From NCBI GenBank assembly GCA_964579725.1, contig CAZOHG010000002.1, positions 30,890-94,889 on the forward strand: a stretch of DNA of 64,000 bases. The letters run 5' to 3'. Both the position numbers and the translations under genes were made by a program. Shown one piece after another: positions 1-64,000 of this stretch. The first letter of the stretch is position 1, and every line of letters starts with the position of its first letter. Source of the stretch: an uncultured Deferribacteres bacterium. GTDB taxonomy: Bacteria > Zhuqueibacterota > JdFR-76 > BMS3Abin05. The notes under the pieces were generated by a model. The model was not told the origin of the DNA and did no database searches. It was given only the letters and a program-made list of their open reading frames with translations.

Positions 1-2316
1 AGCGTGCCTCCCGAGGGCATGGCGTCAATGGCATTTAAACAAATATTCAAAATAACCTGCTGAAACTGAGATGCATCTCCCATGACGGCGGGCAGAGGCG
101 TGGTGAATTGTTTCCGAATGGCGATTTTTTTCTGCAATCGGTGTGAAATAATTTGGTAGGTTTCCTCTAACACCTCATTTAGGGAGACCGGTTTGTTTTC
201 GTACTTACCCTTTCGAGCAAATCCCAAAAGTTGACGAGTAAGCGTGGAAGCTCGCTGTGCAGTTTGAATAATACCGTCAACCATTTCCAATTCTTCGCCC
301 TTCAAATTATTTTCCGCCTGAAGCAGCGAGGCGTACCCGATGATTCCGCCGAGCAAATTATTGAAATCGTGCGCAATGCCTGCGGCCAAAATACCGACCG
401 ATTCCATTTTTTGCGCTTGCAACAATTTTTCTTCCAATTTCTTTTGTTCGCTAATATCCTGGTAGTTTTCAATGACCCGCGTCACCTTTCCGTTTTCATC
501 TTTTAAAGGAAAGGTGTTCAGCGAAATGTAGCCCTCGGGATTTTCCTCGCTGGGGAACGGCACCACTTCCGATTGCGGGAGCCCCGTTTCAAACGTGCGC
601 CGTGTGGGACAAAAGGGACAAACCGATTGCCGTTTTTGGTACACTTCGTAGCAGTGTTTTCCTTTTAGATCCGGACCGTAGAGTTTTTCTGCAGTGGCGT
701 TCGCCATTTCGATTCGGTAATCAGGCGTAATGACAGACAAACCGTTGTTGGTGGCATTGTAAATGGCGTCAAAGAGATGCGCCTGTTCGGCAAGGCGTTT
801 TTCCAGCTCCTTCTTTTCTGTAATGTCCAAGAGAATGCCTTGAATGGCAGGTTGATTTTCGTACGTCACGTAGCTTACGTAACCCAAAATATGCCGAATT
901 TTGCCTGTTTTGGTGCGAATGGAAAATTCGATGAGCGGCGGCGGACTTCCCCCTTGCATCCGAAGTTTGGCATTTTCCTGAAGTTTTTGAATTTCCTCAG
1001 GATGGATGAAAAAATCCCACACCTGCATATTTTTCATTTCTTCCGCGGAATATTCGGTAATTTTGGTCAGGTACTCATTAAAATACAAGAATTTCTGACC
1101 ATCGTACACAAAGAACCCCGTTACTTCCGATTCCACTAAATTCCGGTATTTTTCTTCGCTTTGGCGAAGCTGTAATTCCATGAGCTTTCGCTCGGTGATG
1201 TCATTCAAATTCACCAACACGGCGGACTTATTTTCAATCTCAATTTTGCCAAAACTGTACTCCAGCCAGCGCACCTCGCCGTTTTTTCGATAAATGCGTA
1301 CCTCAAAGTGCTGACCCTCGTTTTTGGCGCTTATGTTCGAATAGGCCTTTTCGACCATTGCCCGATCTTCCGGCAATATGAAATCTCTCCAACTTTTCCG
1401 GTAGATTTCTTTTCGACGATAGCCCAAAATGGCAGCCGCCGCCGGGTTGACGTAAAAAAAGGAACCTTCTCTCACAATGGCAATCCCCGACTGAAACTTT
1501 TCGGCAATATTTCGAAATTGGGCTTCACTGGCTTTGAGCTGACGCAACATGGCCAAACGTCCGGCAATGTTCCGGGCGCTGCCCTGAATTTCGACCACCT
1601 CTTTGTGGTTATTTTGCACGCCCTTTAGCGAAATTTCAACGGGGATTACCTCTCCGTTGGGTGCTTTTAAGCGCATTTCAAAGGGTTCTAACAACTCACC
1701 GCAAAGAACCTGATTGAATTTCTCGCGAATAGTCGGCCAATCTTCCGGAAAAACAAGTCTTTGAAAAGGAAAAGGCTCATCTCCTGCCGAAATATCCAGC
1801 GGAGGCTGAGAAAGATAAGTCAGACGAAAATCGCGGTCGATTCGGAAAACGCGGTCTGTCATATTTCCCAAAAGCAGGCGGTAGCGCGTCTCCGAGGCTT
1901 TTGCCTTCTGCAAAGCGGCATTGGTTTTTGTTAAATCATTGAGAAACATGGTGATTTGATCCAGTTTGCCGTGGGAAAATACCCCTCGCATTTTGAGCTG
2001 CACGTGCAGACTTTTCCCGTAAAGCGACGTGTAGTCGAATTCCAATTCCACGCTTTCGCCTTTTAAAATAGCCTGAGTTATTTTTTCAATTTTTTGAGGA
2101 GAAAAAGGGCCAAGTTCACGCACGTCTCTTCCAATGGCAGGCGGTTGTGCCTCTTTTGGAATGCCCATTAGCTCTCGGGCAGCGGGATTGTAATACAACA
2201 CACGGAAATTGGCATCGCAAATCACAATGGGCATCGGGGCATCCTGCAAAAAATGTTGACCAAAATTCAACAATTTGGCAGAATCGTGTGCAATGCGGTC
2301 TAATGGAAAATTCATT
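1..2316 (-). CDS. Multi-PAS sensor histidine kinase, C-terminal part lies beyond the window start
   Basis: Reverse-strand translation from the ATG at 2316 (MNFPLDRIAHDS...) gives several PAS-like repeats. It then reaches an H-box (HDFNNLLGGIIGYASLL) and an HATPase N-box (VILNICLNAIDAMPSGG) at the window edge. The ORF track omits it because it is edge-truncated. Confidence 0.8.
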
Positions 2317-2903
2317 GGTGATCCTCTATTTTTTTGATGGAAATCCAATAGTGGCGAAAATTTTCTCTGATGGATACAGGAGAGACGCAGATGTCAATTC
2401 GGTTGACCGGGCAAAAGCCTGATCGAACCCAATGGCGAAAGAAGGAGAAGAAACGGCAGACGGCCGAAAATGTTTTCTCTTTCCAAACCTGAAAATCATC
2501 ACCAACCCCAATATTTTTTTTATGTATATCGGCCAATATTGGGAAATACTTGAATTCACAGGCGTTTTTTAGCCCTCGCGGATGGAGGTTTTTGAGGAAT
2601 TTTTCGGACAGGAATGTTAATTCGGGGCCAGCCTTTGAGTTGGTCAAACTGCCCGGAATGGCCACTCCAAACAGAAGGCTAATTGTCCTCTGGCTACATT
2701 GACTTGGAGGCAAAATTCGCTCTTAAAAAATCGCAATCTGTGGGGAATTTTTTGAGAAGCGCCTCCCACCGCCAGTAGAATGTGAAAAATCATGTAAAAT
2801 GAGCCGTTGCTTATTTTCCCCCGCGTCCGAAAAACACAGGCTGAATGTGAGCCTATCCCTTCACTGGCGGACGAAAGGGACGGGTTGACGGCGAGCCTCG
2901 ACC

Positions 2904-3686
2904 TTAGTTAGGAATCTTCTTGGGAGACCGATGAAAATGAACCACAAATTCTCCCACAGCAACACCGATCGCCCCTCCCAAAAACACATCCGAAACCCAG
3001 TGCTGATTGTGGTACACCCGGGAGGCAGCAACCAGAGCCCCGGCCGAATACCAAAAAATCTTCCAAAACCGATTCCTCGCGGAGTTAGCCAACACTGTGG
3101 AAACCGCAAAGGCCACCGTGGTGTGCCCACTTGGGAGGGAATTGTAACGGTTGTCAAGCTGAAACGGCTTAAAATAAAACGGAGACGCCCCTCCGTAAGG
3201 CCGCCTTCGTCCGAATAAGATTTTCAGAACCACAGTCACTGTTCCTGCGTAGCCGCCAGCTTCGGCCGCGCAAAGACCCACCTTCCGAATTTTGTTCTTT
3301 TTAAGGAGATAACCCACCCCGTACACCCCCATAACTCCCGCCACTGTCAACCCGTTTCCGTAAAAACGGTCCGCGTTCAAAAGAAAATTACCGACGGCAT
3401 TTTGATGCCCTTGCGCAAATTCCCGGGTTGCAAAATCCAATTGCGACAGCAAAACAGTTGCTCCCATTGCTCCGGCTGCAACAATCCACTGGCGGCGTTG
3501 AAAGTGAAAGGGGGCCGCCGCTAATTTTTTCCCAACGCGTGTAAAATCCAAAAAATCATTTTTCAAAACGGACGGTTGACAGATTGAGAAGTCGACGCTG
3601 GTGGAAGATGTGACGGCAAACACATCGGTTGTTCCAACCCAAAAAAGAAAAATCACACCCCCCAATAGGCTGAGCAGTTTTCTCAA
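2904..3686 (-). CDS. PAP2-family (type 2 acid) phosphatase, secreted or membrane
   Basis: The PAP2 signature motifs are present in order: KILFGRRRP, PSGHT, SRVYHNQHWVSDV. There is an N-terminal signal peptide or membrane anchor. The start is TTG at 3686. Confidence 0.8.
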   Translation of the reverse strand: MRKLLSLLGGVIFLFWVGTTDVFAVTSSTSVDFSICQPSVLKNDFLDFTRVGKKLAAAPFHFQRRQWIVAAGAMGATVLLSQLDFATREFAQGHQNAVGNFLLNADRFYGNGLTVAGVMGVYGVGYLLKKNKIRKVGLCAAEAGGYAGTVTVVLKILFGRRRPYGGASPFYFKPFQLDNRYNSLPSGHTTVAFAVSTVLANSARNRFWKIFWYSAGALVAASRVYHNQHWVSDVFLGGAIGVAVGEFVVHFHRSPKKIPN

Positions 3687-4002
3687 AGAGTTGATTTTAG
3701 TCTCCTCTTACCTGATTTTTTGATCTTTGTCTTTTGTACCCCAGCATTTAGCCAACCCGGAGGCATAAAAGTCGGCTCTGAATGTACTCACCCCGAGTGA
3801 ACCGTCGAAAATCCAGAAAAACTTTCTTTGAAATATACTGAGGCGTCGTCGGAAAATCAAGTTCAACTTAAAAGACCCTGTTTTTACGGCGGTGCACAGG
3901 TGTTGTTGCGGCTGAAAAAATCCCTGAAAATCTACTCTCGAAAGGGGGAAAAGGCGCTGTGACCGTTTGTTTGCCGAACCGGGGAATTTGCCTCTTTCAC
4001 AA

Positions 4003-4046
4003 TTGAAAAAAACGGCGGACAACTTTTCGAGCTGCCCGCCGCGGTC
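4003..4046 (-). terminator. Putative rho-independent terminator downstream of the cytochrome gene
   Basis: On the minus strand, the stem CGGCGG...CCGCCG is followed by TTTTTTT. The matching top-strand sequence is the A7 run at about 4004-4010. Confidence 0.4.
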
Positions 4047-4106
4047 AAGGCTTTCGGCGGTTCTCGTTTACCAAATTCCGTACAGCTCTTGTCAAAAGAT
4101 TTTTGG

Positions 4107-6041
4107 TTATTTCAGCAAAAGTAGTTTTTGGGTAGTCACTAACGACTGTGCGCCGTGTACTTTGTCCAGAGAAGCACGGAGCAAATAGGAACCGCTTGGA
4201 ACGGGAAGACCTGAGCGAGAAGTCCCCGTCCACGTGAGACGAAGTTCACCGGCACCGATTTGTCCTTGGTAGAGCGTTCGAATGCGTTTTCCCAATGTAT
4301 TGTAAATTTGGACGGTCAAATTTCCCTTTTGCGGTACCTGAATGCGCACATGAACCTGAGGATTAAACGGATTCGGGTACGCCTGAACCAAAAGCTGACT
4401 TTGCGGAATCCGACCACTCTTTTCACCAGCCGAGGTGGTTGTAATGGTTTTTTGCAAGGAATCCAATGTGAACGGGACATTGGGCGTTTTTTCGTAATAC
4501 GAACGAAAGGCCTGCACCTGCGGCGTGTTGTAGCGGAAAAGGTCCTTTACGAAACGCGGACTCAAGCTCTGGTAATTCAATTTCACGGTTACCGTGTAGG
4601 TTTTACCTCGGACTACTCCCCCGATTCGGTAAATGGTGGTATCGGTTCCTGAGCCGTTGCGATTGAAATTCGAGTCGAGCAGGGCTTTCCCTAAAATCTG
4701 GGTGGAATCGTACGCTGCTCCGCCTATCCTGAAGCCCTCGGGTGGAATGCGGTTGTCTTTTAAATAGCCTGCCGCCCGCAAAAGAGTGTAATTGACCTTG
4801 CCGTCCACATCTTTCATGACCGATTGGTAAATCTGCGTTTCCTTCGGACTACGAATAACGGCGTGGTGGGGCTCGTAGGGGATTTCCAAATTCGCAATAT
4901 CCCCGCTGTCCGCATTCCAAATACCGGACGCAAAAAGAGTTCGGCCTTGCCGGTCGTCCAATCGAAGTTCCAACCAAACGCGGCGGCTTGGGTACGCAGT
5001 TGGGAATTTATGACCGGTCTTATTTTTCACAGCCACTCGAATTTCTAGTGTGTCCGGGTTTGTCCAGTTGTAAGAGGCCGACAGGTCTGCCGTTTCCGTC
5101 CGCAGCATGCGCTCTGTTCGGGCAATCGTGCTGTCCAGTTGAGTCGTCGTGGCCGTTACACCGAGAGTGGGGCCATTCGCCCGAATTAGGCGGAGCATGT
5201 ACAAATTCCCCCCGACGAAATGGTGTTGGGCAAAAGGACTTCGCCCTCCCAGCGAACGCGGTCTATTGGCGATCACAACCGGCTCGTCCAGATCGGGCAT
5301 GTGGCACGATTGGCATTGCTTGTCATTTTTCGGGAAAATGCTATTCTTCCATTCCAAATAGGGGGTTTGTTCGGGTGCCTGTCCCACAACCTGGCCGGTG
5401 TTGTTCACATAAGGCGTAAAAAGCGTGTGACACGTCGCACACAATTCCGATTGGTGGGTTTGTTCTCCAAATCGAGGGGTGTAATTGGTTTGATTTTGCA
5501 TGGGCATTGTAAGCGGATTTTCAAACGGCCCGTAAATAATGTGATCGTTCTGAATTAAATAGTGCCCGCTGTAGCTTTCCGGCTTTCCCAAATTATCCGC
5601 TTTGATCTGGTGGCAGGCGGTACAGCTGACACCGTCCATCGCCAAGGGGTCTGCATTCATTTCAGCCATTGTGTAGCTGGAACTTCCCTTGAAAATCGCT
5701 TCCGTGCGGCCCAAGGGTGAGTGACACGTGGTACACTTGTCCTCAATCACACTCCTCAAGTGGGGGTTGGCTGTGACTTCCGCCGAAACTTTTGCCTGCC
5801 AGAAGGGGTCCTTCGCAGCGTTTGCCATCATGGTGGAGCGCCAAAGCGTCACCGGCGAAACATCTTCCCCCCGAATATTCAGCAACGCGCTCGTGTTCGG
5901 GGAACCGGGCTGGTGACACAGAGCGCAATTGCCCGAACCACTGAAAAGGTTGGAGGTTTGTGTGGGCAAATTTTGGGCATTTGCGCCGGGAATAAATCCA
6001 GCGGTAAAAAACACAAGAAATAAAAACAATGTTTTTCGCAT
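4107..6041 (-). CDS. Secreted pentaheme c-type cytochrome with a T9SS C-terminal sorting domain
   Basis: There are five CxxCH motifs: CALCH, CTTCH, CTACH, CATCH and CQSCH. The signal peptide is MRKTLFLFLVFFTAGFIPGANAQ. The C-terminal ~90 aa (AYPNPFNPQVHVRIQ...YLLRASL...) match the Por/T9SS secretion-tail pattern. I chose the start at 6041 (ATG with an AAAGGA Shine-Dalgarno) rather than the upstream 6242 extension. Confidence 0.8.
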   Translation of the reverse strand: MRKTLFLFLVFFTAGFIPGANAQNLPTQTSNLFSGSGNCALCHQPGSPNTSALLNIRGEDVSPVTLWRSTMMANAAKDPFWQAKVSAEVTANPHLRSVIEDKCTTCHSPLGRTEAIFKGSSSYTMAEMNADPLAMDGVSCTACHQIKADNLGKPESYSGHYLIQNDHIIYGPFENPLTMPMQNQTNYTPRFGEQTHQSELCATCHTLFTPYVNNTGQVVGQAPEQTPYLEWKNSIFPKNDKQCQSCHMPDLDEPVVIANRPRSLGGRSPFAQHHFVGGNLYMLRLIRANGPTLGVTATTTQLDSTIARTERMLRTETADLSASYNWTNPDTLEIRVAVKNKTGHKFPTAYPSRRVWLELRLDDRQGRTLFASGIWNADSGDIANLEIPYEPHHAVIRSPKETQIYQSVMKDVDGKVNYTLLRAAGYLKDNRIPPEGFRIGGAAYDSTQILGKALLDSNFNRNGSGTDTTIYRIGGVVRGKTYTVTVKLNYQSLSPRFVKDLFRYNTPQVQAFRSYYEKTPNVPFTLDSLQKTITTTSAGEKSGRIPQSQLLVQAYPNPFNPQVHVRIQVPQKGNLTVQIYNTLGKRIRTLYQGQIGAGELRLTWTGTSRSGLPVPSGSYLLRASLDKVHGAQSLVTTQKLLLLK

Positions 6042-6349
6042 TCGGAAATCCTTTCTCTCTTGTTTTCGTTCTTCACATTCAAAAACGTCGGCATGGCATT
6101 TTTTAATTTCTGCGATTGAAAGTCCACTATGATTTGGTTGAATAGAATCCCCCCAATTCAAATTTTTCGCTGTCAAGCGGTTGAGAATGAAAAAGTCCGC
6201 TAAGAAATCCGAACAATTCTGGGCCCAACAGCCAAAATCCAATGACCGAGTGAGGCAATCTAAACCAATTTACAATCCTACGACTATTTTGTTCATTTTA
6301 GAGAATTTTGGGTTGAGCCTGATTTTGCCTTTAATCACAAGAAAAGCGT

Positions 6350-6535
6350 TCAGCAATAAATCCCTAACAGCCGGGAAAATTCGGGATGACGGGCCCGGCT
6401 TGCCAAATTCCCGGAGTCAATAATATTCTGCCCTGCGCGGTTTATTGGGGCTTTTTGCCATTCCGTTTGATGCCCCTTCAACACGTCGTAGGCAAGAAAC
6501 CCACCAAAAGTCACCAATACAATGAAAATACTCAT
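6350..6535 (-). CDS. Small single-TM membrane protein downstream of copB (hypothetical)
   Basis: A strong AAGGAG Shine-Dalgarno sits 8 nt upstream of the ATG. The N-terminal hydrophobic helix is MSIFIVLVTFGGFLAYDVL. The gene starts 18 bp after the copB stop. I recognise no homology. Confidence 0.35.
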   Translation of the reverse strand: MSIFIVLVTFGGFLAYDVLKGHQTEWQKAPINRAGQNIIDSGNLASRARHPEFSRLLGIYC

Positions 6536-6552
6536 GCTTCTTCTCCTTAATT

Positions 6553-8676
6553 TTATGAATGTTCTTTTTCCACTTTGAGAAATCGAGCGTTAACGGCCAC
6601 GATGACCGTACTTAATGACATTAACACGGCCCCCACGGCGGGACTCAAAATAACACCGTAGCTGAACAGAACACCCGCGGCCAGCGGAATGGCAAAGGCA
6701 TTGTAGCCCGTTGCCCACGCCAAATTTTGCACCATTTTTCGATACGTAGCCTTAGCCAGCCCAATGACCGCAACCACATCCAACGGATTACTGCGAACCA
6801 AAACAATATCGGCTGTTTCGACGGCTACGTCCGTTCCTGCCCCGATGGCAATGCCCACATCCGCCTGGGCCAGAGCCGGCGCGTCGTTAACGCCGTCCCC
6901 TGTCATGGCAACGGTTAATCCGCGCTTTTGGATTTCCTTTACTTTCGAGGCTTTTTCGTGTGGCTGCACCTCGGCGAAAAATTCATCGATCCCAATTTGC
7001 TCAGCCACCCATTTGGCTGCTTTTCGGTTATCTCCTGTTAACATCATGGTTTGAATTCCCATTTTTTTGAAGCGCCGAATCGCCTCTTTGGATTCGGGTC
7101 GAATCCTATCGGCCAGCGCAATAGCGCCGCGAACAAATCCATTTACCAGAACAAAAATCACCGTTTTCCCCTGAGCGCTCAGTTCTTCCACGCGGGAATC
7201 GGTCATGGGAATATGGTTCTCACGCAAATACCCTGGACTGACCACCATGATCTCTTCCCCGTCGACCATTCCTTTGGCCCCTTTGCCCGGAATGGCCTTG
7301 AAGGTTCGAACTTGAGGAAACTCGTTGACGGACTGCACAATACTCTGAGCGATCGGGTGTTCCGAATGCGCTTCCACGGCAGCTGCTTTGCTCAATAACG
7401 CTTTGGCATTGGTATTGGAATCAAAGACCAACACGTCAGTGATGCCGAAGTTGCCCAGAGTCAACGTACCGGTTTTATCAAAAATGATTGCCTGTAAATG
7501 GCGCGCCTGTTCAAAAGCGGCACGATCGCGAATCAGTAGCCCATTTTTGGCTGAAATTGCGGTGGAAACCGCCACCACCAAAGGCACAGCCAGTCCGAGG
7601 GCATGGGGACAGGTAATCACCATGACCGTCACAGTGCGTTCAAGAGCGAAGGCCAAACTCTGGTGCAAAACCGCCAGCCAGACAAAAAGGGTAAGTCCTC
7701 CCGCACCGATAGCGATGATTGTCAGCCAAAAAGCCGCTCGATTGGCCAAATCCTGGGTTTTGGATTTGCTTTGTTGGGCTTGCCGCACCAATTCAATCAC
7801 CTGAGCCAGAAAAGAGTCTTTGCCCGTTTTCTGAATCAAAATAGTAAGGGAACCCTCCCCGTTAATGGCGCCCCCGATTACCTCATTACCTACTTTTTTG
7901 CTAATGGGTTTGGATTCACCGCTTAACATCGATTCGTTGACCGAGCTTATTCCCTCAACTACCACGCCGTCCCCGGGAATTTTCTCCCCGGGTTTGACCA
8001 AAACGCGGTCGCCCGGTTTTAATGCATTTAATGGAACATCCTGAACGGTTCCATCTGCCAAAATAACGTGGGCATTGGCCGGCATCAGTTCGGCCAGCGC
8101 TTCTAAAGCTCGCGAGGCTCCCATTACCGATTTCATCTCGATCCAATGACCGACCAACATGATGTCAATTAATGTGGCCAATTCCCAAAAAAAGATTTTG
8201 CCCCCAAGACCAAACACCACTGCTGTGCTGTAAACATAGGCAACTGTAATCGCCAGAGCAATGAGTGTCATCATACCGGGTGTTTTTTTCTTGAGTTCGT
8301 CACCCATTCCTTTTAAAAACGGCCAGCCGCCGTAAAAAAAGACCGCTGTAGCCAACAGAAAAGACAGCATTAAATCGCCGCCGAATCGCAGGCTTTCGCC
8401 CAGACCCAACACTTTTTGAATCATGGGTGAAAGCAACAGAATAGGAACGGTGAGAATGAGGGAAAACCAGAAGCGCTTGCGGAAATCCCGGACCATCATG
8501 GCGTGGTGGTCATGGTGACTGTGTTCCGCATGCCCCTCATGGCGATGATAGTCATGATCAGCTTCGTGGCGCGTGTGGTCATGCCCCTCGTGGTGACGAC
8601 CGTGCCCTGTGTGCGGGGGGGCCTCCCCCGATTTCATTTCAGGGGTCATTTCGTGATGTTGATGTTTGTTTTCCAT
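6553..8676 (-). CDS. copB: Copper-translocating P1B-type ATPase (CopB-like, CPH motif, His-rich N-terminus)
   Basis: DKTGTLT, GDGVNDAPAL and TGES-type motifs are present. The transmembrane metal-binding motif is CPH (CPHALGLAVP), not CPC. The N-terminus is His-rich (HHEGHDHTRHEADHDYHRHEGHAEHSHHDHH), which is typical of the P1B-3 subgroup. Confidence 0.9.
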   Translation of the reverse strand: MENKHQHHEMTPEMKSGEAPPHTGHGRHHEGHDHTRHEADHDYHRHEGHAEHSHHDHHAMMVRDFRKRFWFSLILTVPILLLSPMIQKVLGLGESLRFGGDLMLSFLLATAVFFYGGWPFLKGMGDELKKKTPGMMTLIALAITVAYVYSTAVVFGLGGKIFFWELATLIDIMLVGHWIEMKSVMGASRALEALAELMPANAHVILADGTVQDVPLNALKPGDRVLVKPGEKIPGDGVVVEGISSVNESMLSGESKPISKKVGNEVIGGAINGEGSLTILIQKTGKDSFLAQVIELVRQAQQSKSKTQDLANRAAFWLTIIAIGAGGLTLFVWLAVLHQSLAFALERTVTVMVITCPHALGLAVPLVVAVSTAISAKNGLLIRDRAAFEQARHLQAIIFDKTGTLTLGNFGITDVLVFDSNTNAKALLSKAAAVEAHSEHPIAQSIVQSVNEFPQVRTFKAIPGKGAKGMVDGEEIMVVSPGYLRENHIPMTDSRVEELSAQGKTVIFVLVNGFVRGAIALADRIRPESKEAIRRFKKMGIQTMMLTGDNRKAAKWVAEQIGIDEFFAEVQPHEKASKVKEIQKRGLTVAMTGDGVNDAPALAQADVGIAIGAGTDVAVETADIVLVRSNPLDVVAVIGLAKATYRKMVQNLAWATGYNAFAIPLAAGVLFSYGVILSPAVGAVLMSLSTVIVAVNARFLKVEKEHS

Positions 8677-8739
8677 GATTCAGTCCTTTTTAGGTGCGCT
8701 GTATTCTGTCAGGGAGAGACTCCCCGTTCAGTATCCTTC

Positions 8740-8973
8740 TCAGAGAAGTTCCTTTTTCATCTTCTCAAATTCTTCCTCTGAAATTTCTCCTCGAGCAAAA
8801 CGCTTTTTCAGAATTTCAAGCGGCGTTTCGCCGTGAAAGGTTGGGTTTTCAGGGTGATTTTTCTTCTGATTGTTGGTAAACGAAATAACGGCCCAAATAA
8901 TAATTCCCAAAAAGGCCAGCCAAAAGATGGAACCAAACCACATTCCACCGCCCCATCCAAATCCGTGCATCAT
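8740..8973 (-). CDS. SHOCT-domain small membrane protein
   Basis: The C-terminal motif ETPLEILKKRFARGEISEEEFEKMKKEL matches SHOCT. There is a glycine-rich TM segment. ATG at 8973 has an AAGGAG Shine-Dalgarno. The ORF-track extension to 9030 lacks an RBS. Confidence 0.6.
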   Translation of the reverse strand: MMHGFGWGGGMWFGSIFWLAFLGIIIWAVISFTNNQKKNHPENPTFHGETPLEILKKRFARGEISEEEFEKMKKELL

Positions 8974-9044
8974 TTTATTTCTCCTTCCGTTAGGTGAATA
9001 ATTGGGTAGGGAAATGCTCCCTACCCTCATCTGTTTCTTTCCGA

Positions 9045-9650
9045 CTACCGCATCATACCGCGGCCCACCATGGAACCGGGCTTGGCGGGGAGAGATTTTA
9101 ACTTCTGTAACTGGTCAGGGGTTAGAACCTGGCGTCCGCGCTCAATGGTATTTAGAAACGCGGCGCGAAGTTTGCCCTCCAACACCGTTATTCGGTTCAA
9201 TGTGGACTGTGCCTTTTTGAAATTTGGGCTTGTGTTCTTCAAAATTTGTTTCAGGTCGAGAAGTGCCACCTTACGATCCGCCTGATTTTGAATCGCCAAT
9301 TTCTGAAATTCCAATTTCAAGGTCTGTAATTTCTCAATTTGAGCCTGTGTCAGGTCAAGCTGTTGCGAGAATTTCAGAGCAAATCCCGGGCAACCGTAGC
9401 TGTGCAACTGACCAAACAGGGGGTCTCCCATGTTCATCTCGCTGCCCTTGTGCATCATCATTCCCATCATCCGGCCCCGCATCTGGCCGGGTTTTGCCTG
9501 CGGGCTTTGCTTGCCCATCATTTGGCCCCGCATTTGCATGGCGTTTTTCATGGGCATTGGGTTCGGAGCAGTGGTTTGCGTCCAACCCGCTCCCGCCAAT
9601 GTTACCGCACCAATGGCCACTGCAATGGCCGTAATCCATTTCTTTTTCAT
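9045..9650 (-). CDS. Spy/CpxP-family (LTXXQ) periplasmic protein with a Met-rich N-terminal region
   Basis: Signal peptide is present. Two LTXXQ motifs occur: LDLTQAQIEKLQ and LTPDQLQKL. The N-terminal tract is Met-rich (MPMKNAMQMRGQMMGKQ...MRGRMMGMMMHKGSEMNMG). An AAGGAG Shine-Dalgarno precedes the start. Confidence 0.65.
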   Translation of the reverse strand: MKKKWITAIAVAIGAVTLAGAGWTQTTAPNPMPMKNAMQMRGQMMGKQSPQAKPGQMRGRMMGMMMHKGSEMNMGDPLFGQLHSYGCPGFALKFSQQLDLTQAQIEKLQTLKLEFQKLAIQNQADRKVALLDLKQILKNTSPNFKKAQSTLNRITVLEGKLRAAFLNTIERGRQVLTPDQLQKLKSLPAKPGSMVGRGMMR

Positions 9651-9810
9651 ACCGATTTCTCCTTATTTTTTGAGATGCATTTTTCCGAATACAAGACATT
9701 CTAATTCAATGAACGTGCCAAAAACAAAACAGGAGCACAACACCAATAAATACAATAGGATACGTTTTAGAGGAAGTTCGAAAGGAATTTAGAAATTTGA
9801 AGAATACTCT

Positions 9811-9830
9811 AAAAGTGTAGAATATTCTAC
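9811..9830. repeat. Perfect 18-bp palindrome GTGTAGAATATTCTACAC between the cusA 3' end and the spy-like promoter region
   Basis: Read directly from the sequence. It is followed by TTTTAG on the top strand. It could act as an operator or as a hairpin/terminator. Confidence 0.3.
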
Positions 9831-9868
9831 ACTCAAGGGGGGCGATTTAACCATCGCCCCACCCTACA

Positions 9869-12800
9869 TCACCGGGATTTTTTTTGCAGACTGTGTCCTT
9901 TCCAAAGAAAATAGATCGCCGGAATCACAATGAGCGTCAATAATGTCGAAGTGATCATCCCCCCGACCATAGGAGCGGCAATTCGTTTCATGACCTGCGA
10001 TCCCGCGCCTGTGCTCCACAAAATAGGTAGAAGCCCAAAAATAATGGCAGAAACCGTCATCATTTTGGGGCGTACGCGCTTGACGGCCCCGTCGATAATG
10101 GCGGCATCCAAATCCGCTTTGTTTTTCATTGCACCGTTCATCTTCCGTTGGTTGTAAGCCTGGTCAAGATAGATAAGCATGACCACCCCTGTTTCCGCCG
10201 CCACACCGGCCAGGGCAATGAAGCCAATACTCACGGCTACACTCATGTTGTAGCCCAGGAAGTACATAAACCAAATACCGCCGACGATTGCGAACGGCAG
10301 AGAAAGCATAATAATCAAACTTTCGGCCACATTTTTAAAATTGAAATAAAGAAGAAGAAAAATCAGCACCAGCACAATAGGAATCATAATGCGCAAGCGA
10401 GCCGCCGCACGTTGCATGTATTCGAATTGGCCGCTCCAAACAATGCTGTACCCTGCCGGGAAATTGATTTTTTCCTCCACAACTTTTTGGGCTTGTTTGA
10501 CGTACGTGCCCACGTCGACACCGCGAATATCCACATAGAGCCAGGCCGTTCGCTTGGAGTTTTCGCTTTTAATCATCGGTGGCCCCTTGCGAATTCGAAT
10601 CCTGGTTATTTCTTCAATGGGGATTTTGGCGCCCGAAGGCGTTGTCACAAGAATCCTTCGAAGGGCAGGCAAATTGTCGCGGAGTTCGCGCGCGTACCGA
10701 ACATTCACCGGGTACCGTGCCAAACCTTCCACAGTGGAGGTCACATTCATGCCCCCAACGGCCGATTGAATCACATCTTGGACATCACCCACCGTCAGGC
10801 CGTAGCGGGCAATGGCGTCACGGTCAATTTCAAAATCCAGATAATTTCCACCAATGGTTTTGTCGGGGAAAACACTCACCGTTCCCGGAACATTTCTCAG
10901 CGCCTGCGCAATACGATTCCCCAGCGAAGAGAGAACGGACAAATCGCTCCCCATGATCTTAATGCCGACAGGCGTTTTGATTCCCGTAGACAACATATCG
11001 ATGCGGGTTTTAATAGGCATTGTCCAGGCGTTGGTCAACCCCGGAAAATGAATGGAGCGATCCAACTCACGCACCAATTTTTTCATGGTCATGCCCGGAC
11101 GCCACGCCTTCTTCGGTTTCAAGGTAATGGTTGTTTCAATCATGGAAAGCGGAGCGGGGTCTGTGGCGGTTTCGGCACGCCCGATTTTTCCAAAAACATG
11201 GTCAACCTCCGGAAAACTTTTAATGATCTTATCGGTCTGCTGAAGCAATTCTCGCGCCTTTGTAATGCTGATGCCCGGATCGGTGGTGGGCATGTAGAGC
11301 AAATCACCCTCATTCAGCGGCGGCATGAATTCAGACCCGATTTTCCGGAACGGGAAAATGGTTGCCAACAAAATAAGCAGAGCCAGGAAAATCACCCACC
11401 CCTTAAAACGCAGTACTACATTAATAATCGGGTGGTAGATTTTGATTAAAATAACATTGAGGGGATTTTTGTTTTCCGGCCTGATTTTTCCGCGAATCAA
11501 ATAGCCCATGAGAACGGGAACCAGTGTAATCGAAAGCAAGGCCGCTGCTGCCATTGAATAGGTTTTGGTGTAAGCCAACGGCTTAAAAAGTCGCCCCTCC
11601 TGAGCCTGCAAGGCGAACACCGGCAAAAACGAAACCACAATGATCAGCAGGGAGAAAAAAAGCGCAGGGCCGACCTCCTTGGACGCCTCGCTGACCACCT
11701 GCCAGTGCCCCTTCTTCCCGTCCGCATGTTCCAGATGCTTGTGTGCATTTTCGATCATGACAATGGCGGCGTCAATCATGGCACCAATGGCGATGGCAAT
11801 TCCTCCCAAAGACATAATATTAGCATTAAGTCCCTGAAAATACATGACTAAAAATGCCAAAAAAATACCCATAGGCAGCGTAATAATCGCCACCAGGGCG
11901 CTCTGGAAATGGAGAAGAAAAAGGATGCTAATAAGGGCGACGATTATGCTTTCTTCAATGAGTTTGCCTTTCAGGGTCTCAATGGCACGGTGAATCAAGG
12001 ACGAACGGTCGTACGCAGAGCGAATGGTAACCCCTTTGGGGAGCCCCTTTTGCAAATCTTTGAGTTTGGCTTTGACCAGGTTAATGGTTTTAAGTGCATT
12101 TTCACCGTACCGCATGACGATGATTCCGCCTACCACTTCCCCCTCACCGTTCCAATCGGCGATGCCGCGGCGCAATTCGGGTCCAATGTGGACATCGGCC
12201 ACATCCTTTATTTGAATGGGAGTCCCATTTTTATCTACCCCCAATGCAATGGAACGAATGTCTTCCGCCGAATGGATGTACCCCAAACCACGCACCATAA
12301 ATTCCGTTTCACCCATTTCTAAAAGTCGGCCCCCGATGTCGCGATTACTCCTTTTGAGCGCCCTTTTCACTTGAGCCAAAGAAATCCCGTACGCCTGCAA
12401 CTTATTGGGGTCAACCTCCACCTGATATTGCTTGACAAATCCCCCTACGCTGGCTACTTCGGCCACGCCTGGAACGGAGGTTAGTTCGTACCGAAGATAC
12501 CAATCTTGAATGGAACGCAATTCGCTTAAATCGTGGTTTTTGCTTTGCAACACGTATTCGTAAATCCAGCCGACGCCGGTTCCGTCTGGGCCCAGTGTTG
12601 GGTGCGCCTCGGCGGGCAAACGACTGGAAACCGCGCTCAAATATTCTAACACGCGACTTCTGGCCCAGTACAAATCGGTGCCGTCCTCAAAAATAATGTA
12701 CACGAAAGAGGTTCCGAAAAAAGAGTACCCGCGCACGACCTTGGCGTACGGGACAGCCATCATCGCCGTGGTGAGTGGGTACGTGACCTGGTCTTCCACA

Positions 12801-12979
12801 ACTTGAGGTGCCTGACCCTTGTATTCCGTGTAAATAATCACTTGAACGTCGCTGAGGTCGGGAATAGCGTCTACCGGCGTACACAACAGAGCCACCAGGC
12901 CCGCCAGGCCAATGCCGATCGAAAAAAGCAGAATTAAAACCCGGTTCCGAATCGAATAATCGATGATTTTTTCTAACAT
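9869..12979 (-). CDS. cusA: CusA/CzcA-family heavy-metal efflux RND permease
   Basis: A 1036-aa protein with 12-TM RND topology. The family is unmistakable in the ORF-track translation (AcrB/CzcA-like motifs throughout). Confidence 0.9.
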   Translation of the reverse strand: MLEKIIDYSIRNRVLILLFSIGIGLAGLVALLCTPVDAIPDLSDVQVIIYTEYKGQAPQVVEDQVTYPLTTAMMAVPYAKVVRGYSFFGTSFVYIIFEDGTDLYWARSRVLEYLSAVSSRLPAEAHPTLGPDGTGVGWIYEYVLQSKNHDLSELRSIQDWYLRYELTSVPGVAEVASVGGFVKQYQVEVDPNKLQAYGISLAQVKRALKRSNRDIGGRLLEMGETEFMVRGLGYIHSAEDIRSIALGVDKNGTPIQIKDVADVHIGPELRRGIADWNGEGEVVGGIIVMRYGENALKTINLVKAKLKDLQKGLPKGVTIRSAYDRSSLIHRAIETLKGKLIEESIIVALISILFLLHFQSALVAIITLPMGIFLAFLVMYFQGLNANIMSLGGIAIAIGAMIDAAIVMIENAHKHLEHADGKKGHWQVVSEASKEVGPALFFSLLIIVVSFLPVFALQAQEGRLFKPLAYTKTYSMAAAALLSITLVPVLMGYLIRGKIRPENKNPLNVILIKIYHPIINVVLRFKGWVIFLALLILLATIFPFRKIGSEFMPPLNEGDLLYMPTTDPGISITKARELLQQTDKIIKSFPEVDHVFGKIGRAETATDPAPLSMIETTITLKPKKAWRPGMTMKKLVRELDRSIHFPGLTNAWTMPIKTRIDMLSTGIKTPVGIKIMGSDLSVLSSLGNRIAQALRNVPGTVSVFPDKTIGGNYLDFEIDRDAIARYGLTVGDVQDVIQSAVGGMNVTSTVEGLARYPVNVRYARELRDNLPALRRILVTTPSGAKIPIEEITRIRIRKGPPMIKSENSKRTAWLYVDIRGVDVGTYVKQAQKVVEEKINFPAGYSIVWSGQFEYMQRAAARLRIMIPIVLVLIFLLLYFNFKNVAESLIIMLSLPFAIVGGIWFMYFLGYNMSVAVSIGFIALAGVAAETGVVMLIYLDQAYNQRKMNGAMKNKADLDAAIIDGAVKRVRPKMMTVSAIIFGLLPILWSTGAGSQVMKRIAAPMVGGMITSTLLTLIVIPAIYFLWKGHSLQKKSR

Positions 12980-13014
12980 GCGTCTCCCACTAATTGAATG
13001 GTTTTGGCCCTCGC

Positions 13015-14448
13015 CTACTTCTTCTTTTCTGCCAGCATTTTTTGAATGGCTTCCTGCAACCGGCTCTCGGAATCCAAAAGGAATTGAGCCGAGGTGACAA
13101 CCTTTTCCCCCGGCAGCAAACCCGAAGCGACTTGCACCTCATCGGCGTTCTGAATACCCAATTGAACCTGGCGCGGTTGAAATTTTCCTTTTCCGAGAGC
13201 AATGAACACAAGATCCCGTACGCCGGTGCGAATAACGGCTTCGGAAGGCACGACCAAAGCTTTTTGTTGAGGGCGCGTTTTCAGAAAGACCGTGGCAAAC
13301 ATGTTGGGCTTCAAGATTAAATCTTGGTTGTCCAGCGTCAATCGCACTGCCACGGAACGCGTCTTGCGTTCCAAATAGGGGTAAATGTACGAAACAGTTC
13401 CGCTGAAATCCCGGTTGGGAAAGGCATCAAACCGAACAATGGCTTTTTGGCCCAGGTGCACCCAGGGAATATCGTTTTCGTAAATTGTGGCATTGAGCCA
13501 AACCGTTGAAAGGTCGGCAATCTTAAAAAGTGGCGCGCCCGCCCGCACAAAATCGCCCTGAAAAGCCTTTTTCTCGATGACAAACCCGTTCGTCGGAGCG
13601 AAGAGCGTCAGGGTTTTGGTCAAAACGCCCCTGTTTTCTAAGGAGCGAATTTGCGCTGGCGAGATGTCCCACAACTTGAGGCGGTCGCGCGTGGCTTTTA
13701 GAAGGTCACGGGCACCCCTGGTAACTTCGGGGAAAGAGCTTTTCCCCAGGAGCTTTCTGTTTTTCAGCGCAAGCAAATATTCCTGCTGGGTTGCCACCAA
13801 ATCCGGAGAGTATATTTCCAGCATGGGAGCGCCCTTTCTGACCCGTTTGCCGGTGTAATCCACAAAAAGGCGTTCAATCCAGCCGGAGATTTTTGTCGTG
13901 ACCGCCACCATTTTTTGTTCGTCGTAGGCCACGGTTCCCACGGTGCGAATACTCTTGCTGATGGTCTTTTCCCGAACGGCCACCGTTCGCACGCCCATAT
14001 TTTGCACGGTAATCGGGTCAATTTTTACCGTGCCGCCCTTTTGAACATCGCTTTCGTAGACCGGGACCAGGTCCATTCCCATTTTCGACTTGCCGGGATG
14101 ATCGTAAATTTCTGTGGGGTCCATGGGCGCCTGCCAGTACAAAATTTTCCCTTTTTTCTCGGCTGACGTTGTTTTTTCTGTCCCTTCTTCCGAACCGGAA
14201 GCACCCTGTTTGACCGGGACTAAATCCATGCCGCAGATGGGGCACTGGCCGGGTTCTTTGGAAATGACCTGCGGATGCATCGGGCAGGTGTACAGGGTGG
14301 CCTTTTGGGTGTCAGACGTCCGTGCCGGTGTTTCTTTTTGACTGGAGTCGTTTTCCTCCCCCGGCAAAAAGAAAAAAAGTCCCCACCCAATGGCTATTCC
14401 AATGAAGACAAGCGCCAACCCCTGAAAATAGCGTGTGAATGTACCCAT
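13015..14448 (-). CDS. cusB: RND efflux periplasmic adaptor (CusB-like) with a duplicated N-terminal Cys/Met metal-binding module
   Basis: The N-terminus carries YTCPMHPQVISKEPGQCPICGMDLVPV and a second degenerate copy, YWQAPMDP...KMGMDLVPV. Lipoyl/beta-barrel/MP-proximal domains typical of HlyD-family adaptors follow. Confidence 0.85.
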   Translation of the reverse strand: MGTFTRYFQGLALVFIGIAIGWGLFFFLPGEENDSSQKETPARTSDTQKATLYTCPMHPQVISKEPGQCPICGMDLVPVKQGASGSEEGTEKTTSAEKKGKILYWQAPMDPTEIYDHPGKSKMGMDLVPVYESDVQKGGTVKIDPITVQNMGVRTVAVREKTISKSIRTVGTVAYDEQKMVAVTTKISGWIERLFVDYTGKRVRKGAPMLEIYSPDLVATQQEYLLALKNRKLLGKSSFPEVTRGARDLLKATRDRLKLWDISPAQIRSLENRGVLTKTLTLFAPTNGFVIEKKAFQGDFVRAGAPLFKIADLSTVWLNATIYENDIPWVHLGQKAIVRFDAFPNRDFSGTVSYIYPYLERKTRSVAVRLTLDNQDLILKPNMFATVFLKTRPQQKALVVPSEAVIRTGVRDLVFIALGKGKFQPRQVQLGIQNADEVQVASGLLPGEKVVTSAQFLLDSESRLQEAIQKMLAEKKK

Positions 14449-14454
14449 TTGTTT

Positions 14455-15756
14455 TTACCTTTCCTTTGCTCTCAAAAATAAGGGTTTGCCAACAATAATT
14501 TCCAATTCGGTAAGGGCGATTTCATACTCAGCCTGTGCTCGGTAGTAGTCGCTTTCGTAGCGAAACAGTGTTTGTTGATTGTTCAGGAGCGTCAGAAAAT
14601 CGATCTTCCCCACCTGGTAACTGGTCAGAGCTGCGTCTAACGCCTGTTTGGCCTGAGGCAAAATGCCTTCCCTCAAAAGCTTAAGCTGCTTTCGATTTTT
14701 TTCCGCACGCACCCAGGCATCCCGCAACTGAAAGCGAAGGAGGTTCCGCATGTTTTCCAGCTCTGCTTTTGCCTTTTGCAAATTTAGATCCGCTTCCTCC
14801 GTTCTTTGGGCCTGTTTTTGCCCGAAAAAAACCGGCAGATTGAACGCAACCGTAGCGGAAACGTAGTCGATGCCGGGGGCTCCCGTTTTGAGACGGTCCC
14901 GCTGGGTGTACGCCACCCCCAGAGTGACATCCGGCCAAAAATCCTTTTTCGCCAGTCGAAACAACCGCTCGGCTTTTTGCACAACGAGGCGACTTTTTTT
15001 CAAAATCGGCCGCAACGCAAACGCCAGACTTTCCAGTTCCCCGAGCGTTTGGCTCAACGAATCCAACCGAATCGTTCGGATTTTCGGAATGGGGATGTCC
15101 ACAGGACGATTGACCAAGATATTTAATTTGGCCTGAAGCGATTGCCGCTGTTGACGCAAGGCAATTTGACGATTCCGCAAGTTGGAATATTCCACCTGCG
15201 CTTTGAGAACATCCTGCTGGACACCTTTTCCCACGGCGTAACGGGTCTCGGCAATCCGGTTGAATTGCTTCAACAGGGCCATATTTTTGGCCGTCACGCG
15301 CAGCATCCGGTCTACAGCAAAAAGAGCAAAATAGGTGCTCTTTACCCTTCCCACGAGCTGATTTTCAAGTTCGATCCGGGTTTGTTCCGCAATTTGAAAC
15401 CGCGCCCGGGCCACGGATTTTTTTAGGCCCAACTTCCCGGGAAAGGGGATTTTTTGCCTGAGTGAAAGCTGTTTACCCGACATGGGTTCCTTGTTGAATA
15501 CGAAGGCATTCACCGGCAAATTCATGAAACTTACCGACAAAACTGGGTCAGGAAGACTGCCTGCTTGCGGAATTTCTTTGGCCGCTGCTTGAACGGCCAG
15601 TGCTCGGGCACGCAAATCCGGATTGTTTCGGAGCGCCAGGCGGACAAATGTTTCCACAGAGGGGGCAGTTTTCGATTGTTGAGCAAAGGAAAGTCCATTT
15701 AAACCGAGCCAAACAAGGGCTCCCAAAAGAATTATTTTTCTTCCGTTCATTCTCAT
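14455..15756 (-). CDS. cusC: TolC-family outer membrane efflux protein (CusC-like)
   Basis: Shows the TolC/OEP two-repeat architecture. The signal peptide is MRMNGRKIILLGALVWLGLNGLSFAQQ. I placed the start at 15756 instead of the 15846 extension. Confidence 0.85.
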   Translation of the reverse strand: MRMNGRKIILLGALVWLGLNGLSFAQQSKTAPSVETFVRLALRNNPDLRARALAVQAAAKEIPQAGSLPDPVLSVSFMNLPVNAFVFNKEPMSGKQLSLRQKIPFPGKLGLKKSVARARFQIAEQTRIELENQLVGRVKSTYFALFAVDRMLRVTAKNMALLKQFNRIAETRYAVGKGVQQDVLKAQVEYSNLRNRQIALRQQRQSLQAKLNILVNRPVDIPIPKIRTIRLDSLSQTLGELESLAFALRPILKKSRLVVQKAERLFRLAKKDFWPDVTLGVAYTQRDRLKTGAPGIDYVSATVAFNLPVFFGQKQAQRTEEADLNLQKAKAELENMRNLLRFQLRDAWVRAEKNRKQLKLLREGILPQAKQALDAALTSYQVGKIDFLTLLNNQQTLFRYESDYYRAQAEYEIALTELEIIVGKPLFLRAKER

Positions 15757-15934
15757 TCCTACACTTGGTTGTGTCCCGCACCCCGCGGCGGCAGCCGATT
15801 TCACCTGTTTGAGGCAAACCGTCTGCCGCGGAGGAGTGTAAGCCAAAAATTTCCGTCTTTCTTACGAAAATTGTGGAGCGTGCCAGGGCCTGGGCTGTTT
15901 CACCACGCGTTTGAACGCCGCTCTCTTTGAAAGG

Positions 15935-16411
15935 CTATTTGACGTAGGCCGACGGTTTTTTCTTAAATTTCTCCAAATCGCCTTTGGCGCAAAAATAATA
16001 GGTGTGTCCCTTGTACGTCGTGCTGTATTTGGCCGTTTTGGGATTGACTTTCATCCCACAAACCGGGTCAATGACCCACGCAGCTGTTTGGCGCACGCGT
16101 TTTCCGTGTCTTTTCGCCATTGTGCGACCCATCCGATTTTGGGGAGATTGGGTTTGCTTCGGACGAGAAAGGTACGTCTCGGGATTTTTCTCAAATTTAG
16201 CTTTTTCGGCAGGACTACAAAAATAATAGGTTTTTCCTTTGTAGGTGGTTTTTGCTCCAGCCTGCGAAGGAGACATCGTCATGCCGCAAACGGCACACGT
16301 GACCGTTTGAGCCCTGGCCGCTTTTTCAGCCTGCGGATGTTCCTGGGCTACGGCCAAGGACGTGACAAAAAACAGGGCTACCCATACGCCAATCCATTGT
16401 CGGAATCTCAT
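15935..16411 (-). CDS. Secreted protein with two YHS (TRASH-like) metal-binding domains
   Basis: Two copies of the CxxCGM...YKGKTYYFC pattern are present: VTCAVCGMTMSP...KGKTYYFCSP and IDPVCGMKVNP...KGHTYYFCAK. A signal peptide is present. Confidence 0.8.
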   Translation of the reverse strand: MRFRQWIGVWVALFFVTSLAVAQEHPQAEKAARAQTVTCAVCGMTMSPSQAGAKTTYKGKTYYFCSPAEKAKFEKNPETYLSRPKQTQSPQNRMGRTMAKRHGKRVRQTAAWVIDPVCGMKVNPKTAKYSTTYKGHTYYFCAKGDLEKFKKKPSAYVK

Positions 16412-16540
16412 TTCGAAAACCTCCTTTTTGTGAGTTTGTCAACCAATTGCGTCTCTTAGATTCAATTGTTGTGCCAAAAAAGAGAAACAGAGCTAACCGT
16501 TTTATTTTCCGGTCGTAAGCTCAGTCATATTTTTTTGGGG

Positions 16541-16566
16541 CTTCGCCGATTCTACAGCGAATATTC
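16541..16566. promoter_or_regulatory. Direct repeat ATTCTACAG-N5-ATTCTACAG in the divergent YHS/lpdA intergenic region
   Basis: Read directly from the sequence. It shares the 12-mer GAATATTCTACA with the palindrome at 9811-9830. Confidence 0.25.
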
Positions 16567-16894
16567 TACAGCTTGGAGATTATTCTGCATATGCAACGCA
16601 TTATTTTTAAAATGAACCCTCAAACCAAAACCTCGGCGAGTGGAAAAACAAGTTCTTTTCGAAACAACGCCTCCGAAAATGGCTTTCAAACCAACAAAAA
16701 TATTCTGACCGGAGAAAAACCTTGAAAATTATTCCGATTTTTTTTACCTATTAAACGGGTTTTTCAATAAGGCTTTCGGCAAAAGTGAGGCGTTTTTGCC
16801 GTGCCACACATGTTGGCTCTACTTGGTAGCCCCTTTACCGGCCTTTCAAAAAAATTGGATGAGAGCGATTTAAAATCGACCAGGGAAAATAAAA

Positions 16895-18295
16895 ATGGAA
16901 AAAGCGCAAGCAGATTTAACAGTAATCGGCAGTGGGCCTGGCGGGTACGTGGCGGCCATTCGCGCGGCCCAGTTAGGAATGAAGGTTGTGGTGGTGGAAA
17001 AGGCGGAATTGGGCGGGGTTTGCCTCAATTGGGGCTGTATTCCGGCCAAAGCTTTACTTCGAAGCGCCGAGGTGTACGCTTTGCTTAATCGGGCGGGGGA
17101 GTTCGGCCTACGAGCCGAAGGCATCGATTTTGACTTCCCTCGAATCATTCAACGCAGCCGAGCGGCGGCAGAGAAACTTTCCAGAGGGGTGGCTTTTCTT
17201 TTTCGAAAAAATAAAGTGGATTTGGCCGTGGGACGGGGCATTTTGGATACGGGCAACACGGTGCACGTATTGGATGAAATCGGCAAAGAAAAATTGCAAA
17301 TTGTTTCCCAAAATATCCTGCTGGCTACCGGCGCGCGTCCGCGAGAATTGCCCTTTGCTCCCTTCGACCGGCAGACCATTTTAACCAGCACTGACGCAAT
17401 GCTGCTGCCCGAACCGCCCCGCTCACTCCTCATCGTGGGCGCCGGTGCCATTGGGGTGGAATTTGCCGATTTTTTTGCCACCTTTGGAACGGAAGTTACG
17501 CTGGTGGAGCTTTTACCGCACATTTTACCTGCGGAAGATGCAGAGATAGCCGGCGTGGTGCGGCGTTCCTTTTTGAAACGGAAAATCAAAATTCTGGTCA
17601 ACACATCTCTAAAAAGCGTGACCGTTGGAGAGTCGGGGGTGGAGGCGTGGCTGGAAGGCCCCAGGGGGGAGCAAGAACTGCGCGCCGAAAAGATGCTGGT
17701 CTCCGTAGGCGTCGTGCCCAATGTGGAGCATCTCGGGCTCGAGGAAGCGGGTGTGACAGTCGAAAAGGGTCACGTAAAAGTGGACGAATTTTTTCAAACC
17801 ACGGTGCCCGGTGTGTACGCCGTTGGAGACGTCGTCGGACCCCCCTACCTGGCACACGTGGCTTCCGCAGAGGGAATTTCGGCCGTGGAACACATGGCGG
17901 GTCTCCACATGCCACCTCTAAATTACCAAACGATTCCCGGGGTGGTTTTTTCGCACCCACAAGTGGCGCGGGTCGGTTTGACGGAAGAACAAGCCAAAAA
18001 ACAGGGGTTGAAAATTAAGGTGGGCAAATTTCCCTTTACGGCAAACGGCAAGGCGCTGACGAGTGGAGAGACCACCGGCCTGGTCAAATTGATTTTCGAC
18101 GCGCAGGTTGGGGAACTTTTGGGAGGGCACATTGTGGGCGAAAATGCCTCCGAGCTCATTGGAGAAATCGGGCTGGCCAAAAGCCACGAGGCCACGTATT
18201 TGAGTATTTTGAAGACGGTTCACAGTCACCCGACACTGAGCGAAGCAATCATGGAAGCTGCTGCAAACGCCAACGGTGAAGCCATTCACATCTGA
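16895..18295 (+). CDS. lpdA: Dihydrolipoyl dehydrogenase
   Basis: FAD-binding GxGxxG is present. The redox-active disulfide is GGVCLNWGCIPAK. The C-terminal motif is HSHPTLSEAIMEAA. There is no N-terminal HMA domain and no C-terminal Cys pair, so it is not MerA. Confidence 0.85.
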   Translation: MEKAQADLTVIGSGPGGYVAAIRAAQLGMKVVVVEKAELGGVCLNWGCIPAKALLRSAEVYALLNRAGEFGLRAEGIDFDFPRIIQRSRAAAEKLSRGVAFLFRKNKVDLAVGRGILDTGNTVHVLDEIGKEKLQIVSQNILLATGARPRELPFAPFDRQTILTSTDAMLLPEPPRSLLIVGAGAIGVEFADFFATFGTEVTLVELLPHILPAEDAEIAGVVRRSFLKRKIKILVNTSLKSVTVGESGVEAWLEGPRGEQELRAEKMLVSVGVVPNVEHLGLEEAGVTVEKGHVKVDEFFQTTVPGVYAVGDVVGPPYLAHVASAEGISAVEHMAGLHMPPLNYQTIPGVVFSHPQVARVGLTEEQAKKQGLKIKVGKFPFTANGKALTSGETTGLVKLIFDAQVGELLGGHIVGENASELIGEIGLAKSHEATYLSILKTVHSHPTLSEAIMEAAANANGEAIHI

Positions 18296-18567
18296 TAGAA
18301 AGCAAACAACGGGAACAGATCGAACATTGTGCTCCAAATTTACGGTTCAAACGAAAGAATTACGGTGCACGTACCATTCTTTGGCGAAAAAGCGGGAAAC
18401 AAAAAGTGGGATTTTTGCGGAAGCATTTTGGTTCCCGGCAGGTGTTCGCGGACTAAAATCTCCCTTTTTGCTTTTCTTTTACCGCTTGTTTCCTTATATT
18501 GAAGTAATTCTAAATTTGCCACAGAAAAACGGGTGAACTGTTGCGTACCAATTCCCAACCGGGAAAA

Positions 18568-20235
18568 ATGCCGTCCAAATGGTGGGGATGGGGTGAACCT
18601 GAGCGAACGTACAACCTCAAAAATCGCCCCTATTTTTGGCCGTACCTCCGGCAAAAACTCGATTTCCCCCAAAAACCGTTCCTTTTTCCGCCGGACTGGC
18701 GAGAAATTCCCCTTCCGCCGCCCGCCTTTTCCGAATCCGCAAAACGCAAATTAGGGGCCATTTTGCGAGCCGACCAGATCGACGATTCAGCACCTACCCG
18801 ACTGGCTCACGTGTACGGCAAAAGTTACCACGATTTGATTCGCATTCGTACCCGCCAATTCCCTGAATTCCCCGACGCTGTTGTTTTCCCCGAGGACGAA
18901 CAGCAGATCCTGCGGCTTCTCCGCTGGGCACAGGAAGAAAACACTGCTGTGGTTCCGTGGGGCGGCGGCACCAGTGTGGTCGGGGGCGTGGAAGCTCGAA
19001 TCGGCAAAGGGCAAAACAGTCTGGTGGTTTTAAAACTGCAACGAATGAGCCGCCTGGTGGGAATCGACAAAATTTCTCTCATTGCCGAGGCGGAGGCGGG
19101 AATTTTAGGCCCTAACCTGGAGACGGCTCTACAGGCTCAGGGGGTCACGCTTTCCCACTACCCCGAGTCCTTTGAATATTCCACCCTGGGCGGGTGGGCG
19201 GCCACGCGTTCAGCGGGACAACAATCCACGTTGTACGGCAAAATTGAAAAAATGGTGGAAAGCCTGCGGCTTGTGACGCCCAACGGTGTTTTGGAAACGC
19301 CCCCATTCCCGGCTGCCGCCGTGGGCCCCGACCTCAACCAAATGGTTCTGGGGTCGGAAGGCATTTTGGGGATCATTTCCCGCGTGCGCGTTCGGGTAAA
19401 ACCCATTCCCCCCGAAAAATGGTACACGGCCTTTCTTTTTCACTCCTTTTCGGCAGGCCTGGAAGCCGTCAGGGCGATCTTGCAGCAGGGCTTTACTCCG
19501 GCTACGGTGCGCCTGTCGGATCCGGAAGAAACGGACTTTATTTTCGCCCTTCGAGAGAAAAAATCAGGGGCCGTGAGTCAAGGGTTTGAAAAATTGGGAT
19601 TTGGGATTCTAAAGAAAAAGGGGTTTTTGCCGGGCAAGCGTTCTCTCTTAATTCTGGGATTGGAAGGAACGGAAAAATCGGTGCGATTGGAACGCCGAGT
19701 GGTGAGTGAAATCGTGAAAAAATCAAAGGCTTTTTCCTTAGGAAAAAATACGGGCAACGCCTGGTACCGGCACCGCTTCGAAAATCCCTACCTTCGCGAC
19801 ATTTTATTGGATTACGATCTGTTGGTGGACACTCTGGAAACGGCCGCCGAGTGGCAAAATGTGGGGGCTGTGTACGAATCCGGCCGAAGGGGAATTGAAA
19901 CCGCCCTGAAACAGCTTGGCATTCCCGGGCTGGTGACGGTTCACGCCTCCCACGTCTACCCCGACGGGACCTCCCTCTATTTTATTATTTTGGCGGTTCC
20001 ACACGTGGGGAAAGAATTGGAAGAGTGGTGGACAATCAAAAAGAGCGCTTCCGATGCCATTGTTCAGGCGGGCGGGGTCATAAGTCACCATCACGGCATC
20101 GGTTTGGACCACCGCCCCTGGTTGGAAAAAAATATCGGGAAAGAGGGCGTTGGCCTTCTTCGTCAACTCAAACAACAGGTGGACCCGGCCGGGATTTTGA
20201 ACCCGGGAAAATTGCTCCCCGAACCGGGAGATTGA
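18568..20235 (+). CDS. FAD-linked oxidase of the alkyldihydroxyacetone-phosphate synthase (AGPS)-like family
   Basis: There is an N-terminal KWWGWG motif; AGPS has RWNGWG. The FAD-binding PCMH domain is recognisable (VVPWGGGTSVVGG). The C-terminal HHHGIG is present. ATG at 18568 is preferred over TTG at 18541. Confidence 0.7.
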   Translation: MPSKWWGWGEPERTYNLKNRPYFWPYLRQKLDFPQKPFLFPPDWREIPLPPPAFSESAKRKLGAILRADQIDDSAPTRLAHVYGKSYHDLIRIRTRQFPEFPDAVVFPEDEQQILRLLRWAQEENTAVVPWGGGTSVVGGVEARIGKGQNSLVVLKLQRMSRLVGIDKISLIAEAEAGILGPNLETALQAQGVTLSHYPESFEYSTLGGWAATRSAGQQSTLYGKIEKMVESLRLVTPNGVLETPPFPAAAVGPDLNQMVLGSEGILGIISRVRVRVKPIPPEKWYTAFLFHSFSAGLEAVRAILQQGFTPATVRLSDPEETDFIFALREKKSGAVSQGFEKLGFGILKKKGFLPGKRSLLILGLEGTEKSVRLERRVVSEIVKKSKAFSLGKNTGNAWYRHRFENPYLRDILLDYDLLVDTLETAAEWQNVGAVYESGRRGIETALKQLGIPGLVTVHASHVYPDGTSLYFIILAVPHVGKELEEWWTIKKSASDAIVQAGGVISHHHGIGLDHRPWLEKNIGKEGVGLLRQLKQQVDPAGILNPGKLLPEPGD

Positions 20236-20338
20236 CGCTTCGCCACTGGGCGCCTTCAGAAAAACAGAACCAAATCGGGTACCTTGCGTTAGGAGAAAAA
20301 AGCAGCGGCCTGTCAAAAACTGGAAACAGTGAGGACAC

Positions 20339-22042
20339 ATGAACAATCGAACAAATAAAAACGAAAGCCTGGATTTTTCGCCGGAAAGACGCACCAAAAA
20401 TATTGACCTCATGAAACAAGAGCTGTTTGATGTTTTGGTGATTGGGGGTGGCATTACCGGGGTCGGCATTGCCCGCGACGCTGTTTTGCGCGGCTTGAAA
20501 GTAGCGTTGGTCGAAAAAGACGATTTCGCGGCCGGAACCAGCAGCAAATCGTCCAAGTTGGTGCACGGTGGCTTTCGCTACCTCAAACAGGGTGAATTTG
20601 CCCTAGTGCACGAGGCGCTGGTCGAACGCAAAATTCTCATGAACATCGCTCCCCATCTGGTACACCCCACTCCTTGCATTTTGCCAATCTACAAAAATTC
20701 GGCGGAGCCGCCCTGGATGATTCACATCGGGCTCTGGCTCTATGATTTGCTGGCTTTTACTAAAAACATCGGGCGGCACCGAATGCTGACGCTCGAGGAA
20801 ATCGCCCAAATGGAACCGGAACTCCGGCAGGAAGATTTGCGAAAAGCCGCCCAATATTTTGATTGCAAAGCGGACGATTTTCGATTGGTGCTGGCCACGG
20901 TACAATCGGCTGCCCAGAGCGGGGCTGTCATTGCCAACTACGTCAAGGCTGTAGAAGTGCTGAAAGAAGATCACAGGGTTACCGGTATTGTGGCCAAAGA
21001 TCAATTGACGGGAGCAACCTTGAAGATTCGGGCGCGAGCCATCGCCAATGCGACGGGACCCTGGAGTGACCGCGTCCAACAGGAATTGTTCGGGGAAATG
21101 AAACCGCACGTGCGCACCACCAAAGGGGTACACCTTTTGGTTCACCGCGACGATTTACCCATTCACCACGCTTTCATGCAATTTTCGATCCAGGACGGCC
21201 GACCCATTTTCGCCATTCCATGGAAAAATATTGTTCTTTTGGGCACCACCGACACTGATTACACAGGCGATCCCGATCGCATTGAAACCGAACGCGAAGA
21301 CGTCGACTACATTTTGGAATCCTTCAACTACTATTTTCCCCGGGCACACTTGACCGACGACAAAGTGCTTTCGGCATTTGCCGGTCTGCGGCCGCTTTTG
21401 CGCGAAGAAGGCAAATCGGCGTCACAGGTCACCCGTGAACACCGCATTTTTGAGACAGCACCCGGCTTTTTCAGCATTGTCGGCGGCAAACTCACCACTC
21501 ACCGTGTCATGGCTGACGACATGGTGAACCGCATCGCCAGCTATTTGGGAAAGAACTTTCACATTCGCCCGAAATTGCGGAAAACCGTCACGGCCACGGT
21601 CCCGCTTTACGGGGGCGACATCGAAAATTTCGACCTCTTTTACGCTCACTGGCGGGAAAAATTAACCCGACGGCACCAATTCGATTCGGACATTGCCGAG
21701 CATTTTATTGAAACATTCGGGACGAAAATTCCGGATTTGTTGGAAGCCATTGCCCAAACCCCGCACGGAGCGGAACGCATTCACCCCAAACTGCCCCATG
21801 TGTGGGGAGAATTAACCTACGCTCTTGAACACGAAATGACCCTGGCTTTAGACGATTTCCTCATTCGCCGCACCCACATTTTCTCCCTGGAAAAAAATCA
21901 GGGATTGGATGTGTACCCGAAAATTTTGCCCGTTTTGTCCAGGCGACTGGAGTGGACCAAAAAGGAAGAAGAAAAACAGGTGGCACGTCTGAAAATGAAG
22001 GTCGCGCTGACACAAGAATTCAGGCAAAAGGTTCGAAAATGA
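20339..22042 (+). CDS. glpD: FAD-dependent glycerol-3-phosphate dehydrogenase
   Basis: The FAD-binding N-terminus is DVLVIGGGITGVGIARDAVLRGLKVALVEK. Overall GlpD/GlpA architecture is present, including the C-terminal helical domain. Confidence 0.85.
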   Translation: MNNRTNKNESLDFSPERRTKNIDLMKQELFDVLVIGGGITGVGIARDAVLRGLKVALVEKDDFAAGTSSKSSKLVHGGFRYLKQGEFALVHEALVERKILMNIAPHLVHPTPCILPIYKNSAEPPWMIHIGLWLYDLLAFTKNIGRHRMLTLEEIAQMEPELRQEDLRKAAQYFDCKADDFRLVLATVQSAAQSGAVIANYVKAVEVLKEDHRVTGIVAKDQLTGATLKIRARAIANATGPWSDRVQQELFGEMKPHVRTTKGVHLLVHRDDLPIHHAFMQFSIQDGRPIFAIPWKNIVLLGTTDTDYTGDPDRIETEREDVDYILESFNYYFPRAHLTDDKVLSAFAGLRPLLREEGKSASQVTREHRIFETAPGFFSIVGGKLTTHRVMADDMVNRIASYLGKNFHIRPKLRKTVTATVPLYGGDIENFDLFYAHWREKLTRRHQFDSDIAEHFIETFGTKIPDLLEAIAQTPHGAERIHPKLPHVWGELTYALEHEMTLALDDFLIRRTHIFSLEKNQGLDVYPKILPVLSRRLEWTKKEEEKQVARLKMKVALTQEFRQKVRK

Positions 22043-22965
22043 CCCGAACCTGTTTTATTGTGAACCCCGTTTCGGCGGCGGGGAAAACAGGACGCTGGTG
22101 GCCCAGGGTGGAAAGGGTAATCCGGCGCCTGTGGGGACGGGATTTCGAGGTCGCTTTTACGGAACGTCCCTGGCACGCTGCGGAATTGACATCTCGGGCA
22201 CTGCGTCGGGGCTGTTTGCGCGTCGTCTCCGTTGGCGGAGACGGGACGCTAAACGAGGTGGTGAACGGCTTTTTCGACCGGGGCCGTTTTATTCAGCCCC
22301 AGGCTGCATTAGGCCTTTTGGAACTGGGCACGGGGGCCGATTTCGCGAAATCCCTTCCCCTGCCAAAGAAGCCCGAAGAGGTTTTGGAAATTATTCGAAA
22401 CGGACGTTCTCGAAAAATCGATCTCGGATTGGCTGAATTTACCGGTACAAACGGCACCGTTTGCTCGCGCTATTTCGTGAACATTCTGGACTTTGGACTG
22501 GGCGGTGCCGTCGTGGAACGGGTGAATCGAGCGTCCAAGCGGTGGGGCGGAAAAGCGGCTTTTTTAAAGGGCATTTTGGTGACCTTGGCCACGTACAAAA
22601 ACAAAACCATTCGATTCCAATTGGACGACGGCCCGTGGCAAACTCGAAAATTGAACAACTTTATTGTGGCCAACGGGCGGTATTTCGGAGGAGGGCTTCT
22701 TCCGGCTCCTCAGGCCGATCTGTCCGATGGGAAATTTGACATCGTTTTCCTCGGGGATGTGGGACGCTTGGAGGCCGTGCTGAATCTTTCCAAATTGAGA
22801 AAGGGAACGCATTTTGAAAACCCCAAGGTTTCGGGCACCCGTGCCGCTCGTGTGCAGGCGGAATCGGAAGAGCCCGTTTTTATTGACATTGACGGCGAAT
22901 TTGTCGGTACCCTTCCCATAAAAATTTTGGTTTTGCCTCAAATTTTGCCTATATTAATCCATTGA
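22039..22965 (+). CDS. Diacylglycerol-kinase-family lipid kinase (YegS/DagK-like)
   Basis: The DAGK_cat signature is VVSVGGDGTLNEVVNG. Its ATG overlaps the glpD stop in an ATGA arrangement, which suggests translational coupling. Confidence 0.8.
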   Translation: MTRTCFIVNPVSAAGKTGRWWPRVERVIRRLWGRDFEVAFTERPWHAAELTSRALRRGCLRVVSVGGDGTLNEVVNGFFDRGRFIQPQAALGLLELGTGADFAKSLPLPKKPEEVLEIIRNGRSRKIDLGLAEFTGTNGTVCSRYFVNILDFGLGGAVVERVNRASKRWGGKAAFLKGILVTLATYKNKTIRFQLDDGPWQTRKLNNFIVANGRYFGGGLLPAPQADLSDGKFDIVFLGDVGRLEAVLNLSKLRKGTHFENPKVSGTRAARVQAESEEPVFIDIDGEFVGTLPIKILVLPQILPILIH

Positions 22966-23145
22966 TCTGGACAGGGCCTCTGTATTTTCGGAGACCAGAA
23001 TCGGAGGTAGAAAAAAACGCCTATTTTCGCCCGTTTCGGCGAACTCAAACAGGTGCAAAAAAATACCCAGGCTCGAAATAGGGGATTTTCTTCGTAATTT
23101 TTCAAAGAACGAACTCTTGAACTGAGAACCAAAAAGGGAGTCTGT

Positions 23146-24441
23146 ATGTTAGGGAAACATCCAAAGGGATTAAAAGTACTGTTTTTTACGGAAATGTGGG
23201 AGCGGTTCGGTTTTTACACCATGTTGGCGCTTCTGGTTCTGTACATGAAACACGTGTTCGGCTGGGACGAGCACAAAATGGGACAGGTGTATGGGCTGTT
23301 TTTGGGACTCGTCTATTTCACACCACTTTTCGGAGGCTGGATCGCCGACCACGTCCTCGGCTACCGCCGAACAATTATGTTAGGGGCAGTCACCATGGCG
23401 GTTGGCTATGGCATGTTGGCCGTTCCGCATCCGGCGGAGCTTTTTTTCTACTTGAGTCTGGCTGTTATTGTTATTGGAAACGGATTGTTCAAGGCCAATA
23501 TTTCCGTTTTGGTTGGAAATTTGTACCCGCCTGACAGTCCGTTAAAGGACGAAAGTTACAATATTTTTTACATGGGGATTAACATCGGCGCCCTTTTGGC
23601 CCCTTTTGCCGCCAGCTACATGCGGAACACCTTTAGTTTCAACGCCGCTTTCGCCGTTTCGGCCGGGGGCATGCTCCTGAGCCTGATTATTTTCGAGTTG
23701 GGGAAAAAGCACTACCTTGTCCAGGGGGCCAAACCCAGCGAAGCCAAATTGGAAGAAGTCAAAATGACCAAATCGCAAGAAAAAGAGCGTATTTGGGCAT
23801 TGTTAGCCATTTTTGCCATTGTTATTTTTTTCTGGATGTCGTTTCACCAAAACGGCTTTGCCCTCACCCTTTTCGCCGACCAAGCCACGCGGCCGGTGAT
23901 TTCGCCCGAATTGTACCAGGCTTTCAACCCGATGTTTATTCTCATTTTGACGCCTCTCATTGTGGGCTTTTTCGCGATGTTACGCAAACGGGGCAAAGAG
24001 CCTTCCACCCCGGGCAAAATCGGAATCGGGATGTTTCTGGCGGGAACAGCCTTTGCCGTCATGATTGTGGCGTCTCTGGCCGGCGGAAATTTGGACAATC
24101 AGTCGCTCTCGCCTTCCTGGCTAATCAGCACCTATTTTATTATGACCATTGCGGAATTGTTTTTGAGTCCGATGGGGCTGTCGTTTGTGTCCAAAATTGC
24201 CCCAACCCGCATGCGGGGCACCATGATGGGAGGCTGGTTTACAGCCACGGCTATTGGAAATTACCTGTCCGGTTTTCTTGGCTCCTTCTACGGCACGTGG
24301 AAACACAGCACTTTTTTTGCCGTTTTGGTGACGGCCAGTCTGTTTTCGGCACTGTTAGTCTTTTTGCTTTTGAAGAAATTAAAGCACGCTACCCGGAGCG
24401 AAATTGACGTTCTCGAAATGGAAGCTGACGTGGCGGTGTAG
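23146..24441 (+). CDS. POT/PTR2-family proton-dependent di/tripeptide transporter
   Basis: The PTR2 signature FTEMWERFGFYTMLALLVLYM is at the N-terminus. A multi-TM MFS fold follows. Confidence 0.8.
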   Translation: MLGKHPKGLKVLFFTEMWERFGFYTMLALLVLYMKHVFGWDEHKMGQVYGLFLGLVYFTPLFGGWIADHVLGYRRTIMLGAVTMAVGYGMLAVPHPAELFFYLSLAVIVIGNGLFKANISVLVGNLYPPDSPLKDESYNIFYMGINIGALLAPFAASYMRNTFSFNAAFAVSAGGMLLSLIIFELGKKHYLVQGAKPSEAKLEEVKMTKSQEKERIWALLAIFAIVIFFWMSFHQNGFALTLFADQATRPVISPELYQAFNPMFILILTPLIVGFFAMLRKRGKEPSTPGKIGIGMFLAGTAFAVMIVASLAGGNLDNQSLSPSWLISTYFIMTIAELFLSPMGLSFVSKIAPTRMRGTMMGGWFTATAIGNYLSGFLGSFYGTWKHSTFFAVLVTASLFSALLVFLLLKKLKHATRSEIDVLEMEADVAV

Positions 24442-24688
24442 CTTGCTCACATTTGCGGGAAGTTGTGGGGATTCGACATTTTGAATCCCTACAATCTCCT
24501 CTGGCAAAACAAGCCCGCATCCGATTGAACAGCCTTTCAGAGGGTCAACATTGAGCCGTAATCTTGCCGTTTGGCGCGCCGGAACAAAGGCGCGGGGCAA
24601 TCTGATTTTTGCTTTCCAAATGGTTTTCTCGATTTTTACTCCGGGGGGAAATCCTGCCGCACAGATTTCAAAATCTTTCAAAATTTTT

Positions 24689-24717
24689 ATTGACAATGCC
24701 GCCTGAAATGAGTAAGT
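24689..24717 (+). promoter_or_regulatory. Candidate sigma70-type promoter: TTGACA, 17-nt spacer, TAAGTT
   Basis: Read in the intergenic region upstream of the 24835 gene. Confidence 0.3.
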
Positions 24718-24834
24718 TAAAGTGAAACCATTGCGGGATATTTAATCATGAAACATTTGCTCGTTTTCTCTCGCCGTTTTAGGGAAAAAACAAAAACGCA
24801 ATTCTGCTGTAAAAACAAAATTCTTCTCTAAAAT

Positions 24835-27138
24835 ATGGCCAAAAAAGCCGCTCGGAAAATTGAGGAAAAAATCCTCGACTATTTGCGGAATTACCCACAC
24901 CTGTCGGAGAACTTCTACCGTCAGTTACTCATCTCCCTTCACACCGAAAAAAATGTGACCGTCGACCAGATTTACGAGGCTGCGCACAAACAGCTTAAAC
25001 AAGAAATAGAACGTGCGGACGAGCACAATCCCAACGAAGGCACAGCCCGCCGTTGGGACCAGAAAGAAAAAATCATCATGCATTCGCTCATTGTGCGGTA
25101 CGCGTCCGAACTGTTCACCGAAGAAGAAATCGACACCATTTTCGCGGTGGCGCGGGGGCGCAGCGAGGCACAAAAATTGGAGGATATCGCCTCGCTGCCG
25201 GACGTGTCGTTTCGTCTTTTGGCCGACCGCCTCAAGGAATTTTGCGCTCTCACCAACAATTCGGAAAACATTCCGGAATCGGAGGCCATGGGGATTCGAG
25301 TCGCTCTGATTCGCCATTTCATCAGCGACCAGCTGGAATTTATCGGAGTAGCCAAACGCTACCTGAAAATTTGTGATTTCCTGCCCATCGTCGAAAATTC
25401 CATCGGCCCGAAACGAGGCATTGGGAAGATCGGGGGCAAAGCAGCCGGGATGTTTTTGGCCTACAAAATTTTGTGCCGCCAGCGGGAAAAATCCAAAGAA
25501 CCCGGTTGCCCTGTGGCAATCCCGGAATCCTATTTTTTGCGATCCGACCTGTATCTGGAGTTCATTAATCGGAACGGATTGATTAAATTTTACGACGAAA
25601 AATACAAGCCCATTGAGGAAATTCGCGCTGATTTTCCCATGATTAAAGAAGTTTTTAAGAACGGCGAGTTTCCCGAAAATATCGTAAAAAAATTGCGCAA
25701 GCTTTTGAAAAAGTGGGGGAAAACGCCGATTATTGTCCGGTCCAGCAGTCTTTTGGAGGACAATTTCGGGTCGGCTTTTTCGGGCAAATACGACAGCATT
25801 TTTCTCCCCAATCAGGACACCCTGGAAAATCGCCTTCAGGCCCTGTTGGGCGCAATTGCGGAAGTGTACGCCAGCACCCTCGGCCCGGACCCCATTCTTT
25901 ACCGACGTGAACGCAATCTAATTGATTACGATGAACAAATGGGCATCCTCATTCAAAAGGTGGTCGGCATTCAATACCGCCATTATTATTTGCCCATTTG
26001 GGCAGGGGTCGGTTTTGCGCGAAACGAGTACCGCTGGAGCAAACGCATTCGGAAAGAAGACGGTTTGCTCCGACTGGTCATGGGATTGGGAACCCGAGCC
26101 GTAGATCGCGTGGGTAGCGATTACCCGCGAATGGTGGCACTGAGCATCCCTTCTCTCCGCCCCGAAGCCAATATTGCGGATATTCGAAAATATTCCCAGC
26201 GCTACATTGACGTGATTAATCTCCAAACCAATCGCCTGGAAACGGTCACTCTGGATCACATGCTAAGCGACGAGCCCTTTCCCTTTCTCGATCAAATTGT
26301 CTCCATTGAAAAAGACAACGACCTCCAAACCCCCGTGGGGAAAATTCTCCGTCCCGCCGGCCAACGGTTTGTCATTACTTTTGACAAATTGCTCATGCAG
26401 ACGCACTATCCGCAGATTTTGAAAAAGGCATTGAAAACCCTCGAAAAGGCCTACGGCTACCCGGTGGACATCGAATTTGCTTTTGACGGGCAAAGCCTTT
26501 TTATTTTGCAATGCCGCCCCCAAACACGTATTTCGGAACATCACAGACCCCACATTCCGGAAAATCTGCCGGAGGAAGCCATCCTGTTTACGGCGAACCA
26601 CGACGTTCCCAACGGAGTGGTGCGAAAAATCGACACTATTGTGTACATTGATCCCAAGAAATACGACCAAATTCAGTCCTACCACGATAAACTAACCGTT
26701 GGTAAAATTGTGGGAAAACTGAACGTCCGGCTGGCTCATCGAAAATTCATTCTCATGGGCCCCGGACGCTGGGGCAGCAACGACATTAATTTGGGGGTAC
26801 GGGTTCGCTACGCCGATATTAGCCGCACCAAAATGCTCATTGAAATCGCGCGGCAAACCGGTAATTACATTCCGGAAGTTTCGTTCGGTACGCACTTTTT
26901 CCAAGATCTGGTGGAAGCAAAAATTTACCATTTGCCCCTTTACCCCGACGAAAAAAATGTACGCTTCAACGAGACTTTTTTTCAGCAAGCCCCGAACGAA
27001 TTGGCCGAAATTGTTCCGGAATACGCACAATTTGCAGACGTGGTGCGCGTTATTGACGTGCCGAAGGCCACTGGCGGCAAAACCCTGACCGTCGCTCTGG
27101 ACGGCGAAAACGAACAAGCCGTCGCTTATTTTGAATAA
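24835..27138 (+). CDS. PEP/pyruvate-binding (PPDK_N) domain protein with unknown N- and C-terminal extensions
   Basis: The central region matches the PPDK_N ATP-grasp pattern: IGGKAAGMFLAY, VRSSSLLEDNFGSAFSGKYDSIF, GILIQKVVG and GLGTRAVD. I see no phosphohistidine swivel domain or PEP-utilizer domain. Confidence 0.6.
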   Translation: MAKKAARKIEEKILDYLRNYPHLSENFYRQLLISLHTEKNVTVDQIYEAAHKQLKQEIERADEHNPNEGTARRWDQKEKIIMHSLIVRYASELFTEEEIDTIFAVARGRSEAQKLEDIASLPDVSFRLLADRLKEFCALTNNSENIPESEAMGIRVALIRHFISDQLEFIGVAKRYLKICDFLPIVENSIGPKRGIGKIGGKAAGMFLAYKILCRQREKSKEPGCPVAIPESYFLRSDLYLEFINRNGLIKFYDEKYKPIEEIRADFPMIKEVFKNGEFPENIVKKLRKLLKKWGKTPIIVRSSSLLEDNFGSAFSGKYDSIFLPNQDTLENRLQALLGAIAEVYASTLGPDPILYRRERNLIDYDEQMGILIQKVVGIQYRHYYLPIWAGVGFARNEYRWSKRIRKEDGLLRLVMGLGTRAVDRVGSDYPRMVALSIPSLRPEANIADIRKYSQRYIDVINLQTNRLETVTLDHMLSDEPFPFLDQIVSIEKDNDLQTPVGKILRPAGQRFVITFDKLLMQTHYPQILKKALKTLEKAYGYPVDIEFAFDGQSLFILQCRPQTRISEHHRPHIPENLPEEAILFTANHDVPNGVVRKIDTIVYIDPKKYDQIQSYHDKLTVGKIVGKLNVRLAHRKFILMGPGRWGSNDINLGVRVRYADISRTKMLIEIARQTGNYIPEVSFGTHFFQDLVEAKIYHLPLYPDEKNVRFNETFFQQAPNELAEIVPEYAQFADVVRVIDVPKATGGKTLTVALDGENEQAVAYFE

Positions 27139-27196
27139 AAACAGCGCACGCTCTCAGCAAAAAAACAAAGCAAATGAACCATTCTAAGGTCAAAAA

Positions 27197-29263
27197 ATGA
27201 ACAAAAAGTGGATTTTTGTTCTCTGGGGATTCCTTTTCAACTTCTTTTTCGGGACTTCCGGCGGACTTGCCCAGAATTTTGGGTACGATTGGCGCAAGGC
27301 CTACGACGTCAAACGGTACGATTTGGCTCTCAAAATAAATCCCGATTCGCAAACCGTGGCAGGGCGGGTGCGCATTTCGGGCATTTGCCTGCGCACGCGT
27401 TTGGATTCCGTCTTTTTGGATCTGGCCGACGGATTCACCGTAACGGCGGTCAAGAATGTGCCCAATGACTCGCTCTTGCCATTTCGCTACTCCCGGAATC
27501 AACTGGTTTTGGCTCTGAAACCACCGCTCCAAAAGGGACAGCGCTTTTCCGTGGACATTGTGTACCACGGAACGCCGCCTCCCGGTAAAGGCGGAATGAG
27601 CGAAACCGCTTTTATTTGGGGACGAACGCCGCAGGGTGCCCCCTGGGTGGGGACTTCCTGCCAAACCTTGGGCTCTCATTTCTGGTGGCCCTGCAAGGCA
27701 GCTTTTTTCCATCCTGAGGACAAAGCCGATTCCATTTCAATCGCCTTAACGGTGCCGGACACCCTGGTGGCCGTTAGCAACGGACGGAACTTGGGGGTGT
27801 CTCCCGATTCTTCGGGTTGGAGAACATTTCGCTGGCTGGTCACCCATCCCACGTCAACCTACTTAATTACCCTGTACGTCGGGCCGTACGTGGAACTGAC
27901 CCAGCCTATTCCGCTGCCGTCTGAAAAAGACACTCTAATGGCCCATTATTACGTGCTAATGGGCAACGAACAACGCGCAAAAGAGGAATTTTTTCCACGC
28001 GTGCCCGACGAAATTCGTCTGTACACCCGCTACTACGGGCCCTTTGCTTTTGCCAGCGACAAATTCGGATTGGTACAATCCCCTTACGCGGGCATGGAAC
28101 ATTCTACCGCCGTGGCTGTAGGCCCTATTTTTCCTCACACGCTGCGGCCCGGCGAACCCAATCCCTTGCAATGGTACGACCATTACTTCAACTACATGGT
28201 AGTCCACGAGGTGGCACACGAGTGGTGGGGAAATGCCGTAACCGCTCTGGATTGGGGGCACTTCTGGCTCCACGAGGGGTTTGCCACCTACAGCGAGGCT
28301 CTCTGGATGGAACACAAATTCGGCCGCGAAGCGCTGCACCAATATATGGCCCAACTGAGCTTTCGGCTGGATTCCACCCAAAGCGTGTACCGTCCACGCC
28401 ACAAAACGGCACGTGAAGCCTACAGCAGCGGTATCTACTGGAAGGGAGCCTGGGTGCTTCACATGCTGCGCTATGTCTTGGGCGACCGAACTTTTTTCAA
28501 AACGCTTCGAGATTTTAACACCGATCCGCAGTACCGCTACCACAATGCCACTACGGCCGATTTCCAAGCCACCTGCGAAAAAAACTACGGACGGGATTTG
28601 TCCTGGTTCTTTCTGGAGTGGATTTACGGCACAGGCTGGCCGCACCTAAAATTCAGCACAAAAATTACAGGAACCCACGCCCGGATTTCCGTCAGGGACA
28701 CCTCTTTTAGCCGTACCCGATTCAAAATGCCCCTGGACGTCCTGCTGGTATGGAAAGGGGGGCAAAAACGCCGTCGCCTTTGGCTGAAACCGGGGGAAAA
28801 CACCTTCACCCTAAAGGCGCCGAAACCCATTCTCGCCGTCAAGCCGGTGGGACTGCGTTGGATTTTGGACGGCCCCAAACGCGGCCACATCCGCTATTTT
28901 TCCGATTTGGATTTTGTCATGGGGAAATTTGGCCCCGGTCTTGTGTTCACTCGGGACCGTCGGCTTTTTGTGAAGGGAGAAAATGCCACATGGATTTCTC
29001 CGGCACGCCATCTTTTCCGCGGAGCCCGCTTCTTAAGACTTCGGTTGGACACTACCAAAGATCTGCGTTGGAAACGGGTTGTCCTTTTTGTTCGGGAACA
29101 CAAATTTCGCAAGCGGGAACGGAAACCGTGGCAGAGGGTAGAATTGCAGGGGGAAATCCCCCCAAATGTGCAAACGGTGCGCGCCATTGAATACAAATTG
29201 GATTTTGGCGCCCTGCGCGGTCAAACGCTGCCCGTTCCCACGGTGATTCTCGATTACCGATAG
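27197..29263 (+). CDS. M1-family zinc aminopeptidase, secreted
   Basis: HEVAHEWWGN followed 18 residues later by WLHEGFATYSE forms the HEXXH-x18-E zinc site. An M1 GxMEN-like region is present (AGMEHSTA). A signal peptide is present. Confidence 0.85.
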   Translation: MNKKWIFVLWGFLFNFFFGTSGGLAQNFGYDWRKAYDVKRYDLALKINPDSQTVAGRVRISGICLRTRLDSVFLDLADGFTVTAVKNVPNDSLLPFRYSRNQLVLALKPPLQKGQRFSVDIVYHGTPPPGKGGMSETAFIWGRTPQGAPWVGTSCQTLGSHFWWPCKAAFFHPEDKADSISIALTVPDTLVAVSNGRNLGVSPDSSGWRTFRWLVTHPTSTYLITLYVGPYVELTQPIPLPSEKDTLMAHYYVLMGNEQRAKEEFFPRVPDEIRLYTRYYGPFAFASDKFGLVQSPYAGMEHSTAVAVGPIFPHTLRPGEPNPLQWYDHYFNYMVVHEVAHEWWGNAVTALDWGHFWLHEGFATYSEALWMEHKFGREALHQYMAQLSFRLDSTQSVYRPRHKTAREAYSSGIYWKGAWVLHMLRYVLGDRTFFKTLRDFNTDPQYRYHNATTADFQATCEKNYGRDLSWFFLEWIYGTGWPHLKFSTKITGTHARISVRDTSFSRTRFKMPLDVLLVWKGGQKRRRLWLKPGENTFTLKAPKPILAVKPVGLRWILDGPKRGHIRYFSDLDFVMGKFGPGLVFTRDRRLFVKGENATWISPARHLFRGARFLRLRLDTTKDLRWKRVVLFVREHKFRKRERKPWQRVELQGEIPPNVQTVRAIEYKLDFGALRGQTLPVPTVILDYR

Positions 29264-29676
29264 AAAAAACCGCGGGGGAAAAAGATCAAACCGGTTCAGG
29301 GACGAAAGCCAGGCAAGAAGGGCCAATTTTAGCAAGCGGGTGTCAGGACAAGAAGGCGGACTCGGGTGTTGTCCCGGAATCTCTTTTCGCGGACACGGAG
29401 AATTTTGGTTTTTCATCCCAAAGATTCCCCTCATTTGACAATCCTGCCGTTGAATTTGTTCTACAATGAGACAATGCCCGCCTTTTTTACAGATTCCTGT
29501 GAAATTTAACCCGAAATTGAGGAAATTTGGCTGCAAAACGCTGGCACTGGATTTGCACCCTTTCCCCAAGCGAAAGTCTTCGAAAACGGTTGGGAAGGAT
29601 GACGGACAACAATTGGTTCCCAAACTGACAAGGGAATCTGAAGGATTTGCTACGTCTGCAAACGGGAGGAAGAACA

Positions 29677-30747
29677 ATGAAACGCTTTATTTTGCCGCTC
29701 TTAGGGGTGTTTGGGCTGCTTTTTTTCGGACAAACCGTTAGGGCTCAGGGGCCCACAATCGAAGCCGGATTTTACAGCCGGGATGTCCAAATGTTCTTCA
29801 TGAACGATCTGGATTTGAATAATCCCGGCAACAATCCCCTTCTTTTCTGGGTACGGATTCGAAACGACGCCCGTCAAAGGCGCGTAACCATTTCCCTGAA
29901 AATCGTCAGCCAAAAGTACGGCGTGTTGGCAGAAGGGGTGTCAACCCCGTTTCTGCTGAAACCAGACACGCTGATTGAATTGGACAATCGAAAATTGGCG
30001 CAGGGACAGGGGCCCTTTGAATTAAAAGACTACGCGCTGAACGAAGAAAATCTGACCAAGCTTCGAAACGCTATTTTAAGCACGGGACTTTTACCCTCCG
30101 ACCACTACGCTTTTCTCCTCAAAATTCAAGACGTACAGGAACCCGCCGTTGAAAACGAAAAGGACATTTCGCTCGACATTACCAATCCCACCGTGGTCGA
30201 TCTGGTGTCGCCAGGCGTTTCGGTGGGTTCCGCCTCGTTGCCCACCGTGTACACCCGTCAACCGCAATTCGTGTGGAATTCCAATGCCTCCACATTCGTC
30301 CTGACCGTCTGCGAAAAATTGCCATCCGACTCCTCGCCCGAAGAAGTCATGGAAAATGTGCCCCGCTACAAAGGTGTCGTACACGGCAATGCCTTCCTCT
30401 ACCCGGCTTCCGGCGCTTACCCGTTGGAGAGCGGAAAAACTTACTACTGGCAATTGGAAGCCCTTGTCCAAACGTCGCGCGGATCGCAAAAACTGAAGAG
30501 TGAAATTTGGGGATTTAAGATCGCCCGCTCGGAAGCGCCTGACCGGCAGTTCGCCGAGGAACAGGTCCGCCTATTTTTACAAAGTGAACAACTGCGGAAC
30601 CTTCTAAACACCGGTGCCTTGCAAGGCTACAAACCTACGGGAGTAGTTTTTGTCAATGGCCGACCCGTTTCCATGGAAGATGTTCAAATGATCTTGCAGA
30701 AAATCGAATCGGGGCAGTTCAAGGTTTTAAGTGTTGAGATTCAATAA
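29677..30747 (+). CDS. Secreted hypothetical protein
   Basis: ATG at 29677 has a GGGAGGAAG Shine-Dalgarno. The signal peptide is MKRFILPLLGVFGLLFFGQTVRAQ. I recognise no family. Confidence 0.5.
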   Translation: MKRFILPLLGVFGLLFFGQTVRAQGPTIEAGFYSRDVQMFFMNDLDLNNPGNNPLLFWVRIRNDARQRRVTISLKIVSQKYGVLAEGVSTPFLLKPDTLIELDNRKLAQGQGPFELKDYALNEENLTKLRNAILSTGLLPSDHYAFLLKIQDVQEPAVENEKDISLDITNPTVVDLVSPGVSVGSASLPTVYTRQPQFVWNSNASTFVLTVCEKLPSDSSPEEVMENVPRYKGVVHGNAFLYPASGAYPLESGKTYYWQLEALVQTSRGSQKLKSEIWGFKIARSEAPDRQFAEEQVRLFLQSEQLRNLLNTGALQGYKPTGVVFVNGRPVSMEDVQMILQKIESGQFKVLSVEIQ

Positions 30748-30759
30748 TTGGGAGGGGCT

Positions 30760-31449
30760 ATGTCACGCACAACCATTTTCATTTTACTTGCCACTTTCTT
30801 TTTCAGTCTTGGGACTGCCGGAGCCAAAACCGATCGTGACGTCGCGCTTATTTTTAAGGTCAAAGGCCAAGTCAAAGTGGTGAAACAAATAAAGAAGCTG
30901 CAAAAAGCGCGGCGGGGACTGCGTCTGGATGCAGGCGACCGAATTGAAACGGACGAAAACGGCTTTACAGCCTTGATTTTTACCGACGACAAAAGCATGA
31001 TGAAAATTCGCGCCAATTCCGACGTGGTCATCCGCGGCAAGCGAATTAAAAAATCCTTTGCCAAAAGAATTTACATGGAGGTAGGTGAAGCGTGGGTACA
31101 CGTTTCGCCCCAGTTTGCCAGCGATTTTCGAATCGAAACCCCCACCGGGGTGGCTGCTGTGAAAGGCACAGAATTCTACACAATTGTCGATCAAATGGGA
31201 AACATGACCATTCTGGCAACAAAAGGCATTGTGGAACTCATGAATCAATTTGGCAGTGTTCTGGTGCACGCGGGCGAAGCCGGTCACATTAGGGGCAAGG
31301 CACAGCCGGAAGTACGGCGCGCCAAACCGGACGAAATCCCCAATTGGGGGAAAACCAGGGGCACGGAGGAGGGCAAAGTGCTCGAATTGGAATTTGAGGA
31401 TCAAAACGGTGCGAAAAAACATCTTAAAATTCGCTACAAAGAGAAATAG
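30760..31449 (+). CDS. Secreted FecR-domain protein
   Basis: The FecR-like pattern is AGDRIETDENGFTALIFTDDKSMMKIRANSDVVI...TPTGVAAVKGTEFY. A signal peptide is present. There is no cytoplasmic anti-sigma domain. ATG at 30760 has a GGGAGGGG Shine-Dalgarno. It starts 1 nt after the upstream gene's stop if TTG 30748 is used. Confidence 0.6.
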   Translation: MSRTTIFILLATFFFSLGTAGAKTDRDVALIFKVKGQVKVVKQIKKLQKARRGLRLDAGDRIETDENGFTALIFTDDKSMMKIRANSDVVIRGKRIKKSFAKRIYMEVGEAWVHVSPQFASDFRIETPTGVAAVKGTEFYTIVDQMGNMTILATKGIVELMNQFGSVLVHAGEAGHIRGKAQPEVRRAKPDEIPNWGKTRGTEEGKVLELEFEDQNGAKKHLKIRYKEK

Positions 31450-31525
31450 CTGACCAGGGACGGTTCGCAAAAAAGGTGCAGGAGCGGTGAGAGATCAGAA
31501 AGGTGAACCAAAAAACGGGCAGCGT

Positions 31526-34132
31526 ATGAAGTTTGTACGATGGGTGGCTGGTGTGGTTTTCACTTTGGTGTGGGCGACGGTCGGTGGCGCACAAATCAAA
31601 ATTGTGCACATTCCGCAGGCATTTGTGGAAGAAAATGTGCCCATCCCAATCGAGGTACGTTTGGAGAATGACGGCACGCGAACCGATCAGGTACGGGTGT
31701 ACTACAAGCGGTTGAAGGAAGCGTCGTTTCGCTACGTCGAGCTTCAACCGCAGGGCGACGCGTACAAGGGGGAGTTACCGGCGCAGCCGATTTCAGCGGA
31801 AAAACTGCAATATTTTATTATGGTTTTGCCGCGGAGCGGAGGGCCTGTGACCTACCCGGAAGTCAATCCCTACTACCGGCCGTTTGAAATCCAAATTGTG
31901 CCAAAGGAAACCATTCACGAAGAGCGTCAGAAAGGCCCGCTGCCAGTTCAGCGGGCCCACAGGGCGCCCGTCAAAACGGCGGAGAAAAACCCGCCTCCGG
32001 CTCCCAAACCCGGCAAAACATTTCCGGCGCTTGCTCCGGCGGACTACTTGATCTTAACCCCTGAACCCGGCAGCACCGTTGACCCCGGCGAGGTGGTTAT
32101 TGCTGTTTCCATTCGAGCCGATTCCGGCACAGTGGACCCGGCGAAAACCGTGCTTTCTCTGGATGGCCGGCCGCTTTCTTTGGAAAAGTCCGATTTCCTT
32201 CTTTCGGCGACCCCTGAAATTTCCTCTCCGGGAAAACACGTCGTGACCGTGACCTTTCGAAATCCCGCAGGAAAACCGTTCCGCCCCGTCCACTGGACAT
32301 TTGCCGTTTCTTCACCCAAGCTCACGACGGCTCAATTGTGGCAAAAACGGACTCACGGTCGAGTTTTCGTGAGTTCCCGTCAAGAGAGAGTAAGCGGCCG
32401 CACCCTGACAGACAATCGCCTCGGCGGACAGGTCACCGTTTCCAAAGGGGACCTTCAGGTCGGTACTCGATTCAATTTGACCTCCCAGGAAGATCCCCAT
32501 TACCAGCCCAGAAATCGGTTCCTCTTCTACCTGCGGTCGCCCTGGGCGCAGATGCAATTGGGAGACACCTCCCCTGTTTTCACCGAACTCATGCTTCGGG
32601 GGAAACGCGTTCGCGGCTTGAATACCATGGTGGACGCCGGTGTTTTTCACTTGAATGTGGTAACGGGACAAACCTACCGTGCCGTGGAAGGCAAAGCCTA
32701 CACCGATTTTCGCATTAATCCCATTACGGGCGACACAACGTACATCGATCCTGTGACCGGCGACTCCCTCTCGGCCAAATTTGTGCGCGAAAATAAAATC
32801 GCCCAATACGGGACGTTTGCCCAAAATCTTTTGGGGCTACGAATGGCTCTGGGTAAACCAAGTGGATTTCTGTGGGGACTCAACCTACTGAAGGTGAAGG
32901 ACAATGTTCACTCCATTCGGAAAGGAAACCGACCCAAAGATAATTTGGTGGTGGGAACCGATTTTCAATTGAGCCTGGATAAACGCCGTTTCTATTGGAA
33001 AACGGAAGCGGCTTTCAGCGTGCTGACGGAGGATATCGCTTCCGGCCCAATCAGTAAGGTAGAAGTGGACACGACATTCAAAACGGACCTTCCGCTGGAC
33101 CCGCAGAAATTGCAAAAGTGGATTATTCTCAATGCCAGCACGGTTCCGCTGGACCCGACTCATTTTTCGTCGCTGGCGGTTCTTTCTCGCCTCCAGCTCA
33201 ATTATTTTCAGAATTTTGTCAGTCTGGAATACAAATCCATTGGCGCTGCCTATTTTTCGTTGGGAAACAGCTACCTAAGGCGTAATATTCAGGGACTGTT
33301 TGCGTCCGATCGTATTCGCCTCTTTGAAAATCGCTTTTATCTGAATCTTGGCTACGAGGATTACGCCGACAATTTTGCACGGGTTGACAACAGTCCCGCC
33401 ACGCGCATTCGGACGTTCCGCAGCGGACTCAATTATTTTCCGGGTGCCGGACTGCCCAACGTGAATCTTAGTTTCAGCCATTTTGGACGCAACAACGGCG
33501 TCACCACCCTCGATTCCTCGGCGGGCTATTTGGTGGACACCCGCGAAAAAAACGGCGCCAATCAGGTGACATTTAATGTAAATTACGCCTTCGACGCCTT
33601 CCATTTGCGACATCGTTTACATTACAATCTGATTCAAATGTCCAAGGTGGATGCCTTTGCCCGTTCACGGCAGCCTTTTTTTTATCCCATTGGCATGAAA
33701 AACTGGATTCACTATTTGACACTGGAGACAACCTACCACGGACCGTTTAAATCGATTTTAGGGATTGCAACCAATCGAAATCAATACCAGGGCGGCTTAA
33801 ATCGTTACAACTTTGACACGGCCAATTTGCGGGTGGAATACTCCCCTCTGCAACGCTCTCTTTTCGGTTACTGGGGATTGCGTTTCTACCGGGCTAACGG
33901 GCTGGTCAAAAATTTGACCGGCGCAAAATTGGCCAAGATTGATTTTCAGAAATACCAAATTGAATTGGGTGGGCGCTTTGAGCCCTGGCCGCGCCACGCT
34001 CTTTCGCTGGATGCCAGTTGGATTCTTTTTGAAGATCACGGCGGCCGTTACGTTCCGGACACGGGGAACCTGGTGCCCAATGCTTCACACCACGACTACC
34101 TTTTTCAGGTGCGGTACGATTATCGCTTTTAG
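31526..34132 (+). CDS. Large secreted protein, putative outer-membrane beta-barrel with N-terminal beta-sandwich domains
   Basis: A signal peptide is present. A Pro-rich linker (PPPAPKPGKTFPALAPA) occurs. The C-terminal ~600 aa are rich in alternating beta-strand-like segments. The protein ends in ...VRYDYRF, an aromatic C-terminal residue typical of outer-membrane proteins. I recognise no family. Confidence 0.45.
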   Translation: MKFVRWVAGVVFTLVWATVGGAQIKIVHIPQAFVEENVPIPIEVRLENDGTRTDQVRVYYKRLKEASFRYVELQPQGDAYKGELPAQPISAEKLQYFIMVLPRSGGPVTYPEVNPYYRPFEIQIVPKETIHEERQKGPLPVQRAHRAPVKTAEKNPPPAPKPGKTFPALAPADYLILTPEPGSTVDPGEVVIAVSIRADSGTVDPAKTVLSLDGRPLSLEKSDFLLSATPEISSPGKHVVTVTFRNPAGKPFRPVHWTFAVSSPKLTTAQLWQKRTHGRVFVSSRQERVSGRTLTDNRLGGQVTVSKGDLQVGTRFNLTSQEDPHYQPRNRFLFYLRSPWAQMQLGDTSPVFTELMLRGKRVRGLNTMVDAGVFHLNVVTGQTYRAVEGKAYTDFRINPITGDTTYIDPVTGDSLSAKFVRENKIAQYGTFAQNLLGLRMALGKPSGFLWGLNLLKVKDNVHSIRKGNRPKDNLVVGTDFQLSLDKRRFYWKTEAAFSVLTEDIASGPISKVEVDTTFKTDLPLDPQKLQKWIILNASTVPLDPTHFSSLAVLSRLQLNYFQNFVSLEYKSIGAAYFSLGNSYLRRNIQGLFASDRIRLFENRFYLNLGYEDYADNFARVDNSPATRIRTFRSGLNYFPGAGLPNVNLSFSHFGRNNGVTTLDSSAGYLVDTREKNGANQVTFNVNYAFDAFHLRHRLHYNLIQMSKVDAFARSRQPFFYPIGMKNWIHYLTLETTYHGPFKSILGIATNRNQYQGGLNRYNFDTANLRVEYSPLQRSLFGYWGLRFYRANGLVKNLTGAKLAKIDFQKYQIELGGRFEPWPRHALSLDASWILFEDHGGRYVPDTGNLVPNASHHDYLFQVRYDYRF

Positions 34133-34226
34133 CGAAACGGTAACCCCAGAATGTTAGGGCAACTGAATATTTTTTGAACGACGACTTAAAAGATCGAACC
34201 ATTGAAAGCAGACTGTTGAGGGCAAA

Positions 34227-36320
34227 ATGCTAAAAAAGGCGGGCAAGAAATTTTGGGTGGTTGGGACAATTACTCTCATTGCGGGAATACTGACCTTTGC
34301 GCTGGCCAATTTCAAGTCGGTGCACAATTTGGAACTCAAAAGTCTGGATTGGCGATTCCGAATGCGCGGCGCCGAAGCACTCACGGATTCTTCAATAGTT
34401 ATTGTTTCGGTTGACGATCAAACCTTTTCGTCCATTCAAACCAAATGGCCTTACCCCAGAGCCTATTTTACGAAATTAATCCAAAATTTGAACGAAGCCG
34501 GAGCGCGCCTGATTATTTTCGACCTGGAATTTACGGAGCCGTACACACAAGATTTGCGTCAGGACAGGGAATTAGTGAATGTCGCCCGAAAGGCGGGTAA
34601 CGTGATTTTTGCCGGAAAGGTAGTGACCGAATTCGGCGCCAACAATACTCTGAATCAGTACGTTTTGAAGCCCTTCCCCGACGTCAAAAAAGCTGCTGTT
34701 CCCTGGGGACTGGTGAATATTGTGGAAGACCCGGACGGTTTTTTGCGACGCTACCTGCTTGGAATTCGGCTGCACAAAATTTTCTACCCCACGCTGGATG
34801 TCAAAGCGCTCCAAATGCTCAGCAAGAGTCCCCGATTAAACGATTCCCCCTCCAGGTTGGTGGCGGGTGCGTACGTCATTCCCAAAATCACACCCGAAAC
34901 CATGCTGATTAATTATCTGGGGCCGGCAAAAACCTTCCCCACGTACTCTCTGGTAAACGTTTTGGACGATTTTACGTTTGACATCGGCCCGGAGGACACG
35001 GACATTTTTGAAATGCACAAACTCTGGGGGACTTTTCGCAATAAAATCGTTTTTGTGGGGGCAGGTGCCGAAGAATTGCAAGACGTCAAATTAACCCCAT
35101 TTTACGATTTTGAGGGAAACAAACGCAAAATGCCGGGAGTTGAGGTACACGCCAACGCACTGTACACCGTCTTACACCACCAGTTTATTCGCCGCGCCAC
35201 TATTTTGTGGATCTACCTGTTTTGGCTGCTGTTGGGGCTGCTTGCCGGTGGGATTGTGCTGTGGCTCAAGCCGATTAAAAGTTTCCCATTCATTCTTTTG
35301 TTGGGGATTGGGGTGCTTTTCGGCGTCTTTTTGCTTTTTGTAAACGGCAGAATCTGGTTCCCCATTTTGTCCCCTCTCCTGATGTTGGGATTAAGTTATT
35401 TGGGCAATACCTTTTACATTTTAGGTACGGAACAGCGGGAAAAATTGCGCTATCGCCGAATCTTCCAGAAATACGTCTCCAAAAATGTCGTGGACAAAAT
35501 GCTCGAAAGCGGGCAATTCCCTGAGTTTGGCGGACACCGGGAAAAACTAACGGTTTTGTTCTCGGATATTCGCAGTTTCACATCGTTTTCCGAGCAGTTC
35601 CCACCTGAAGAAGTGGTAGGCCGATTGTCCGATTATTTGACGGCCATGACGGACATTGTGCTCAAAAATGACGGTACACTGGACAAATTTGTGGGCGATG
35701 AGATCATGGCCATCTTCGGAGCGCCCTACTTTTATGAAAATCACGCTTTGAAGGCCTGCGAGGCGGCTTTCCAAATGATTCAAGAAGTACGGAAAAATCA
35801 AGCAGCCTACGCCGAGCGTGGGGAAACCTATTTTAATATCGGGATTGGCATTAATACAGGCGAGATGATCTTGGGGAATTTAGGTTCGCAGCAGGTTTTC
35901 GACTACACCGTCATCGGAGATGCCGTCAATTTGGGCGCCCGTTTGGAAGGAGTCAACAAATTTTACCGAACCAATATTATTCTCTCCGAATACACTTACG
36001 CGGAGGTGAAGGACCACGTGGTAGTGCGGGAGTTGGACACAATTCGCGTGAAGGGGAAAAACCTACCGGTGAGAATTTACGAGCTCCTCGGAATTGACCG
36101 AATTCCCGAAAAGGAATTCGAGCTTTTGGTGCAGGTGTACAGCCTGGCACTGGAGAATTACCGCTCGGGGAAATGGTACGAAGCCGTCAAGAACTTTCGA
36201 AAAATTTTGCGGTATTTTCCCAACGACGGCCCCTCTAATCTTTACATCCGGCGCAGTCTGGATCTTCTGGAAAACGCCCCCGAAAATTGGGAGCCCGTTC
36301 ACAACTTCGCCACAAAATAA
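34227..36320 (+). CDS. CHASE2-sensor class III adenylate/guanylate cyclase
   Basis: An N-terminal TM helix is followed by a periplasmic CHASE2-like domain and a TM cluster. The cyclase core motifs are LTVLFSDIRSFTSFSE and FVGDEIMAIFGAP. A C-terminal TPR-like tail follows. Confidence 0.8.
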   Translation: MLKKAGKKFWVVGTITLIAGILTFALANFKSVHNLELKSLDWRFRMRGAEALTDSSIVIVSVDDQTFSSIQTKWPYPRAYFTKLIQNLNEAGARLIIFDLEFTEPYTQDLRQDRELVNVARKAGNVIFAGKVVTEFGANNTLNQYVLKPFPDVKKAAVPWGLVNIVEDPDGFLRRYLLGIRLHKIFYPTLDVKALQMLSKSPRLNDSPSRLVAGAYVIPKITPETMLINYLGPAKTFPTYSLVNVLDDFTFDIGPEDTDIFEMHKLWGTFRNKIVFVGAGAEELQDVKLTPFYDFEGNKRKMPGVEVHANALYTVLHHQFIRRATILWIYLFWLLLGLLAGGIVLWLKPIKSFPFILLLGIGVLFGVFLLFVNGRIWFPILSPLLMLGLSYLGNTFYILGTEQREKLRYRRIFQKYVSKNVVDKMLESGQFPEFGGHREKLTVLFSDIRSFTSFSEQFPPEEVVGRLSDYLTAMTDIVLKNDGTLDKFVGDEIMAIFGAPYFYENHALKACEAAFQMIQEVRKNQAAYAERGETYFNIGIGINTGEMILGNLGSQQVFDYTVIGDAVNLGARLEGVNKFYRTNIILSEYTYAEVKDHVVVRELDTIRVKGKNLPVRIYELLGIDRIPEKEFELLVQVYSLALENYRSGKWYEAVKNFRKILRYFPNDGPSNLYIRRSLDLLENAPENWEPVHNFATK

Positions 36321-36326
36321 GAACGT

Positions 36327-36350
36327 GCCGCCCCCTCGATTGGGGGCGGT
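36327..36350. terminator. GC-rich hairpin between the convergent cyclase and symporter genes (bidirectional terminator candidate)
   Basis: The hairpin is GCCGCCCCC-tcgatt-GGGGGCGG. It is followed by TTATTTTG on the minus-strand transcript. Confidence 0.45.
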
Positions 36351-36379
36351 ATGTCTTCCAATTGAAGAAAAACGTGCGT

Positions 36380-37804
36380 CTACCCTCCGAAATTTTTTCG
36401 TCGGTAGGCGTTCCCCGTGATTTTGGCCACCACGCCGCTCAACGCAATGAGAGCAATTAGATTGGGCACCGCCATAATGGCATTGAAGGCATCTCCGATA
36501 TTCCACACAATATTAATGTGCTCGCCGGTAATAATGGCTCCAATAAACAAAAGCCCAATAAAAACAAATCGGTAGGGCACAATAGCCCGAATCCCCCAAA
36601 TGTATTCCAAACACTGTTCGCCGTAGTAAGCCCAGGCAATAACGGTACTGTACCCGAAAAGAAAAGATGCCAAAGCAATAATTACCCCTCCGTAGGGAAT
36701 AACCGTATTAAAGGCGGAAACGGTTAACTGCGTACTGGTCATTCCTCCGGCACCCAAAGCCATGCCCGCGGCCGGTGTCAGTTTCCATACACCGGTCACC
36801 ACAATCGTAAAAGTCGTCAGAGTATTGACAAAAATAGAATCGATAAAGGTACCGGTCATGGCGATGAGGCCGTTGTAAACAGGATCAGGAGATTTGGCAG
36901 CGCTTTGAGCAATGGCAGCTGAGCCCAAACCGGCTTCGTTGGAGAGCACTCCCCGCCGAACGCCCAGGCTAATCGCTTTCTGAATCGATGTACCGACCAA
37001 GGCGCCACCTGCCGCTTTAACAGAGAAAGCCGACTTGAAAATCAGGACCGCGGCATCCCAGAGATAATTGACACGGACAATCAAAATGACCATGACGCCC
37101 AAAAAATAGAGCAAAATCATGGAGGGAACCAATTTTTCGGAAACCGCCCCAATGCGTTTGATGCCCCCAATTATAACCAATCCGGCCAAAATGGTTAAGA
37201 CAACGGCGCTGACAATCGTCGGGATTCCGAATTGGGATTTGAAGGCCAGAGCCATGGAATTGGATTGCATCATATTGCCCGTGCCGAAAAGGGCTGTCGC
37301 TCCACCGCAAACGGCAAATGTCATCCCAAGAACTTTCGCAAATGTTTGATTTTTAATACCATAGCGAGCGTAGTACATGGGGCCTCCCGCCATAGTGCCG
37401 TCCTCTGCGACCTTGCGAAATTTAACGCCGAGAAAACCCTCGGCGTATTTTGTGGCCATTCCGAAAAAAGCGGAAACCCACATCCAGAACGGTGCTCCCG
37501 GCCCGCCCGCGGCAATGGCTGTGGCCACACCGGCAATATTCCCGTTTCCTACCGTAGCGGCCAAAGCCGTCATGAGAGCCGCAAAGGGAGAAATATCCCC
37601 CTCTTTCTTTTCCGTTTTGTCTTTTCCCATGGCTCCCCGAAACACAAAGCTTAAAGAGAGGAAAAATTTTTGGATTTGAATGCCTTTGGTCACAATTGTC
37701 AGTAAAATTCCTGTACCGACCAAAAGGGCGATCATCCAATTCCCCCACATAAAATCGGCAAAATGCTGCGTTGCAATCAAAAGCTGATCCAGAAAATGTG
37801 ACAT
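36380..37804 (-). CDS. Alanine/glycine:cation symporter (AGCS family)
   Basis: A 474-aa polytopic protein with the AGCS-characteristic N-terminal region (MTALAATVGNGNIAGVATAIAAGGPGA). Confidence 0.85.
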   Translation of the reverse strand: MSHFLDQLLIATQHFADFMWGNWMIALLVGTGILLTIVTKGIQIQKFFLSLSFVFRGAMGKDKTEKKEGDISPFAALMTALAATVGNGNIAGVATAIAAGGPGAPFWMWVSAFFGMATKYAEGFLGVKFRKVAEDGTMAGGPMYYARYGIKNQTFAKVLGMTFAVCGGATALFGTGNMMQSNSMALAFKSQFGIPTIVSAVVLTILAGLVIIGGIKRIGAVSEKLVPSMILLYFLGVMVILIVRVNYLWDAAVLIFKSAFSVKAAGGALVGTSIQKAISLGVRRGVLSNEAGLGSAAIAQSAAKSPDPVYNGLIAMTGTFIDSIFVNTLTTFTIVVTGVWKLTPAAGMALGAGGMTSTQLTVSAFNTVIPYGGVIIALASFLFGYSTVIAWAYYGEQCLEYIWGIRAIVPYRFVFIGLLFIGAIITGEHINIVWNIGDAFNAIMAVPNLIALIALSGVVAKITGNAYRRKNFGG

Positions 37805-38415
37805 CTGTAGGTCTCCTCTGTATTAGGCATGCCATCAGGAAAAATAAATTGACAATAGTTTACAAAAATAAGGAGAATGAATCAAGCGAAAAATGGAAGA
37901 TCGGGAGCAAGGAGGGGCAGAAAACACAGAGCTCCAGCAGCACCCGTGTTTTTATTCCTTGCATTTTGAAAGCGTGGAAACCATCGGCCGAAAGCGCTAT
38001 TTCAATTACATTTTCCGCACCGGACTTTAGCACGTACCGTCCGCCAAACACATTGCATAATCTCTGCGGACCTTTAAAATGTAGGGCATTGTCCCGGGAA
38101 ACCAAGGCCATAATGCCTCTTGCCGTGATAATGCCTTCTTTTTCAAGTATCCTTTTTTGCCTCAAGCATGGTTTGCAAATCATTCGTCAGGCACCGGCGG
38201 ACTTCCAAATAGACCCTGTCAATCGTCAAATATTTCCGCAATTCCTTTAGGCTTCGCTTCCGTGCAGTAAACCGCTACTTTAAAATGCTGATAAGCAAAA
38301 CCCGATTTAAAGGCGATGAATAAAAAAACATCGAAAACGAAAAAAGAAATTTTCGCATAACTCCCTTTCAAAATAAATTTGAAGTAATTTAATGCTTCCG
38401 CCCGACTCTTTCGAC

Positions 38416-38955
38416 TTACGCACTTTCGGATTCCAAAATATCTTTAAAATGAATAATTTCTGCTAAAAAGCGCTTCTCAAAATGTGCTGATTCTGTTTTT
38501 AACTTCGTCCGTTCATTCAAATTGAATAAAAAACCGATGGATGGGCGATATTTCTCCAAAGAACTTCGGTAGGAACGAGTAATGGAAGCATCACGCATTT
38601 TAACTTCACTGGGAATGACCTGCCCGTTGATTTGCAGAACAAAGTCGACTTCGGATTTTCCTTTTGTGCACCAGAAGTTAGCATTAAAGCCTTGCTTTAA
38701 TAGTTCTTGTAAAACAAATGATTCATAAAGTACCCCTAAATCCGCGCGTTGTTGCAAAAAATTATTCAAAACAATATTGCGCAATCCGTTATCGAGAAAA
38801 TACAATTTAGGGTTCTTAATGATTTCCAATTTTTTGTTCGAAAGATATGTTTCAATCAATGTAATGATAAACATGTTCCGAAAAATAAACAGTAAGCGTT
38901 TAACTTCGGCAACGGATATTCCGGCCTCTTTGCTGAAGCTCATGAAGTTCATCAA
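38416..38955 (-). pseudogene. N-terminally truncated fragment of an AAA_14/DUF4143-family ATPase (DUF4143 part only)
   Basis: The translation matches the DUF4143 C-terminal region of ATP-binding proteins (KLYFLDNGLRNIVLNNF...VDFVL). The frame hits a TGA 15 codons upstream of the TTG start, so no AAA domain is present. Confidence 0.55.
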
Positions 38956-39253
38956 ACTTCCGCCACGGCCTACAAACGGCCTGCTGACAATAGTTTTTCA
39001 CAAAAATGGTTCCCCCTTGCCAGAGAATCAATGGTGGGAGAAAAAACAAATTTGTCCACGCAACACCCAAGGTTAGGCTTCAGATCAACCACAGCAATAA
39101 ACAGGATGTTCAGGAGATGTGTTTTCGCCCCCGCTTAGAGTTGAATCTGGCTGAACAGCAAAAATAAAATCATTACCATGAGTTTCAACATTTTTCTTTA
39201 CCTTCGAAGGCCGAATGAACGGCAAGCCACCCGATTTTTTCTCTCACTGCTCC

Positions 39254-41572
39254 TTATTTTACCAATTCAAAACGCGCCTTTAGCATGTGGGGATCGGCTG
39301 AGGATTCACCCACCATAATCGTAAACCAACCGGGCTCCACCCAATAATGGGCGTCGGCGTCGTAAAATCCCAATTTTTGCGGGTCAAGCGTAAAGGTTAC
39401 GGATCGTTGCTCGCCCGATTTCAGAAAAATCCGTGCAAATCCCTTTAATTCTTTGACCGGCCGCGTGTACGACGACACCTCATCCCGAATGTAAAGTTGA
39501 ACGATCTCGCTGCCGGCCCACTTGCCGATATTTTTAACCGAAACTGTTGCGGTCAGTTTTTGTTTTTTTGTGATTTTCGTGGCGCTCAATTTGAGTCCGG
39601 AAATCACAAATCGGGTGTAACTCAACCCAAACCCAAAGGGGAAAAGCGGCGTTGCTTTTTCGTCGATGGTACGGTGAATGTACATGGAGGGCTTGTAATT
39701 GTACACCATTTGAATTTGCCCCTCGCAGCGCGGAATCGTGACAGGCAGTTTCCCGGAGGGGTTGACCCGACCAAAAATCACTTCCGCAACAGCCCGTCCG
39801 CCCATTTCGCCGGGCTCCCAGGCTTCAATTAAGGCATTGACGTTTTCGGCGATCCAGGGAACTCCCAATGGGCGGCTATTGACCAAAACCACTACGCAAG
39901 GTTTTCCGGTGCGTTGAATCGCCTTCACCAATTGCCTCTGTTTTCCAAATAAACGAATGTGCGCCCGATCCACATTTTCACCACTGGTTTTTTGCTGATT
40001 CAGGAGTTGCAAGGAACGGCTTCCTACCACCACAATAGTCAAATCCGCCTGTTTCGCCAATTCTCCAGCCTTTTTAATTTGGCTGTCCTTCATGTGAAAA
40101 AGGTCTTCGCCGGAATTGAAAAAAGTGACCGTGGCTTTTGGTCCGGCCACCTGCTGCACACCTTCGAAAATGGTGATCACATTTTCCGCAGGTTGCGGAA
40201 GTGACCAATCCCCTAAAATGGAGTGGTTGTTGGCATTGGGACCCGTTATTAGAATTTTCATTCCTTTTTTTAGGTGAATGGGTAACAAACCGTCGTTTTT
40301 CAGAAGCACAATGCCCTCTCGAGCCGCTTTCAACGCCCATTGCCGGTGCTCCTTTGTCTGGACTCGTAAGGGAATTTTTTTCACGTCCACAAAACGATGT
40401 TCAAAAAGGCCCAGGCGGAATTTCGCTTTGAGAATAGCGCGTACCGCTTTATTAATCCGACTTTCCGGGATCTTTCCAGATTGAACCAACTGCACAACGC
40501 CTTTCGCAAATCCCGGGCCGTGCATGTGCATATCCACTCCGGCATGAACCGCCAGTCGGTAAGCGTCCTGCATGCTGGGAACCACGTGGTGAACATTGTA
40601 CAGACGCTCAATGTCCATCCAGTCACTCACCACAAATCCGTGAAATCCCATCCGCTTACGGAGGATATCGGTCAAAAGGTACCGATTTCCATGGCAAGGT
40701 AAACCTTCGATTTCATTGTGCGCTGCCATGATTGTGTACACACCGGCATCCACCGCCGCTTGAAAAGGGGGCAGAAAAATATCAAACAACGTTTTTCGGG
40801 AGATATCCGTCGGGGCAGCGTTGGCCCCATTCAAGGATTCCCCACCACCCACCATGTGTTTGGCACACGCAATGACCCGTTCCTCCGCCGTGGGGTTTTC
40901 TTTTTGCAATCCGAGAATCATGGCCACTCCCATTTGCGACACCAGGTAGGGGTCTTCTCCAAACGTCTCCCCTGTGCGCCCCCAACGGGGATCGCGCACC
41001 ACATCCACATTGGGTGTAAATGACCAGTGCATGCCCTCCGCTCGCATTTCAATGGCCGTTTGACGCCCGATCTCCTTGACCAACGCAGGATCCCACGTGG
41101 AAGCCAATGTAATAGGGGTAGGGTAAACGGTGGCACCCTGTACCAAACAATTCCCGTGGATTGCGTCAATTCCAATTAAAAGGGGTATTTTTAACCGACT
41201 TTGAAGCGCCAGTTTTTGCAATTGATTGGCCTCAGTAGCCGTCACCACATGGAGAAAGGACCCCACCCGCCCTTCTTTTACCAAATTCATGACGTCTTTC
41301 GGACTCAAATTGCGGTAAAAACCGTGGGCATCGTCCACATTTAATTTGCGTCCCAATTTCATTCGAGCCACTTCGCGTTGATGCTCCAGTCCCACATACT
41401 GGCACATTTGCCCCACTTTTTCTTCCAGGGTCATACGCGCCAATAAATCGTCCAATCGCTTTTCGAGAGGAAGTTTTGCATTCAAATAAGCCGGCCTTTT
41501 TTGCGCGGCCTGTATTTCGGGGCTCAAGATTAAAATCACCCCTAAAATTAGGATTTTCCATTTTCCCTTCAT
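39254..41572 (-). CDS. GH3 beta-glucosidase, periplasmic
   Basis: A signal peptide is present. The GH3 N-terminal domain carries the nucleophile motif GFHGFVVSDWMDIERL. The GH3 C-terminal and FnIII-like domains follow. Confidence 0.85.
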   Translation of the reverse strand: MKGKWKILILGVILILSPEIQAAQKRPAYLNAKLPLEKRLDDLLARMTLEEKVGQMCQYVGLEHQREVARMKLGRKLNVDDAHGFYRNLSPKDVMNLVKEGRVGSFLHVVTATEANQLQKLALQSRLKIPLLIGIDAIHGNCLVQGATVYPTPITLASTWDPALVKEIGRQTAIEMRAEGMHWSFTPNVDVVRDPRWGRTGETFGEDPYLVSQMGVAMILGLQKENPTAEERVIACAKHMVGGGESLNGANAAPTDISRKTLFDIFLPPFQAAVDAGVYTIMAAHNEIEGLPCHGNRYLLTDILRKRMGFHGFVVSDWMDIERLYNVHHVVPSMQDAYRLAVHAGVDMHMHGPGFAKGVVQLVQSGKIPESRINKAVRAILKAKFRLGLFEHRFVDVKKIPLRVQTKEHRQWALKAAREGIVLLKNDGLLPIHLKKGMKILITGPNANNHSILGDWSLPQPAENVITIFEGVQQVAGPKATVTFFNSGEDLFHMKDSQIKKAGELAKQADLTIVVVGSRSLQLLNQQKTSGENVDRAHIRLFGKQRQLVKAIQRTGKPCVVVLVNSRPLGVPWIAENVNALIEAWEPGEMGGRAVAEVIFGRVNPSGKLPVTIPRCEGQIQMVYNYKPSMYIHRTIDEKATPLFPFGFGLSYTRFVISGLKLSATKITKKQKLTATVSVKNIGKWAGSEIVQLYIRDEVSSYTRPVKELKGFARIFLKSGEQRSVTFTLDPQKLGFYDADAHYWVEPGWFTIMVGESSADPHMLKARFELVK

Positions 41573-42383
41573 CTCTTTTCCTCTGTTTTTTTCCTGTCAA
41601 CTGTTGTTTTGTTCTTTTTTGGGAATGGCGGTGGCGTTTCTACCTACCGCAACAAAAGCATTTTTCGAACCCTCTAAAAATTACGGCCTTGAAGCACAGC
41701 GAAATAACCGCCGGATGCCACTTTTTGCCCGAAATCGTCCCGTGCCTTCCATCTGAGTATGTGCGAACCGGGAGAGTGTATTCCGTCCATTTTTCCGGAT
41801 GGCCCCGTCAAATAGTGTTGCCCCCTCTCCCCGTGAGTCAATTTCCACCGAATCGTTGGGTCGGTAAAATCTTAGTACATTGATGGAATCGGAATCCCAA
41901 CAGGCCAGGCGGGGGCCAAAAAATCGAAATCTTCCGTTTGAATTGTGGCCGGCAACGGCCAGGGTTAGCCTGCAAACCGACGCTGGTTGGTCAGTACATT
42001 GAGTCGTTTTTCGTCCCAGCTTTCCAATCGCCGGCAGTAAACATATTTGTTGGATTCCGGGGCAGCATCCCAGATAGTGAAGGCAAAACCGCATCGGATG
42101 GCTCCGTTTGCCATAAGAGCGAGGGGCGAACGGCGTTCACGCTGACACAAAGTTCACCTAAAAGAATCGGCTTGTTGTGTCTCGTTGGGTGATTTTGGGC
42201 AAGGCGGATTGCCGCGACGTTTGTGCGCGGGCCGATTTCAGCCAACTCCTTTGAAGTAAAAAGAAAACCAAGACGAAAAAAATCTTCGCATTTTCTTTTG
42301 ACCGCTCGTCCGCTCCGCCGTTTTACAGGGAGTTCCCGACTTGCCTGAAAAAGCCTGGTTGGTTGCCTTTGGGCCTGGTGGGC

Positions 42384-43298
42384 TTTTCCCTAAAATTTCA
42401 CCTTAAACGACCGAATGGCGTTGTGGCCGATGGAAAATTCAAAGGTCCGGCCGGAAAACGGCACCACCCCCTGCTCGTCCTCAATCAAATTCACCTCCGT
42501 GATCCGAACCGGCGTCCGGAAAAAGTGCACCCGGACACGCGTGTCCTTGCCCTGCCACTCGTAAAACCGAAAAATAACCCCGTCCTGCGACTCCGCTTCC
42601 TTCAACGCCGCCAAAATTACCGTCCGCGGCTCCACCTGTACAAACGAAAACTCCGGCGGCAGCGCCCCCTTGTGCGACGACGCCCGCACCGCCAACAACG
42701 GGACGTTGTACTCGTACCCCCGTAGCACCGTCTCCCCGTCCCGCCAATCCCCCGCATGCCCGTACAACGCGTACCGAAACCGATTCACCCCCCTGTCCGC
42801 CGTCGGATCCGGACTCAACGGCGACCGCAACAGCGTTAACCGAAGCGTGTGCCCGTTCGGCGTGTCGTACCCCTGCTTCACATGGTTCAATAAACTCACC
42901 CCGTAATCCGGCCCCGATAAATCCGCCCAATTCTGCGCCGAATCCTCAAACCGAGCCCTGTCCCACGAATTCGACCGCCCCGTCGGCCGCTCTATCGTCG
43001 CGTACGGAATCTCGTACGTCGCCTCCTGACTCTGAACCGACAACGGAAACGCCGCCTTCGCCAACACGTGATCCTCCCACCAATCCACCGTCATCTCACA
43101 ATCCGCCCACGGCAAATCCCGGTACACCGTCACATCCTGCGTGAAAAACGACGAAGGAAAATCCTTCGTCGGATACCGCCGCGACTTCGACGGCCCTAAA
43201 AAACTCTTCTTCACCCGAATCACCGCCCGAACCGGCCCGCGCTCTTTCACAAAAACCGTGTCCGCCCGGTCAATCTCCCACCGCTTGCCCGTGTACCC
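42384..43298. repeat. 915-bp nucleotide-perfect repeat, copy A (3' third of GH38 paralog 1 plus ~6 bp past the stop)
   Basis: It aligns base-for-base with 46465-47379 at a 4081-bp offset. Identity ends abruptly at 43299/47380. Over the next ~60 bp identity is ~85 %, and then it drops to typical paralog divergence. Confidence 0.85.
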
Positions 43299-45239
43299 AA
43301 TGTTCCAGGCATCGTTGCGCTTGGGAATGTCCTGGAAAAGCTGGAGGCGATTGCCTTCCTGCCCCTTTTCCAACAATTCTTTTTGGTGTTGTTTGTCAAA
43401 AACCTCCACCCAATTTCCCGTTTTGGGGTCCACTTTAAGACGCAGGAAGCGGTTTTCCAACTGAAAACCCTTTACGGAAACCCCTTTGTCCTCGGACAGC
43501 TTGGAAGTCGGTTGAACAAAATAAACCCGGTAACCCAGAGCCGGCACATTTTTGGCCACAAATAAAAGCGTGTCGTCTTTCGGAGAAACGACCCACTGGC
43601 TGAGCAATTTTCTTCCGGCCGGATCGCGCACAACCACAGGGCCAGGATTTTGGGTGTAGGGAATTTTGACCAAACCGTTGCGCGGCCAGGACAAGGTGTT
43701 AAAGACCACAATGGGTTGTCCCTTTCCCCGAGTTCGAACCGAAGCTGCAATCGCCTCAAGCCCCGAATGAAGTTGGGCATTTCCCTTTTTCCCCACCTTT
43801 TGGTAGTCCTCCATGGCATCCTGGTAAACAGGGGTAATACTGGAGCCCGGTAAAATGTCGTGAAATTGATTAAACAAGTAGAGCCACCAGGCTCGCACTA
43901 TGGCTGCTTTTTGGTACACCTTTTTTCCCAGGAGTTCGGCCAGCGTTGAGACTTTTTCGGCGTTGGTTAAAAGAATTTCTTTTTCGCGGTTGTTGCGCTT
44001 AATTTCGCCGTGCGTTGTGTACGTGCCGCGGTGAAGCTCAAAATACAACTCATCCCGCCAAACGGGCAGATCGCTTAAATTGCTGTTGAACAGCGCCTGG
44101 AAAAAATCGTCGGCAGAAGCCAGCACAATTTTAGGAAATACCTCCGCCGTCTGAGAAAACCGAATGGTGCGCAAAATTTCACGTTCGGGGCCGCCGCCGT
44201 GGTCACCCGTTCCAAACGGAACCCCCACTACGGTACGCCCGGTATTCGCCAGGTTCATTCGGACGGCCGCCAGGAGCAAACCGAAGTAATCATCCTCGTC
44301 CGGGTCAACAAACGGGAAATACGTCAAAACGCGGGAACCGTCGGGAGCCTCCCACCAGAAAAGATGGTAGGGAAATACATTGGTGTCATTTCGATTGATT
44401 TTCAGGGTCAAAAAGCCGCGCACGCCGCTCCGTTTGAGAAACTGCGGCATATTCCACGTGTACCCAAACGAATCCGGATTCCATCCCAAATCCACATCCA
44501 CGCCAAATTTACGGCGAAAATAGTGTTTCCCGTAAAGATACTGCCGCGCCCAGGATTCTCCCCCGATTAAGTTGCAATCCGATTCAATAATTGTTCCCCC
44601 GACAATATTCCATCGCTTTTGTTTCACCCGTTCCCGAATCTCCTTGAAAACGGCGGGGTAGTCATCTTCCATCCACTTGAAAAATTGAGCGGAACTCTCG
44701 GTGAATTTGTATTCAGGGAATTCGTTCATGAGGTCTAACTGCGTTTTGAATGTGTTTCGACACACGTCAACCGTTTCGCGCCAGCGCCACAGCCAGGCGG
44801 CGTCAATGTGGGACTGTCCCACCAAATAAATGGTAAACTTCTTTGCGTAGGCCGCAACCGGTTGAAGCATTTTCCGGGCCTCGGCCAGGGATTTTTGAAA
44901 CACAGCCCAGTCGCCCCGTTGGGCGGCTCGTACATTCACGGTCTGAACCGCCTGCTCGAACAGCGGCCTCAGTGCTTCGCGTTTGGCCTCTTCCTGAAGT
45001 GCCAGGTCCACGTAAAAGGGTTGATTTCGAAAAAAACGTTTGGTGTCCGCTAAGAGCATCTTGGCCGCACGTAAGCTAATCCGAAACCGATTGAGATCGG
45101 TTTGTACCGCCTGTGGGGCGTCAATTTTCTGATTCGAAAACAGAAGCGTGGCTTGGGTGAGGGAGTCGTCCGCCTTCACCGGTACATTCAAGGCCACCGC
45201 TGCCGTGACCAAAACAACAAGAATTCGAAAAACCTTCAT
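42390..45239 (-). CDS. GH38 alpha-mannosidase, paralog 1 (secreted)
   Basis: The GH38 N-terminal catalytic motif is GQSHIDAAWLWRWRETVDVCRNTF. A signal peptide is present. The protein is 949 aa. The C-terminal ~305 aa are identical to paralog 2. Confidence 0.85.
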   Translation of the reverse strand: MKVFRILVVLVTAAVALNVPVKADDSLTQATLLFSNQKIDAPQAVQTDLNRFRISLRAAKMLLADTKRFFRNQPFYVDLALQEEAKREALRPLFEQAVQTVNVRAAQRGDWAVFQKSLAEARKMLQPVAAYAKKFTIYLVGQSHIDAAWLWRWRETVDVCRNTFKTQLDLMNEFPEYKFTESSAQFFKWMEDDYPAVFKEIRERVKQKRWNIVGGTIIESDCNLIGGESWARQYLYGKHYFRRKFGVDVDLGWNPDSFGYTWNMPQFLKRSGVRGFLTLKINRNDTNVFPYHLFWWEAPDGSRVLTYFPFVDPDEDDYFGLLLAAVRMNLANTGRTVVGVPFGTGDHGGGPEREILRTIRFSQTAEVFPKIVLASADDFFQALFNSNLSDLPVWRDELYFELHRGTYTTHGEIKRNNREKEILLTNAEKVSTLAELLGKKVYQKAAIVRAWWLYLFNQFHDILPGSSITPVYQDAMEDYQKVGKKGNAQLHSGLEAIAASVRTRGKGQPIVVFNTLSWPRNGLVKIPYTQNPGPVVVRDPAGRKLLSQWVVSPKDDTLLFVAKNVPALGYRVYFVQPTSKLSEDKGVSVKGFQLENRFLRLKVDPKTGNWVEVFDKQHQKELLEKGQEGNRLQLFQDIPKRNDAWNIGYTGKRWEIDRADTVFVKERGPVRAVIRVKKSFLGPSKSRRYPTKDFPSSFFTQDVTVYRDLPWADCEMTVDWWEDHVLAKAAFPLSVQSQEATYEIPYATIERPTGRSNSWDRARFEDSAQNWADLSGPDYGVSLLNHVKQGYDTPNGHTLRLTLLRSPLSPDPTADRGVNRFRYALYGHAGDWRDGETVLRGYEYNVPLLAVRASSHKGALPPEFSFVQVEPRTVILAALKEAESQDGVIFRFYEWQGKDTRVRVHFFRTPVRITEVNLIEDEQGVVPFSGRTFEFSIGHNAIRSFKVKF

Positions 45240-45425
45240 TTCTGCTCCCGATTTTTTTTGCCTTTCACCTTCCTCTTAAGCGCAATGAGAAGGGAAATAT
45301 CTTCACATTTTTCTCTCATTAAAAATATGCTTCCGTTCCAGCTGTCATTCCGAACGGCCAATTTTCCCCCTGTTTTTAGCAGACGGAAAAATAAAATTTT
45401 TTCGCGCGACTTTCAAGCCCCCTTT

Positions 45426-46427
45426 TTAGTAAAAGAAAACCGGACGCGAATCGGTGGAAATCCGTTTTCCATTCGGTGAATAAACATTAAGCCGGACAAA
45501 CAGCATATTGTTTTTCACGCCGTATTTTTTCACGTCCACCAATTTTCGGGGAAGAAATTCTTTGTGCAAAACCGATTTTTTCCGCATGTTCAAAGAAAGA
45601 TCAAACAACGTGGCCACCGGCTTCCCCTGTTCCGTTTCCAGGATCACCTTGACGGGGATCTTTTCGGGTCCAAGGGGCATTTCAGCATCCGAACGGAGGG
45701 TTACTTCCCACACGCGCTGTTGACCTTTCGGCACCAAGACGGTGGCCACGCGAATGCTTTGAGCGTCAATGGAAAGAACTCGTTTGGACGGCAAATTACC
45801 CGGAATCATGATCTGTAAATTTTTTAAGGGGCGATCCCTCATGTCCGTAAAACGAAGGCAAAAACGCCAATCTCCACCCCCCTGGTCAATCTTGACTAAC
45901 AGAAAATTTATCCCTTTGTGCAATGTGACCGGGACAACATCGTTGTCGCGTTGCATGCCCCGCTGGGCTGGATTGTCGTGCACAAGCTTTCCGTTCAGCC
46001 AAATGCGCACGCCGTCGTCACTGCCTACCTTCAGCAAAACACGCTGTTTTTGGGGTGATTTCAACCAACCCGCGGCGTAGGCCGCCACCCGATCTCCGGG
46101 TGAAAAAATGGATTTAAAATCAATCCGATAGGTGGCAGAAAGAAAAAGCTGCCACACGGTGTTGTTGGATTTTTGAAGCGAATCCACCGAAATCGGGCCA
46201 ATGGTTTTAAACGTGTACACCTTGGTTTCTCCCCCTTGTTTGGCCAGGAAATCCACCGTCCGGTCTTCCAGCGTTCTCAGAGGAAACGGACCGCGAACAA
46301 GCCACGTTGTAATAAACCCCTCTGAATTAGGGTGAAAAGCCAGGGTTTTGGGCTTGTTTTTGGCCCCGGCGCTTCCGACCGCTACGACCAGCAAAAAAAC
46401 AATAACAAGAACGGATCGCGTTTTCAT
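45426..46427 (-). CDS. Secreted PA14-like domain protein
   Basis: A signal peptide is present. The motif is VGSDDGVRIWLNGKLVHDN ... LLVKIDQGGGDWRFCLRF, which is a PA14-type carbohydrate-binding beta-sandwich pattern. It lies between the two GH38 genes, 43 bp downstream of paralog 2. Confidence 0.55.
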   Translation of the reverse strand: MKTRSVLVIVFLLVVAVGSAGAKNKPKTLAFHPNSEGFITTWLVRGPFPLRTLEDRTVDFLAKQGGETKVYTFKTIGPISVDSLQKSNNTVWQLFLSATYRIDFKSIFSPGDRVAAYAAGWLKSPQKQRVLLKVGSDDGVRIWLNGKLVHDNPAQRGMQRDNDVVPVTLHKGINFLLVKIDQGGGDWRFCLRFTDMRDRPLKNLQIMIPGNLPSKRVLSIDAQSIRVATVLVPKGQQRVWEVTLRSDAEMPLGPEKIPVKVILETEQGKPVATLFDLSLNMRKKSVLHKEFLPRKLVDVKKYGVKNNMLFVRLNVYSPNGKRISTDSRPVFFY

Positions 46428-46464
46428 TGAAGACTCCTGTTTTGTTTTGAAAATAAGGGTTGTT

Positions 46465-47379
46465 TTTTCCCTAAAATTTCACCTTAAACGACCGAATGGC
46501 GTTGTGGCCGATGGAAAATTCAAAGGTCCGGCCGGAAAACGGCACCACCCCCTGCTCGTCCTCAATCAAATTCACCTCCGTGATCCGAACCGGCGTCCGG
46601 AAAAAGTGCACCCGGACACGCGTGTCCTTGCCCTGCCACTCGTAAAACCGAAAAATAACCCCGTCCTGCGACTCCGCTTCCTTCAACGCCGCCAAAATTA
46701 CCGTCCGCGGCTCCACCTGTACAAACGAAAACTCCGGCGGCAGCGCCCCCTTGTGCGACGACGCCCGCACCGCCAACAACGGGACGTTGTACTCGTACCC
46801 CCGTAGCACCGTCTCCCCGTCCCGCCAATCCCCCGCATGCCCGTACAACGCGTACCGAAACCGATTCACCCCCCTGTCCGCCGTCGGATCCGGACTCAAC
46901 GGCGACCGCAACAGCGTTAACCGAAGCGTGTGCCCGTTCGGCGTGTCGTACCCCTGCTTCACATGGTTCAATAAACTCACCCCGTAATCCGGCCCCGATA
47001 AATCCGCCCAATTCTGCGCCGAATCCTCAAACCGAGCCCTGTCCCACGAATTCGACCGCCCCGTCGGCCGCTCTATCGTCGCGTACGGAATCTCGTACGT
47101 CGCCTCCTGACTCTGAACCGACAACGGAAACGCCGCCTTCGCCAACACGTGATCCTCCCACCAATCCACCGTCATCTCACAATCCGCCCACGGCAAATCC
47201 CGGTACACCGTCACATCCTGCGTGAAAAACGACGAAGGAAAATCCTTCGTCGGATACCGCCGCGACTTCGACGGCCCTAAAAAACTCTTCTTCACCCGAA
47301 TCACCGCCCGAACCGGCCCGCGCTCTTTCACAAAAACCGTGTCCGCCCGGTCAATCTCCCACCGCTTGCCCGTGTACCC
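46465..47379. repeat. 915-bp nucleotide-perfect repeat, copy B (3' third of GH38 paralog 2)
   Basis: See copy A. The identical overlapping antisense ORFs in the track (46562..47011 equals 42481..42930 and so on) confirm nucleotide identity. Confidence 0.85.
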
Positions 47380-49323
47380 GATGTTCCAGGCATCGTAATA
47401 TTTGGGAATGTCCTGAAAAAGTTGAAGCCGATTGCCTTCCTCCCCGGGCGCAAGAAGATTTCGGTTCTCCCGCTTGTCCACTAACGAGGCAATATTCCCG
47501 GTCTTCGGGTCTATTTCAATGTGGTAGAATCGATTCTCCAGACGGTAACCGGTTGCCGTGGCTGCAAAACGAACCTCTCGCGGCGTTCCCTTCCGGATGC
47601 TGTACACCCGAAAACCCAGCGGTGGCACCTGCTTCGCCACAAAAAGCAGGGTGTCGTCTTTTGGGGAGACCACCCACTGAGAGGCGATTTCCTTGCCGTT
47701 GGCATCCCGCACCACAACCGGTCCCGGATTTTTAACAAACGGAATGCGCACCAGGCCGTCCCGCGCCCACGAAAGTGTGTTGAAAACCACAACGGCTTGT
47801 CCCTTTGTACGCGTGTCAATGGAGGCGGCGAGTGCCCTGAGAGCGGCCCGCAATTGGCCGGAGGCCTTTTTCCCAATTGCTTGGTAATCTTTTAAGGCGT
47901 CTTTGTACACCGGCCGAATGCCGGACCCGGGCAAAATGTCGTGAAACTGGTTAAACAAATACGTCCACCAGGCCCCGGTGAGGGTGTTTTGACGGTACAC
48001 CTTTTTCCCCGTCCAACCCGCCAGTACCGCCATTTTTTCGGCATTGGTCAATAAAATTTCTTTTTCGCGGTTGTTCCGCTTTATTTCGCCGTGGGTTGTG
48101 TAGGTTCCGCGGTGGTACTCCAGGTAAAGTTCATTCCGCCACACAGGCAGCCCGGACAAATCACCCTGAAAGAGCTTTTTAAAATAATTCCCGGCCGGGC
48201 TAAACACAACCTTCGGGAAAACCGTGGCGGTTTGGTAGAAAAGCACGCGTTCCAACATGCGGCGTTCCGGCCCCCCGCCGTGGTCGCCAACGCCGTACAG
48301 CACCAGCACATCCCGCCGTCCGGTATTGATTTCACTCAGGCGAATGTCCCGCAAGAGGGTGTTCAAATCCAACTGCCCTACGTAGCCGCTGAACGGGAAA
48401 TAGGTCAGTACCCGGGAGCCGTCGGGGGCCTCCCACCAAAAAAGATGGTAGGGGAACACATTGGTGTCGTTCCAACTGATTTTTTGGGTGAGAAAAGCCC
48501 GTACGCCGCTCTTACGCAAAAATTGGGGCATGTTCCAGTTGTACCCAAACGAGTCGGGATTCCAGCCCAGGTGAATGTCCACCCCAAATGCCCGACGAAA
48601 ATAGCGTTTACCGTACAGATGCTGACGCACCCAGGATTCTCCTCCAATGAGGTTGCAATCCGCTTCCACAACCATTCCGCCCACCATTTCCCAACGGCCT
48701 TCTCTGACCCGCTGCTGGATTTGGTGGAACAAGTTGGGGTAGCGCGTCTGCATCCAGCGGAAAGCCATAGCCGTACTCTGGGTGTACACGTAATCGGGGA
48801 ACTGATTCATGAGGTTCAATTGCTGTTGAAAGGTATTTCGGCACACCTCCACGGTCTCGCGCCAGCGCCACAGCCAGGCCATGTCAATGTGGGCATTTCC
48901 GTCCAAATACAGAGTGTAGCGGCGGGCAAACCGGGCAATCGGCCGCAAAATTTGGCGAGCCTTTTGCAAAGAGCCCAAAAACCGGGGCCAATTTTTTCGC
49001 GCGAATGCCTGTCCGTCCACAGCGGCCAGCGCTTTTTCGTACACCGATTGAAGCCTCCGCCTTTCGTTGTCGGTAGGTCGGGCCAAATCCACCGCAAAGG
49101 GCAAATTGGAAAGGAACGATTGGGAAGGTTTTAATAGAATTCGGGCGGTTTGTACGCTAACCCGAAAGCGCTTGATCTCCTGCTGCACAGAATCCGGAGC
49201 CGTTACGGGTTTAGTGTTAAAAAGGAAGGAAAGCCGGGGTTGGGTTTGTCCGTTGGCTCCAAAAAACAGCAGCCCCGCGCCCAAGATTGTCCACGCCGAA
49301 ATTTTTCGCACCCAAGTACGCAT
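46471..49323 (-). CDS. GH38 alpha-mannosidase, paralog 2 (secreted)
   Basis: The GH38 N-terminal catalytic motif is GNAHIDMAWLWRWRETVEVCRNTF. A signal peptide is present. The protein is 950 aa. Confidence 0.85.
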   Translation of the reverse strand: MRTWVRKISAWTILGAGLLFFGANGQTQPRLSFLFNTKPVTAPDSVQQEIKRFRVSVQTARILLKPSQSFLSNLPFAVDLARPTDNERRRLQSVYEKALAAVDGQAFARKNWPRFLGSLQKARQILRPIARFARRYTLYLDGNAHIDMAWLWRWRETVEVCRNTFQQQLNLMNQFPDYVYTQSTAMAFRWMQTRYPNLFHQIQQRVREGRWEMVGGMVVEADCNLIGGESWVRQHLYGKRYFRRAFGVDIHLGWNPDSFGYNWNMPQFLRKSGVRAFLTQKISWNDTNVFPYHLFWWEAPDGSRVLTYFPFSGYVGQLDLNTLLRDIRLSEINTGRRDVLVLYGVGDHGGGPERRMLERVLFYQTATVFPKVVFSPAGNYFKKLFQGDLSGLPVWRNELYLEYHRGTYTTHGEIKRNNREKEILLTNAEKMAVLAGWTGKKVYRQNTLTGAWWTYLFNQFHDILPGSGIRPVYKDALKDYQAIGKKASGQLRAALRALAASIDTRTKGQAVVVFNTLSWARDGLVRIPFVKNPGPVVVRDANGKEIASQWVVSPKDDTLLFVAKQVPPLGFRVYSIRKGTPREVRFAATATGYRLENRFYHIEIDPKTGNIASLVDKRENRNLLAPGEEGNRLQLFQDIPKYYDAWNIGYTGKRWEIDRADTVFVKERGPVRAVIRVKKSFLGPSKSRRYPTKDFPSSFFTQDVTVYRDLPWADCEMTVDWWEDHVLAKAAFPLSVQSQEATYEIPYATIERPTGRSNSWDRARFEDSAQNWADLSGPDYGVSLLNHVKQGYDTPNGHTLRLTLLRSPLSPDPTADRGVNRFRYALYGHAGDWRDGETVLRGYEYNVPLLAVRASSHKGALPPEFSFVQVEPRTVILAALKEAESQDGVIFRFYEWQGKDTRVRVHFFRTPVRITEVNLIEDEQGVVPFSGRTFEFSIGHNAIRSFKVKF

Positions 49324-49339
49324 GGAATTCTCCGAAATT

Positions 49340-49969
49340 TTATTTGGTTTGAAGAGGATTTTCCCGAGTCAGTGCACACACCACTGCAGCCACAAAAGAC
49401 GTCTTGCCCTCGGAACAAGGTTGAGAAAGCACGCTCTGAAAAACCTGTGTCAGGCTCTGCCCGTGGTAGCGCCGCGTTTGTTTTTCCACCAAATAGCGCT
49501 CAAAAACCTTCTTGCGAGCGGCAGCAATTCGGCGGGTCTCCGTGCGGGCACCGGTAGTTTTCAACCGAGAAAAGTCGGTTGCTGCGGCCTTCCAATTGTC
49601 CAACACCTTTTCCAAAATTTGTAAGCGGCGGTTCAAATCGCGGCGCCGACTGTATTCGGGCACAATGTAAAAATAGGCAATTCCCTTTAAAAAAAGCCGC
49701 TGTCCCTCCCAACAGGACGAATCGGGCAGGGATTTCTGCGAAGGGCCGATTGACTCCAAATGTGCCAGCCAGATGTAGGGCCAGTTGGGTTCCGTGCGTG
49801 CCACGGTCAGAAGTCGGGCAACGTTCGCACCGGAGTCAGAACCCGCGCCTCGTGCCGGAAATACCGCAATGGCACACAGAAGCAAAACAAGGCTCCCGAT
49901 CAGGCTCGTAGCACGCTTCCGCCACCAATTAAGGCGAACGATTTCGTCTATTTGAAAAGGCCTGGTCAA
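49340..49969 (-). CDS. Hypothetical membrane-anchored protein
   Basis: An N-terminal hydrophobic anchor is present (SLIGSLVLLLCAIAVFPA). It ends 17 bp upstream of the GH38 paralog 2 start. I recognise no family. Confidence 0.4.
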   Translation of the reverse strand: MTRPFQIDEIVRLNWWRKRATSLIGSLVLLLCAIAVFPARGAGSDSGANVARLLTVARTEPNWPYIWLAHLESIGPSQKSLPDSSCWEGQRLFLKGIAYFYIVPEYSRRRDLNRRLQILEKVLDNWKAAATDFSRLKTTGARTETRRIAAARKKVFERYLVEKQTRRYHGQSLTQVFQSVLSQPCSEGKTSFVAAVVCALTRENPLQTK

Positions 49970-49991
49970 TTAACTGTTATTCCTTGTTTTT

Positions 49992-50798
49992 TCAGGAGTT
50001 TGGCAAATATTTCAGGAGATCACTAATTCGTTCCACCACAAAATCCGGTTGAACCGAACTTTGCGCAAGGTCCCGGCGGGTCGCCTCACCGGTCAAAACC
50101 AGAACAGTTAAAATTCCGAAACGGCGCCCCATTTGAATGTCCGTTGACAATCTGTCGCCCACCAAAAGCATATTTTCCGGGCCAACCTTCAAACGCCGTT
50201 GCAGTCCCCGAAGCATTCCCGGGTTTGGTTTCCCCAACACCCTGGGAACCACACCGGTGGCGGCTGTAATCGCGGCCGTAATTGCTCCGCAGTCGGGCCA
50301 CATGTCCCCGTTTTCCATCGGACAATTGAGGTCAGGGTGCGTGGCCACAAAAGGCACGCCCTTTCGGATCCAAGCGCAGGCCTGGTTCAATTTTTCGTAG
50401 GTCAGCTCCGTGTCGAACCCCACAACCACAGCCTGAGGGTTTTCGGCTTCGGGGTCAAATCCCGCCTCGCGAAACGCGGCGTGTAAACTTTTGGTTCCCA
50501 CCAGATAGACGTGCCCGATGCCCTGCTCCGTCAAATATTCCATGGTGGCTTCGGCTGAGGTGTAAATCTGATCTCTCCGAACCGGGATGCCCATTTTACG
50601 CAGTTTTTTTTCGTACTCTTTGACATTTCGAGAGGAATTGTTTGAAAGGAACACGTACTGCACGCCACGACGATTTAATTCCTCCAAAAAATCCACCGCA
50701 AAGGGAAACACCCGAGAGCCGAGAAAAATCGTCCCGTCCATGTCCAGAACAAAATGTCGAATCCCCCGCAATTTTTCGCGGAATCTGTTGGAATTCAC
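49992..50798 (-). CDS. HAD-superfamily subfamily IIA hydrolase (NagD-like sugar-phosphatase)
   Basis: The motifs are DMDGTIF...FLSNNSS...GDRLSTDI. I preferred the GTG start at 50798 (a GGAG Shine-Dalgarno lies 6 nt upstream) over the TTG at 50876. Confidence 0.7.
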   Translation of the reverse strand: MNSNRFREKLRGIRHFVLDMDGTIFLGSRVFPFAVDFLEELNRRGVQYVFLSNNSSRNVKEYEKKLRKMGIPVRRDQIYTSAEATMEYLTEQGIGHVYLVGTKSLHAAFREAGFDPEAENPQAVVVGFDTELTYEKLNQACAWIRKGVPFVATHPDLNCPMENGDMWPDCGAITAAITAATGVVPRVLGKPNPGMLRGLQRRLKVGPENMLLVGDRLSTDIQMGRRFGILTVLVLTGEATRRDLAQSSVQPDFVVERISDLLKYLPNS

Positions 50799-51237
50799 CC
50801 AATTCTCCAAAAAAGCGACTGAAACGGCGTGAGCAATTCCATGTGCGCGGACAAAATTTCCACACGAGACCGGCAACAGAGCCGGTTAAATCGGTGTTGC
50901 GCTAAAAAAATCCCCTGTTTCTCGTTAGTCAATCGTTTTCCTAAAAACGCAAAGGCCATCGTGACAGGAAATAGATAAAAAAGAATTTGGGCTCGATTTC
51001 GATTTAAGGTAAAAAATTTACCAGCCAATCTCAAGGGAAAAATTGGGTGCGAGGGTTTCCGCCAAAATATTTGAACTCCACCGCAAAAAAGTGCCTGTGG
51101 ACAAAAATTGTACTTGATTTCGAAAGAAAATATTTGTATTCTACGATAACGATTGCACATTCTTATTTGCGAACGGTAATAGCGCTTTTCCCCCGGATTT
51201 TTCAGACACGTTTTTTTAATTTTGGAGGAAGAAAATC

Positions 51238-54200
51238 GTGAAAATTTTCCTGTTTCCGAACAATCTGTTTACCGGTACCACCCTGCTGCTTTTAAGCCTT
51301 TCCCTTCTTTTGGTTCTTTTTGCCTGTGTTCAAAAACCGGCTCAGCCCGGCCCTCCGAAAAATTTGCGCTGCGAATACCGGAGCAATCCCCTCGGGATTG
51401 ACACGCCTGCGCCTCGATTTTCGTGGGAAGTCAATGATCCGCGGCGCGGTGCAAACCAATCGGCCTACCAAATTTTAGTCGCCAGTCAGGAAAAACTCCT
51501 GCGTGCAGACCGGGGCGATATTTGGGACAGCGGTAAAATCACTTCAAACCAATCGGTCCACGTGCCCTTTGCCGGAAAAAAGTTAGCCTCTGGCACGCGC
51601 TATTTCTGGAAAGTTCGCACCTGGGACGCGCAGGGCGCACCGTCTCCGTACAGCAAAACGGCCTGGTTTGAAACCGCTTTGCTCAATGCGCACGATTGGA
51701 AAGCACAGTGGATCGGCAAACCCGCCGCCCCCAAAAAGAAAATCAAGCCGTGGCCCTGGGAAGATTGGATCTGGCACCCCACACAAAAAGATTCGGGCCA
51801 CTGGGTCTATTTTCGAAAGGTCTTTGAGATTCCCCAATCGCCTGCTTTGGTAAAGGGACTTTTGCGCATTACGGCTGACAATACGTTTACCGCCTTTTTA
51901 AACGGGCATCCCATTGGCAGCGGCAACGTTTGGGCGAAAATCTTCGAATTTGACGTCACGGCTCACCTTCAAAATGGGAAAAATCTGTTGGCGATTTCTG
52001 CAGCCAACACAGCGGGCGATATTTGTGGCCTCCTGGCCAGTTTACAATTAACCTTTGCCGATAGTTCGCACCAAATCGTTCAATCGAACGCCTCCTGGGA
52101 AACCACCGACCGTGAGGAGCCGGGATGGAAAAATCTCGATTTTGACGACAGCCACTGGCAAAAGGTTCGGGTGATCGAAAAGTACGGGGGGGAAATTTGG
52201 GGGAAACCCGACAAAAAATTCGGAGCGCCTCTGCCCCGTTCTGTTTTGCTTCGAAAAACATTCCACCTGAAAACAACGCCCCTGCGTGCCCGCGCCTACG
52301 TAACCGGTCTCGGAAATTACGTTTTTTATCTAAACGGCCGCCGGGTGGGCCGGGACATTTTCACCCCCGGCTGGACGGATTACCCGAGCCGCATTCAGTA
52401 CCAAACTTACGACGTCACCGATTTACTCCAAAAAGGCGACAACGCCGCCGGAGCGCTGTTGGGAAATATGTGGTGGAGCAGTGGTCTCGGGTGGCAAAAG
52501 CCCGGTTTTTACAGTCACGGCCCGCTGCGCTTTTTGTTGCAAATCGAGGTAACCTACCCCGACGGCAGCCGTGACACGCTGGTCACGGACTCATCCTGGC
52601 GTGCACACGATGCCCCCGTTGTGTACAATTCTCTTTACAATGGCGAAACCTACGACGCCCGTCTTGAACAACCCGGGTGGAATCAACCGAATTTTAGCGG
52701 CTCCGGTTGGGAAAAAGTCGCCCTTTTTTCTGAAAAGGGACGATTGGTCGCCCAGCAGGGGCCTCCCATTCGCATTGAACGGGAAATCCAACCGGTTAAA
52801 ATTACTTCGTTGGATTCCGGAAAATTCATCTTTGACATGGGGCAAAATTTTGCTGGTTTCGCCCGCTTGCAAGCGAAGGGGCCGGCCGGAACCAAAATCG
52901 TCCTTCGTTTTGGCGAATTACTCAATCCGGACGGGACACTTTACACAGCCAATTTGCGCAGTGCCCGCGCCACAGATATTTTCATTTTGCGAGGAACCGG
53001 CCAGGTGGAAACCTTCGAACCCCACTTTACGTACCACGGCTACCGATTTGTGGAAATGAGTGGCTACCCGGGAACCCCCGACAAATCTACCCTAACAGGC
53101 CTTGTGGTGCACTCCGCCGCTCCTGAAATCGGCCATTTTGCCTGTTCCGACTCGCTGTTAAATCAAATCCAGCACAATATTAGCTGGGGGCTGCGCAGCA
53201 ATATCATGAGCGTGCCCACCGATTGTCCACAGCGGGACGAACGCCTCGGCTGGATGGGGGATGCCCAGATCTTTTCGTCTACCGCTTGTTACAATCGAAA
53301 CATGGCACCCTTCTTCTCCAAATGGATGCACGACATTACCGATTGTCAGGATGCCGACGGGGCAGTACACGACGTCAGTCCAACCATTGTGGTTTCGGAA
53401 AATGCGGCACGGCCCGCCTGGGGCGATGCAGTTGTCGTCATTCCCTGGGTGGTGTACAAGTTCTTCGGGGATCGGCGGATTTTGGAAGAAAACTTCGACG
53501 CCATGTACCGCTGGCTGCAGTACATGACGGCGCACAGCCGGAATCATTTGTACGAAGAAAAGGGCTACGGCGATTGGGTGGCTGTTGTGGAATCACCCAC
53601 GGAGCCCATCGGTTCTTTGTACTATTTTTACGATGCCAAACTTCTGGCACGCATGGCCCGCCTTCTCGGCCGGAACACGACGGCAACAGAGCTCGACCAC
53701 TTGGCTCAACAAATTGCCGCCGCCTACCAAAAACGGCATTTTCACGCTGCTTCCGGCGAGTACGCAACCGGGACCCAAACCATGAACCTGCTTCCTCTGG
53801 CTTTCGGCATCACACCACCTTCAGAAAAAAAGCGCGTGGCCGAAAGAATTTCGGAAGACGTTCGAAAGCGGGACGACCACCTTTCCACGGGATTCTTGGG
53901 CACTGCTTTCTTGCTGCCGGTGCTTACCGACTACGGATTCGGCAGCCAGGCTTTGCGCGTGGCTACCCAGCGTGACTACCCCTCCTGGGGCTACATGGTC
54001 ACACAGGGCGCCACCACTATTTGGGAATTGTGGAACAGCGACAAAAAAGGGCCGAGCATGAACTCACGCAACCACTTTGCTCTTGGCTCCGTGGGCGAAT
54101 GGTACTTCGGCTATTTGGCCGGCTTGCAACCCGACCCGCAAAAACCAGGCTTCAAGCACGCTTTTATTCGACCCAATCCGTTAGGAAAATTAACCTGGGT

Positions 54201-54492
54201 TAAAGCCAGCTATCGCTCGGTTTACGGCGATTGGACAATCCACTGGCAAAAAAGCGATTCGACATTTACGCTAAATGTGACCCTTCCGGCCAACACAAAC
54301 GCCACGGTGGAGCTGCCCTTGTTTGGAGACCAAACACCCTCGATTTTAGAAGGGGGCACACCGTTGGTTCGTAATGGGCAATTTAGCCAAAATACCCCGG
54401 GAGTTATTTTTGAAAAAATGGCAAACGACCGGGCGGTGTTCACGGTAGGAAGTGGAACATACACACTGACCGTCCAGTTTCAGACCCATTAA
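51238..54492 (+). CDS. GH78 alpha-L-rhamnosidase, lipoprotein
   Basis: The six-hairpin catalytic domain starts with the GH78-typical VPTDCPQRDERLGWMGDAQIF. The protein is 1084 aa. A lipoprotein-type signal is present (LLVLFAC). The GTG start has a GGAGGA Shine-Dalgarno. Confidence 0.85.
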   Translation: MKIFLFPNNLFTGTTLLLLSLSLLLVLFACVQKPAQPGPPKNLRCEYRSNPLGIDTPAPRFSWEVNDPRRGANQSAYQILVASQEKLLRADRGDIWDSGKITSNQSVHVPFAGKKLASGTRYFWKVRTWDAQGAPSPYSKTAWFETALLNAHDWKAQWIGKPAAPKKKIKPWPWEDWIWHPTQKDSGHWVYFRKVFEIPQSPALVKGLLRITADNTFTAFLNGHPIGSGNVWAKIFEFDVTAHLQNGKNLLAISAANTAGDICGLLASLQLTFADSSHQIVQSNASWETTDREEPGWKNLDFDDSHWQKVRVIEKYGGEIWGKPDKKFGAPLPRSVLLRKTFHLKTTPLRARAYVTGLGNYVFYLNGRRVGRDIFTPGWTDYPSRIQYQTYDVTDLLQKGDNAAGALLGNMWWSSGLGWQKPGFYSHGPLRFLLQIEVTYPDGSRDTLVTDSSWRAHDAPVVYNSLYNGETYDARLEQPGWNQPNFSGSGWEKVALFSEKGRLVAQQGPPIRIEREIQPVKITSLDSGKFIFDMGQNFAGFARLQAKGPAGTKIVLRFGELLNPDGTLYTANLRSARATDIFILRGTGQVETFEPHFTYHGYRFVEMSGYPGTPDKSTLTGLVVHSAAPEIGHFACSDSLLNQIQHNISWGLRSNIMSVPTDCPQRDERLGWMGDAQIFSSTACYNRNMAPFFSKWMHDITDCQDADGAVHDVSPTIVVSENAARPAWGDAVVVIPWVVYKFFGDRRILEENFDAMYRWLQYMTAHSRNHLYEEKGYGDWVAVVESPTEPIGSLYYFYDAKLLARMARLLGRNTTATELDHLAQQIAAAYQKRHFHAASGEYATGTQTMNLLPLAFGITPPSEKKRVAERISEDVRKRDDHLSTGFLGTAFLLPVLTDYGFGSQALRVATQRDYPSWGYMVTQGATTIWELWNSDKKGPSMNSRNHFALGSVGEWYFGYLAGLQPDPQKPGFKHAFIRPNPLGKLTWVKASYRSVYGDWTIHWQKSDSTFTLNVTLPANTNATVELPLFGDQTPSILEGGTPLVRNGQFSQNTPGVIFEKMANDRAVFTVGSGTYTLTVQFQTH

Positions 54493-54904
54493 AAGGGCGA
54501 AAAAAGGTCGGAAAAAAATAAATAAAGGACAGAAAATGCCAACTGGTGCCAGCGTTACCGGAGCAGGTGCGGCGGCGGCGATTGCAAGTGCCATGAAGGC
54601 TTCAGGCGCAATTGTAACATTGGAACCCCGCGAATTTACCGCCATTCTAAACCGCGCAGAAAACCCTTTGCTTGTGGTTACTGAGGGCGGATTTTGGTCC
54701 AAAAAAACCCGTTACCTAATGCCGTACCGCGGGTTGATTTTTTTCACCAAAACCGATTCCCCGCTTCAATTGCCGGCGGGAGTGGAGGTCATTCGAGCGA
54801 AGAAAATTTGGGCGCCGGAGTAATTCCGAAAAAAGCGGTTTTTCGTACACGGCGGACAGCCGAAACACAAAATAAAAAAATAAATTTTAGGAGGAAAAGG
54901 TACC

Positions 54905-55642
54905 GTGGACGTCATTGTTTGCAAGGACAAAGAAGAGCTGGGGCGAAAAGCGGCGCGCAGGGGGGCGGATTTTATTCGTCAGGCAGTGGCTGAAAAGGGA
55001 AAAGCAACCATTATTTTAGCCACTGGGGCGTCCCAATTTGAGATGTTGGCCAATCTGGTCAAAGAGGATGTGGACTGGGCAAAAGTCACGGCCTTTCACC
55101 TGGACGAATACATCGGATTGCCAGAAACCCATCCGGCCTCCTTCCGAAACTATCTGAAAGAGCGTTTTGCCAGCAAGGTTCCCATCGGGCAGTTTTATTT
55201 TGTGAACGGAGAAGCGGAAGACCCGCAGGCGGAATGCCGTCGGCTTGGGGAGCTCATTACCCGCCACCCGGTCGACGTGGCGTTTGTGGGAATCGGCGAA
55301 AACGGCCACCTGGCTTTCAACGACCCGCCCGCCGATTTTAACACCGAAGAGCCGTATTTGGTGGTGGAATTGGACGAGGCGTGTCGACGTCAGCAATTGG
55401 GAGAAGGGTGGTTTGCTTCGTTGGAAGAGGTTCCGTCACGCGCCATTAGCATGAGCATTCGTCAGATTCTCAAATCAAAGGCGATTATTTGTGCCGTGCC
55501 GGATTTGCGCAAGGCGGAAGCAGTGAAAAAAGCCGTGGAGGGGCCGGTTACCCCGGAACTCCCTTCCTCTATTTTGCAAACGCACCCGCAAACCTTTCTT
55601 TATCTGGAACCTGAATCAGCCTCTCTCCTTTCTGAAAAATGA
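54905..55642 (+). CDS. nagB: Glucosamine-6-phosphate deaminase/isomerase family (NagB-like)
   Basis: The motif [17 protein letters not shown]...FHLDEYIGL is typical of the NagB/6PGL fold. The GTG start has an AGGAGG Shine-Dalgarno. Confidence 0.75.
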
Positions 55643-55676
55643 CTGCTTTTGAAAAAACGCGAAAGGACCCTTCGGC

Positions 55677-56876
55677 ATGAAAAAATGGATTTGGATGCTC
55701 CTGATTTTTCCTCTCTTTTTTCAATGTCATTCCGGTTCGACTCTTTACGATTCGGACGGCATGTTAAAAATAAATGGCCGTCGTGTCTTTATTTTGGGCA
55801 GCTACCACCTGCCCCACGAAACCCACCCCTTTAAAAAATTGGCTCAAATGGGATTTAACCTTGTCCACGTTGCCGCCGATTCCGCCCAGCTTCGGTTGGC
55901 TCAAAAAGCCGGGCTAAACGCCTGGATTTCTTTGGGCGGCTGGGACACAAACCACCCCCAAAATAGCCGCAATCGGCTTCGAAAAGTGGTGACTTCCTTT
56001 CAAAAAGCGCCCGCCTTGCTGTTTTGGGAGAGTGTGGACGAGCCCGCCTGGACGTGGAAAAAAGCCACGCCCCGCGTTCCCCCGGAGCCGCTCATTCAGG
56101 AGTATCGCTTTGTCAAATCCCTGGACCCGACCCATCTTTTTTACCTCAATCACGCTCCGGAAAATTTAATTTCGACCCTTCGGCGCTACAATTCGGCTAC
56201 GGACATTGTGGCGTGCGACATTTACCCGGTCATTCCCCACGGCATTCGTGAACAGTACGCTTTAAATCCCGATGGAAGGCAGGGCGATTTGCTGAATTGT
56301 TTTGTAAGCCAGGTGGGCGCGTTCACCCGAAAAATGCGCCGCGTTGCGGGCCCCAATCGACCGGTTTTCATGGTGTTACAGGGATTTGCCTGGGAGATGC
56401 TCCGCAAACCCCAGGATCGGGACACAACCAAAATTCTTTTTCCAACTCTGAAACAAACGCGTTTCATGGCCTTCGATGCCATTGTGAACGGAGCCAACGG
56501 TTTGCTCTATTGGGGAACGGCCTACACACCCCAAACCAATCCGTTTTGGAATAGCCTTGCGCAGGTAACGCACGAGTTAAAAGACCTGGCGCCGGTTCTT
56601 TCTGCAAAGGAGGTTCCGCAAAACAGCCCCCCCATCTACCACGAAATGGGACACTCGGTAGACAAAGGGGTTGTGTTTAAGGTAAAAAGCGCTCCCACGG
56701 GAATTTTTCTTCTTGCAGCCAACGAAGACCCGAATCCGGTTAAAATTACGTGGACACGATTCAAGAAATTCCATAAGGCTACCGTTGTTGGCGAAGGCAG
56801 AACTTTGCCCGTTGACCAATGTCATTTAACGGACGTTTTCGAACCGTTTGACGTCCATGTGTACAAATTGGAGTAG
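55677..56876 (+). CDS. Putative TIM-barrel glycoside hydrolase (GH5/GH42-like), lipoprotein
   Basis: A signal peptide or lipobox is present. The candidate acid/base motif FWESVDEP resembles the NEP motif of clan GH-A. Family assignment is uncertain. Confidence 0.45.
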   Translation: MKKWIWMLLIFPLFFQCHSGSTLYDSDGMLKINGRRVFILGSYHLPHETHPFKKLAQMGFNLVHVAADSAQLRLAQKAGLNAWISLGGWDTNHPQNSRNRLRKVVTSFQKAPALLFWESVDEPAWTWKKATPRVPPEPLIQEYRFVKSLDPTHLFYLNHAPENLISTLRRYNSATDIVACDIYPVIPHGIREQYALNPDGRQGDLLNCFVSQVGAFTRKMRRVAGPNRPVFMVLQGFAWEMLRKPQDRDTTKILFPTLKQTRFMAFDAIVNGANGLLYWGTAYTPQTNPFWNSLAQVTHELKDLAPVLSAKEVPQNSPPIYHEMGHSVDKGVVFKVKSAPTGIFLLAANEDPNPVKITWTRFKKFHKATVVGEGRTLPVDQCHLTDVFEPFDVHVYKLE

Positions 56877-56885
56877 CGGCAAACG

Positions 56886-58460
56886 ATGAACACCTTTTCT
56901 CAAAAATCACGCCTGTCCCTTCTCTTTGCGGGACTGGCCATGTCTCTGGGCTGGGGCATCCGCGGCGATTTTGGCCACGAATTGGGAGCCATGGTTCCCG
57001 GAGCACTCATTGGATTGGCCGTTTGCCTAACCGCCAACCGCGAGGATTGGTTAAGGCGGTGGCCATTTTTCGGACTCTTTGGGGCCGTGGGCTGGGCTTT
57101 CGGCGGTCAGGTTAGCTACGGGCTGGTGATTGGCTACACGCGTGCTGCCCAATTTGGTACCACACTTCGGGGGTACAGCGGACTTTTTCTCATTGGCGGG
57201 CTCTGGGCAGCCGTCGGCATGGGGATTTTGCTCATTCCGGCCATTTGGGAGCGCCAAAAAATCCGGGAGCTTTTCACCCCATTTCTGGTCGTTTTGGGCA
57301 TTTGGGCAATTCAAGACCTTCTTTTTATTCATTTTTTCGGGGACACCGAGCCGGACCTTCTCAATTATTTTGACACTGACTGGGTACCGGCCACCACCGC
57401 TCTCTTGGGCATTTTGGGAACAGCGTTGGTTCAAAAAAGGGTCTCCAACGCCCTCTCCTTTTTTCTACACCTTACATTGGGCTGGTTTTTGGGTGTGTTT
57501 GCATTCGTTACCATTTTGGGCTGGCACCTTTCACCCCCTCGCAGTGACAACTGGGCGGGCATGCTTGGCTTGGCCGGGGGCCTTTTCTTCTATTTTTGGC
57601 GGCAAAGAGAAAAGCGAATCCCGTGGGCCATGGCGGGTGCCTTTATTTTCGGCGGAATTGGCTTTTCCGTCGGAGATTTTTTCCAAATCCTCGGAACGGC
57701 CACCGGTATTTCTATCGATTGGTGGAAAATCATGGAAGAAACTTTCGGTTTGGTCATGGGTACCGGGGTGGCGTGGCTTTTTGGCCAACTAAACCCGGCC
57801 ATTGCCCCTGCTCGGGAAAACGGCCCAGAAACCCGCTGGACAACCGGGTTTTCTCTCTATTTTCTCGGCGTCCTTCTCTTTTACATGCTCTTCACCCGCT
57901 CTTTTGGAAATTTACTCAATAAAAAACTGGTGCCGCCTGTGGTTTGGGGAATTCCCAGCAAGGTCTGGTTCCAGTTGGCATTTTTGCTTTTTGGTCTCAC
58001 TGTGTTTATTCTCCTTTGGGATTTGCTCAGGGAGAAAAGGCCTTACCTGCCGGTCTCCCGCCTGGGGCGCCTGCAAGTGTTTTTTCTTCTTTTTACTTGG
58101 ATGGCCTTTCTCTTAGACGCGGCTGTCCATTTCTACCCATTTGGAACGCATTCGGTCGCCGTGCAAGGGTATTTTTTCGTCGCTGCCCTGCTCCTTACCC
58201 TTTACGTGGGCGCGTTTGAATTTTCCCCCGCCTTTCCCAATGCAAAGTCTCAAACCGCTTTTCGCTGGCGCCCCCTTGTTTTGGCTTTTTTTCTGCTAAT
58301 TCCGGCACTGCTTTTAATGGAAACGTGGTTTTCTCTGCTCAGTCGCACCAGTTCTTCGTCTGTTGCTCACACGCGGTTTGCGAGAAAAAAAACGGCACAA
58401 GCGGGACGTCCGCAATATTGGGGAATGTCTCAAACAGAGAACTCGAGGGCCCGTCCCTAA
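56886..58460 (+). CDS. Polytopic membrane protein of unknown family
   Basis: A 524-aa protein with about 12 or more hydrophobic helices. The only motif I noted is GWGIRGDFGHELGAM. It starts 10 bp after the upstream glycosidase gene. I recognise no family. Confidence 0.5.
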   Translation: MNTFSQKSRLSLLFAGLAMSLGWGIRGDFGHELGAMVPGALIGLAVCLTANREDWLRRWPFFGLFGAVGWAFGGQVSYGLVIGYTRAAQFGTTLRGYSGLFLIGGLWAAVGMGILLIPAIWERQKIRELFTPFLVVLGIWAIQDLLFIHFFGDTEPDLLNYFDTDWVPATTALLGILGTALVQKRVSNALSFFLHLTLGWFLGVFAFVTILGWHLSPPRSDNWAGMLGLAGGLFFYFWRQREKRIPWAMAGAFIFGGIGFSVGDFFQILGTATGISIDWWKIMEETFGLVMGTGVAWLFGQLNPAIAPARENGPETRWTTGFSLYFLGVLLFYMLFTRSFGNLLNKKLVPPVVWGIPSKVWFQLAFLLFGLTVFILLWDLLREKRPYLPVSRLGRLQVFFLLFTWMAFLLDAAVHFYPFGTHSVAVQGYFFVAALLLTLYVGAFEFSPAFPNAKSQTAFRWRPLVLAFFLLIPALLLMETWFSLLSRTSSSSVAHTRFARKKTAQAGRPQYWGMSQTENSRARP

Positions 58461-58624
58461 AGGGATGAAAAGGGTCCCCAAATGGGCTCTTTGGTACTTT
58501 CTAATTGGGGAAAAATCCGCGGGCTTTGGCTTGGCTCCGAGTGGCTCGTGGGGGCGAGGTGTTTTAATTCATGATTGAAACCTTTTACTCAAAACAAGTT
58601 GAAAAACGGAGAGGATTCAAAAAA

Positions 58625-59566
58625 ATGGAAGAAAATTTTTTTAAGGGAGTTGTTACCCCGATGGTGACGCCTTTTCAGGCCGACGGTTCACTTGATTTGC
58701 CGGCTCTGGAGACTTTTTCTAACTGGCTGTGTACACGCGAGACCGACATTCTGTTTCCAATGGGCGGCACCGGCGAATACCAAACGCTGGAAGTTGAGGA
58801 GAGGAAAGACATCATTCGAACCGTTGTGGCCGCTGTGGAGAAACGGAAAAAAGTGGTACCCGGCGTCGGGGGGAAAAATCTCCGAGAAACTCTGGTGCTT
58901 GTGGAAGAAGCACAGAAAGTCGGTGCAGACGGGGTAAGTGTGGTCATTCCCACGGACTTGTCGGAGTTTTCGCGGGATTTGGGAACCTACTACGGGAAAG
59001 CAAAGAACGATTTTGAAACACTTTTTCAGTATTTTAGGAAAATTGACCGCGAATTGGACGTTCCTTTCATGATCTACGATTCCCACGGTCAATTGACTGA
59101 ACCCCAAATGCGAGAATTTGTGGCCGAACTTCCCCATTTTAAGGGGATCAAATACCGCACAGCCAACGAACAAGATTTTGGAGAGATTGTCTGGGCTTCG
59201 GGCGGAACGGTGAACATCCTTTCGGGAATCGAGTACACCTATTTGGGCAATTTAGCCATGGGTGCCACAGGCGTGGTCGGAGGGGGAGCCAATTACTTTC
59301 CGCATCTCATGGCACGGTTGAAAAGAGAATTTGAGGCGGGACAAATTGAAAATGCCCGAAACACCCAATTTTTGTTAATTGCGGCGGGCAAAAGCATGAA
59401 GGGACTCAGTTGGCCAATGAGTGCCAAAATCATTCTTCGGAAACTTGGACTTCCCATCCAGCTTGTGACCCGTGTGAAGAACAAGCCACACACTGAAGCG
59501 CGCGAACAGCAGATGTTGGATTTCATTTTACCCCTGTGTCAATCCCAAACAGAGGAGAACCGGTGA
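58625..59566 (+). CDS. DapA/NanA-family class I aldolase (sugar-acid or N-acetylneuraminate lyase-like)
   Basis: The family pattern is GVVTPMVTPF...DGS.D...L......E.DILFPMGGTGE. ATG at 58625 is preferred over the upstream start. Confidence 0.7.
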   Translation: MEENFFKGVVTPMVTPFQADGSLDLPALETFSNWLCTRETDILFPMGGTGEYQTLEVEERKDIIRTVVAAVEKRKKVVPGVGGKNLRETLVLVEEAQKVGADGVSVVIPTDLSEFSRDLGTYYGKAKNDFETLFQYFRKIDRELDVPFMIYDSHGQLTEPQMREFVAELPHFKGIKYRTANEQDFGEIVWASGGTVNILSGIEYTYLGNLAMGATGVVGGGANYFPHLMARLKREFEAGQIENARNTQFLLIAAGKSMKGLSWPMSAKIILRKLGLPIQLVTRVKNKPHTEAREQQMLDFILPLCQSQTEENR

Positions 59567-61962
59567 AAAATCTTCTACTTCTAACGGGGATTTTCGCGCT
59601 TGCGGGACTGGGTTTTTGGGGCTGTTCCCCACCGTCTTCAAAAACTGCACTTTTGAATGCGTCTCACCTGGTGCTTGTTTCGGCAGATCAGGATGAAACC
59701 CCGTTGCGCACAACCGCTGTCCGTTTTTTTCAGGACGAAGTGTTTGCACGCACCCAATTAAAAATCCCGTCTCGCTCCGATTCCAATGGTACGAACGGTC
59801 CGTACCTGATTCTCTCCACTCACCCGAAAAATCTGCCCCATTTTCCCCGGACCGATTGGCAAACCGAATGGGACACCCTTAACTCAGAGGGATTTTGTAT
59901 TCGCTCCGGGGAAAACAACCCCGGTCCATTTCAAATTGTGTTGCTGGCCAGATCAAACCGCGGCATTTTGTTTGGGTTGGGGTGGCTTTTGCGAAAAATG
60001 GTCTGGGCGCACGGGAAATTGTTGTTCCCGGCCCGTCTTTCGGTGACTACGTCACCCCAAACGACTTTTCGGGGTGATCAATTGGGCTACCGCCCCCTTT
60101 CCAACACGTACGACGCCTGGGATTTAACCCGGTACGAACAGTACATTCGCGATCTGGCTGTGTTCGGGGCGAACAGCATTGAACTGGTCATTTCCCCCAA
60201 AACAGATCCAAAAAAGCAAATTTTAATGAAAACTCCTCCCGACAAGATGAATCCGGCGCTGAGCAAACTCATTCATCGGTACGGAATGCAGGTGTGGGTG
60301 TGGTCGGCTGTCACGGACATCAACCCGAACGATCCGGGTTCCATCCGTCGGGCTTTGAAACGTCGCGAAAGGTGGTTTCGCGCCCTACCGTACATTGACC
60401 ACTGGTTTGTTCCCGGAGGCGATCCGGGAGATTTACCCGTTCCGTTGCTTTTCGATTTTCTTCAAAAAATGGCCACACTTTTGCACACTTTTCACCCCAA
60501 CGCCAAGGTGTGGATGTCCAATCAGGGGTTTGATGCTCAGAAAAATCGCCTTTTCTTTGACTATTTGAATCGGGTCCACCCCCACTGGTTGGGCGGCGTC
60601 GTGTACGGCCCATGGACGCACCTCTCGCTCACAGAAGAGCGGGCGCGCGTACCTTCTTTTTACTCCTTGCGTCGCTACCCGGACATCGGACATTCCGTGC
60701 GTTGCCAATATCCGGTACCCCATTGGGATCGAGCCTTTGCTATCATTGAAAATCGCGAGCCGATTAATCCCCGTCCCACTCAAATGGCCCACATTTTCCT
60801 TCAATTCCAACATTCCGCCGACGGCTTTGTGGCCTATTCGGAAGGCATTAACGATGATGTCAACAAAGCCGTCTGGAACGCCCTGGGGTGGAACCCAAAC
60901 GCTTCGGTCACAACCATTTTAGCCGACTACGTCCGGTATTTTATTTCCCCCCAACTTGTGAAACCGCTCGTACAGGGATTTTTGGGGCTGGAGAAAAATT
61001 GGCAGGGGCCTGTTTTGGAAAACGTGCACATTCGGCGCACACTCAAGTTGTGGGAAAAAATAGCCGGAGAAAACCCGTCTCTGGAAAAATCCAATTGGCG
61101 GTTTCAATCGGGATTGTTTCGCGCCTTTCTCGACGCGCTGGTTCAGCACCGCGCCCTACTCGAAAAGCGTCAGGAAGAGCACATGAACGCTGTCTTGCGG
61201 AAATTGGCTGCGCAAACCCCGGCAGCGGCCATTGACAGCGCCTTGGCCATTATTCGCCAACATCCCTCGGACAGGAAGACCCGGGAATTGACGTCTCGTG
61301 TACTGAAAATTGGCGAAGAACTTCATCGCACCATTGGCATTCAGCTTAGCGTGCCGCTTCAGCACGCCTACGGGTCTGAGCGCGGTGCCGTTTTGGACGC
61401 TTTGGGAGCTTCGCTGAATAACCGCGAGTGGCTGCTCGGCATGTTAGCCGGAATAGGCGTGCTCCCGGACGTAAAAGACCAGCGAACCGGCATTGAACAG
61501 ATTTTGAATTGGGAAAATCCGGGCCCGGGAGGCTTTTACGACGACCTGGGGAATGCGACCAAGGAGCCACATCTCTTACTGGGAAAAGGTTGGGCACAGG
61601 ACCCGGGGTTTGTGGCGTCGGCTCAGGACGAATTCTCGGGAGACCCGCCCCAACGGCTATCTTGGCGCGATCAGGCGCAAACTCTGTACGCCACGCCGCT
61701 GAAAATGCGGTACACCGGATTGGACCCAAAGGCACACTACACGCTACGGGTTCTGTACGCCGGGCGATTTCACCCCACCATGACGCTAACAGCCAATGAT
61801 TCTATTTTGATTCACGGGCCTCTGCCCCAGCCGCGGGATTTTATTCCCCGCCGGTTCGACATTCCGCAAGCAGCCACCCGAACCGGCACTTTAACACTCA
61901 CCTGGCACCGGGTTTCTGGCAGAGGCTGCCAGGTGGCGGAGGTGTGGCTTGAAAAAAAATAG
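59563..61962 (+). CDS. Lipoprotein, putative glycoside hydrolase with a GH20/GH67/GH115-type N-terminal domain (DUF4838-like)
   Basis: The GTG start overlaps the upstream stop in a GTGA arrangement, and AGGAG lies 6 nt upstream. The lipoprotein signal is MKNLLLLTGIFALAGLGFWGC. The N-terminal domain motif is FCIRSGENNPGPFQIVLLARSNRGILFGLGWLLRKM. Confidence 0.45.
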   Translation: MKNLLLLTGIFALAGLGFWGCSPPSSKTALLNASHLVLVSADQDETPLRTTAVRFFQDEVFARTQLKIPSRSDSNGTNGPYLILSTHPKNLPHFPRTDWQTEWDTLNSEGFCIRSGENNPGPFQIVLLARSNRGILFGLGWLLRKMVWAHGKLLFPARLSVTTSPQTTFRGDQLGYRPLSNTYDAWDLTRYEQYIRDLAVFGANSIELVISPKTDPKKQILMKTPPDKMNPALSKLIHRYGMQVWVWSAVTDINPNDPGSIRRALKRRERWFRALPYIDHWFVPGGDPGDLPVPLLFDFLQKMATLLHTFHPNAKVWMSNQGFDAQKNRLFFDYLNRVHPHWLGGVVYGPWTHLSLTEERARVPSFYSLRRYPDIGHSVRCQYPVPHWDRAFAIIENREPINPRPTQMAHIFLQFQHSADGFVAYSEGINDDVNKAVWNALGWNPNASVTTILADYVRYFISPQLVKPLVQGFLGLEKNWQGPVLENVHIRRTLKLWEKIAGENPSLEKSNWRFQSGLFRAFLDALVQHRALLEKRQEEHMNAVLRKLAAQTPAAAIDSALAIIRQHPSDRKTRELTSRVLKIGEELHRTIGIQLSVPLQHAYGSERGAVLDALGASLNNREWLLGMLAGIGVLPDVKDQRTGIEQILNWENPGPGGFYDDLGNATKEPHLLLGKGWAQDPGFVASAQDEFSGDPPQRLSWRDQAQTLYATPLKMRYTGLDPKAHYTLRVLYAGRFHPTMTLTANDSILIHGPLPQPRDFIPRRFDIPQAATRTGTLTLTWHRVSGRGCQVAEVWLEKK

Positions 61963-62498
61963 CTTCCACCCACCCATGAATGGGCGGCTTTTGGTCAAGT
62001 CTCCCTGGGGCACGCGGGATTGAAAAAAGTAGCAGTTTAAATTGTAAATTCTTAATCTAATCTACCGCCGCCCCAACGGAGCGGGATAAAATAGCCCGGG
62101 CAACGCCCCGGGAAAAAGAGTACCCATTGGCCCCAAATTCCTCCTGAAGGGGAAAGATAAAAATTCAACGGTTGGGGGGCGAGTTGGGTTCTAAATTGAA
62201 TGTAAGAGACAAAAGACAGTGGAGCTTCAATTTTGACACCTGTGTTCTCAGGGAATTTGACCCAATCGGGTGTGAAAAAACATCCCCCTTGCCCTTTTCA
62301 AAAGGGGGACAATAGGGCCGCAGCACTTTTTCCCCGTGTCCACGGGACACGGGCCGAGTCCAAGCCAACCAGTTTACTGGTGGGCGGAGGGCGTAGAAAA
62401 ATAAAAGGGGACTTTTTTCAGGCACAACACCCTAAATTCACAAGTGTCACTCAATTCCCAAAATTTAATCGGTTTCCATAAAAAAAGGAGGAGCACCG

Positions 62499-64000
62499 AT
62501 GAAAACAAAAAAACGAAATTGGGCCTGGCTGGTCCTGGTCCTCATTCTGGCCACCGGTTTCTTTTCTTGCGGCAAAAGTGTTCAAATGCACGGGTGGCGT
62601 CTTGTACCCAATTCCAAAACAAAAACGCTTGCCGTACAAAATACCCGATTGGGCCTTGTTTTGAACAACCTTACTTTTGCTCTAAAAGTGAACGGAAAAA
62701 CGGACACTCTCAAGCAATGGAAAATCACGCGTACTTCCAATGGTTTCAAATTCGATTTTTTGCAACCAAAATCAGTCCGGTGGGAAATTACTCTTGGCGA
62801 TTCTACCGTTACCACGACATGTTCGGCACACAATGGGGTCGTCTTGGCACAGGCCCCCGCTTCGGACGCTCGTTTCCCGGCGCGCACCGCCAAAGAGGAC
62901 AATGGTGTCATGTACACGGCTCTGGGACCTATCTCAGCTGGTACTTTTCACCATCTCTTTGACCGCCAGACGGATATTCTGATCGAATTCCCCTCCACAA
63001 GCATTCTTGAACGCAATCCCCAAAATAAAAACATTCTCAATATTTCCATCCCGGTCGCTTCAAACACCACTTTGATTCGGCTTTGGCCGGAATATTACAA
63101 CAATGTGGTGGGGCTTTCTCACTACAAAAAAACGGCCTTTGAGCCCAAATACATCCCCTTTCCCGGGCGTTTTAATCACGCTGCCACGGGTTGGTGTAGC
63201 TGGTATTGTTACTACATGAAAGCCGACGAAAAGGGGATGGTACTCCAGACCGATGTGCTGGCCGACGAGTTAAAGCCGTACGGACTGGAATACGTTCAAT
63301 TGGATGCCTGTTACACCCGTGGCAAGGACGCCAATTGGTTGGAATGGACGCGCTCCAGTTTCCCCCACGGCGGTAAATGGCTGTTTGCCTACATTGCCAA
63401 CAAGGGGCTAAAACCGGGACTCTGGCTCAATGCCTACGGCGCCAATTACGCCAAACCGGCCATGGCTGAAAAATACCCGGAGAACTTTTTTCTTCACGAC
63501 AAAAACGGACATCTTTCAGGCGCTTGCTGTACAGCCGACACCACAGTGGTTCGCCTCGATTACTCCAACCCTGCTGTTATTGAGAAACACCTCAAACCCC
63601 TTTTTACCACGCTGGTGAACGATTGGGGATTGCGTTATTTGAAAGACGCCGGCTGGGGCACGTGGATGAACTTCTTTGAGAAAAACCGATCAGCTGCTTT
63701 TGACAGCACGGCGGATAGCCGCCTAATTTACCGCAAAGTGCAGGAAACCATTCGCGACATTCTTGGCCCCAAAAATTACATCGACGGCTGCGCCATGCAC
63801 GAAGTCGGCCTGGGATTCGGCATTTACGACGGCTCGCGCACGGGCGGCGACGACAAAGCCATTTGGGCACCGCCGAAAGGCAAAAAGGGAATGTCCATGC
63901 AAACCTTCTTTAACTCCCTGTTCGGAGCCAATTATCTGAACGGCATTTGCTGGTGGTCTGATCCGGATGTGGTCATGGTGCGTTCCCCCTTAACCATGGA
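62499..64000 (+). CDS. Alpha-galactosidase-like clan GH-D hydrolase (GH36/GH27-like), lipoprotein; 3' end beyond the window
   Basis: ATG at 62499 has an AAAGGAGGAG Shine-Dalgarno. The lipoprotein signal is ...LATGFFSCG. The catalytic-region motif is HAATGWCSWYCYYMKADEKGM followed by DACY...W. It is not in the ORF track because it is edge-truncated. Confidence 0.55.
   Translation, partial: MKTKKRNWAWLVLVLILATGFFSCGKSVQMHGWRLVPNSKTKTLAVQNTRLGLVLNNLTFALKVNGKTDTLKQWKITRTSNGFKFDFLQPKSVRWEITLGDSTVTTTCSAHNGVVLAQAPASDARFPARTAKEDNGVMYTALGPISAGTFHHLFDRQTDILIEFPSTSILERNPQNKNILNISIPVASNTTLIRLWPEYYNNVVGLSHYKKTAFEPKYIPFPGRFNHAATGWCSWYCYYMKADEKGMVLQTDVLADELKPYGLEYVQLDACYTRGKDANWLEWTRSSFPHGGKWLFAYIANKGLKPGLWLNAYGANYAKPAMAEKYPENFFLHDKNGHLSGACCTADTTVVRLDYSNPAVIEKHLKPLFTTLVNDWGLRYLKDAGWGTWMNFFEKNRSAAFDSTADSRLIYRKVQETIRDILGPKNYIDGCAMHEVGLGFGIYDGSRTGGDDKAIWAPPKGKKGMSMQTFFNSLFGANYLNGICWWSDPDVVMVRSPLTM

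Follow-up and report, generated by a model that had tools for sequence, protein, structure and literature searches.

Closest described systems

Chen et al. reportedly described, in 2019, the low-potential pentaheme cytochrome c552 of Thermochromatium tepidum (PDB 5ZE8). That protein has a helical five-heme domain followed by an Ig-like domain, and its overall fold is similar to the one modelled for the 644 aa protein examined here, which is encoded in a 64 kb stretch of DNA (the window). The sequence similarity is marginal, with an E value of 0.033 for the single sequence and 3.5e-4 for a profile, and the core of the protein in the window is approximately 130 aa larger, has a longer stem and is followed by a linker and a T9SS C-terminal domain (CTD). 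A mushroom architecture with a five-heme cap and an Ig-like stem is also shared with MccSep/ExtKL (GSU2937-2936), the multiheme selenoprotein polysulfide reductase of Geobacter sulfurreducens, but MccSep is a periplasmic tetramer with Cys as a ligand of heme 2 and with a catalytic selenocysteine (10.1101/2025.11.18.688581). The protein in the window has no spare Cys, no selenocysteine and a T9SS tail. Among the relatives with this architecture that we found, MccSep alone has been characterised biochemically, and its periplasmic location counts against an export reading (10.1101/2025.11.18.688581). The likeness of the core to T. tepidum c552 and MccSep had gone unseen in the first-pass annotation of this DNA.

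The MtrC, OmcA and MtrF cytochromes of Shewanella are likewise multiheme proteins in which heme and beta-sandwich domains alternate, and they are exported to the surface by a dedicated secretion system, as is predicted here. The heme domain passes PF22113, which covers domains II/IV of MtrC/MtrF (35.5 bits, cut-off 30), and the protein fails TIGR03507 (34.8 bits, cut-off 209.3). However, MtrC and OmcA have ten hemes in four domains and a lipoprotein signal, whereas our protein has five hemes and, as its signal peptide contains no Cys, no lipobox. PtdA, which is described as homologous to T. tepidum c552 and as containing a beta-sandwich, and which has a proposed role in outer-membrane electron transfer, is comparable by description only; its gene is in an operon with those for a porin and for tetra- and decaheme proteins, whereas the gene here is monocistronic and its product T9SS-tagged.

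Canonical T9SS type A cargo (gingipains, PorU, PorZ, secreted glycosidases and peptidases) shares with our protein a Sec signal and a seven-strand CTD of approximately 90 aa, but here the passenger is a multiheme cytochrome that is predicted to be loaded with its cofactors. The functions given for cargo in the T9SS papers that we consulted are virulence, gliding motility and carbon-source degradation. T9SS also occur outside Bacteroidota, in several other phyla of the FCB group (PMC11285876), and Marinimicrobia have many Por-CTD proteins (PMC5596340). Calditrichota were absent from the T9SS-bearing phyla in the literature that we found. Our literature search returned no paper that joins T9SS with multiheme cytochromes, and pairing T9SS with cytochrome or with Calditrichota returned nothing.

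The reading that we favour, and consider reasonably probable, is that the protein is an electron-transfer pentaheme cytochrome of the 5ZE8 structural family that is exported by a T9SS to the surface or released, the CTD having been gained in FCB bacteria.

The heme domain and stem

The cytochrome precursor gene is complete and on the minus strand (4107..6041; stop codon 4107..4109, ATG 6039..6041), as are all of the protein features given below. An identical 644 aa gene is annotated on public contigs. An alternative ORF with a TTG start is longer, extending up to 6242; the start used here, MRKTLF, is common to homologues and to the gene call on an identical public contig. The first 22 aa, MRKTLFLFLVFFTAGFIPGANA (5976..6041), read as a Sec (SPI-type) signal peptide, in which MRK is followed by a hydrophobic core and by a predicted cleavage site between ANA and Q. 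The model has low pLDDT at aa 16–22, and Q23 is at least 90% conserved.

Residues 23–316 (5094..5975) make up a mainly alpha-helical five-heme domain. Five CxxCH motifs had been claimed for the N-terminal half, and all were found, at aa 39, 103, 140, 201 and 243 (5913..5927, 5721..5735, 5610..5624, 5427..5441 and 5301..5315, respectively). They use all 10 Cys of the whole protein, the chance expectation from its own composition is 0.0035 CxxCH, and none of them varies across 60 close and 132 distant homologues. Judged from its sequence, the protein is a c-type cytochrome that has five hemes and carries a Sec signal peptide. The candidate distal ligands are H273 (5223..5225) and M181 (5499..5501), both invariant, and M72 (5826..5828), which is at least 90% conserved. 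The nitrite reductase NrfA was considered and rejected: there is no CxxCK, PF02335 scored 19.2 bits against a cut-off of 24.1 and there was no fold match, NrfA structures being returned only at E >0.8.

Downstream of the heme domain, a beta-rich region of roughly 300 aa had been proposed. A beta-sandwich does exist, but in the AlphaFold model (pLDDT 89) aa 248–316 belong to the helical heme domain, and the Ig-like stem defined by the model's secondary structure is only approximately 215 aa (aa 317–533; 4443..5093). It contains the invariant motif G343-H344-K345-x-P347 (H344, 5010..5012), in which F346 and T348 are nearly invariant. The H-x-F/M-P-T motif of the 5ZE8-type stem is thereby present; it aligns with NLQPHAMPTGAP in 5ZE8, and the profile alignment sets GHKFPTAYPSRR against PHAMPTGAPFRN. 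Across 132 representatives, which share approximately 36–53% identity, the invariant stem residues are G343, H344, K345, R353, H392 (4866..4868), D429, R431, D456 and D467, and K428 and N430 are at least 90% conserved. The motifs around H392, K428-R431, D456 and D467 are additional to those in T. tepidum c552.

Conservation of the stem on this scale exceeds what a simple spacer domain would need, and it favours an alternative in which the protein does not relay electrons passively but is a redox enzyme, either secreted or displayed at the surface. In such an enzyme, one heme would be open or weakly ligated, the stem would provide active-site residues and the candidate soluble substrates are polysulfide or other sulfur species, selenite, tellurite, peroxide or a metal ion. 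We regard this as possible, though not likely. The same cap-plus-stem architecture is that of a polysulfide/selenite reductase in Geobacter (10.1101/2025.11.18.688581), and a weak match to ExtKL falls in the stem motif of 44/60 relatives. Outside the heme motifs, the 132 representatives share few potential ligands for five hemes, namely three invariant His, one invariant Met (M181) and M72 at 90%. Rhodanese-like genes also adjoin four Bacteroidota homologues (three Flavobacteriales and one Saprospiraceae).

However, the ExtKL profile NF040886 scored only 25.3 bits against a cut-off of 250, with aa 330–371 aligned to profile positions 295–337, and neither CxxCK nor any other recognised catalytic heme signature is present. 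MccSep chemistry in particular is excluded. The distal Cys of MccSep heme 2 (C239) has no counterpart, there being no Cys beyond the five CxxCH, and the catalytic selenocysteine or Cys of its stem loop (U325) is also missing, as the stem contains no Cys and the ORF is uninterrupted, with no in-frame UGA. As both catalytic residues are lacking, a polysulfide reductase of the MccSep type was rejected. Accessory genes specific to a substrate were not conserved among the related loci. The core forms a large family of 676 clusters at 50% identity, and in three cluster representatives a PQQ-type GSDH dehydrogenase is fused N-terminal to this core, which points to an acceptor or relay role. Together with the PF22113 match, these fusions suggest that the protein relays electrons. 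Apparent N-terminal extensions of 400–485 aa at loci L018, L041 and L048 were rejected as ORF-calling artefacts.

The C-terminal domain and its distribution

A flexible linker, TTTSAGEKSGRIPQSQL (aa 534–550; 4392..4442), with pLDDT <50 at aa 537–548, separates the stem from a predicted T9SS type A sorting domain of approximately 94 aa (aa 551–644; 4110..4391). In the AlphaFold model, this CTD is a seven-strand beta-sandwich (strands within aa 551–642) at the extreme C-terminus. Its sequence includes YPNPFNP, close to the start, and GSYLL, and it ends in K-LLLLK; we take YPNPFNP, GSY and K-LLLLK to resemble the conserved motifs of type A CTDs. The N-terminal Sec signal of type A cargo is also present.

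The first-pass annotation had called the CTD a canonical Por-secretion-tail-like domain and suggested a comparison with TIGR04183 and PF18962. The NCBIfam model TIGR04183 was passed (26.6 bits, cut-off 23), and it is matched by 59/60 family members, with a best E of 1e-12. The score for the Pfam model PF18962 (Por_Secre_tail) was just below threshold (24.8 bits, cut-off 27), so 'canonical' is generous for this single sequence, although PF18962 is present in many close relatives. When the family profile was used to query PDB sequences, the top match was the CTD of PorU (6za2, E 8.6e-5). The model also matches PorU and PorZ structures, in matches for which the aligned domain was not assigned. 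Queried by itself, the CTD retrieved just short proteins and fragments, and the presence of PF18962 in 49/52 of the nearest non-family relatives informs the Por_Secre_tail identity and not the diversity of cargo.

The best Pfam match was to a different model, FlgD_ig (PF13860; 38.1 bits, cut-off 27; aa 573–624). FlgD, the flagellar hook cap, was rejected because the match is limited to its Ig-like part; the FlgD N-terminal family is absent and there are no flagellar genes nearby. The FlgD_ig score, with PF18962 under its threshold, nonetheless favours a second alternative, in which the protein is a periplasmic electron carrier and the C-terminal beta-sandwich is a FlgD-like structural or interaction Ig domain rather than an export signal. 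FlgD structures match the domain, MccSep is periplasmic, and core-only homologues in other phyla presumably are too. In the 64 kb window, no T9SS component (SprA/Sov, PorV, PorU, PorZ or GldKLMN) was found, which also counts against the reading that we favour. We consider this alternative improbable. The placement of the domain last in the protein, after a disordered linker, its three sequence marks and the TIGR04183 matches here and in the relatives all speak against it, and so does its distribution.

The nearest relatives of the protein are from a Calditrichaceae MAG (68% identity) and Caldithrix abyssi (63–64%), and its sister in the core tree is from a Calditrichota MAG. These relatives support the earlier assignment to the FCB group and indicate a Calditrichota-like host. 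Tails of 87–112 aa were found on homologues from Calditrichota, Marinimicrobia, Rhodothermales and Bacteroidota. All of the tails tested against TIGR04183 (9/9; seven from Bacteroidota, one from Rhodothermales and that of L024) passed, with 25–52 bits; L024 is a MAG contig that is labelled Gammaproteobacteria but nests among Bacteroidota. Of the homologues from Desulfobacterota, Chloroflexota, Methylomirabilota and Campylobacterota, most stop 0–6 residues past the core, and most non-FCB homologues terminate at the start of the linker. Two Desulfobacterota sequences that the core tree places within the FCB clade are likewise without a CTD, in keeping with a lineage-specific tag. One Melioribacteraceae homologue also lacks it, which counts against that reading. 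Across 80 genomic homologues, the tail follows the host phylum, with a T9SS CTD in FCB members and no tail in most others.

The tail of Bacteroidota orthologues is clearly different, being a type A CTD in the Bacteroidota style; a structural domain, by contrast, should have stayed conserved along with the core. The comparative data are the strongest evidence that we have; the phylum-tracking of the tail supports its reading as a sorting tag, and the data as a whole support a CTD that would act as a lineage-specific export tag. No second CTD-bearing protein and no ccm or ccs genes were found in the 64 kb window. In related genomes, genes for other T9SS-tagged cargo adjoin homologues.

Transcription unit and gene neighbourhoods

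Approximately 65 nt past the stop codon of the cytochrome gene, an intrinsic-terminator-like hairpin (4002..4042, minus strand) has a 13 bp stem with eight G-C pairs, followed by seven T. It lies between the cytochrome gene and a PAP2 gene on the same strand (2904..3686; PF01569, E 3e-21), the two genes being 420 nt apart. The first-pass annotation had pointed to this neighbour, and its identity holds. The adjacency is without functional weight, however, because the terminator intervenes and PAP2 was not recovered beside any of the homologues examined, and a cytochrome-PAP2 operon was rejected given the strong terminator and the 420 nt gap. PAP2 is a separate transcription unit. On the other side, the cytochrome gene is preceded by a 510 bp gap; set off by this gap and the terminator, it is monocistronic and its own unit. 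No sigma54 promoter-like site and no known RNA element were found upstream.

Further upstream in the window, the same strand encodes a His-rich P-type ATPase, a SHOCT protein, a protein in which the LTXXQ motif occurs twice, and a set of RND/MFP/OEP efflux proteins. A third alternative, that the protein is an extracytoplasmic cytochrome which alters the redox state of toxic metals in a metal or envelope-stress response along with these genes, is the least probable of all, for although in Marinimicrobia the gene comes directly after one of the LTXXQ/Metal_resist type and a two-component pair with sigma54, and SHOCT or DUF3347 genes are near two other homologues, the association is not kept in other Calditrichota loci, the gap and terminator isolate the cytochrome gene, there is no sigma54 promoter-like site and the fold has no known precedent in metal detoxification.

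When the ORFs of 82 loci were clustered all-against-all, the only neighbours shared across groups were generic histidine kinase or sigma54 regulator genes, and synteny was lineage-local, in Marinimicrobia and in Desulfobulbales. Near the gene, the 64 kb window was found to encode neither an outer-membrane conduit nor a periplasmic multiheme partner nor any further cytochrome, and no conserved porin, periplasmic multiheme partner or other partner gene was found in the related loci. With no such genes or conserved neighbour, a surface cytochrome would have no evident electron supply, and extracellular electron transfer in the Shewanella or Geobacter sense, to which the initial annotation had pointed, was not established.

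Proposed role and implications

Under the reading that we favour, the protein is a T9SS-exported electron-transfer cytochrome. As a five-heme protein that carries the export tag of Bacteroidota-like bacteria, it probably performs redox chemistry outside the cell. The precursor, whose signal peptide is seen in the sequence, would cross the inner membrane via Sec and lose that peptide. From the general biology of c-type cytochromes, the five hemes would then be attached in the periplasm, where the protein would fold. As the CTD and its phyletic pattern suggest, a T9SS may recognise the CTD and move the folded holoprotein over the outer membrane, after which the CTD would be cut off and the cytochrome either anchored at the surface or released. 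Outside the cell it could act as an electron-transfer module, passing electrons to or from extracellular or surface redox partners, for which secreted dehydrogenases, shuttles, metal oxides and sulfur species are candidates. Many hosts of the family are aerobic heterotrophs (Flavobacteriales and Saprospiraceae), which fits poorly with classical dissimilatory metal reduction.

If this reading is correct, a heme-loaded five-heme cytochrome would be a new class of T9SS cargo, the T9SS would be able to carry a protein with covalently bound cofactors, and redox chemistry would take place at the cell surface in several widespread FCB phyla. To our knowledge, these phyla are not usually counted among the electroactive bacteria. 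Surface redox activity in them would matter for the cycling of iron, sulfur and organic matter. As this large, uncharacterised family is carried by a cultured organism, Caldithrix abyssi, the question of export is directly testable.

A broader proposal, which is speculative and which we think doubtful, is that T9SS export of assembled multiheme cytochromes gives FCB bacteria an extracellular electron hub that is independent of Mtr and serves secreted oxidoreductases. The fusions of the GSDH (PQQ) dehydrogenase to the cytochrome suggest a hub that partners such enzymes. If so, the carriers would include abundant marine Marinimicrobia as well as Flavobacteriales and Saprospiraceae, and the route would be a previously unrecognised one. 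The cytochrome would be a bacterial counterpart of the cytochrome domain in fungal cellobiose or pyranose dehydrogenases, and might couple the oxidation of sugars outside the cell to external acceptors or to the oxidative breakdown of polysaccharides.

Other surface or extracellular modules are found on the same core in other lineages, among them GlyGly-CTERM (at its cut-off) and Soli_cterm. Sorting modules that are swapped by lineage on one core would provide a clean natural experiment on the gain and loss of tags. Some cores carry thrombospondin-type-3-like repeats, with a partial match to the MtsC model that is far under its cut-off.

The cytochrome gene and its product

The cytochrome gene occupies 4107-6041 on the minus strand (ATG at 6039-6041, stop codon at 4107-4109) and encodes a 644 aa product. 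An alternative TTG start would lengthen the ORF to 6242; the start giving MRKTLF is favoured, as homologue alignments begin there and gene callers picked it on a public contig of identical sequence. The protein begins with a signal of ordinary Sec/SPI type, in which MRK is followed by a hydrophobic core and then by ANA with predicted cleavage before Q; the signal contains no cysteine, and the cytochrome therefore has no lipobox. The residue directly after the predicted cleavage site, Q23 (5973-5975), shows at least 90% conservation among the 60 aligned family sequences. PMC5837995 reports a 'Q-rule' for signal peptides in Bacteroidetes, not across the whole FCB group, which includes Calditrichota, Marinimicrobia, Rhodothermales and Bacteroidota.

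CxxCH motifs at residues 39, 103, 140, 201 and 243 contain all of the 10 cysteines in the protein, from whose own composition only 0.0035 such motifs would be expected by chance. None of the five varies among 60 close relatives or among 132 cluster representatives (approximately 36-53% identity), and the protein is a pentaheme cytochrome, as the first-pass annotation had claimed. An AlphaFold2 model built from the 60-sequence alignment (mean pLDDT 89, pTM 0.77) comprises a mostly helical heme domain (residues ~23-316), a beta-sandwich that includes some helices (~318-533), a disordered linker (pLDDT <50 at 537-548) and a compact seven-strand beta-sandwich at the C-terminus (551-642). The region that follows the hemes, initially described as beta-rich and roughly 300 aa long, is indeed beta-rich in the model and is about 215 aa.

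The C-terminal domain

The C-terminal domain (CTD) starts with YPNPFNP, includes GSYLL and ends with K-LLLLK, which we take to resemble conserved motifs of type A CTDs. Its earlier designation as a type IX secretion system (T9SS) sorting domain agreed with one of the two relevant models, TIGR04183 (NCBIfam, T9SS type A sorting domain; 26.6 bits, cut-off 23), and not with the other, PF18962 (Pfam; 24.8 bits, threshold 27). The Pfam FlgD_ig model gave 38.1 bits against a threshold of 27. Judged from the window sequence alone, the evidence for a sorting domain is thus mixed, and on balance positive.

At the family level, the identity of the domain is clear. TIGR04183 was matched by 59 of the 60 relatives (best E 1e-12) and the CTD part of the PorU model by 51/60. 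The best PDB sequence match of the family profile was the PorU CTD (6za2, residues 1056-1153, E 8.6e-5), narrowly above FlgD Ig domains, and 49 of the 52 matches returned when only the CTD was used to search databases are annotated PF18962. Relatives are already auto-named 'T9SS type A sorting domain-containing protein' in databases.

Distribution of the tail across phyla

Comparison of the C-terminal tail across phyla was the most informative part of the analysis. One genome per species was scanned, and the ORFs of the 80 loci obtained were re-called and aligned to a CTD profile and to a profile of the core, which consists of the five-heme helical cap and an Ig-like beta-sandwich stem. Tails of 87-112 aa follow the core in Calditrichota, Marinimicrobia, Rhodothermales and 23 Bacteroidota loci (Flavobacteriales, Saprospirales, Bacteroidales and Marinilabiliales). 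All nine tails that were scored alone passed TIGR04183 with 25-52 bits (seven from Bacteroidota, one from Rhodothermales and one from L024, a locus labelled Gammaproteobacteria). Most homologues from Desulfobacterota, Anaerolineae, Dehalococcoidia, Methylomirabilota and Campylobacterota stop 0-6 residues past the core, where the linker starts in the window protein.

In an approximate neighbour-joining tree built from the core, the sequences form a Bacteroidota clade, a Calditrichota/Marinimicrobia/Rhodothermales/Ignavibacteria clade that includes the window protein, and a non-FCB clade. Two Desulfobacterota loci, L022 and L025, nest in the second of these, yet have no CTD, and one Melioribacteraceae homologue without a CTD is the exception among FCB. 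L024 nests among Bacteroidota and carries a T9SS CTD, which probably reflects misbinning or gene transfer. L019, labelled 'Lentisphaeria', is syntenic with Marinimicrobia. The mismatches between label and gene content at L024, L019, L022 and L025 are binning errors or horizontal transfers.

Other lineages have alternative C-terminal modules. One is a GlyGly-CTERM signal whose score equals the cut-off, and another is a Soli_cterm domain (148 bits). Thrombospondin-type-3-like repeats matched only part of an MtsC model and fell far below its cut-off, and Fn3-like repeats, seen by eye only, precede a T9SS CTD (34.8 bits on TIGR04183). Some other lineages have an apparent N-terminal lipobox, also recognised only by eye. 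Such a pattern is to be expected if a conserved extracytoplasmic core carries exchangeable modules for sorting or anchoring, each suited to its host.

Relatives of the core and proposed function

An exhaustive HMMER search returned a core family of 676 cluster representatives (50% identity clusters, E <=1e-30). In the family-profile alignment, the stem motif VKNLsGHKFPTAYPsRR pairs with IRNLQPHAMPTGAPFRN of c552, the pentaheme cytochrome of Thermochromatium tepidum (PDB 5ZE8) and a structural relative of the core. The gene for PtdA, a beta-sandwich c552 homologue, adjoins a porin gene, and the two belong to a putative porin-cytochrome cluster (10.1101/2023.11.21.568154). Outside the heme motifs, H344 of the stem motif, H273, H392 and M181 are invariant across the 132 cluster representatives and M72 is at least 90% conserved; these three His and two Met would suffice as candidate distal ligands for five hemes. 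K345, R353, D429, R431, D456 and D467 are also invariant, as are E224, Q225, E230 and W231 in the heme domain, and K428 is at least 90% conserved.

The heme domain scored above threshold with the Pfam model for MtrC/MtrF pentaheme domains II/IV (35.5 bits, threshold 30), and the whole fell short of the OmcA/MtrC family model (34.8 bits, cut-off 209). Unlike MtrC and OmcA, the window protein has five hemes, not ten, and no lipoprotein signal. NrfA was ruled out, as there is no CxxCK motif, PF02335 is under threshold and a fold match is absent.

From the MtrC-like pentaheme similarity, the sorting tags in several phyla and the lack of a recognised catalytic heme signature, we consider it reasonably likely that this is an electron-transfer cytochrome exported by the T9SS and either attached to the surface or released. 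The protein would be loaded with heme, the T9SS would carry the holoprotein across, the CTD would be removed and the cytochrome would exchange electrons with extracellular partners. In three cluster representatives (P0196, P0240 and P0187), a PQQ-type glucose/sorbosone dehydrogenase domain is fused N-terminal to the pentaheme core, an arrangement that speaks for the core accepting or relaying electrons from an extracytoplasmic dehydrogenase; P0196 also includes an F5/8 type C (carbohydrate-binding) domain, and its tail is exactly at the GlyGly-CTERM cut-off. However, no conduit that could bring electrons to a surface cytochrome was found, and this is the main weakness of the export reading.

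An enzymatic role appears rather unlikely. The cap-plus-Ig-stem architecture is shared with MccSep (ExtKL) of Geobacter sulfurreducens, a periplasmic tetramer and polysulfide reductase in which Cys239 ligates heme 2 and selenocysteine 325, contributed by the Ig-like domain, makes the active site complete (10.1101/2025.11.18.688581). The NCBIfam ExtKL model reaches the stem motif of the window protein with only 25 bits (cut-off 250). As the window protein has no cysteine beyond the heme motifs and its gene no in-frame stop codon, an MccSep-type enzyme was ruled out. A periplasmic carrier with an inert C-terminal Ig domain, into which the FlgD_ig match would fit, is improbable. A CTD profile made from the Calditrichota tail barely detects Bacteroidota tails; a structural domain would be conserved along with the core, and with this strong divergence the tail is not.

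Marinimicrobia genomes encode many Por-CTD proteins (PMC5596340). A full-text literature search found no paper that combines the T9SS with multiheme cytochromes, extracellular electron transfer or Calditrichota. A keyword search of the Caldithrix abyssi genome paper found no mention of a 'secretion system', and the paper's passages on multihemes do not deal with this protein. The cytochrome joins two known elements, a pentaheme core of the c552 type and a T9SS tag, and is not categorically new. It points to a class of T9SS cargo that has not been described and suggests that widespread FCB lineages may carry out redox chemistry at their surface; the observation itself is well founded and can be tested, and the function is a proposal.

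Gene neighbourhood

A 510 nt gap lies upstream of the cytochrome gene, and downstream of it is a strong terminator made up of a hairpin and a T-run. Upstream on the same strand is a heavy-metal efflux array (6553-15846, minus strand) that encodes a P-type ATPase with a His-rich N-terminus (6553-8676), a SHOCT protein (8740-9030), a 201 aa secreted protein with two LTXXQ motifs and no family match (9045-9650), an RND pump (9869-12979), a membrane-fusion protein with HMBD domains (13015-14448) and an outer-membrane factor (OEP; 14455-15846). A role in metal stress, which this array might suggest, is very doubtful. No gene neighbourhood is conserved across phyla, and only histidine kinase and sigma54 regulator genes, both from generic families, recur near homologues in many of them.

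Neighbours at other Calditrichota loci are unrelated to those in the window. Marinimicrobia loci (L085, 2338-9929; L007, L009, L010, L011 and L019) are syntenic, with genes for a histidine kinase, a sigma54 response regulator, a Gly/Asp-rich secreted protein of ~136-169 aa, a second unknown secreted protein of ~384-403 aa that might be an outer-membrane barrel, an LTXXQ/Metal_resist protein and the cytochrome. The window opens within a gene for a large multi-PAS sensor histidine kinase (3-2348, minus strand), cut by the window start.

The same-strand PAP2 phosphatase neighbour noted in the first-pass annotation was verified downstream of the cytochrome gene (2904-3686, minus strand; PF01569, E 3e-21). 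The terminator separates the two genes, and PAP2 was not recovered at any homologue examined. The phosphatase weakly resembles models of undecaprenyl-diphosphatase and lipid A 1-phosphatase (LpxE); the title of PMC12704123 links LpxE activity in P. gingivalis to a functional T9SS.

The 64 kb window contains no T9SS component, no second CTD-bearing protein and no other cytochrome. A T9SS-tagged FG-GAP protein (PF18962) adjoins a cytochrome homologue in a related genome, and a dockerin-domain protein beside a homologue in a related genome has only a faint Por_Secre_tail match. A glycoside hydrolase cluster (39254-54492) encodes a GH3, two GH38 alpha-mannosidases, a PA14-like protein and a GH78 rhamnosidase, none with a detectable T9SS CTD.

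Three intergenic sigma54-type sites are leads only, as such matches are not above chance window-wide (31 found, 36 expected). Two -24/-12 sites with one mismatch lie just upstream of the LTXXQ-motif gene (9705-9720, minus strand) and of the ORF at 15935-16411 (16461-16476, minus strand), and a perfect TGGCAC-N5-TTGCA (29542-29557, plus strand) is upstream of an unknown ORF (29647-30747). ORFs of 366, 881, 399, 524, 808 and 172 aa (29647-34132 and 55677-62962) have no Pfam or NCBIfam match; those of 366 and 881 aa lie on either side of a FecR-like gene, ahead of a gene for a CHASE2 adenylate/guanylate cyclase.

Follow-up and report, generated by a model that had tools for sequence, protein, structure and literature searches.

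[quoted passage not shown] They belong to a gene trio known from many bacterial phyla, a cluster type already noted in the literature, and conserved synteny together with AGPS-GlpD fusions supports a functional link between the three genes. We propose, with a probability of roughly 40%, that the trio serves a dihydroxyacetone phosphate (DHAP)-centred ether-glycerolipid route that would dispense with the canonical FAR/GNPAT/reductase set.

Gene layout and partner enzymes

The AGPS-like gene (18568..20235, + strand, 555 amino acids) starts with the ATG at 18568 and ends with its stop codon at 20235; its product opens with MPSKWWGWGE and bears SHHHGIG at residues 506-512. A TTG further upstream (18541) was rejected as the start, as it is unused by homologues, and a database protein of 555 amino acids is 99% identical at 100% query coverage. 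After a spacer of 103 nt (20236..20338, + strand), in which a terminator scan revealed no terminator-like site, follows the gene for the FAD-dependent dehydrogenase of the GlpD/GlpO family (20339..22042, + strand, 567 amino acids), with GAGG 9 nt 5' of its ATG. The gene for the soluble DgkB/YegS/Rv2252/BmrU-family lipid kinase (22039..22965, + strand, 308 amino acids, GGDGT motif in the translation) begins within glpD: as read from the sequence, the glpD TGA and the kinase ATG at 22039 overlap as ATGA (22039..22042, + strand), suggesting translational coupling. The near-identical, independent NCBI contig L085, which contains the identical trio in identical gene order, shows this 4-nt overlap in its gene calls as well. 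The window trio is one operon-like unit and one copy of a widespread bacterial module. The three reading frames, KWWGWG, the FAD domain, HHHGIG and the ATGA overlap described in a first-pass annotation of this DNA all hold.

Directly 5' of the AGPS-like gene lies a dihydrolipoyl dehydrogenase gene (Lpd; 16895..18295, + strand; TIGR01350, 547 bits against a cut-off of 408.8). It takes the same place in L085, in L086 (54-nt gap) and in the Anaerolineales locus L024, and the other loci lack it there; Lpd is a possible lineage-specific companion of the trio, its membership in the module being uncertain.

The window GlpD contains Pfam DAO and DAO_C, scores 397 bits with NCBIfam PRK12266 (cut-off 360) and retains the HGGxRYL, GLRPL and GGKxT motifs. 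Its matches in the PDB were Bacillus halodurans GlpD (350 bits), Streptococcus GlpO (334) and Escherichia coli GlpD (255), and the GlpD half of the Calditrichota AGPS-GlpD fusion P0241 shares 55% identity with it. The window shares this family of quinone-linked dehydrogenases with the glpFKD glycerol catabolic operons, but has neither glpK nor glpF; the partners are instead the AGPS-like enzyme and the lipid kinase. The kinase consists of Pfam DAGK_cat and YegS_C, exceeds the TIGR00147 (YegS/Rv2252/BmrU) cut-off of 118.65 with 140 bits, and matched Staphylococcus aureus DgkB best in the PDB (81 bits), followed by YegS.

Family assignment of the oxidase

Pfam places FAD_binding_4 at residues 102-242 of the oxidase (E 5e-34) and FAD-oxidase_C at 281-549 (E 1e-39), a core shared with the D-lactate dehydrogenases (D-LDH) and GlcD-type glycolate oxidases of the VAO/PCMH superfamily. 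This architecture, and the fact that the top NCBIfam match by name is GlcD, would fit a D-LDH or GlcD that merely resembles AGPS. However, the GlcD models remained far under their cut-off (141 against 567.9 bits), and a phmmer search of the PDB gave 364 bits for Dictyostelium AGPS and 273 for guinea-pig AGPS, as compared with 103 for the best D-LDH, the next family. Similarly, AGPS chains reached TM scores of 0.81-0.89 in 36 of the 37 top Foldseek matches to the AlphaFold model (pLDDT 85), the remaining truncated chain scoring 0.75; they aligned over the full length, N-terminal domain included (E 1e-50, about 565 columns), whereas LDHD aligned without that domain (E 1e-31, TM about 0.70). D-LDH and GlcD also lack the AGPS catalytic set. 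By sequence and predicted fold, the oxidase is accordingly assigned to the AGPS family, as the first-pass annotation had supposed, and the lactate or glycolate oxidase identity, refuted at both levels, retains next to no probability.

The enzyme shares with AGPS (also ADPS, EC 2.5.1.26; Dictyostelium, mammals and Myxococcus xanthus MXAN_1676) the three-domain fold with its N-terminal domain, here about 23 residues shorter, and the W-x-G-W-G motif, KWWGWGE at residues 4-10 aligning with Dictyostelium KWNGWGD at 17-23. Over some 465-500 aligned columns, the window enzyme is 35-36% identical to its Dictyostelium counterpart and 31% to that of guinea pig. The catalytic Tyr, two Arg and the HHH loop are likewise common to both: Dictyostelium R352, R447, Y508 and the HHH loop, for which mutagenesis has been reported (PMC3509576), have their equivalents in R315, R410, Y471 and H507-509. 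Across the 91 sequences compared, which span both clades described below, conservation of these residues, as of W8 and G9, is at least 97%. Since the complete catalytic apparatus is kept, the window flavoenzyme most likely performs AGPS-type chemistry, probably on a DHAP-level glycerolipid.

A conserved module in a separate AGPS clade

Bacterial AGPS homologues had been called uncommon, which was wrong: 1482 cluster representatives at 50% identity were retrieved at E<=1e-30, and a scan of species genomes yielded at least 595 relatives. Of 83 loci sampled from 18 taxon groups, 46 from 11 of these groups have GlpD and/or the kinase next to the AGPS-like gene; with Thermoleophilia set aside, the count is 46 of 58. 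Where the link exists, the genes follow one of three orders, and the loci belong to Calditrichota, Chloroflexota, Actinomycetes, Alphaproteobacteria, Bacteroidota, Bdellovibrionota, Myxococcota, Armatimonadota, Acidobacteriota and two archaeal bins; no third gene family was found to recur as a neighbour among the sampled loci. Furthermore, full-length AGPS-GlpD fusions make up four protein clusters with pairwise identities under 50%, three of which turned up on two or three contigs. Calditrichota and Fidelibacterota are represented among them, and a linker of roughly 5-25 amino acids replaces the intergenic spacer. The simplest explanation for such a fusion is that the two enzymes catalyse consecutive steps. 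A chance meeting of three housekeeping genes (a generic FAD oxidase, an ordinary GlpD and a DAG kinase) would agree with the ordinary domain content of each and with the 37 of 83 loci, mostly from Thermoleophilia, in which the AGPS-like gene stands alone. Against it are the synteny with varying gene order, flanking genes that differ between loci, the glpD/kinase ATGA overlap and the lack of glpK or glpF nearby; the fusions and the cross-phylum synteny effectively refute this highly improbable reading. The functional linkage claimed in the first-pass annotation therefore stood.

The same components occur in Mycobacterium tuberculosis as Rv2249c (glpD1), Rv2250c, Rv2251 (flavoprotein) and Rv2252 (diacylglycerol kinase), with a gene order different from that of the window and a TetR-type regulator inserted. 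This arrangement, glpD divergent and the flavoprotein followed by the kinase, matches the Streptomyces, Kitasatospora and Spirillospora loci L038, L044, L065, L066 and L080. Rv2251 presumably falls in clade I, in line with the actinomycete loci, and Rv2252 reportedly has DAG-kinase activity, as found by Owens et al. in 2006. The genes Rv2249c-Rv2252 have been listed as contiguous and co-regulated (PMC4564863). In Pseudomonas aeruginosa, the cluster PA3026-PA3023 likewise combines an FAD-binding oxidoreductase with a homologue of GlpD and a lipid kinase of the YegS type. Unlike the window locus, it also has the FGGY carbohydrate kinase PA3024 and a divergent AraC regulator, and phospholipase C PA3464 is induced along with it. 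The oxidoreductase was proposed to make alkylglycerone phosphate, and the AraC-type activator GliR/PA3027, when overexpressed, raised the cluster mRNA 47- to 173-fold alongside a phospholipase C (PMC8151288).

In a neighbour-joining tree (83% bootstrap) whose sampling is biased and leaves out the validated M. xanthus enzyme, PA3026 and Rv2251, the window enzyme groups with the GlpD/kinase-linked bacterial subfamily, clade I. Its sister, clade II, unites eukaryotic AGPS with those bacterial AGPS whose genes have FAR-like, acyltransferase or SDR neighbours; such neighbours accompany the bacterial genes nearest eukaryotic AGPS. Six of seven clade II bacterial loci have such partners or acyltransferase fusions, and GlpD was found in none of the seven. 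The eukaryote-like clusters and fusions L087-L093 share the protein family and catalytic residues with the window enzyme, but are linked or fused to PF01553 acyltransferases, FAR-like NAD_binding_4 proteins or SDRs; a PF10520 CarF/PEDS1-type desaturase is present in one of these clusters as well. The window enzyme is partnered by GlpD and a lipid kinase, and validated or eukaryote-like AGPS by FAR, GNPAT-type acyltransferase and SDR (bioRxiv 10.1101/2025.10.10.681575). The myxobacterial AGPS, cited earlier as a precedent for the window locus, adjoins a FAR-GNPAT fusion (same source) and offers only a weak analogy to an enzyme of a separate clade. No FAR, acyltransferase or SDR partner lies within the window, nor was any found beside the AGPS-like gene in 84 clade I loci, barring one acyltransferase match about 5 kb away in L026 and generic SDR matches scattered over the loci.

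Five positions cleanly separate the two clades, and one of them corresponds to guinea-pig D303, listed among the contacts of a docked inhibitor whose other contacts include FAD-site and active-site residues (PMC13019191). These positions, and the separation of clade I from every validated AGPS, would suit a protein that has drifted to a non-ether function within general glycerol/glycerolipid turnover, for example the exchange or hydrolysis of the acyl group of acyl-DHAP, or some new flavin reaction with DHAP itself as the substrate. Also in keeping with drift, P. aeruginosa showed no phenotype once its cluster was deleted, and has no known ether lipid (PMC8151288). However, the catalytic residues conserved across both clades and the AGPS-only N-terminal domain and motif argue against such drift, and there would be little reason to keep so elaborate a chemistry if no ether bond were involved, as ester bonds are already handled by simple hydrolases. 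We regard this alternative as rather improbable.

Candidate routes through DHAP-level lipids

The ether-lipid idea put forward in the first-pass annotation is not new, as an identical in-silico proposal, following canonical de novo synthesis, was published for PA3026-PA3024 (PMC8151288). In the window, GlpD would supply free DHAP, an unlinked acyltransferase would make acyl-DHAP, and the AGPS-like enzyme would exchange the acyl group for a fatty alcohol from an unlinked FAR; an unlinked reductase would then yield 1-alkyl-G3P, and the kinase would recycle alkyl-acyl-glycerol or diacylglycerol. The full catalytic apparatus and fold speak for this pathway, as does AGPS chemistry being documented solely in the acyl to alkyl direction (PMC3509576). 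Homologues of Ger, from a different ether-lipid route, have been reported in Calditrichaeota (PMC13159169), and ether lipids in that phylum are therefore not implausible. The genome outside the window could encode FAR, GNPAT and reductase. Nevertheless, the trio would not form consecutive steps, and two of its genes would be dispensable, as no kinase is needed and any cell has DHAP from glycolysis, which also weakens the earlier argument that GlpD makes DHAP for AGPS. The acyltransferase, fatty-alcohol source and reductase that the canonical route further requires belong with the other clade and are missing from the window; an AGPS-GlpD fusion would be odd with an acyltransferase step between both enzymes, and quinone-linked GlpD is a catabolic enzyme. 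Nor are alkyl ether glycerolipids known from P. aeruginosa, Streptomyces or mycobacteria, which are well studied and carry the cluster; this too counts against canonical synthesis. On balance, we consider it somewhat less likely than the proposed route.

For the preferred route without the canonical set, we infer the chemical steps, the GlpD and kinase substrates and the direction as follows. The three enzymes would act in succession on a lipid glycerol backbone: the kinase would phosphorylate a glycerol-level lipid (diacyl-, monoacyl- or 1-O-alkyl-glycerol), GlpD would raise the glycerol-3-phosphate-level compound to the DHAP level with electrons passing to quinone, and the AGPS-like enzyme would swap or remove the sn-1 chain. 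In the last step, the Tyr base would enolise the 1-O-substituted dihydroxyacetone phosphate, C1 would bond covalently to N5 of oxidised FAD, and the sn-1 substituent would be expelled and another oxygen nucleophile installed, so that the enzyme would make or exchange a C1-O (ether or ester) bond on the DHAP scaffold. The GlpD and GlpO enzymes characterised so far act on free glycerol-3-phosphate, and a lipid-linked substrate for the window GlpD is purely conjectural because this protein looks canonical, scoring above the NCBIfam equivalog cut-off with its motifs retained. The direction may be net ether synthesis from acyl precursors or alkylglycerol salvage or breakdown; we lean slightly to the latter, and we know of no precedent for ether cleavage by AGPS chemistry.

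A DagK-family kinase is also present in L089, a clearly biosynthetic, plasmalogen-type clade II cluster; this observation favours the canonical pathway and counts against the sequential route. Contextual hints for the proposed route are the induction of the P. aeruginosa cluster together with a phospholipase C and a GMC oxidoreductase, from a family that includes long-chain alcohol dehydrogenases, which adjoins the pair in two distant phyla.

The flavoenzyme and its operon partners

The first-pass annotation had described an AGPS-like oxidase followed by GlpD and a lipid kinase with an ATGA overlap, and the open reading frames, motifs and domains proved to be as described. The AGPS-like gene (18568-20235, + strand, ATG start) encodes a 555-aa protein with the N-terminus MPSKWWGWGE and, in its translation, SHHHGIG at residues 506-512, in which Pfam detected FAD_binding_4 (PF01565, residues 102-242, E 5e-34) and FAD-oxidase_C (PF02913, residues 281-549, E 1e-39). 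The following glpD (20339-22042, + strand, 567 aa) encodes a protein with DAO (PF01266) and DAO_C (PF16901) domains, which scored above the curated NCBIfam equivalog cut-offs (PRK12266, 397 bits versus 360; PRK13369, 373 versus 352), matched PDB entry 3da1 with 350 bits, and keeps HGGxRYL, GLRPL and GGKxT, motifs whose residues we take to hold their usual roles in GlpD. The kinase gene (22039-22965, + strand, 308 aa) starts at an ATG at 22039 that overlaps the glpD TGA as ATGA, and its product contains DAGK_cat (PF00781) and YegS_C (PF19279) domains and the sequence VGGDGTLNE. The kinase passed TIGR00147 (YegS/Rv2252/BmrU; 140 bits versus a cut-off of 118.65), while all of the more specific equivalog models stayed under their cut-offs, and the S. 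aureus DgkB structure 2qv7 was matched with 81 bits. When 16500-24900 was scanned for promoters and terminators, there were fewer sites than in shuffled sequence and none at the operon borders, the sigma-70 consensus being probably unsuited to this FCB-group-like organism; no Rfam or tRNA match was found anywhere in the window.

We compared the oxidase with AGPS on the one side and with the D-lactate dehydrogenase (D-LDH) and GlcD families on the other, a comparison that had been set beforehand as the refuting test of the AGPS assignment. The protein did not group with lactate or glycolate oxidases. In a PDB sequence search, Dictyostelium AGPS (2uuu) scored 364 bits (E 1e-107) and guinea-pig AGPS (4bby) 273 bits, as against 103 bits for the best D-LDH. 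Furthermore, a Foldseek search with the AlphaFold model of the oxidase (pLDDT 85, pTM 0.86) returned AGPS chains for all of the top 37 matches, 36 of them at TM 0.81-0.89 and one truncated chain at 0.75, in alignments that span about 565 columns including the N-terminus (E 1e-50 to 1e-42), and LDHD came next at a TM of about 0.70. A GlcD- or D-LDH-type enzyme, to which these weaker matches might point, is highly improbable, as the protein reached only 141 bits with TIGR00387 (cut-off 567.9) and 71 bits with PRK11230 (cut-off 897).

The AGPS-only N-terminal domain (gating region) is also present: KWWGWGE at residues 4-10 aligned to KWNGWGD at residues 17-23 of Dictyostelium AGPS, from which the window enzyme differs in having an N-terminal domain about 23 residues shorter, and W8 and G9 of this motif are at least 97% conserved in both of the clades described below. 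Mutagenesis of Dictyostelium AGPS showed that R352, R447 and Y508 are important for catalysis (PMC3509576). These residues correspond to R315, R410 and Y471 of the window protein (guinea-pig R419 and Y578 being the equivalents of R352 and Y508), and its HHH loop, H507-509, is the equivalent of AGPS H615-617. The active-site Tyr and His residues are thus retained, and none of these positions varies in the 15-sequence alignment A1, while over the 91 sequences from both clades their conservation is at least 97%; guinea-pig T568 corresponds to S461, which likewise does not vary in A1. Sequence scores, fold and catalytic residues therefore agree that the oxidase is AGPS-like and not a lactate or glycolate oxidase. 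With the catalytic set of AGPS complete and the N-terminal domain peculiar to AGPS in place, the flavoenzyme, as judged from its sequence, most likely performs AGPS chemistry. That an AGPS-like protein with these residues serves some function outside ether lipids seems doubtful to us.

Distribution, conserved linkage and gene fusion

Hundreds to thousands of bacterial genomes have AGPS-family genes in their annotation, usually listed as an orphan "ether lipid metabolism" step. The supposed rarity of bacterial AGPS homologues did not hold up: an HMMER search of 1.84 billion cluster representatives gave 1482 members of the AGPS-like family at E<=1e-30, with the 150th match still at 308 bits, a word-indexed search with the oxidase gave at least 8000 candidates, and a one-genome-per-species scan gave at least 595 confirmed relatives. 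The closest named relatives of the oxidase are proteins of Calditrichaeota/Calditrichia MAGs (55-60% identity), for which the locus context came from contig look-ups, with no Calditrichota among the matches listed in the species-genome scan. These relatives suggest that the window probably derives from an uncultured, Calditrichota-like bacterium. In addition, a 99%-identical oxidase lies on the NCBI metagenome-assembled contig L085, where the gene order is that of the window (Cus efflux, Lpd, oxidase, GlpD, kinase, POT transporter).

We counted the linkage in 83 loci, on which tblastn was run with the window proteins. The AGPS-like gene was adjoined by GlpD and/or the kinase in 46 of the 83 loci (both in 32, GlpD only in 13, kinase only in one); all 25 thermoleophilial loci were unlinked, and outside the Thermoleophilia the linked fraction was 46/58. 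Linked loci occurred in Calditrichota, Chloroflexota including Dehalococcoidia, Actinomycetes, Alphaproteobacteria, Bacteroidota, Bdellovibrionota, Myxococcota, Armatimonadota and Acidobacteriota, as well as in two archaeal bins, and three gene orders were seen, namely AGPS-GlpD-kinase, GlpD-kinase-AGPS, and glpD divergent from AGPS-kinase. Naive ORF clustering over the 83 loci gave no fourth neighbour conserved across at least three taxon groups, one apparent cluster being an antisense-ORF artefact in high-GC genomes. The flanking genes were mutually unrelated (Pfam, 30 flanking ORFs), except for a GMC oxidoreductase in the Flavobacteriaceae contig L079.

Full-length fusions of the AGPS-like protein with GlpD were found in four clusters that are mutually less than 50% identical (P0241, P0247, P0253 and P0256; about 1100 aa) and include members from Calditrichota and Fidelibacterota; MCB0283626.1 is one example of such a natural fusion. 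Their gene order is that of the window, the in-frame linkers are short (about 5-25 aa), and the motifs W-x-G-W-G (degenerate in P0241), SHHHG and GGGITG/GGGIVG are intact. One of the clusters is represented by a single contig, the other three by two or three independent contigs each. We reject gene-calling artefacts as their source, given four divergent clusters, most of them seen on more than one contig, with such linkers and intact motifs. The three genes form a unit, for which the gene fusion is the strongest evidence. Their co-localisation, to which the first-pass annotation had drawn attention, is indeed meaningful in view of the 46 linked loci and the fusions, and chance neighbourhood, for all the unlinked Thermoleophilia, is hardly credible.

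Several further arrangements were seen. The AGPS core is also fused to a PF01553 acyltransferase (P0210, P0220, P0221, P0223, P0237 and P0296), to an acyl-CoA-binding domain (P0372), to NUDIX (P0365) and to a PfkB kinase (P0380). A long ORF upstream of the AGPS-like gene in L053, considered as a FAR-GNPAT fusion, had no Pfam match and is probably spurious. A GMC-family oxidoreductase directly adjoins the AGPS-GlpD pair at 9189-11198 of L001 (an Armatimonadota contig; identified from its Pfam listing) and at 6383-7996 of L079; the two proteins are not close homologues, and either could be a fatty-alcohol dehydrogenase. The complete trio is also present on two archaea-binned contigs, L005 (8001-12210, Conexivisphaerales MAG) and L015 (8001-12083, 'Methanobacteriota archaeon' MAG), by either horizontal transfer or mis-binning.

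Clusters of the same type have been published. In P. aeruginosa, overexpression of the AraC-type regulator GliR/PA3027 raised the FAD-binding oxidoreductase PA3026, the GlpD homologue PA3025, the FGGY kinase PA3024 and the YegS-type lipid kinase PA3023 by 47- to 173-fold, together with the phospholipase C PA3464; a route from glycerol to alkylglycerone phosphate was proposed in silico, and no phenotype was seen when the operon was deleted (PMC8151288). A contiguous, co-regulated set in M. bovis BCG and M. tuberculosis consists of Rv2249c (glpD1), the regulator Rv2250c, the flavoprotein Rv2251 and the diacylglycerol kinase Rv2252 (PMC4564863), an arrangement shared by the actinomycete loci sampled here. 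The window likewise has an AGPS-family gene, GlpD and a YegS/DgkB-type kinase in a row, whereas an AraC (GliR) or TetR regulator, and the FGGY kinase of Pseudomonas, are absent beside its trio, which is flanked by Lpd on the upstream side and by a POT peptide transporter on the downstream side. Literature searches for biochemical characterisation of GlpD-linked bacterial AGPS gave only the P. aeruginosa regulatory study and no assay of any enzyme of clade I, the clade described below. The window locus is one ordinary member of a very widespread and already noticed module; of interest is the entire module, for its clade split, its fusions and the question of its direction, rather than this copy.

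Two clades and the direction of a proposed reaction sequence

Bacterial genes nearest to validated AGPS were collected by a search with Dictyostelium AGPS. Among these loci, L087 and L088 carry PF01553 acyltransferase-AGPS fusions beside FAR-like NAD_binding_4 genes, whereas AGPS is accompanied in L090 by an acyltransferase, an SDR and a classic FAR, in L091 by an acyltransferase, an SDR and a giant PKS/FAS-like gene, and in L093 by a FAR-like gene. The locus L089 (4402-11006; GCA_964396165.1, CAYNEF010000026.1) encodes, next to one another, a DagK-family kinase, a FAR-like protein, AGPS, an acyltransferase-SDR fusion and a PF10520 CarF/PEDS1-type desaturase, and from its gene content looks like a complete aerobic plasmalogen-type cluster. 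Overall, partners of the FAR/acyltransferase/SDR type were present in six of the seven loci and GlpD in none.

A neighbour-joining tree of 91 sequences, midpoint-rooted without an outgroup and built from two sample sets picked by similarity to two different queries, separated two clades with a bootstrap of 83/100. Clade I contains the window protein and every GlpD/kinase-linked gene, together with the unlinked Thermoleophilia, Solincola and a few other bacterial genes, and clade II the eukaryotic AGPS and the FAR/acyltransferase/SDR-linked bacterial genes, from which the window protein is thus set apart. The mean identity is 44-47% within the clades and 38% between them, and a clean separation of the clades is seen at only five positions (137, 200, 218, 422 and 487 of the window protein), one of which corresponds to guinea-pig D303. 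The validated M. xanthus AGPS, encoded beside a FAR-GNPAT fusion, is reported to share about 42% identity with human AGPS (bioRxiv 10.1101/2025.10.10.681575), whereas the window protein is 31% identical to guinea-pig AGPS. The tree was built without MXAN_1676 (this M. xanthus AGPS), PA3026, Rv2251 and Rv3107c; their clade placement is inferred, MXAN_1676 being assigned to clade II.

We searched for the canonical partners in the window and in the clade I loci. No FAR, DHAP acyltransferase or acyl/alkyl-DHAP reductase was found among the 33 largest ORFs of the window (Pfam), and tblastn searches that started from FAR, acyltransferase and PEDS1 of clade II gave no match in the window and, in the clade I loci, only an acyltransferase match 5 kb away in L026 and generic SDR matches. 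Among the same 33 ORFs, a PAP2-family lipid phosphatase (2904-3686, - strand), about 15 kb from the trio, was the sole other lipid-related gene found. On these comparisons, the clade I module differs from the AGPS systems that are known to make ether lipids, which are linked to FAR/GNPAT. Our analysis shows that many bacterial AGPS-family genes fall into a separate clade, which synteny across phyla and gene fusion tie to GlpD and a lipid kinase and not to the canonical FAR/GNPAT/reductase set.

Canonical biosynthesis, in which oxidised FAD serves to convert acyl-DHAP and a fatty alcohol to 1-O-alkyl-DHAP and a fatty acid in a reaction that is redox-neutral overall, has the retained catalytic residues in its favour and is possible, if on the unlikely side. 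However, it fails to explain the linkage, since DHAP is freely supplied by glycolysis, no kinase is required, and the genes that this route does require (acyltransferase, FAR and reductase) are the very ones that accompany clade II but not clade I; the AGPS-GlpD fusion also fits poorly with an intervening acyltransferase step. Of the first-pass interpretation, the AGPS family and the genuine operon thus stand, but neither the uncommonness nor the canonical pathway as the explanation of the linkage does.

We propose instead, with a probability of roughly 40%, that the three enzymes act in turn on an sn-1-substituted glycerol, as the operon suggests when it is read as a pathway; the AGPS-GlpD fusion fits consecutive steps better than steps parted by an acyltransferase. 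The kinase would raise a glycerol-level compound to the G3P level, GlpD would oxidise it to the DHAP level, and the AGPS-like enzyme would exchange or remove the sn-1 chain. By the mechanism established for AGPS (PMC3509576), which we take over for the window enzyme, a 1-O-substituted DHAP would be enolised to give a covalent FAD-N5 adduct, from which the sn-1 substituent would be lost before another oxygen nucleophile is added. An acyl input would amount to GNPAT-independent ether synthesis, in which lysophosphatidate would be oxidised to acyl-DHAP, and an alkyl input would amount to salvage or breakdown of alkylglycerols.

The 1-O-alkylglycerol ether lipids are not cleavable by ordinary lipases, and we know of no bacterial route for alkylglycerol salvage or breakdown. 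In animals, no enzyme other than alkylglycerol monooxygenase (AGMO) is described as degrading alkylglycerols (PMC7911779). Alkylglycerol kinase, for its part, counts as an orphan activity (PMC7911779, PMC3520006). Clade I modules might provide a bacterial route for using or salvaging these lipids, a specific proposal that we hold to be rather improbable as it stands. The DgkB/YegS-type kinase would then be the long-orphan alkylglycerol kinase yielding 1-alkyl-G3P, the GlpD paralogue would oxidise this to 1-alkyl-DHAP, and the AGPS-like enzyme would run its second half-reaction in reverse, so that the fatty alcohol leaves the flavin-N5 adduct and addition of water or a fatty acid gives DHAP or acyl-DHAP. 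Such salvage would explain why the trio travels together, the AGPS-GlpD fusions and the missing FAR/acyltransferase/reductase linkage, as well as the occasional GMC partner, the activator common to the P. aeruginosa cluster and phospholipase C, and the phenotype-free deletion.

As to direction, we lean slightly toward salvage or breakdown over synthesis, because GlpD is an oxidative, respiratory-chain enzyme, because the dedicated AraC-type activator of the P. aeruginosa cluster also drives phospholipase C and the deletion is without phenotype, because a GMC oxidoreductase adjoins the AGPS-GlpD pair in two distant phyla, and because the well-studied carriers of the cluster are not known to contain alkyl ether lipids. 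Against salvage, the window GlpD looks canonical in its cut-offs and motifs, a DagK-family kinase is also present in one biosynthetic cluster (L089), and we know of no precedent for the reverse AGPS chemistry. If clade I makes ether lipids, the bacterial capacity for them would be far broader than assumed; if it degrades them, a missing step of lipid turnover would be filled, and true salvage would be the first flavin-dependent ether-lipid-cleaving route, a bacterial counterpart to AGMO. The question of direction is approachable with three recombinant proteins, and copies exist in model organisms (PA3026-PA3023 and Rv2249c-Rv2252).

Other genes in the window

Directly upstream of the AGPS-like gene lies Lpd, a dihydrolipoyl dehydrogenase (16895-18295, + strand; TIGR01350, 547 bits), with no E1 or E2 genes near it in the window. 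Lpd is also directly upstream of the AGPS-like gene on the related contigs L085 and L086 (54-nt gap in L086) and in the Anaerolineales locus L024. Either it belongs to the module as a fourth, lineage-specific component or its position is coincidental. Further upstream, a Cus-type heavy-metal RND efflux system (9869-16411, - strand) comprises an AcrB-family pump, a CusB-like adaptor with HMBD domains and an outer-membrane factor, followed by a small YHS-domain ORF, for which the annotation was taken from the near-identical contig L085. The gene at 4107-6242 (- strand) encodes a multihaem c-type cytochrome that has a FlgD-Ig domain at its C-terminus.

Downstream of the trio, a 767-aa protein (24835-27138, + strand) contains only the PPDK_N (ATP-grasp) domain of PEP-utilising enzymes, falls far under every PEP synthase model and is kinase-like; it is followed by an M1 aminopeptidase (27197-29263). 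Finally, a glycan-degradation island at 39254-54492 encodes a GH3 enzyme (39254-41572, - strand), a tandem pair of GH38 alpha-mannosidase paralogues (42390-45239 and 46471-49323, - strand), a HAD phosphatase (49992-50876, - strand) and an alpha-L-rhamnosidase (51238-54492, + strand).

Follow-up and report, generated by a model that had tools for sequence, protein, structure and literature searches.

A domain-limited, G-biased 3′ module in two tandem GH38 alpha-mannosidase-like genes of an uncultured Deferribacteres bacterium: probable long-lived concerted evolution with recent re-homogenisation

This study analyzed a 64,000-nt stretch of DNA (hereafter the window) from an uncultured Deferribacteres bacterium (GCA_964579725.1 CAZOHG010000002.1:30890-94889). 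Two GH38 genes on the minus strand, gene A (42390..45239, 949 aa) and gene B (46471..49323, 950 aa), flank a minus-strand gene encoding a 333-aa PA14-like protein (45426..46427), which serves as a syntenic marker of the clade. An earlier note on this DNA had described this arrangement, and Pfam searches confirmed the domains: A and B each contain Glyco_hydro_38N, Alpha-mann_mid, Glyco_hydro_38C, and Glyco_hydro38C2 (E 1e-76 to 1e-12), with A/B scores above the curated thresholds (PF01074, 256/261 bits; PF09261, 87/84.5; PF07748, 183/187; PF17677, 45 in both). The PA14 match was weak, at 22.9 bits under a curated cutoff of 24. The motifs HIDxAWLW and GWNPDSFGY, which we take to be the putative metal-binding His/Asp and nucleophile Asp, are visible in both sequences, and both proteins are predicted by homology to be alpha-mannosidases. 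Their best solved relatives in the PDB are Ams1-type GH38 enzymes (E 1e-115 to 1e-91), nearly all entries of which have four chains. The surroundings of A and B constitute a glycan-degradation cluster (GH3, GH78, and HAD). No mobile-element gene was found in the window, and no RT domain was found in any window ORF of at least 150-200 aa. A diversity-generating retroelement was rejected on account of this lack of an RT domain and because the repeats described subsequently are identical rather than differing at adenines.

The 5′ parts of the two genes are only moderately similar, as had been claimed earlier. The unique part of gene A (43299..45239, minus strand, codons 1-647) comprises a signal-peptide-like N-terminus, the GH38 N-domain, the middle domain, and the start of the C-domain; that of gene B (47380..49323, minus strand, codons 1-648) likewise carries Pfam domains, and the two share 59% amino acid identity. 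For comparison, the loci L162, L163, and L164/L165 were recovered through PA14-like orthologs at 98%, 73%, and 71% identity, respectively, and L162 represents a conspecific strain with about 98.6% nucleotide identity overall. The unique part of gene A is 78% identical to its ortholog in L164, whereas the L164 ortholog is only 60-70% identical to B. The unique part of gene B has orthologs in L162 (about 99% identical) and in L001 (80% at the amino acid level, codons 455-647).

The 3′ parts of the genes are identical. The longest exact match at an offset of 4081 joins 42384..43298 to 46465..47379, a direct repeat of 915 bp with 0 mismatches that comprises, on the minus strand, the last 302 codons of each gene, the stop codon, and 6 nt; the identical blocks and sharp boundary reported earlier were thus reproduced. 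In gene A, this shared module spans the distal GH38 C-domain and the C-terminal beta-sandwich. The first A/B mismatch occurs at 43299/47380, past which the upstream A/B identity per 100 nt is 69%, 47%, and 64%. Directly upstream of this lone mismatch lies a 16-nt A/B-identical run, ACGATGCCTGGAACAT (43300..43315, minus strand; counterpart in gene B, 47381-47396, minus strand), which covers codons 642-647, encodes part of the conserved DAWNIGYTG motif, and ranks among the three longest stretches of nucleotides conserved between the two genes. In gene A of the window, as in the A-ortholog of L164, the motif begins at codon 643, and local A/B identity is 80-87% over codons 628-647 compared with 20-60% farther upstream. 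Direct reading of the sequence at the 3′ junction (42384..42392, minus strand) revealed the stop codon TAG followed by GGAAAA, at which A/B identity stops; the flanks beyond are unrelated, with an A/B identity of about 20-40% downstream of 42384. No GH38 remnant or alternative A tail was found downstream of gene A. Both junctions are in frame, and both genes encode full-length GH38 proteins with all four domains.

The module is also set apart by its codon usage, and the near-exclusive use of G-ending codons, the use of TTT for Phe, and the near absence of A-ending codons noted earlier were all borne out. Codons able to end in G did so in 84% of cases in the block compared with 38-41% upstream. 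The block has third-position frequencies of G 0.63, A 0.04, C 0.145, and T 0.185, compared with G 0.31-0.33, A 0.15-0.17, and C 0.28-0.32 in the unique parts. The preference extends across the code (GCG.90, CCG.95, ACG.95, CGG.86, TCG.71, GGG.80, GAG.89, AAG.85, CAG 1.0, and TTT.89). Over 705 other 303-codon windows of the genes in this window, G3 has a mean of 0.276, an sd of 0.031, and a maximum of 0.373; the block lies about 11 sd out, far beyond the host range.

The shift does not extend to C. C-ending shares are low (GCC.05, CCC 0, and ACC.05), Y-ending two-fold codons (Asp, His, Asn, Tyr, and Ile) remain near background with no push to C, no rise in C-ending codons is seen for Asp, Phe, or Ile, and Leu is encoded by TTG, not CTG. 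A comparison with L001 shows T in the window opposite C in L001 at 11 sites and the reverse at 1. Because the Y-ending codons remain near background, the bias is G-specific and strand-specific, not a GC3 shift. The unshifted Y-ending codons and the strand specificity are points absent from the earlier note. The change-point in the G-ending share falls at codon 648 in gene A (support 640-655; 0.38 to 0.84) and at codon 649 in gene B (support 645-672), and both coincide with the identity boundary. Within the module, the profile shows an interior plateau of 0.84-0.93 and is weaker at the edges (0.76 and 0.50-0.58). The bias is almost confined to synonymous sites, and the amino acid composition of the block is within the family range.

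At the nucleotide level, the coding strand of the block is 39.5% G and 62% G+T, and the two blocks contain the only 300-nt windows with G of at least 37% on either strand of the whole 64 kb. G-cluster triplets occur at 8.7 per kb in the blocks compared with 0.42 per kb elsewhere. By the thresholds of R-loop predictors, the non-template strand of the blocks has a switch-region-like combination of G density and G-clusters. Genes in the window have G3 > C3 on the minus strand and the reverse on the plus strand, and the coding (non-template) strand enriched in G is also the leading-strand-like strand. The block showed no excess RNA structure (z = -1.09 compared with +0.71 for the control) and no Rfam match, and its one strong hairpin was not found to be conserved. 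Neither ordinary GC-biased conversion nor translational selection accounts for the G-bias, and an overlapping gene or RNA structure does not explain it either.

We then consider the relatives of the module. A G-rich tail with the same DAWNIGYTG start also occurs in gene B of L162 and in two orthologs, that of B in L001 and that of A in L164; the carriers represent three species-level lineages (PA14 protein identity, 70-76%), and the independent assemblies from four other data sets contain the module in B or A. The L162-B block differs from the window blocks at 4 positions in 915 bp (99.6% identical), all synonymous. The L001-B block is 82.5% identical to that of the window at the amino acid level and about 78% at the nucleotide level, and at shared four-fold sites it has 66% G compared with 85% in the window, both having about 40% upstream. 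In L164-A, the G-ending share is 0.37 before and 0.70 after a switch at codon 636 (support 622-648), and the observed LLR was reached in 0 of 300 permutations. At 31 four-fold sites compared three ways, at least 24 have G in two or more lineages, and at 6 sites L001-B alone has C, both other lineages having G. Across 161 homologous loci, G3 of the C-part minus that of the N-part has a mean of 0.000 and an sd of 0.034, compared with 0.31 in the window; the largest shift, 0.15, occurs in the only close relative. No homolog among the 161 has G3 > 0.49 in the module segment, and no shift was found in the outgroups L082 and L166. On these sequence comparisons, the G-bias is an old, lineage-wide property of a module common to both paralogs, present in every sampled species of the two-paralog clade, and not, as the earlier note had implied, a property of a recent event.

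The nearest relatives of the block are L001 and then L082, and those of the N-terminal parts are L082 and, where it overlaps, L001; separate best-match searches thus place the block in the same lineage as the unique parts, not in a different one. No plasmid or phage match to the block was found. A recently inserted xenologous segment, one of the explanations offered earlier, was rejected in view of this shared best-hit lineage, the presence of the tail in L162, L001, and L164, and the lack of mobile context. As judged by its relatives, the block is not foreign.

Separate trees of the gene parts revealed that the sequences sort by paralog upstream of DAWNIGYTG and that this sorting is lost downstream. 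In the upstream tree (codons 458-647), the paralog grouping has a bootstrap of 1.0, and the paralog distance is 0.25 compared with an ortholog distance of 0.147. In the block, where the A-ortholog comparison covers 81 codons of a highly conserved segment (codons 648-728), the L164-A/L001-B distance of 0.080 equals the window-B/L001-B ortholog distance of 0.080, nucleotide identity is 0.85 across paralogs (L164-A/L001-B) compared with 0.82 between orthologs (window-B/L001-B), and a Poisson test of whether the differences are fewer than expected between paralogs gave a P of only about 0.03. The A and B tracts of the window are 100% identical, whereas the window and L001-B share 82.5% of amino acids; paralogs within one genome are therefore closer than orthologs.

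Homogenisation is evident at two time depths. The presence in L164-A of a B-like G-rich tail starting from the same codon indicates an ancestral event, and 0 A/B differences compared with 4 to L162-B indicate recent homogenisation in this strain; about 4 differences would be expected if the copies had been independent since the strain split (Poisson P of about 0.02). The very recent conversion proposed earlier is therefore supported as the source of the perfect identity (0 of 915), but the foreign third donor invoked with it to explain the composition is not. Third-position divergence between the window and L162 is not significantly lower in the block (1.3%) than in the flanks (2.45%; p = 0.29), and so provides no direct evidence of a force acting now. 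Within-genome identity of A and B comes from one assembly, and the other species each contribute the tail of a single paralog (B in L001; 81 codons of A in L164); conversion may be ongoing in those species, and continuity between the two depths is what we infer. One ancestral homogenisation followed by a second, recent one would fit the data as well as continuous conversion does.

On balance, we consider it somewhat probable that the block is a domain-limited concerted-evolution module, long-lived and very recently re-homogenised in this strain. Under this explanation, A and B would be ancient tandem GH38 paralogs whose last 302 codons have been homogenised through recurrent intrachromosomal gene conversion. 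The 5′ limit of the tract would be the conserved DAWNIGYTG-coding stretch, farther upstream of which the paralogs would be too diverged for recombination, and the 3′ limit would be the stop codon, where the homology of the genes ends. The first homogenisation would date back to the common ancestor of three or more species-level lineages, or earlier, and the re-homogenisation after the split from the 98.6%-identical sister strain, most likely in the direction from B to A.

The repeat, the bias, their common boundary, the disappearance of the paralog signal within the module, and the age of the bias are shown by the data; the origin of the bias is inferred. With moderate confidence, and as a best guess that is unproven, we propose that it was made or maintained by a strand-specific process linked to the recombination or transcription of the module. 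One candidate process is repair of, or damage to, a repeatedly exposed single-stranded coding strand, which R-loop formation on the G-dense non-template strand may reinforce; the resulting variants would then spread to both copies through conversion. We know of no bacterial repair or recombination pathway documented as driving one-strand N-to-G changes. Under repair of G/T mismatches or MutY-type repair, GC would be expected to rise symmetrically on both strands, unlike the pattern in the block. The idea that bacteria have a strand-specific drive tied to conversion or to single-stranded DNA is tentative, and we regard it as rather unlikely. Under such a drive, the exposed coding strand of co-oriented converting repeats would lose A and C and gain G at every silent site, conversion would carry each change to both copies, and the rising G-density, through R-loops or RecA-friendly GT-richness, would promote more recombination in a self-reinforcing loop, leaving a protein module recoded to about 90% G-ending codons with the protein unchanged. 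If true, this would constitute a new type of biased conversion that differs between strands and involves transversions as well, and compositional islands resembling horizontal transfer would have a new source.

Selection on protein or translation is a less likely cause of the bias. We also consider improbable a rival explanation in which the nucleic acid itself, or its expression, is under selection. A G-rich, C- and A-poor sense strand would then be kept as useful: the mRNA tail may be poor for Rho loading and the antisense transcript excellent, translation speed may be tuned for the beta-rich C-terminal domains, or the DNA may be a preferred recombination substrate, with the identity of the copies kept by a common need for a C-terminal oligomerisation or partner interface. 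The restriction of the bias to synonymous choices, its retention in three species-level lineages and both paralogs, and the G+T-rich coding strand are consistent with such selection, and the four chains of the Ams1-type relatives render a common interface plausible. However, the RNA results given above speak against it, translational selection would cover the whole gene rather than begin at codon 648, neither the outgroups nor any other GH38 shows such a need, and the weaker bias at the module edges is not predicted.

About as improbable as selection is an ancient replacement, in which the 3′ third of one paralog was replaced before speciation by a segment of a donor using almost only G-ending codons, was copied once into the other paralog, and has since been decaying toward the codon usage of the host, followed by the recent B-to-A conversion. 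The donor would be a foreign GH38 or a lost third paralog, and the DAWNIGYTG stretch, one of the longest conserved runs, would be a natural crossover point, hence the coinciding junctions. A composition far beyond the host range fits this account, as do G-ending shares of 0.84 in the window and 0.66-0.70 in the relatives, which resemble different stages of decay, and the 6 sites with C in L001-B only. Rough saturation arithmetic just allows the decay, provided that the ancestral module had a G-ending share of about 95% or more. We know of no organism with about 95% G-ending but not C-ending codons, however, and the 0 of 161 homologs above 0.49 leave no candidate donor. The nearest relatives of the module (L001, then L082) belong to the lineage found for the other gene parts, and neither mobile-element context nor a plasmid or phage match accompanies it. 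The replacement would also require far less decay in the window lineage than in two others over equal time, and it merely shifts the bias, unexplained, into an unseen donor.

An assembly or polishing artefact, in which the block is really present once, or consensus polishing or repeat collapse erased the differences between two similar copies, is very improbable as the source of the repeat. Perfect 915-bp repeats are difficult for short-read assemblers, and the L162 short-read contig passes unbroken through the B block, suggesting that the A copy of L162 is not a perfect duplicate. By contrast, the junctions are in frame and the proteins full-length with four domains, a chimera would need a second breakpoint 6 nt past the stop codon where there is no homology, no alternative A tail lies downstream, and the A-ortholog of another species independently has a B-like G-rich tail from the same codon; nor can assembly create the composition anomaly. 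The artefact suspected earlier could thus apply to the last fraction of a percent of identity, which polishing could have slightly inflated, but not to the whole phenomenon, which recurs in the independent assemblies. Constraint on GH38 third positions by an overlapping antisense or alternative-frame gene is effectively refuted: the scarcity of A-ending codons opens the antisense in-register frame, and the block has ORFs of 120 aa on the plus strand and 149 aa in an alternative minus-strand frame, but none exceeds half of the 303 codons, whereas the bias is uniform; they encode low-complexity strings of Arg, Pro, and Gly (spurious, as was noted before), and the L001 ORFs are equally fragmented.

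Several known systems resemble parts of this locus. Like xenologous mosaic genes, A and B have a sharp compositional boundary within the gene; unlike them, they show no discordant phylogeny, donor, or mobile context, and orthologs in other species have the same feature. The proteins share their four Pfam domains with Ams1 / MAN2C1-type GH38 enzymes (PDB 6lz1, 5jm0, and 7ufr) but differ from these in their signal-peptide-like N-termini and their location in a glycan-degradation cluster. GC-biased gene conversion has been described in bacteria (PMC4450053 / 10.1101/011023) and in frequently converting X-chromosome palindromes (PMC8981503). As in that process, the shift is confined to the converting tract, with change-points at its boundary, and affects silent sites regardless of protein function; however, GC-biased conversion favours G:C pairs in either orientation, whereas the GH38 block gains G on the coding strand only. 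This process was rejected because the block lacks a symmetric W-to-S shift: the share of C at third positions declines (from about 0.30 to 0.145), with no drive toward C in Y-ending two-fold codons. Immunoglobulin class-switch regions have G-dense non-template strands, form R-loops, and stimulate recombination (PMC4245955). The module resembles them in its length of about 0.9 kb, its G content of about 40%, its dense non-template G-clusters, and its two recombining copies; it is unlike them in being bacterial and protein-coding, with no tandem degenerate repeats and no known deaminase, and the resemblance is compositional only.

The mtrA-1/mtrA-2 genes of methanogens, in which long-lasting, domain-limited gene conversion occurs between operonic paralogs (PMC4632066), also resemble the GH38 pair, and mammalian gene pairs provide a related case of long-term concerted evolution (PMC2720389). 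The GH38 segment differs from mtrA in adding an extreme strand-specific synonymous bias (84% G-ending), and a text search of the mtrA paper (PMC4632066) found no mention of GC content or GC3; its boundary also lies inside a domain, at a conserved motif, rather than at a domain fusion point. In both systems, ancient tandem or operonic prokaryotic duplicates have had a domain-sized segment homogenised across species while the rest diverged, and the paralogs look like one gene inside the tract and sort by paralog outside it.

The tandem GH38 alpha-mannosidase genes, A (42390..45239, minus strand; 949 aa) and B (46471..49323, minus strand; 950 aa), each encode four GH38 Pfam domains, and the nearest solved structures to their products were Ams1-type GH38 mannosidases. 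The PA14-like gene between them (45426..46427, minus strand) encodes a 333-aa protein with a sub-threshold PA14 match; the neighbors of the locus are GH3, HAD, and GH78 genes, and no tRNA genes were found in the 64-kb window. A fixed-offset scan revealed, at an offset of 4081 nt, one 915-nt stretch of unbroken identity (42384-43298 = 46465-47379), giving two 915-bp copies 4 kb apart that comprise the last 302 codons, the stop codon, and 6 nt of both genes (hereafter the block, or tail). The first A/B mismatch lies at 43299/47380, beyond which the identity per 100 nt was 0.69, 0.47, and 0.64; over the remaining gene sequence it ranged from 0.36 to 0.79. At the 3' edge, the match takes in the stop codon and ends 6 nt past it (TAG GGAAAA); the sequences beyond are unrelated between the copies. 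The stretch of approximately 810 bp between the GH3 gene and A (41573-42389) contains no open reading frame (ORF) of at least 150 aa. Outside the block, the longest exact A/B runs were 23 nt (44775-44798) and 21 nt (43974-43994), corresponding to codons 148-155 and 416-422 of A and their equivalents in B, within diverged N-terminal parts; they could be constrained motifs (HIDxAWLWRWRE and NNREKEI) or traces of micro-conversion.

We analyzed the codon and base composition of the block. Its third positions were 0.63 G, 0.145 C, 0.185 T, and 0.04 A, compared with 0.31-0.33 G, 0.28-0.32 C, and 0.15-0.17 A in the unique parts of A and B; the third-position G frequency (G3) of the other window genes was 0.276 ± 0.031 and did not exceed 0.373 in 705 windows of block length. 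The G-ending codons accounted for most of the usage in their boxes (GCG.90, CCG.95, ACG.95, CGG.86, TCG.71, GGG.80, GAG.89, AAG.85, and CAG 1.0). The Y-ending two-fold boxes were near background and leucine usage shifted from CTN to TTG or TTA, indicating that C, like A, is depleted; rather than a GC3 shift, the coding strand shows the pattern G >> T > C > A. In a likelihood change-point analysis, A switched to G-ending codons at codon 648 (support 640-655) and B at codon 649 (645-672), and both change-points coincide exactly with the identity boundary. Within the block, the bias forms an interior plateau of 0.84-0.93 with weaker edges (0.76 and 0.50-0.58). When both strands of the 64-kb window were scanned, the only 300-nt stretches with at least 37% G were the two blocks, where the density of G-clusters was approximately 20-fold that of the remaining window. 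The amino acid composition of the block did not leave the range of the family, and first positions had lost A only mildly, indicating that the effect resides at silent sites. Minus-strand genes of the window have G3 above C3 and plus-strand genes the reverse; the block bias has the same sign as this weak genome-wide skew and is approximately 10 times larger.

Among 161 homologous loci from genome and metagenome collections, the G3 of the C-terminal third minus that of the rest averaged 0.000 (sd 0.034) and reached at most 0.15, in a single close relative, versus 0.31 in the window. The bias is thus not a general property of the GH38 C-terminal domain, and it is not a general habit of tandem GH38 pairs, because the two other loci with such pairs (L147 and L140) have no homogenized segment. 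The block protein had a single close database relative, P0001 on locus L001 (82.5% identity); all other matches were at most about 52% identical, except that of the outgroup locus L082 (67%). The GH38 gene of L001 is a B-ortholog with the PA14-like gene after it; in the part immediately before the junction, it shares 80% identity with B and 65% with A. A protein search with the unique part of A returned a best match of 41% and missed P0001, which is 65% identical; the protein search was therefore non-exhaustive, and further relatives may exist.

Using the PA14-like protein as the query, we recovered further loci of the clade. L162 represents a conspecific strain with approximately 98.6% nucleotide identity over 7.3 kb and contains HAD, an ORF, B, PA14, and the start of A. 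L163 and L164 (the latter equal to L165) represent two further species, whose PA14-like proteins are 85% identical to each other and 71-76% identical to those of the window and L001. L164 provides 728 codons of a true A-ortholog, whose identity upstream of the junction is 78% with A and 60-70% with B. The accessions behind L001, L162, L163, and L164 are JGI 3300044607, ERZ27262647, ERZ940665, and GCA_054038015.1, respectively. The B gene of L162 carries a 66-nt in-frame insertion in the catalytic N-domain (approximately 3442-3507; window approximately 48587) that partly duplicates the stretch coding for GVDIHLGWNPD and reflects either true indel variation or a faulty assembly. Upstream of the PA14-like gene, the 250-320 nt of L164 (1-287), L163 (1-252), and L165 (1-318) showed no visible GH38 3' end; B stops 43 nt upstream of this gene in the window, and the corresponding spacer in L001 is 461 nt. 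The spacing between B and the PA14-like gene, and even the presence of B there, thus varies among species.

The G bias of the tail was also observed in these relatives. At 120 four-fold sites shared in the tail, G accounted for 85% in the window and 66% in L001-B, whereas upstream of the tail it accounted for approximately 40% in both. In L164-A, the frequency of G-ending codons rose from 0.37 to 0.70 at codon 636 (support 622-648; 0 of 300 permutations), and the DAWNIGYT motif begins at codon 643 both in this gene and in window A; the G-ending profile of L162-B matched that of the window. No G3 shift was found in the outgroups L082 (a single GH38 gene, 57-67% identical) and L166 (GH38 with a distant PA14-like gene). 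These comparisons indicate that the G-rich tail is old and predates the recent homogenization.

We further compared the paralog signal on the two sides of the junction. Over codons 458-647, the A-type and B-type sequences separated with a bootstrap value of 1.0, and the distance at first and second positions was 0.25 for the paralog pair versus 0.147 for the ortholog pair. Over codons 648-728, the distance between L164-A and L001-B (0.080) equaled that between window B and L001-B (0.080), and the nucleotide identities were 0.85 and 0.82, respectively. The results, which for the A-ortholog derive from 81 codons of a conserved segment, indicate that the paralog signal is lost inside the tail.

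Both tails are seen in one genome only, that of the window. The L162-B tail differs from the window block by four synonymous changes (codons 672, 696, 778, and 802), compared with none between window A and B; separate evolution of A and B since the strain split would yield approximately 4 differences (Poisson P approximately 0.02 for the 0 seen). These counts indicate that the last A/B homogenization is very recent and bear out the recent gene conversion proposed in the earlier note. Because the B block is continuous with sister-strain B and the L162 short-read contig traverses it unbroken, the simplest reading is a B-to-A conversion, or a re-homogenization of near-identical tails, in the window strain. 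An assembly artefact, which the earlier note also raised, is possible for the exactness of the identity only: it would need a pair of chimeric joins, one at a site lacking homology, and no displaced A tail lies downstream of A, where the 810-bp gap showed no GH38 similarity in any frame; the codon bias, present in four independent assemblies, is not attributable to such an artefact. A foreign donor or recent xenologous insertion behind the composition, and with it a best-match lineage particular to the block, was not borne out, because the composition is older than the event and is common to both paralogs in other species, the block and the rest of the genes have the same nearest neighbors, and neither a mobile-element gene in the window nor a plasmid or phage match to the block was found.

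The edges of the tail are explicable by homology. At the 5' edge, A and B share a run of 16 nt ahead of the single mismatch; A/B identity over codons 628-647 is 80-87%, compared with 20-60% further upstream, and this stretch encodes a motif conserved family-wide. The 3' edge is where homology ends. Homologous recombination depends on homology, and the part upstream of the tail is approximately 40% diverged between A and B at the nucleotide level; recombination would thus be confined to the identical tail, and the boundary would be self-perpetuating.

The main rival account of the G bias is that the tail is the decaying relic of an ancestral, almost wholly G-ending patch. Four-fold identity between the window and L001 in the flank is 0.46, against a chance expectation of 0.29, so that only approximately one quarter of sites are unchanged and the ancestor must have been at least about 95% G; with such an ancestor the arithmetic holds and the relic is numerically just possible, but it has no donor and leaves the origin of the bias unexplained. 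The remaining candidates were rejected: translational selection would not begin at codon 648 in two genes and spare the first 647 codons; under symmetric GC-biased conversion, C-ending codons would rise, whereas they fall; against an overlapping or antisense gene, the block has only fragmented, low-complexity ORFs (maximum 149 aa) without conservation in L001; and a structured RNA is opposed by a minimum free energy z-score of -1.09 (+0.71 in the neighboring control) and the lack of Rfam matches at E <= 1. The coding block does contain a terminator-like hairpin (43149-43171 and 47230-47252, minus strand) made up of a perfect 10-bp stem, a 3-nt loop, and a trailing TTTTT, which uses the sole non-CCG proline codon of the block; because L162 has a disrupted version (CCA) and L001 and L164 lack it, it was rejected as a conserved cause and is probably a by-product of codon usage.

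The remaining reading, to which the evidence points, is a strand-specific process tied to the block. In both paralogs, the extent of the bias is that of the converting tract, and its sign is that of the genome-wide skew; its interior plateau and weaker edges would be expected if central sites took part in more recombination intermediates; and the non-template strand, with approximately 40% G and dense G-clusters, has an R-loop-associated composition. Third-position divergence between strains, whose reduction in the block would mark an ongoing force, was not significantly lower there (p = 0.29). In such a process, the coding strand would be repeatedly exposed as single-stranded DNA through resection, gap repair, or R-loop formation, and adenine and cytosine on it would be lost to deamination. 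Abasic-site bypass would then yield C-to-G changes where these are synonymous and C-to-T changes where only C-to-T is synonymous, G would act as a stable sink, and each change would be copied to the sister repeat by conversion. We infer every step of this sketch, which would fit the order G >> T > C > A; we know of no bacterial pathway that inserts C opposite such lesions.

Other features of the window were also recorded. Within a low-GC island (38000-39200; 0.365-0.41 versus approximately 0.50-0.55 around it) lies an ORF of 179 aa (38416..38955, minus strand) whose DUF4143 match is confined to the C-terminal portion of that domain; it is possibly the degraded remainder of a foreign or ATPase gene. 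The window also encodes a multihaem cytochrome bearing a T9SS sorting domain at its C-terminus, beside a P-type ATPase and a cluster for heavy-metal efflux of the RND/HlyD/OEP kind (4107-6242 and 6553-15846). Homologs were labeled KSB1, Aminicenantes, Ignavibacteria, and Bacteroidota, and the sample sources were vent or sediment; taken together with the cytochrome and efflux genes, these labels and sources suggest that the bacterium belongs to the FCB group and lives in sediment or at a vent.

Sharp-bordered compositional islands are routinely taken for horizontal transfer. The present comparisons argue that this island arose and persists within a native gene pair evolving in concert, and the locus warns annotators and users of horizontal transfer detectors of false positives; breaks or excessive polishing are also likely in assemblies of it. 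If the bias is a by-product of recurrent conversion, it would represent a strand-asymmetric biased conversion outside current models of GC-biased gene conversion, which are symmetric and W-to-S, and would affect how codon usage, GC skew, and the composition of silent sites are read in bacterial gene duplicates. The repeat pair offers a compact natural system in which the link among transcription, single-stranded DNA exposure, recombination, and the mutation spectrum could be tested.

The architecture of the GH38 pair matches that of mtrA-1/mtrA-2, in which domain-limited, long-lasting conversion occurs between operonic paralogs (PMC4632066), and that of long-term concerted evolution in general (PMC2720389). 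The composition shift is similar in its localization to GC-biased gene conversion, as described by the standard model (PMC4450053, PMC8981503), but fails its defining symmetry. In its non-template composition, the block is similar to switch regions, whose G-rich, G-clustered non-template strand is associated with R-loops and recombination (PMC4245955).
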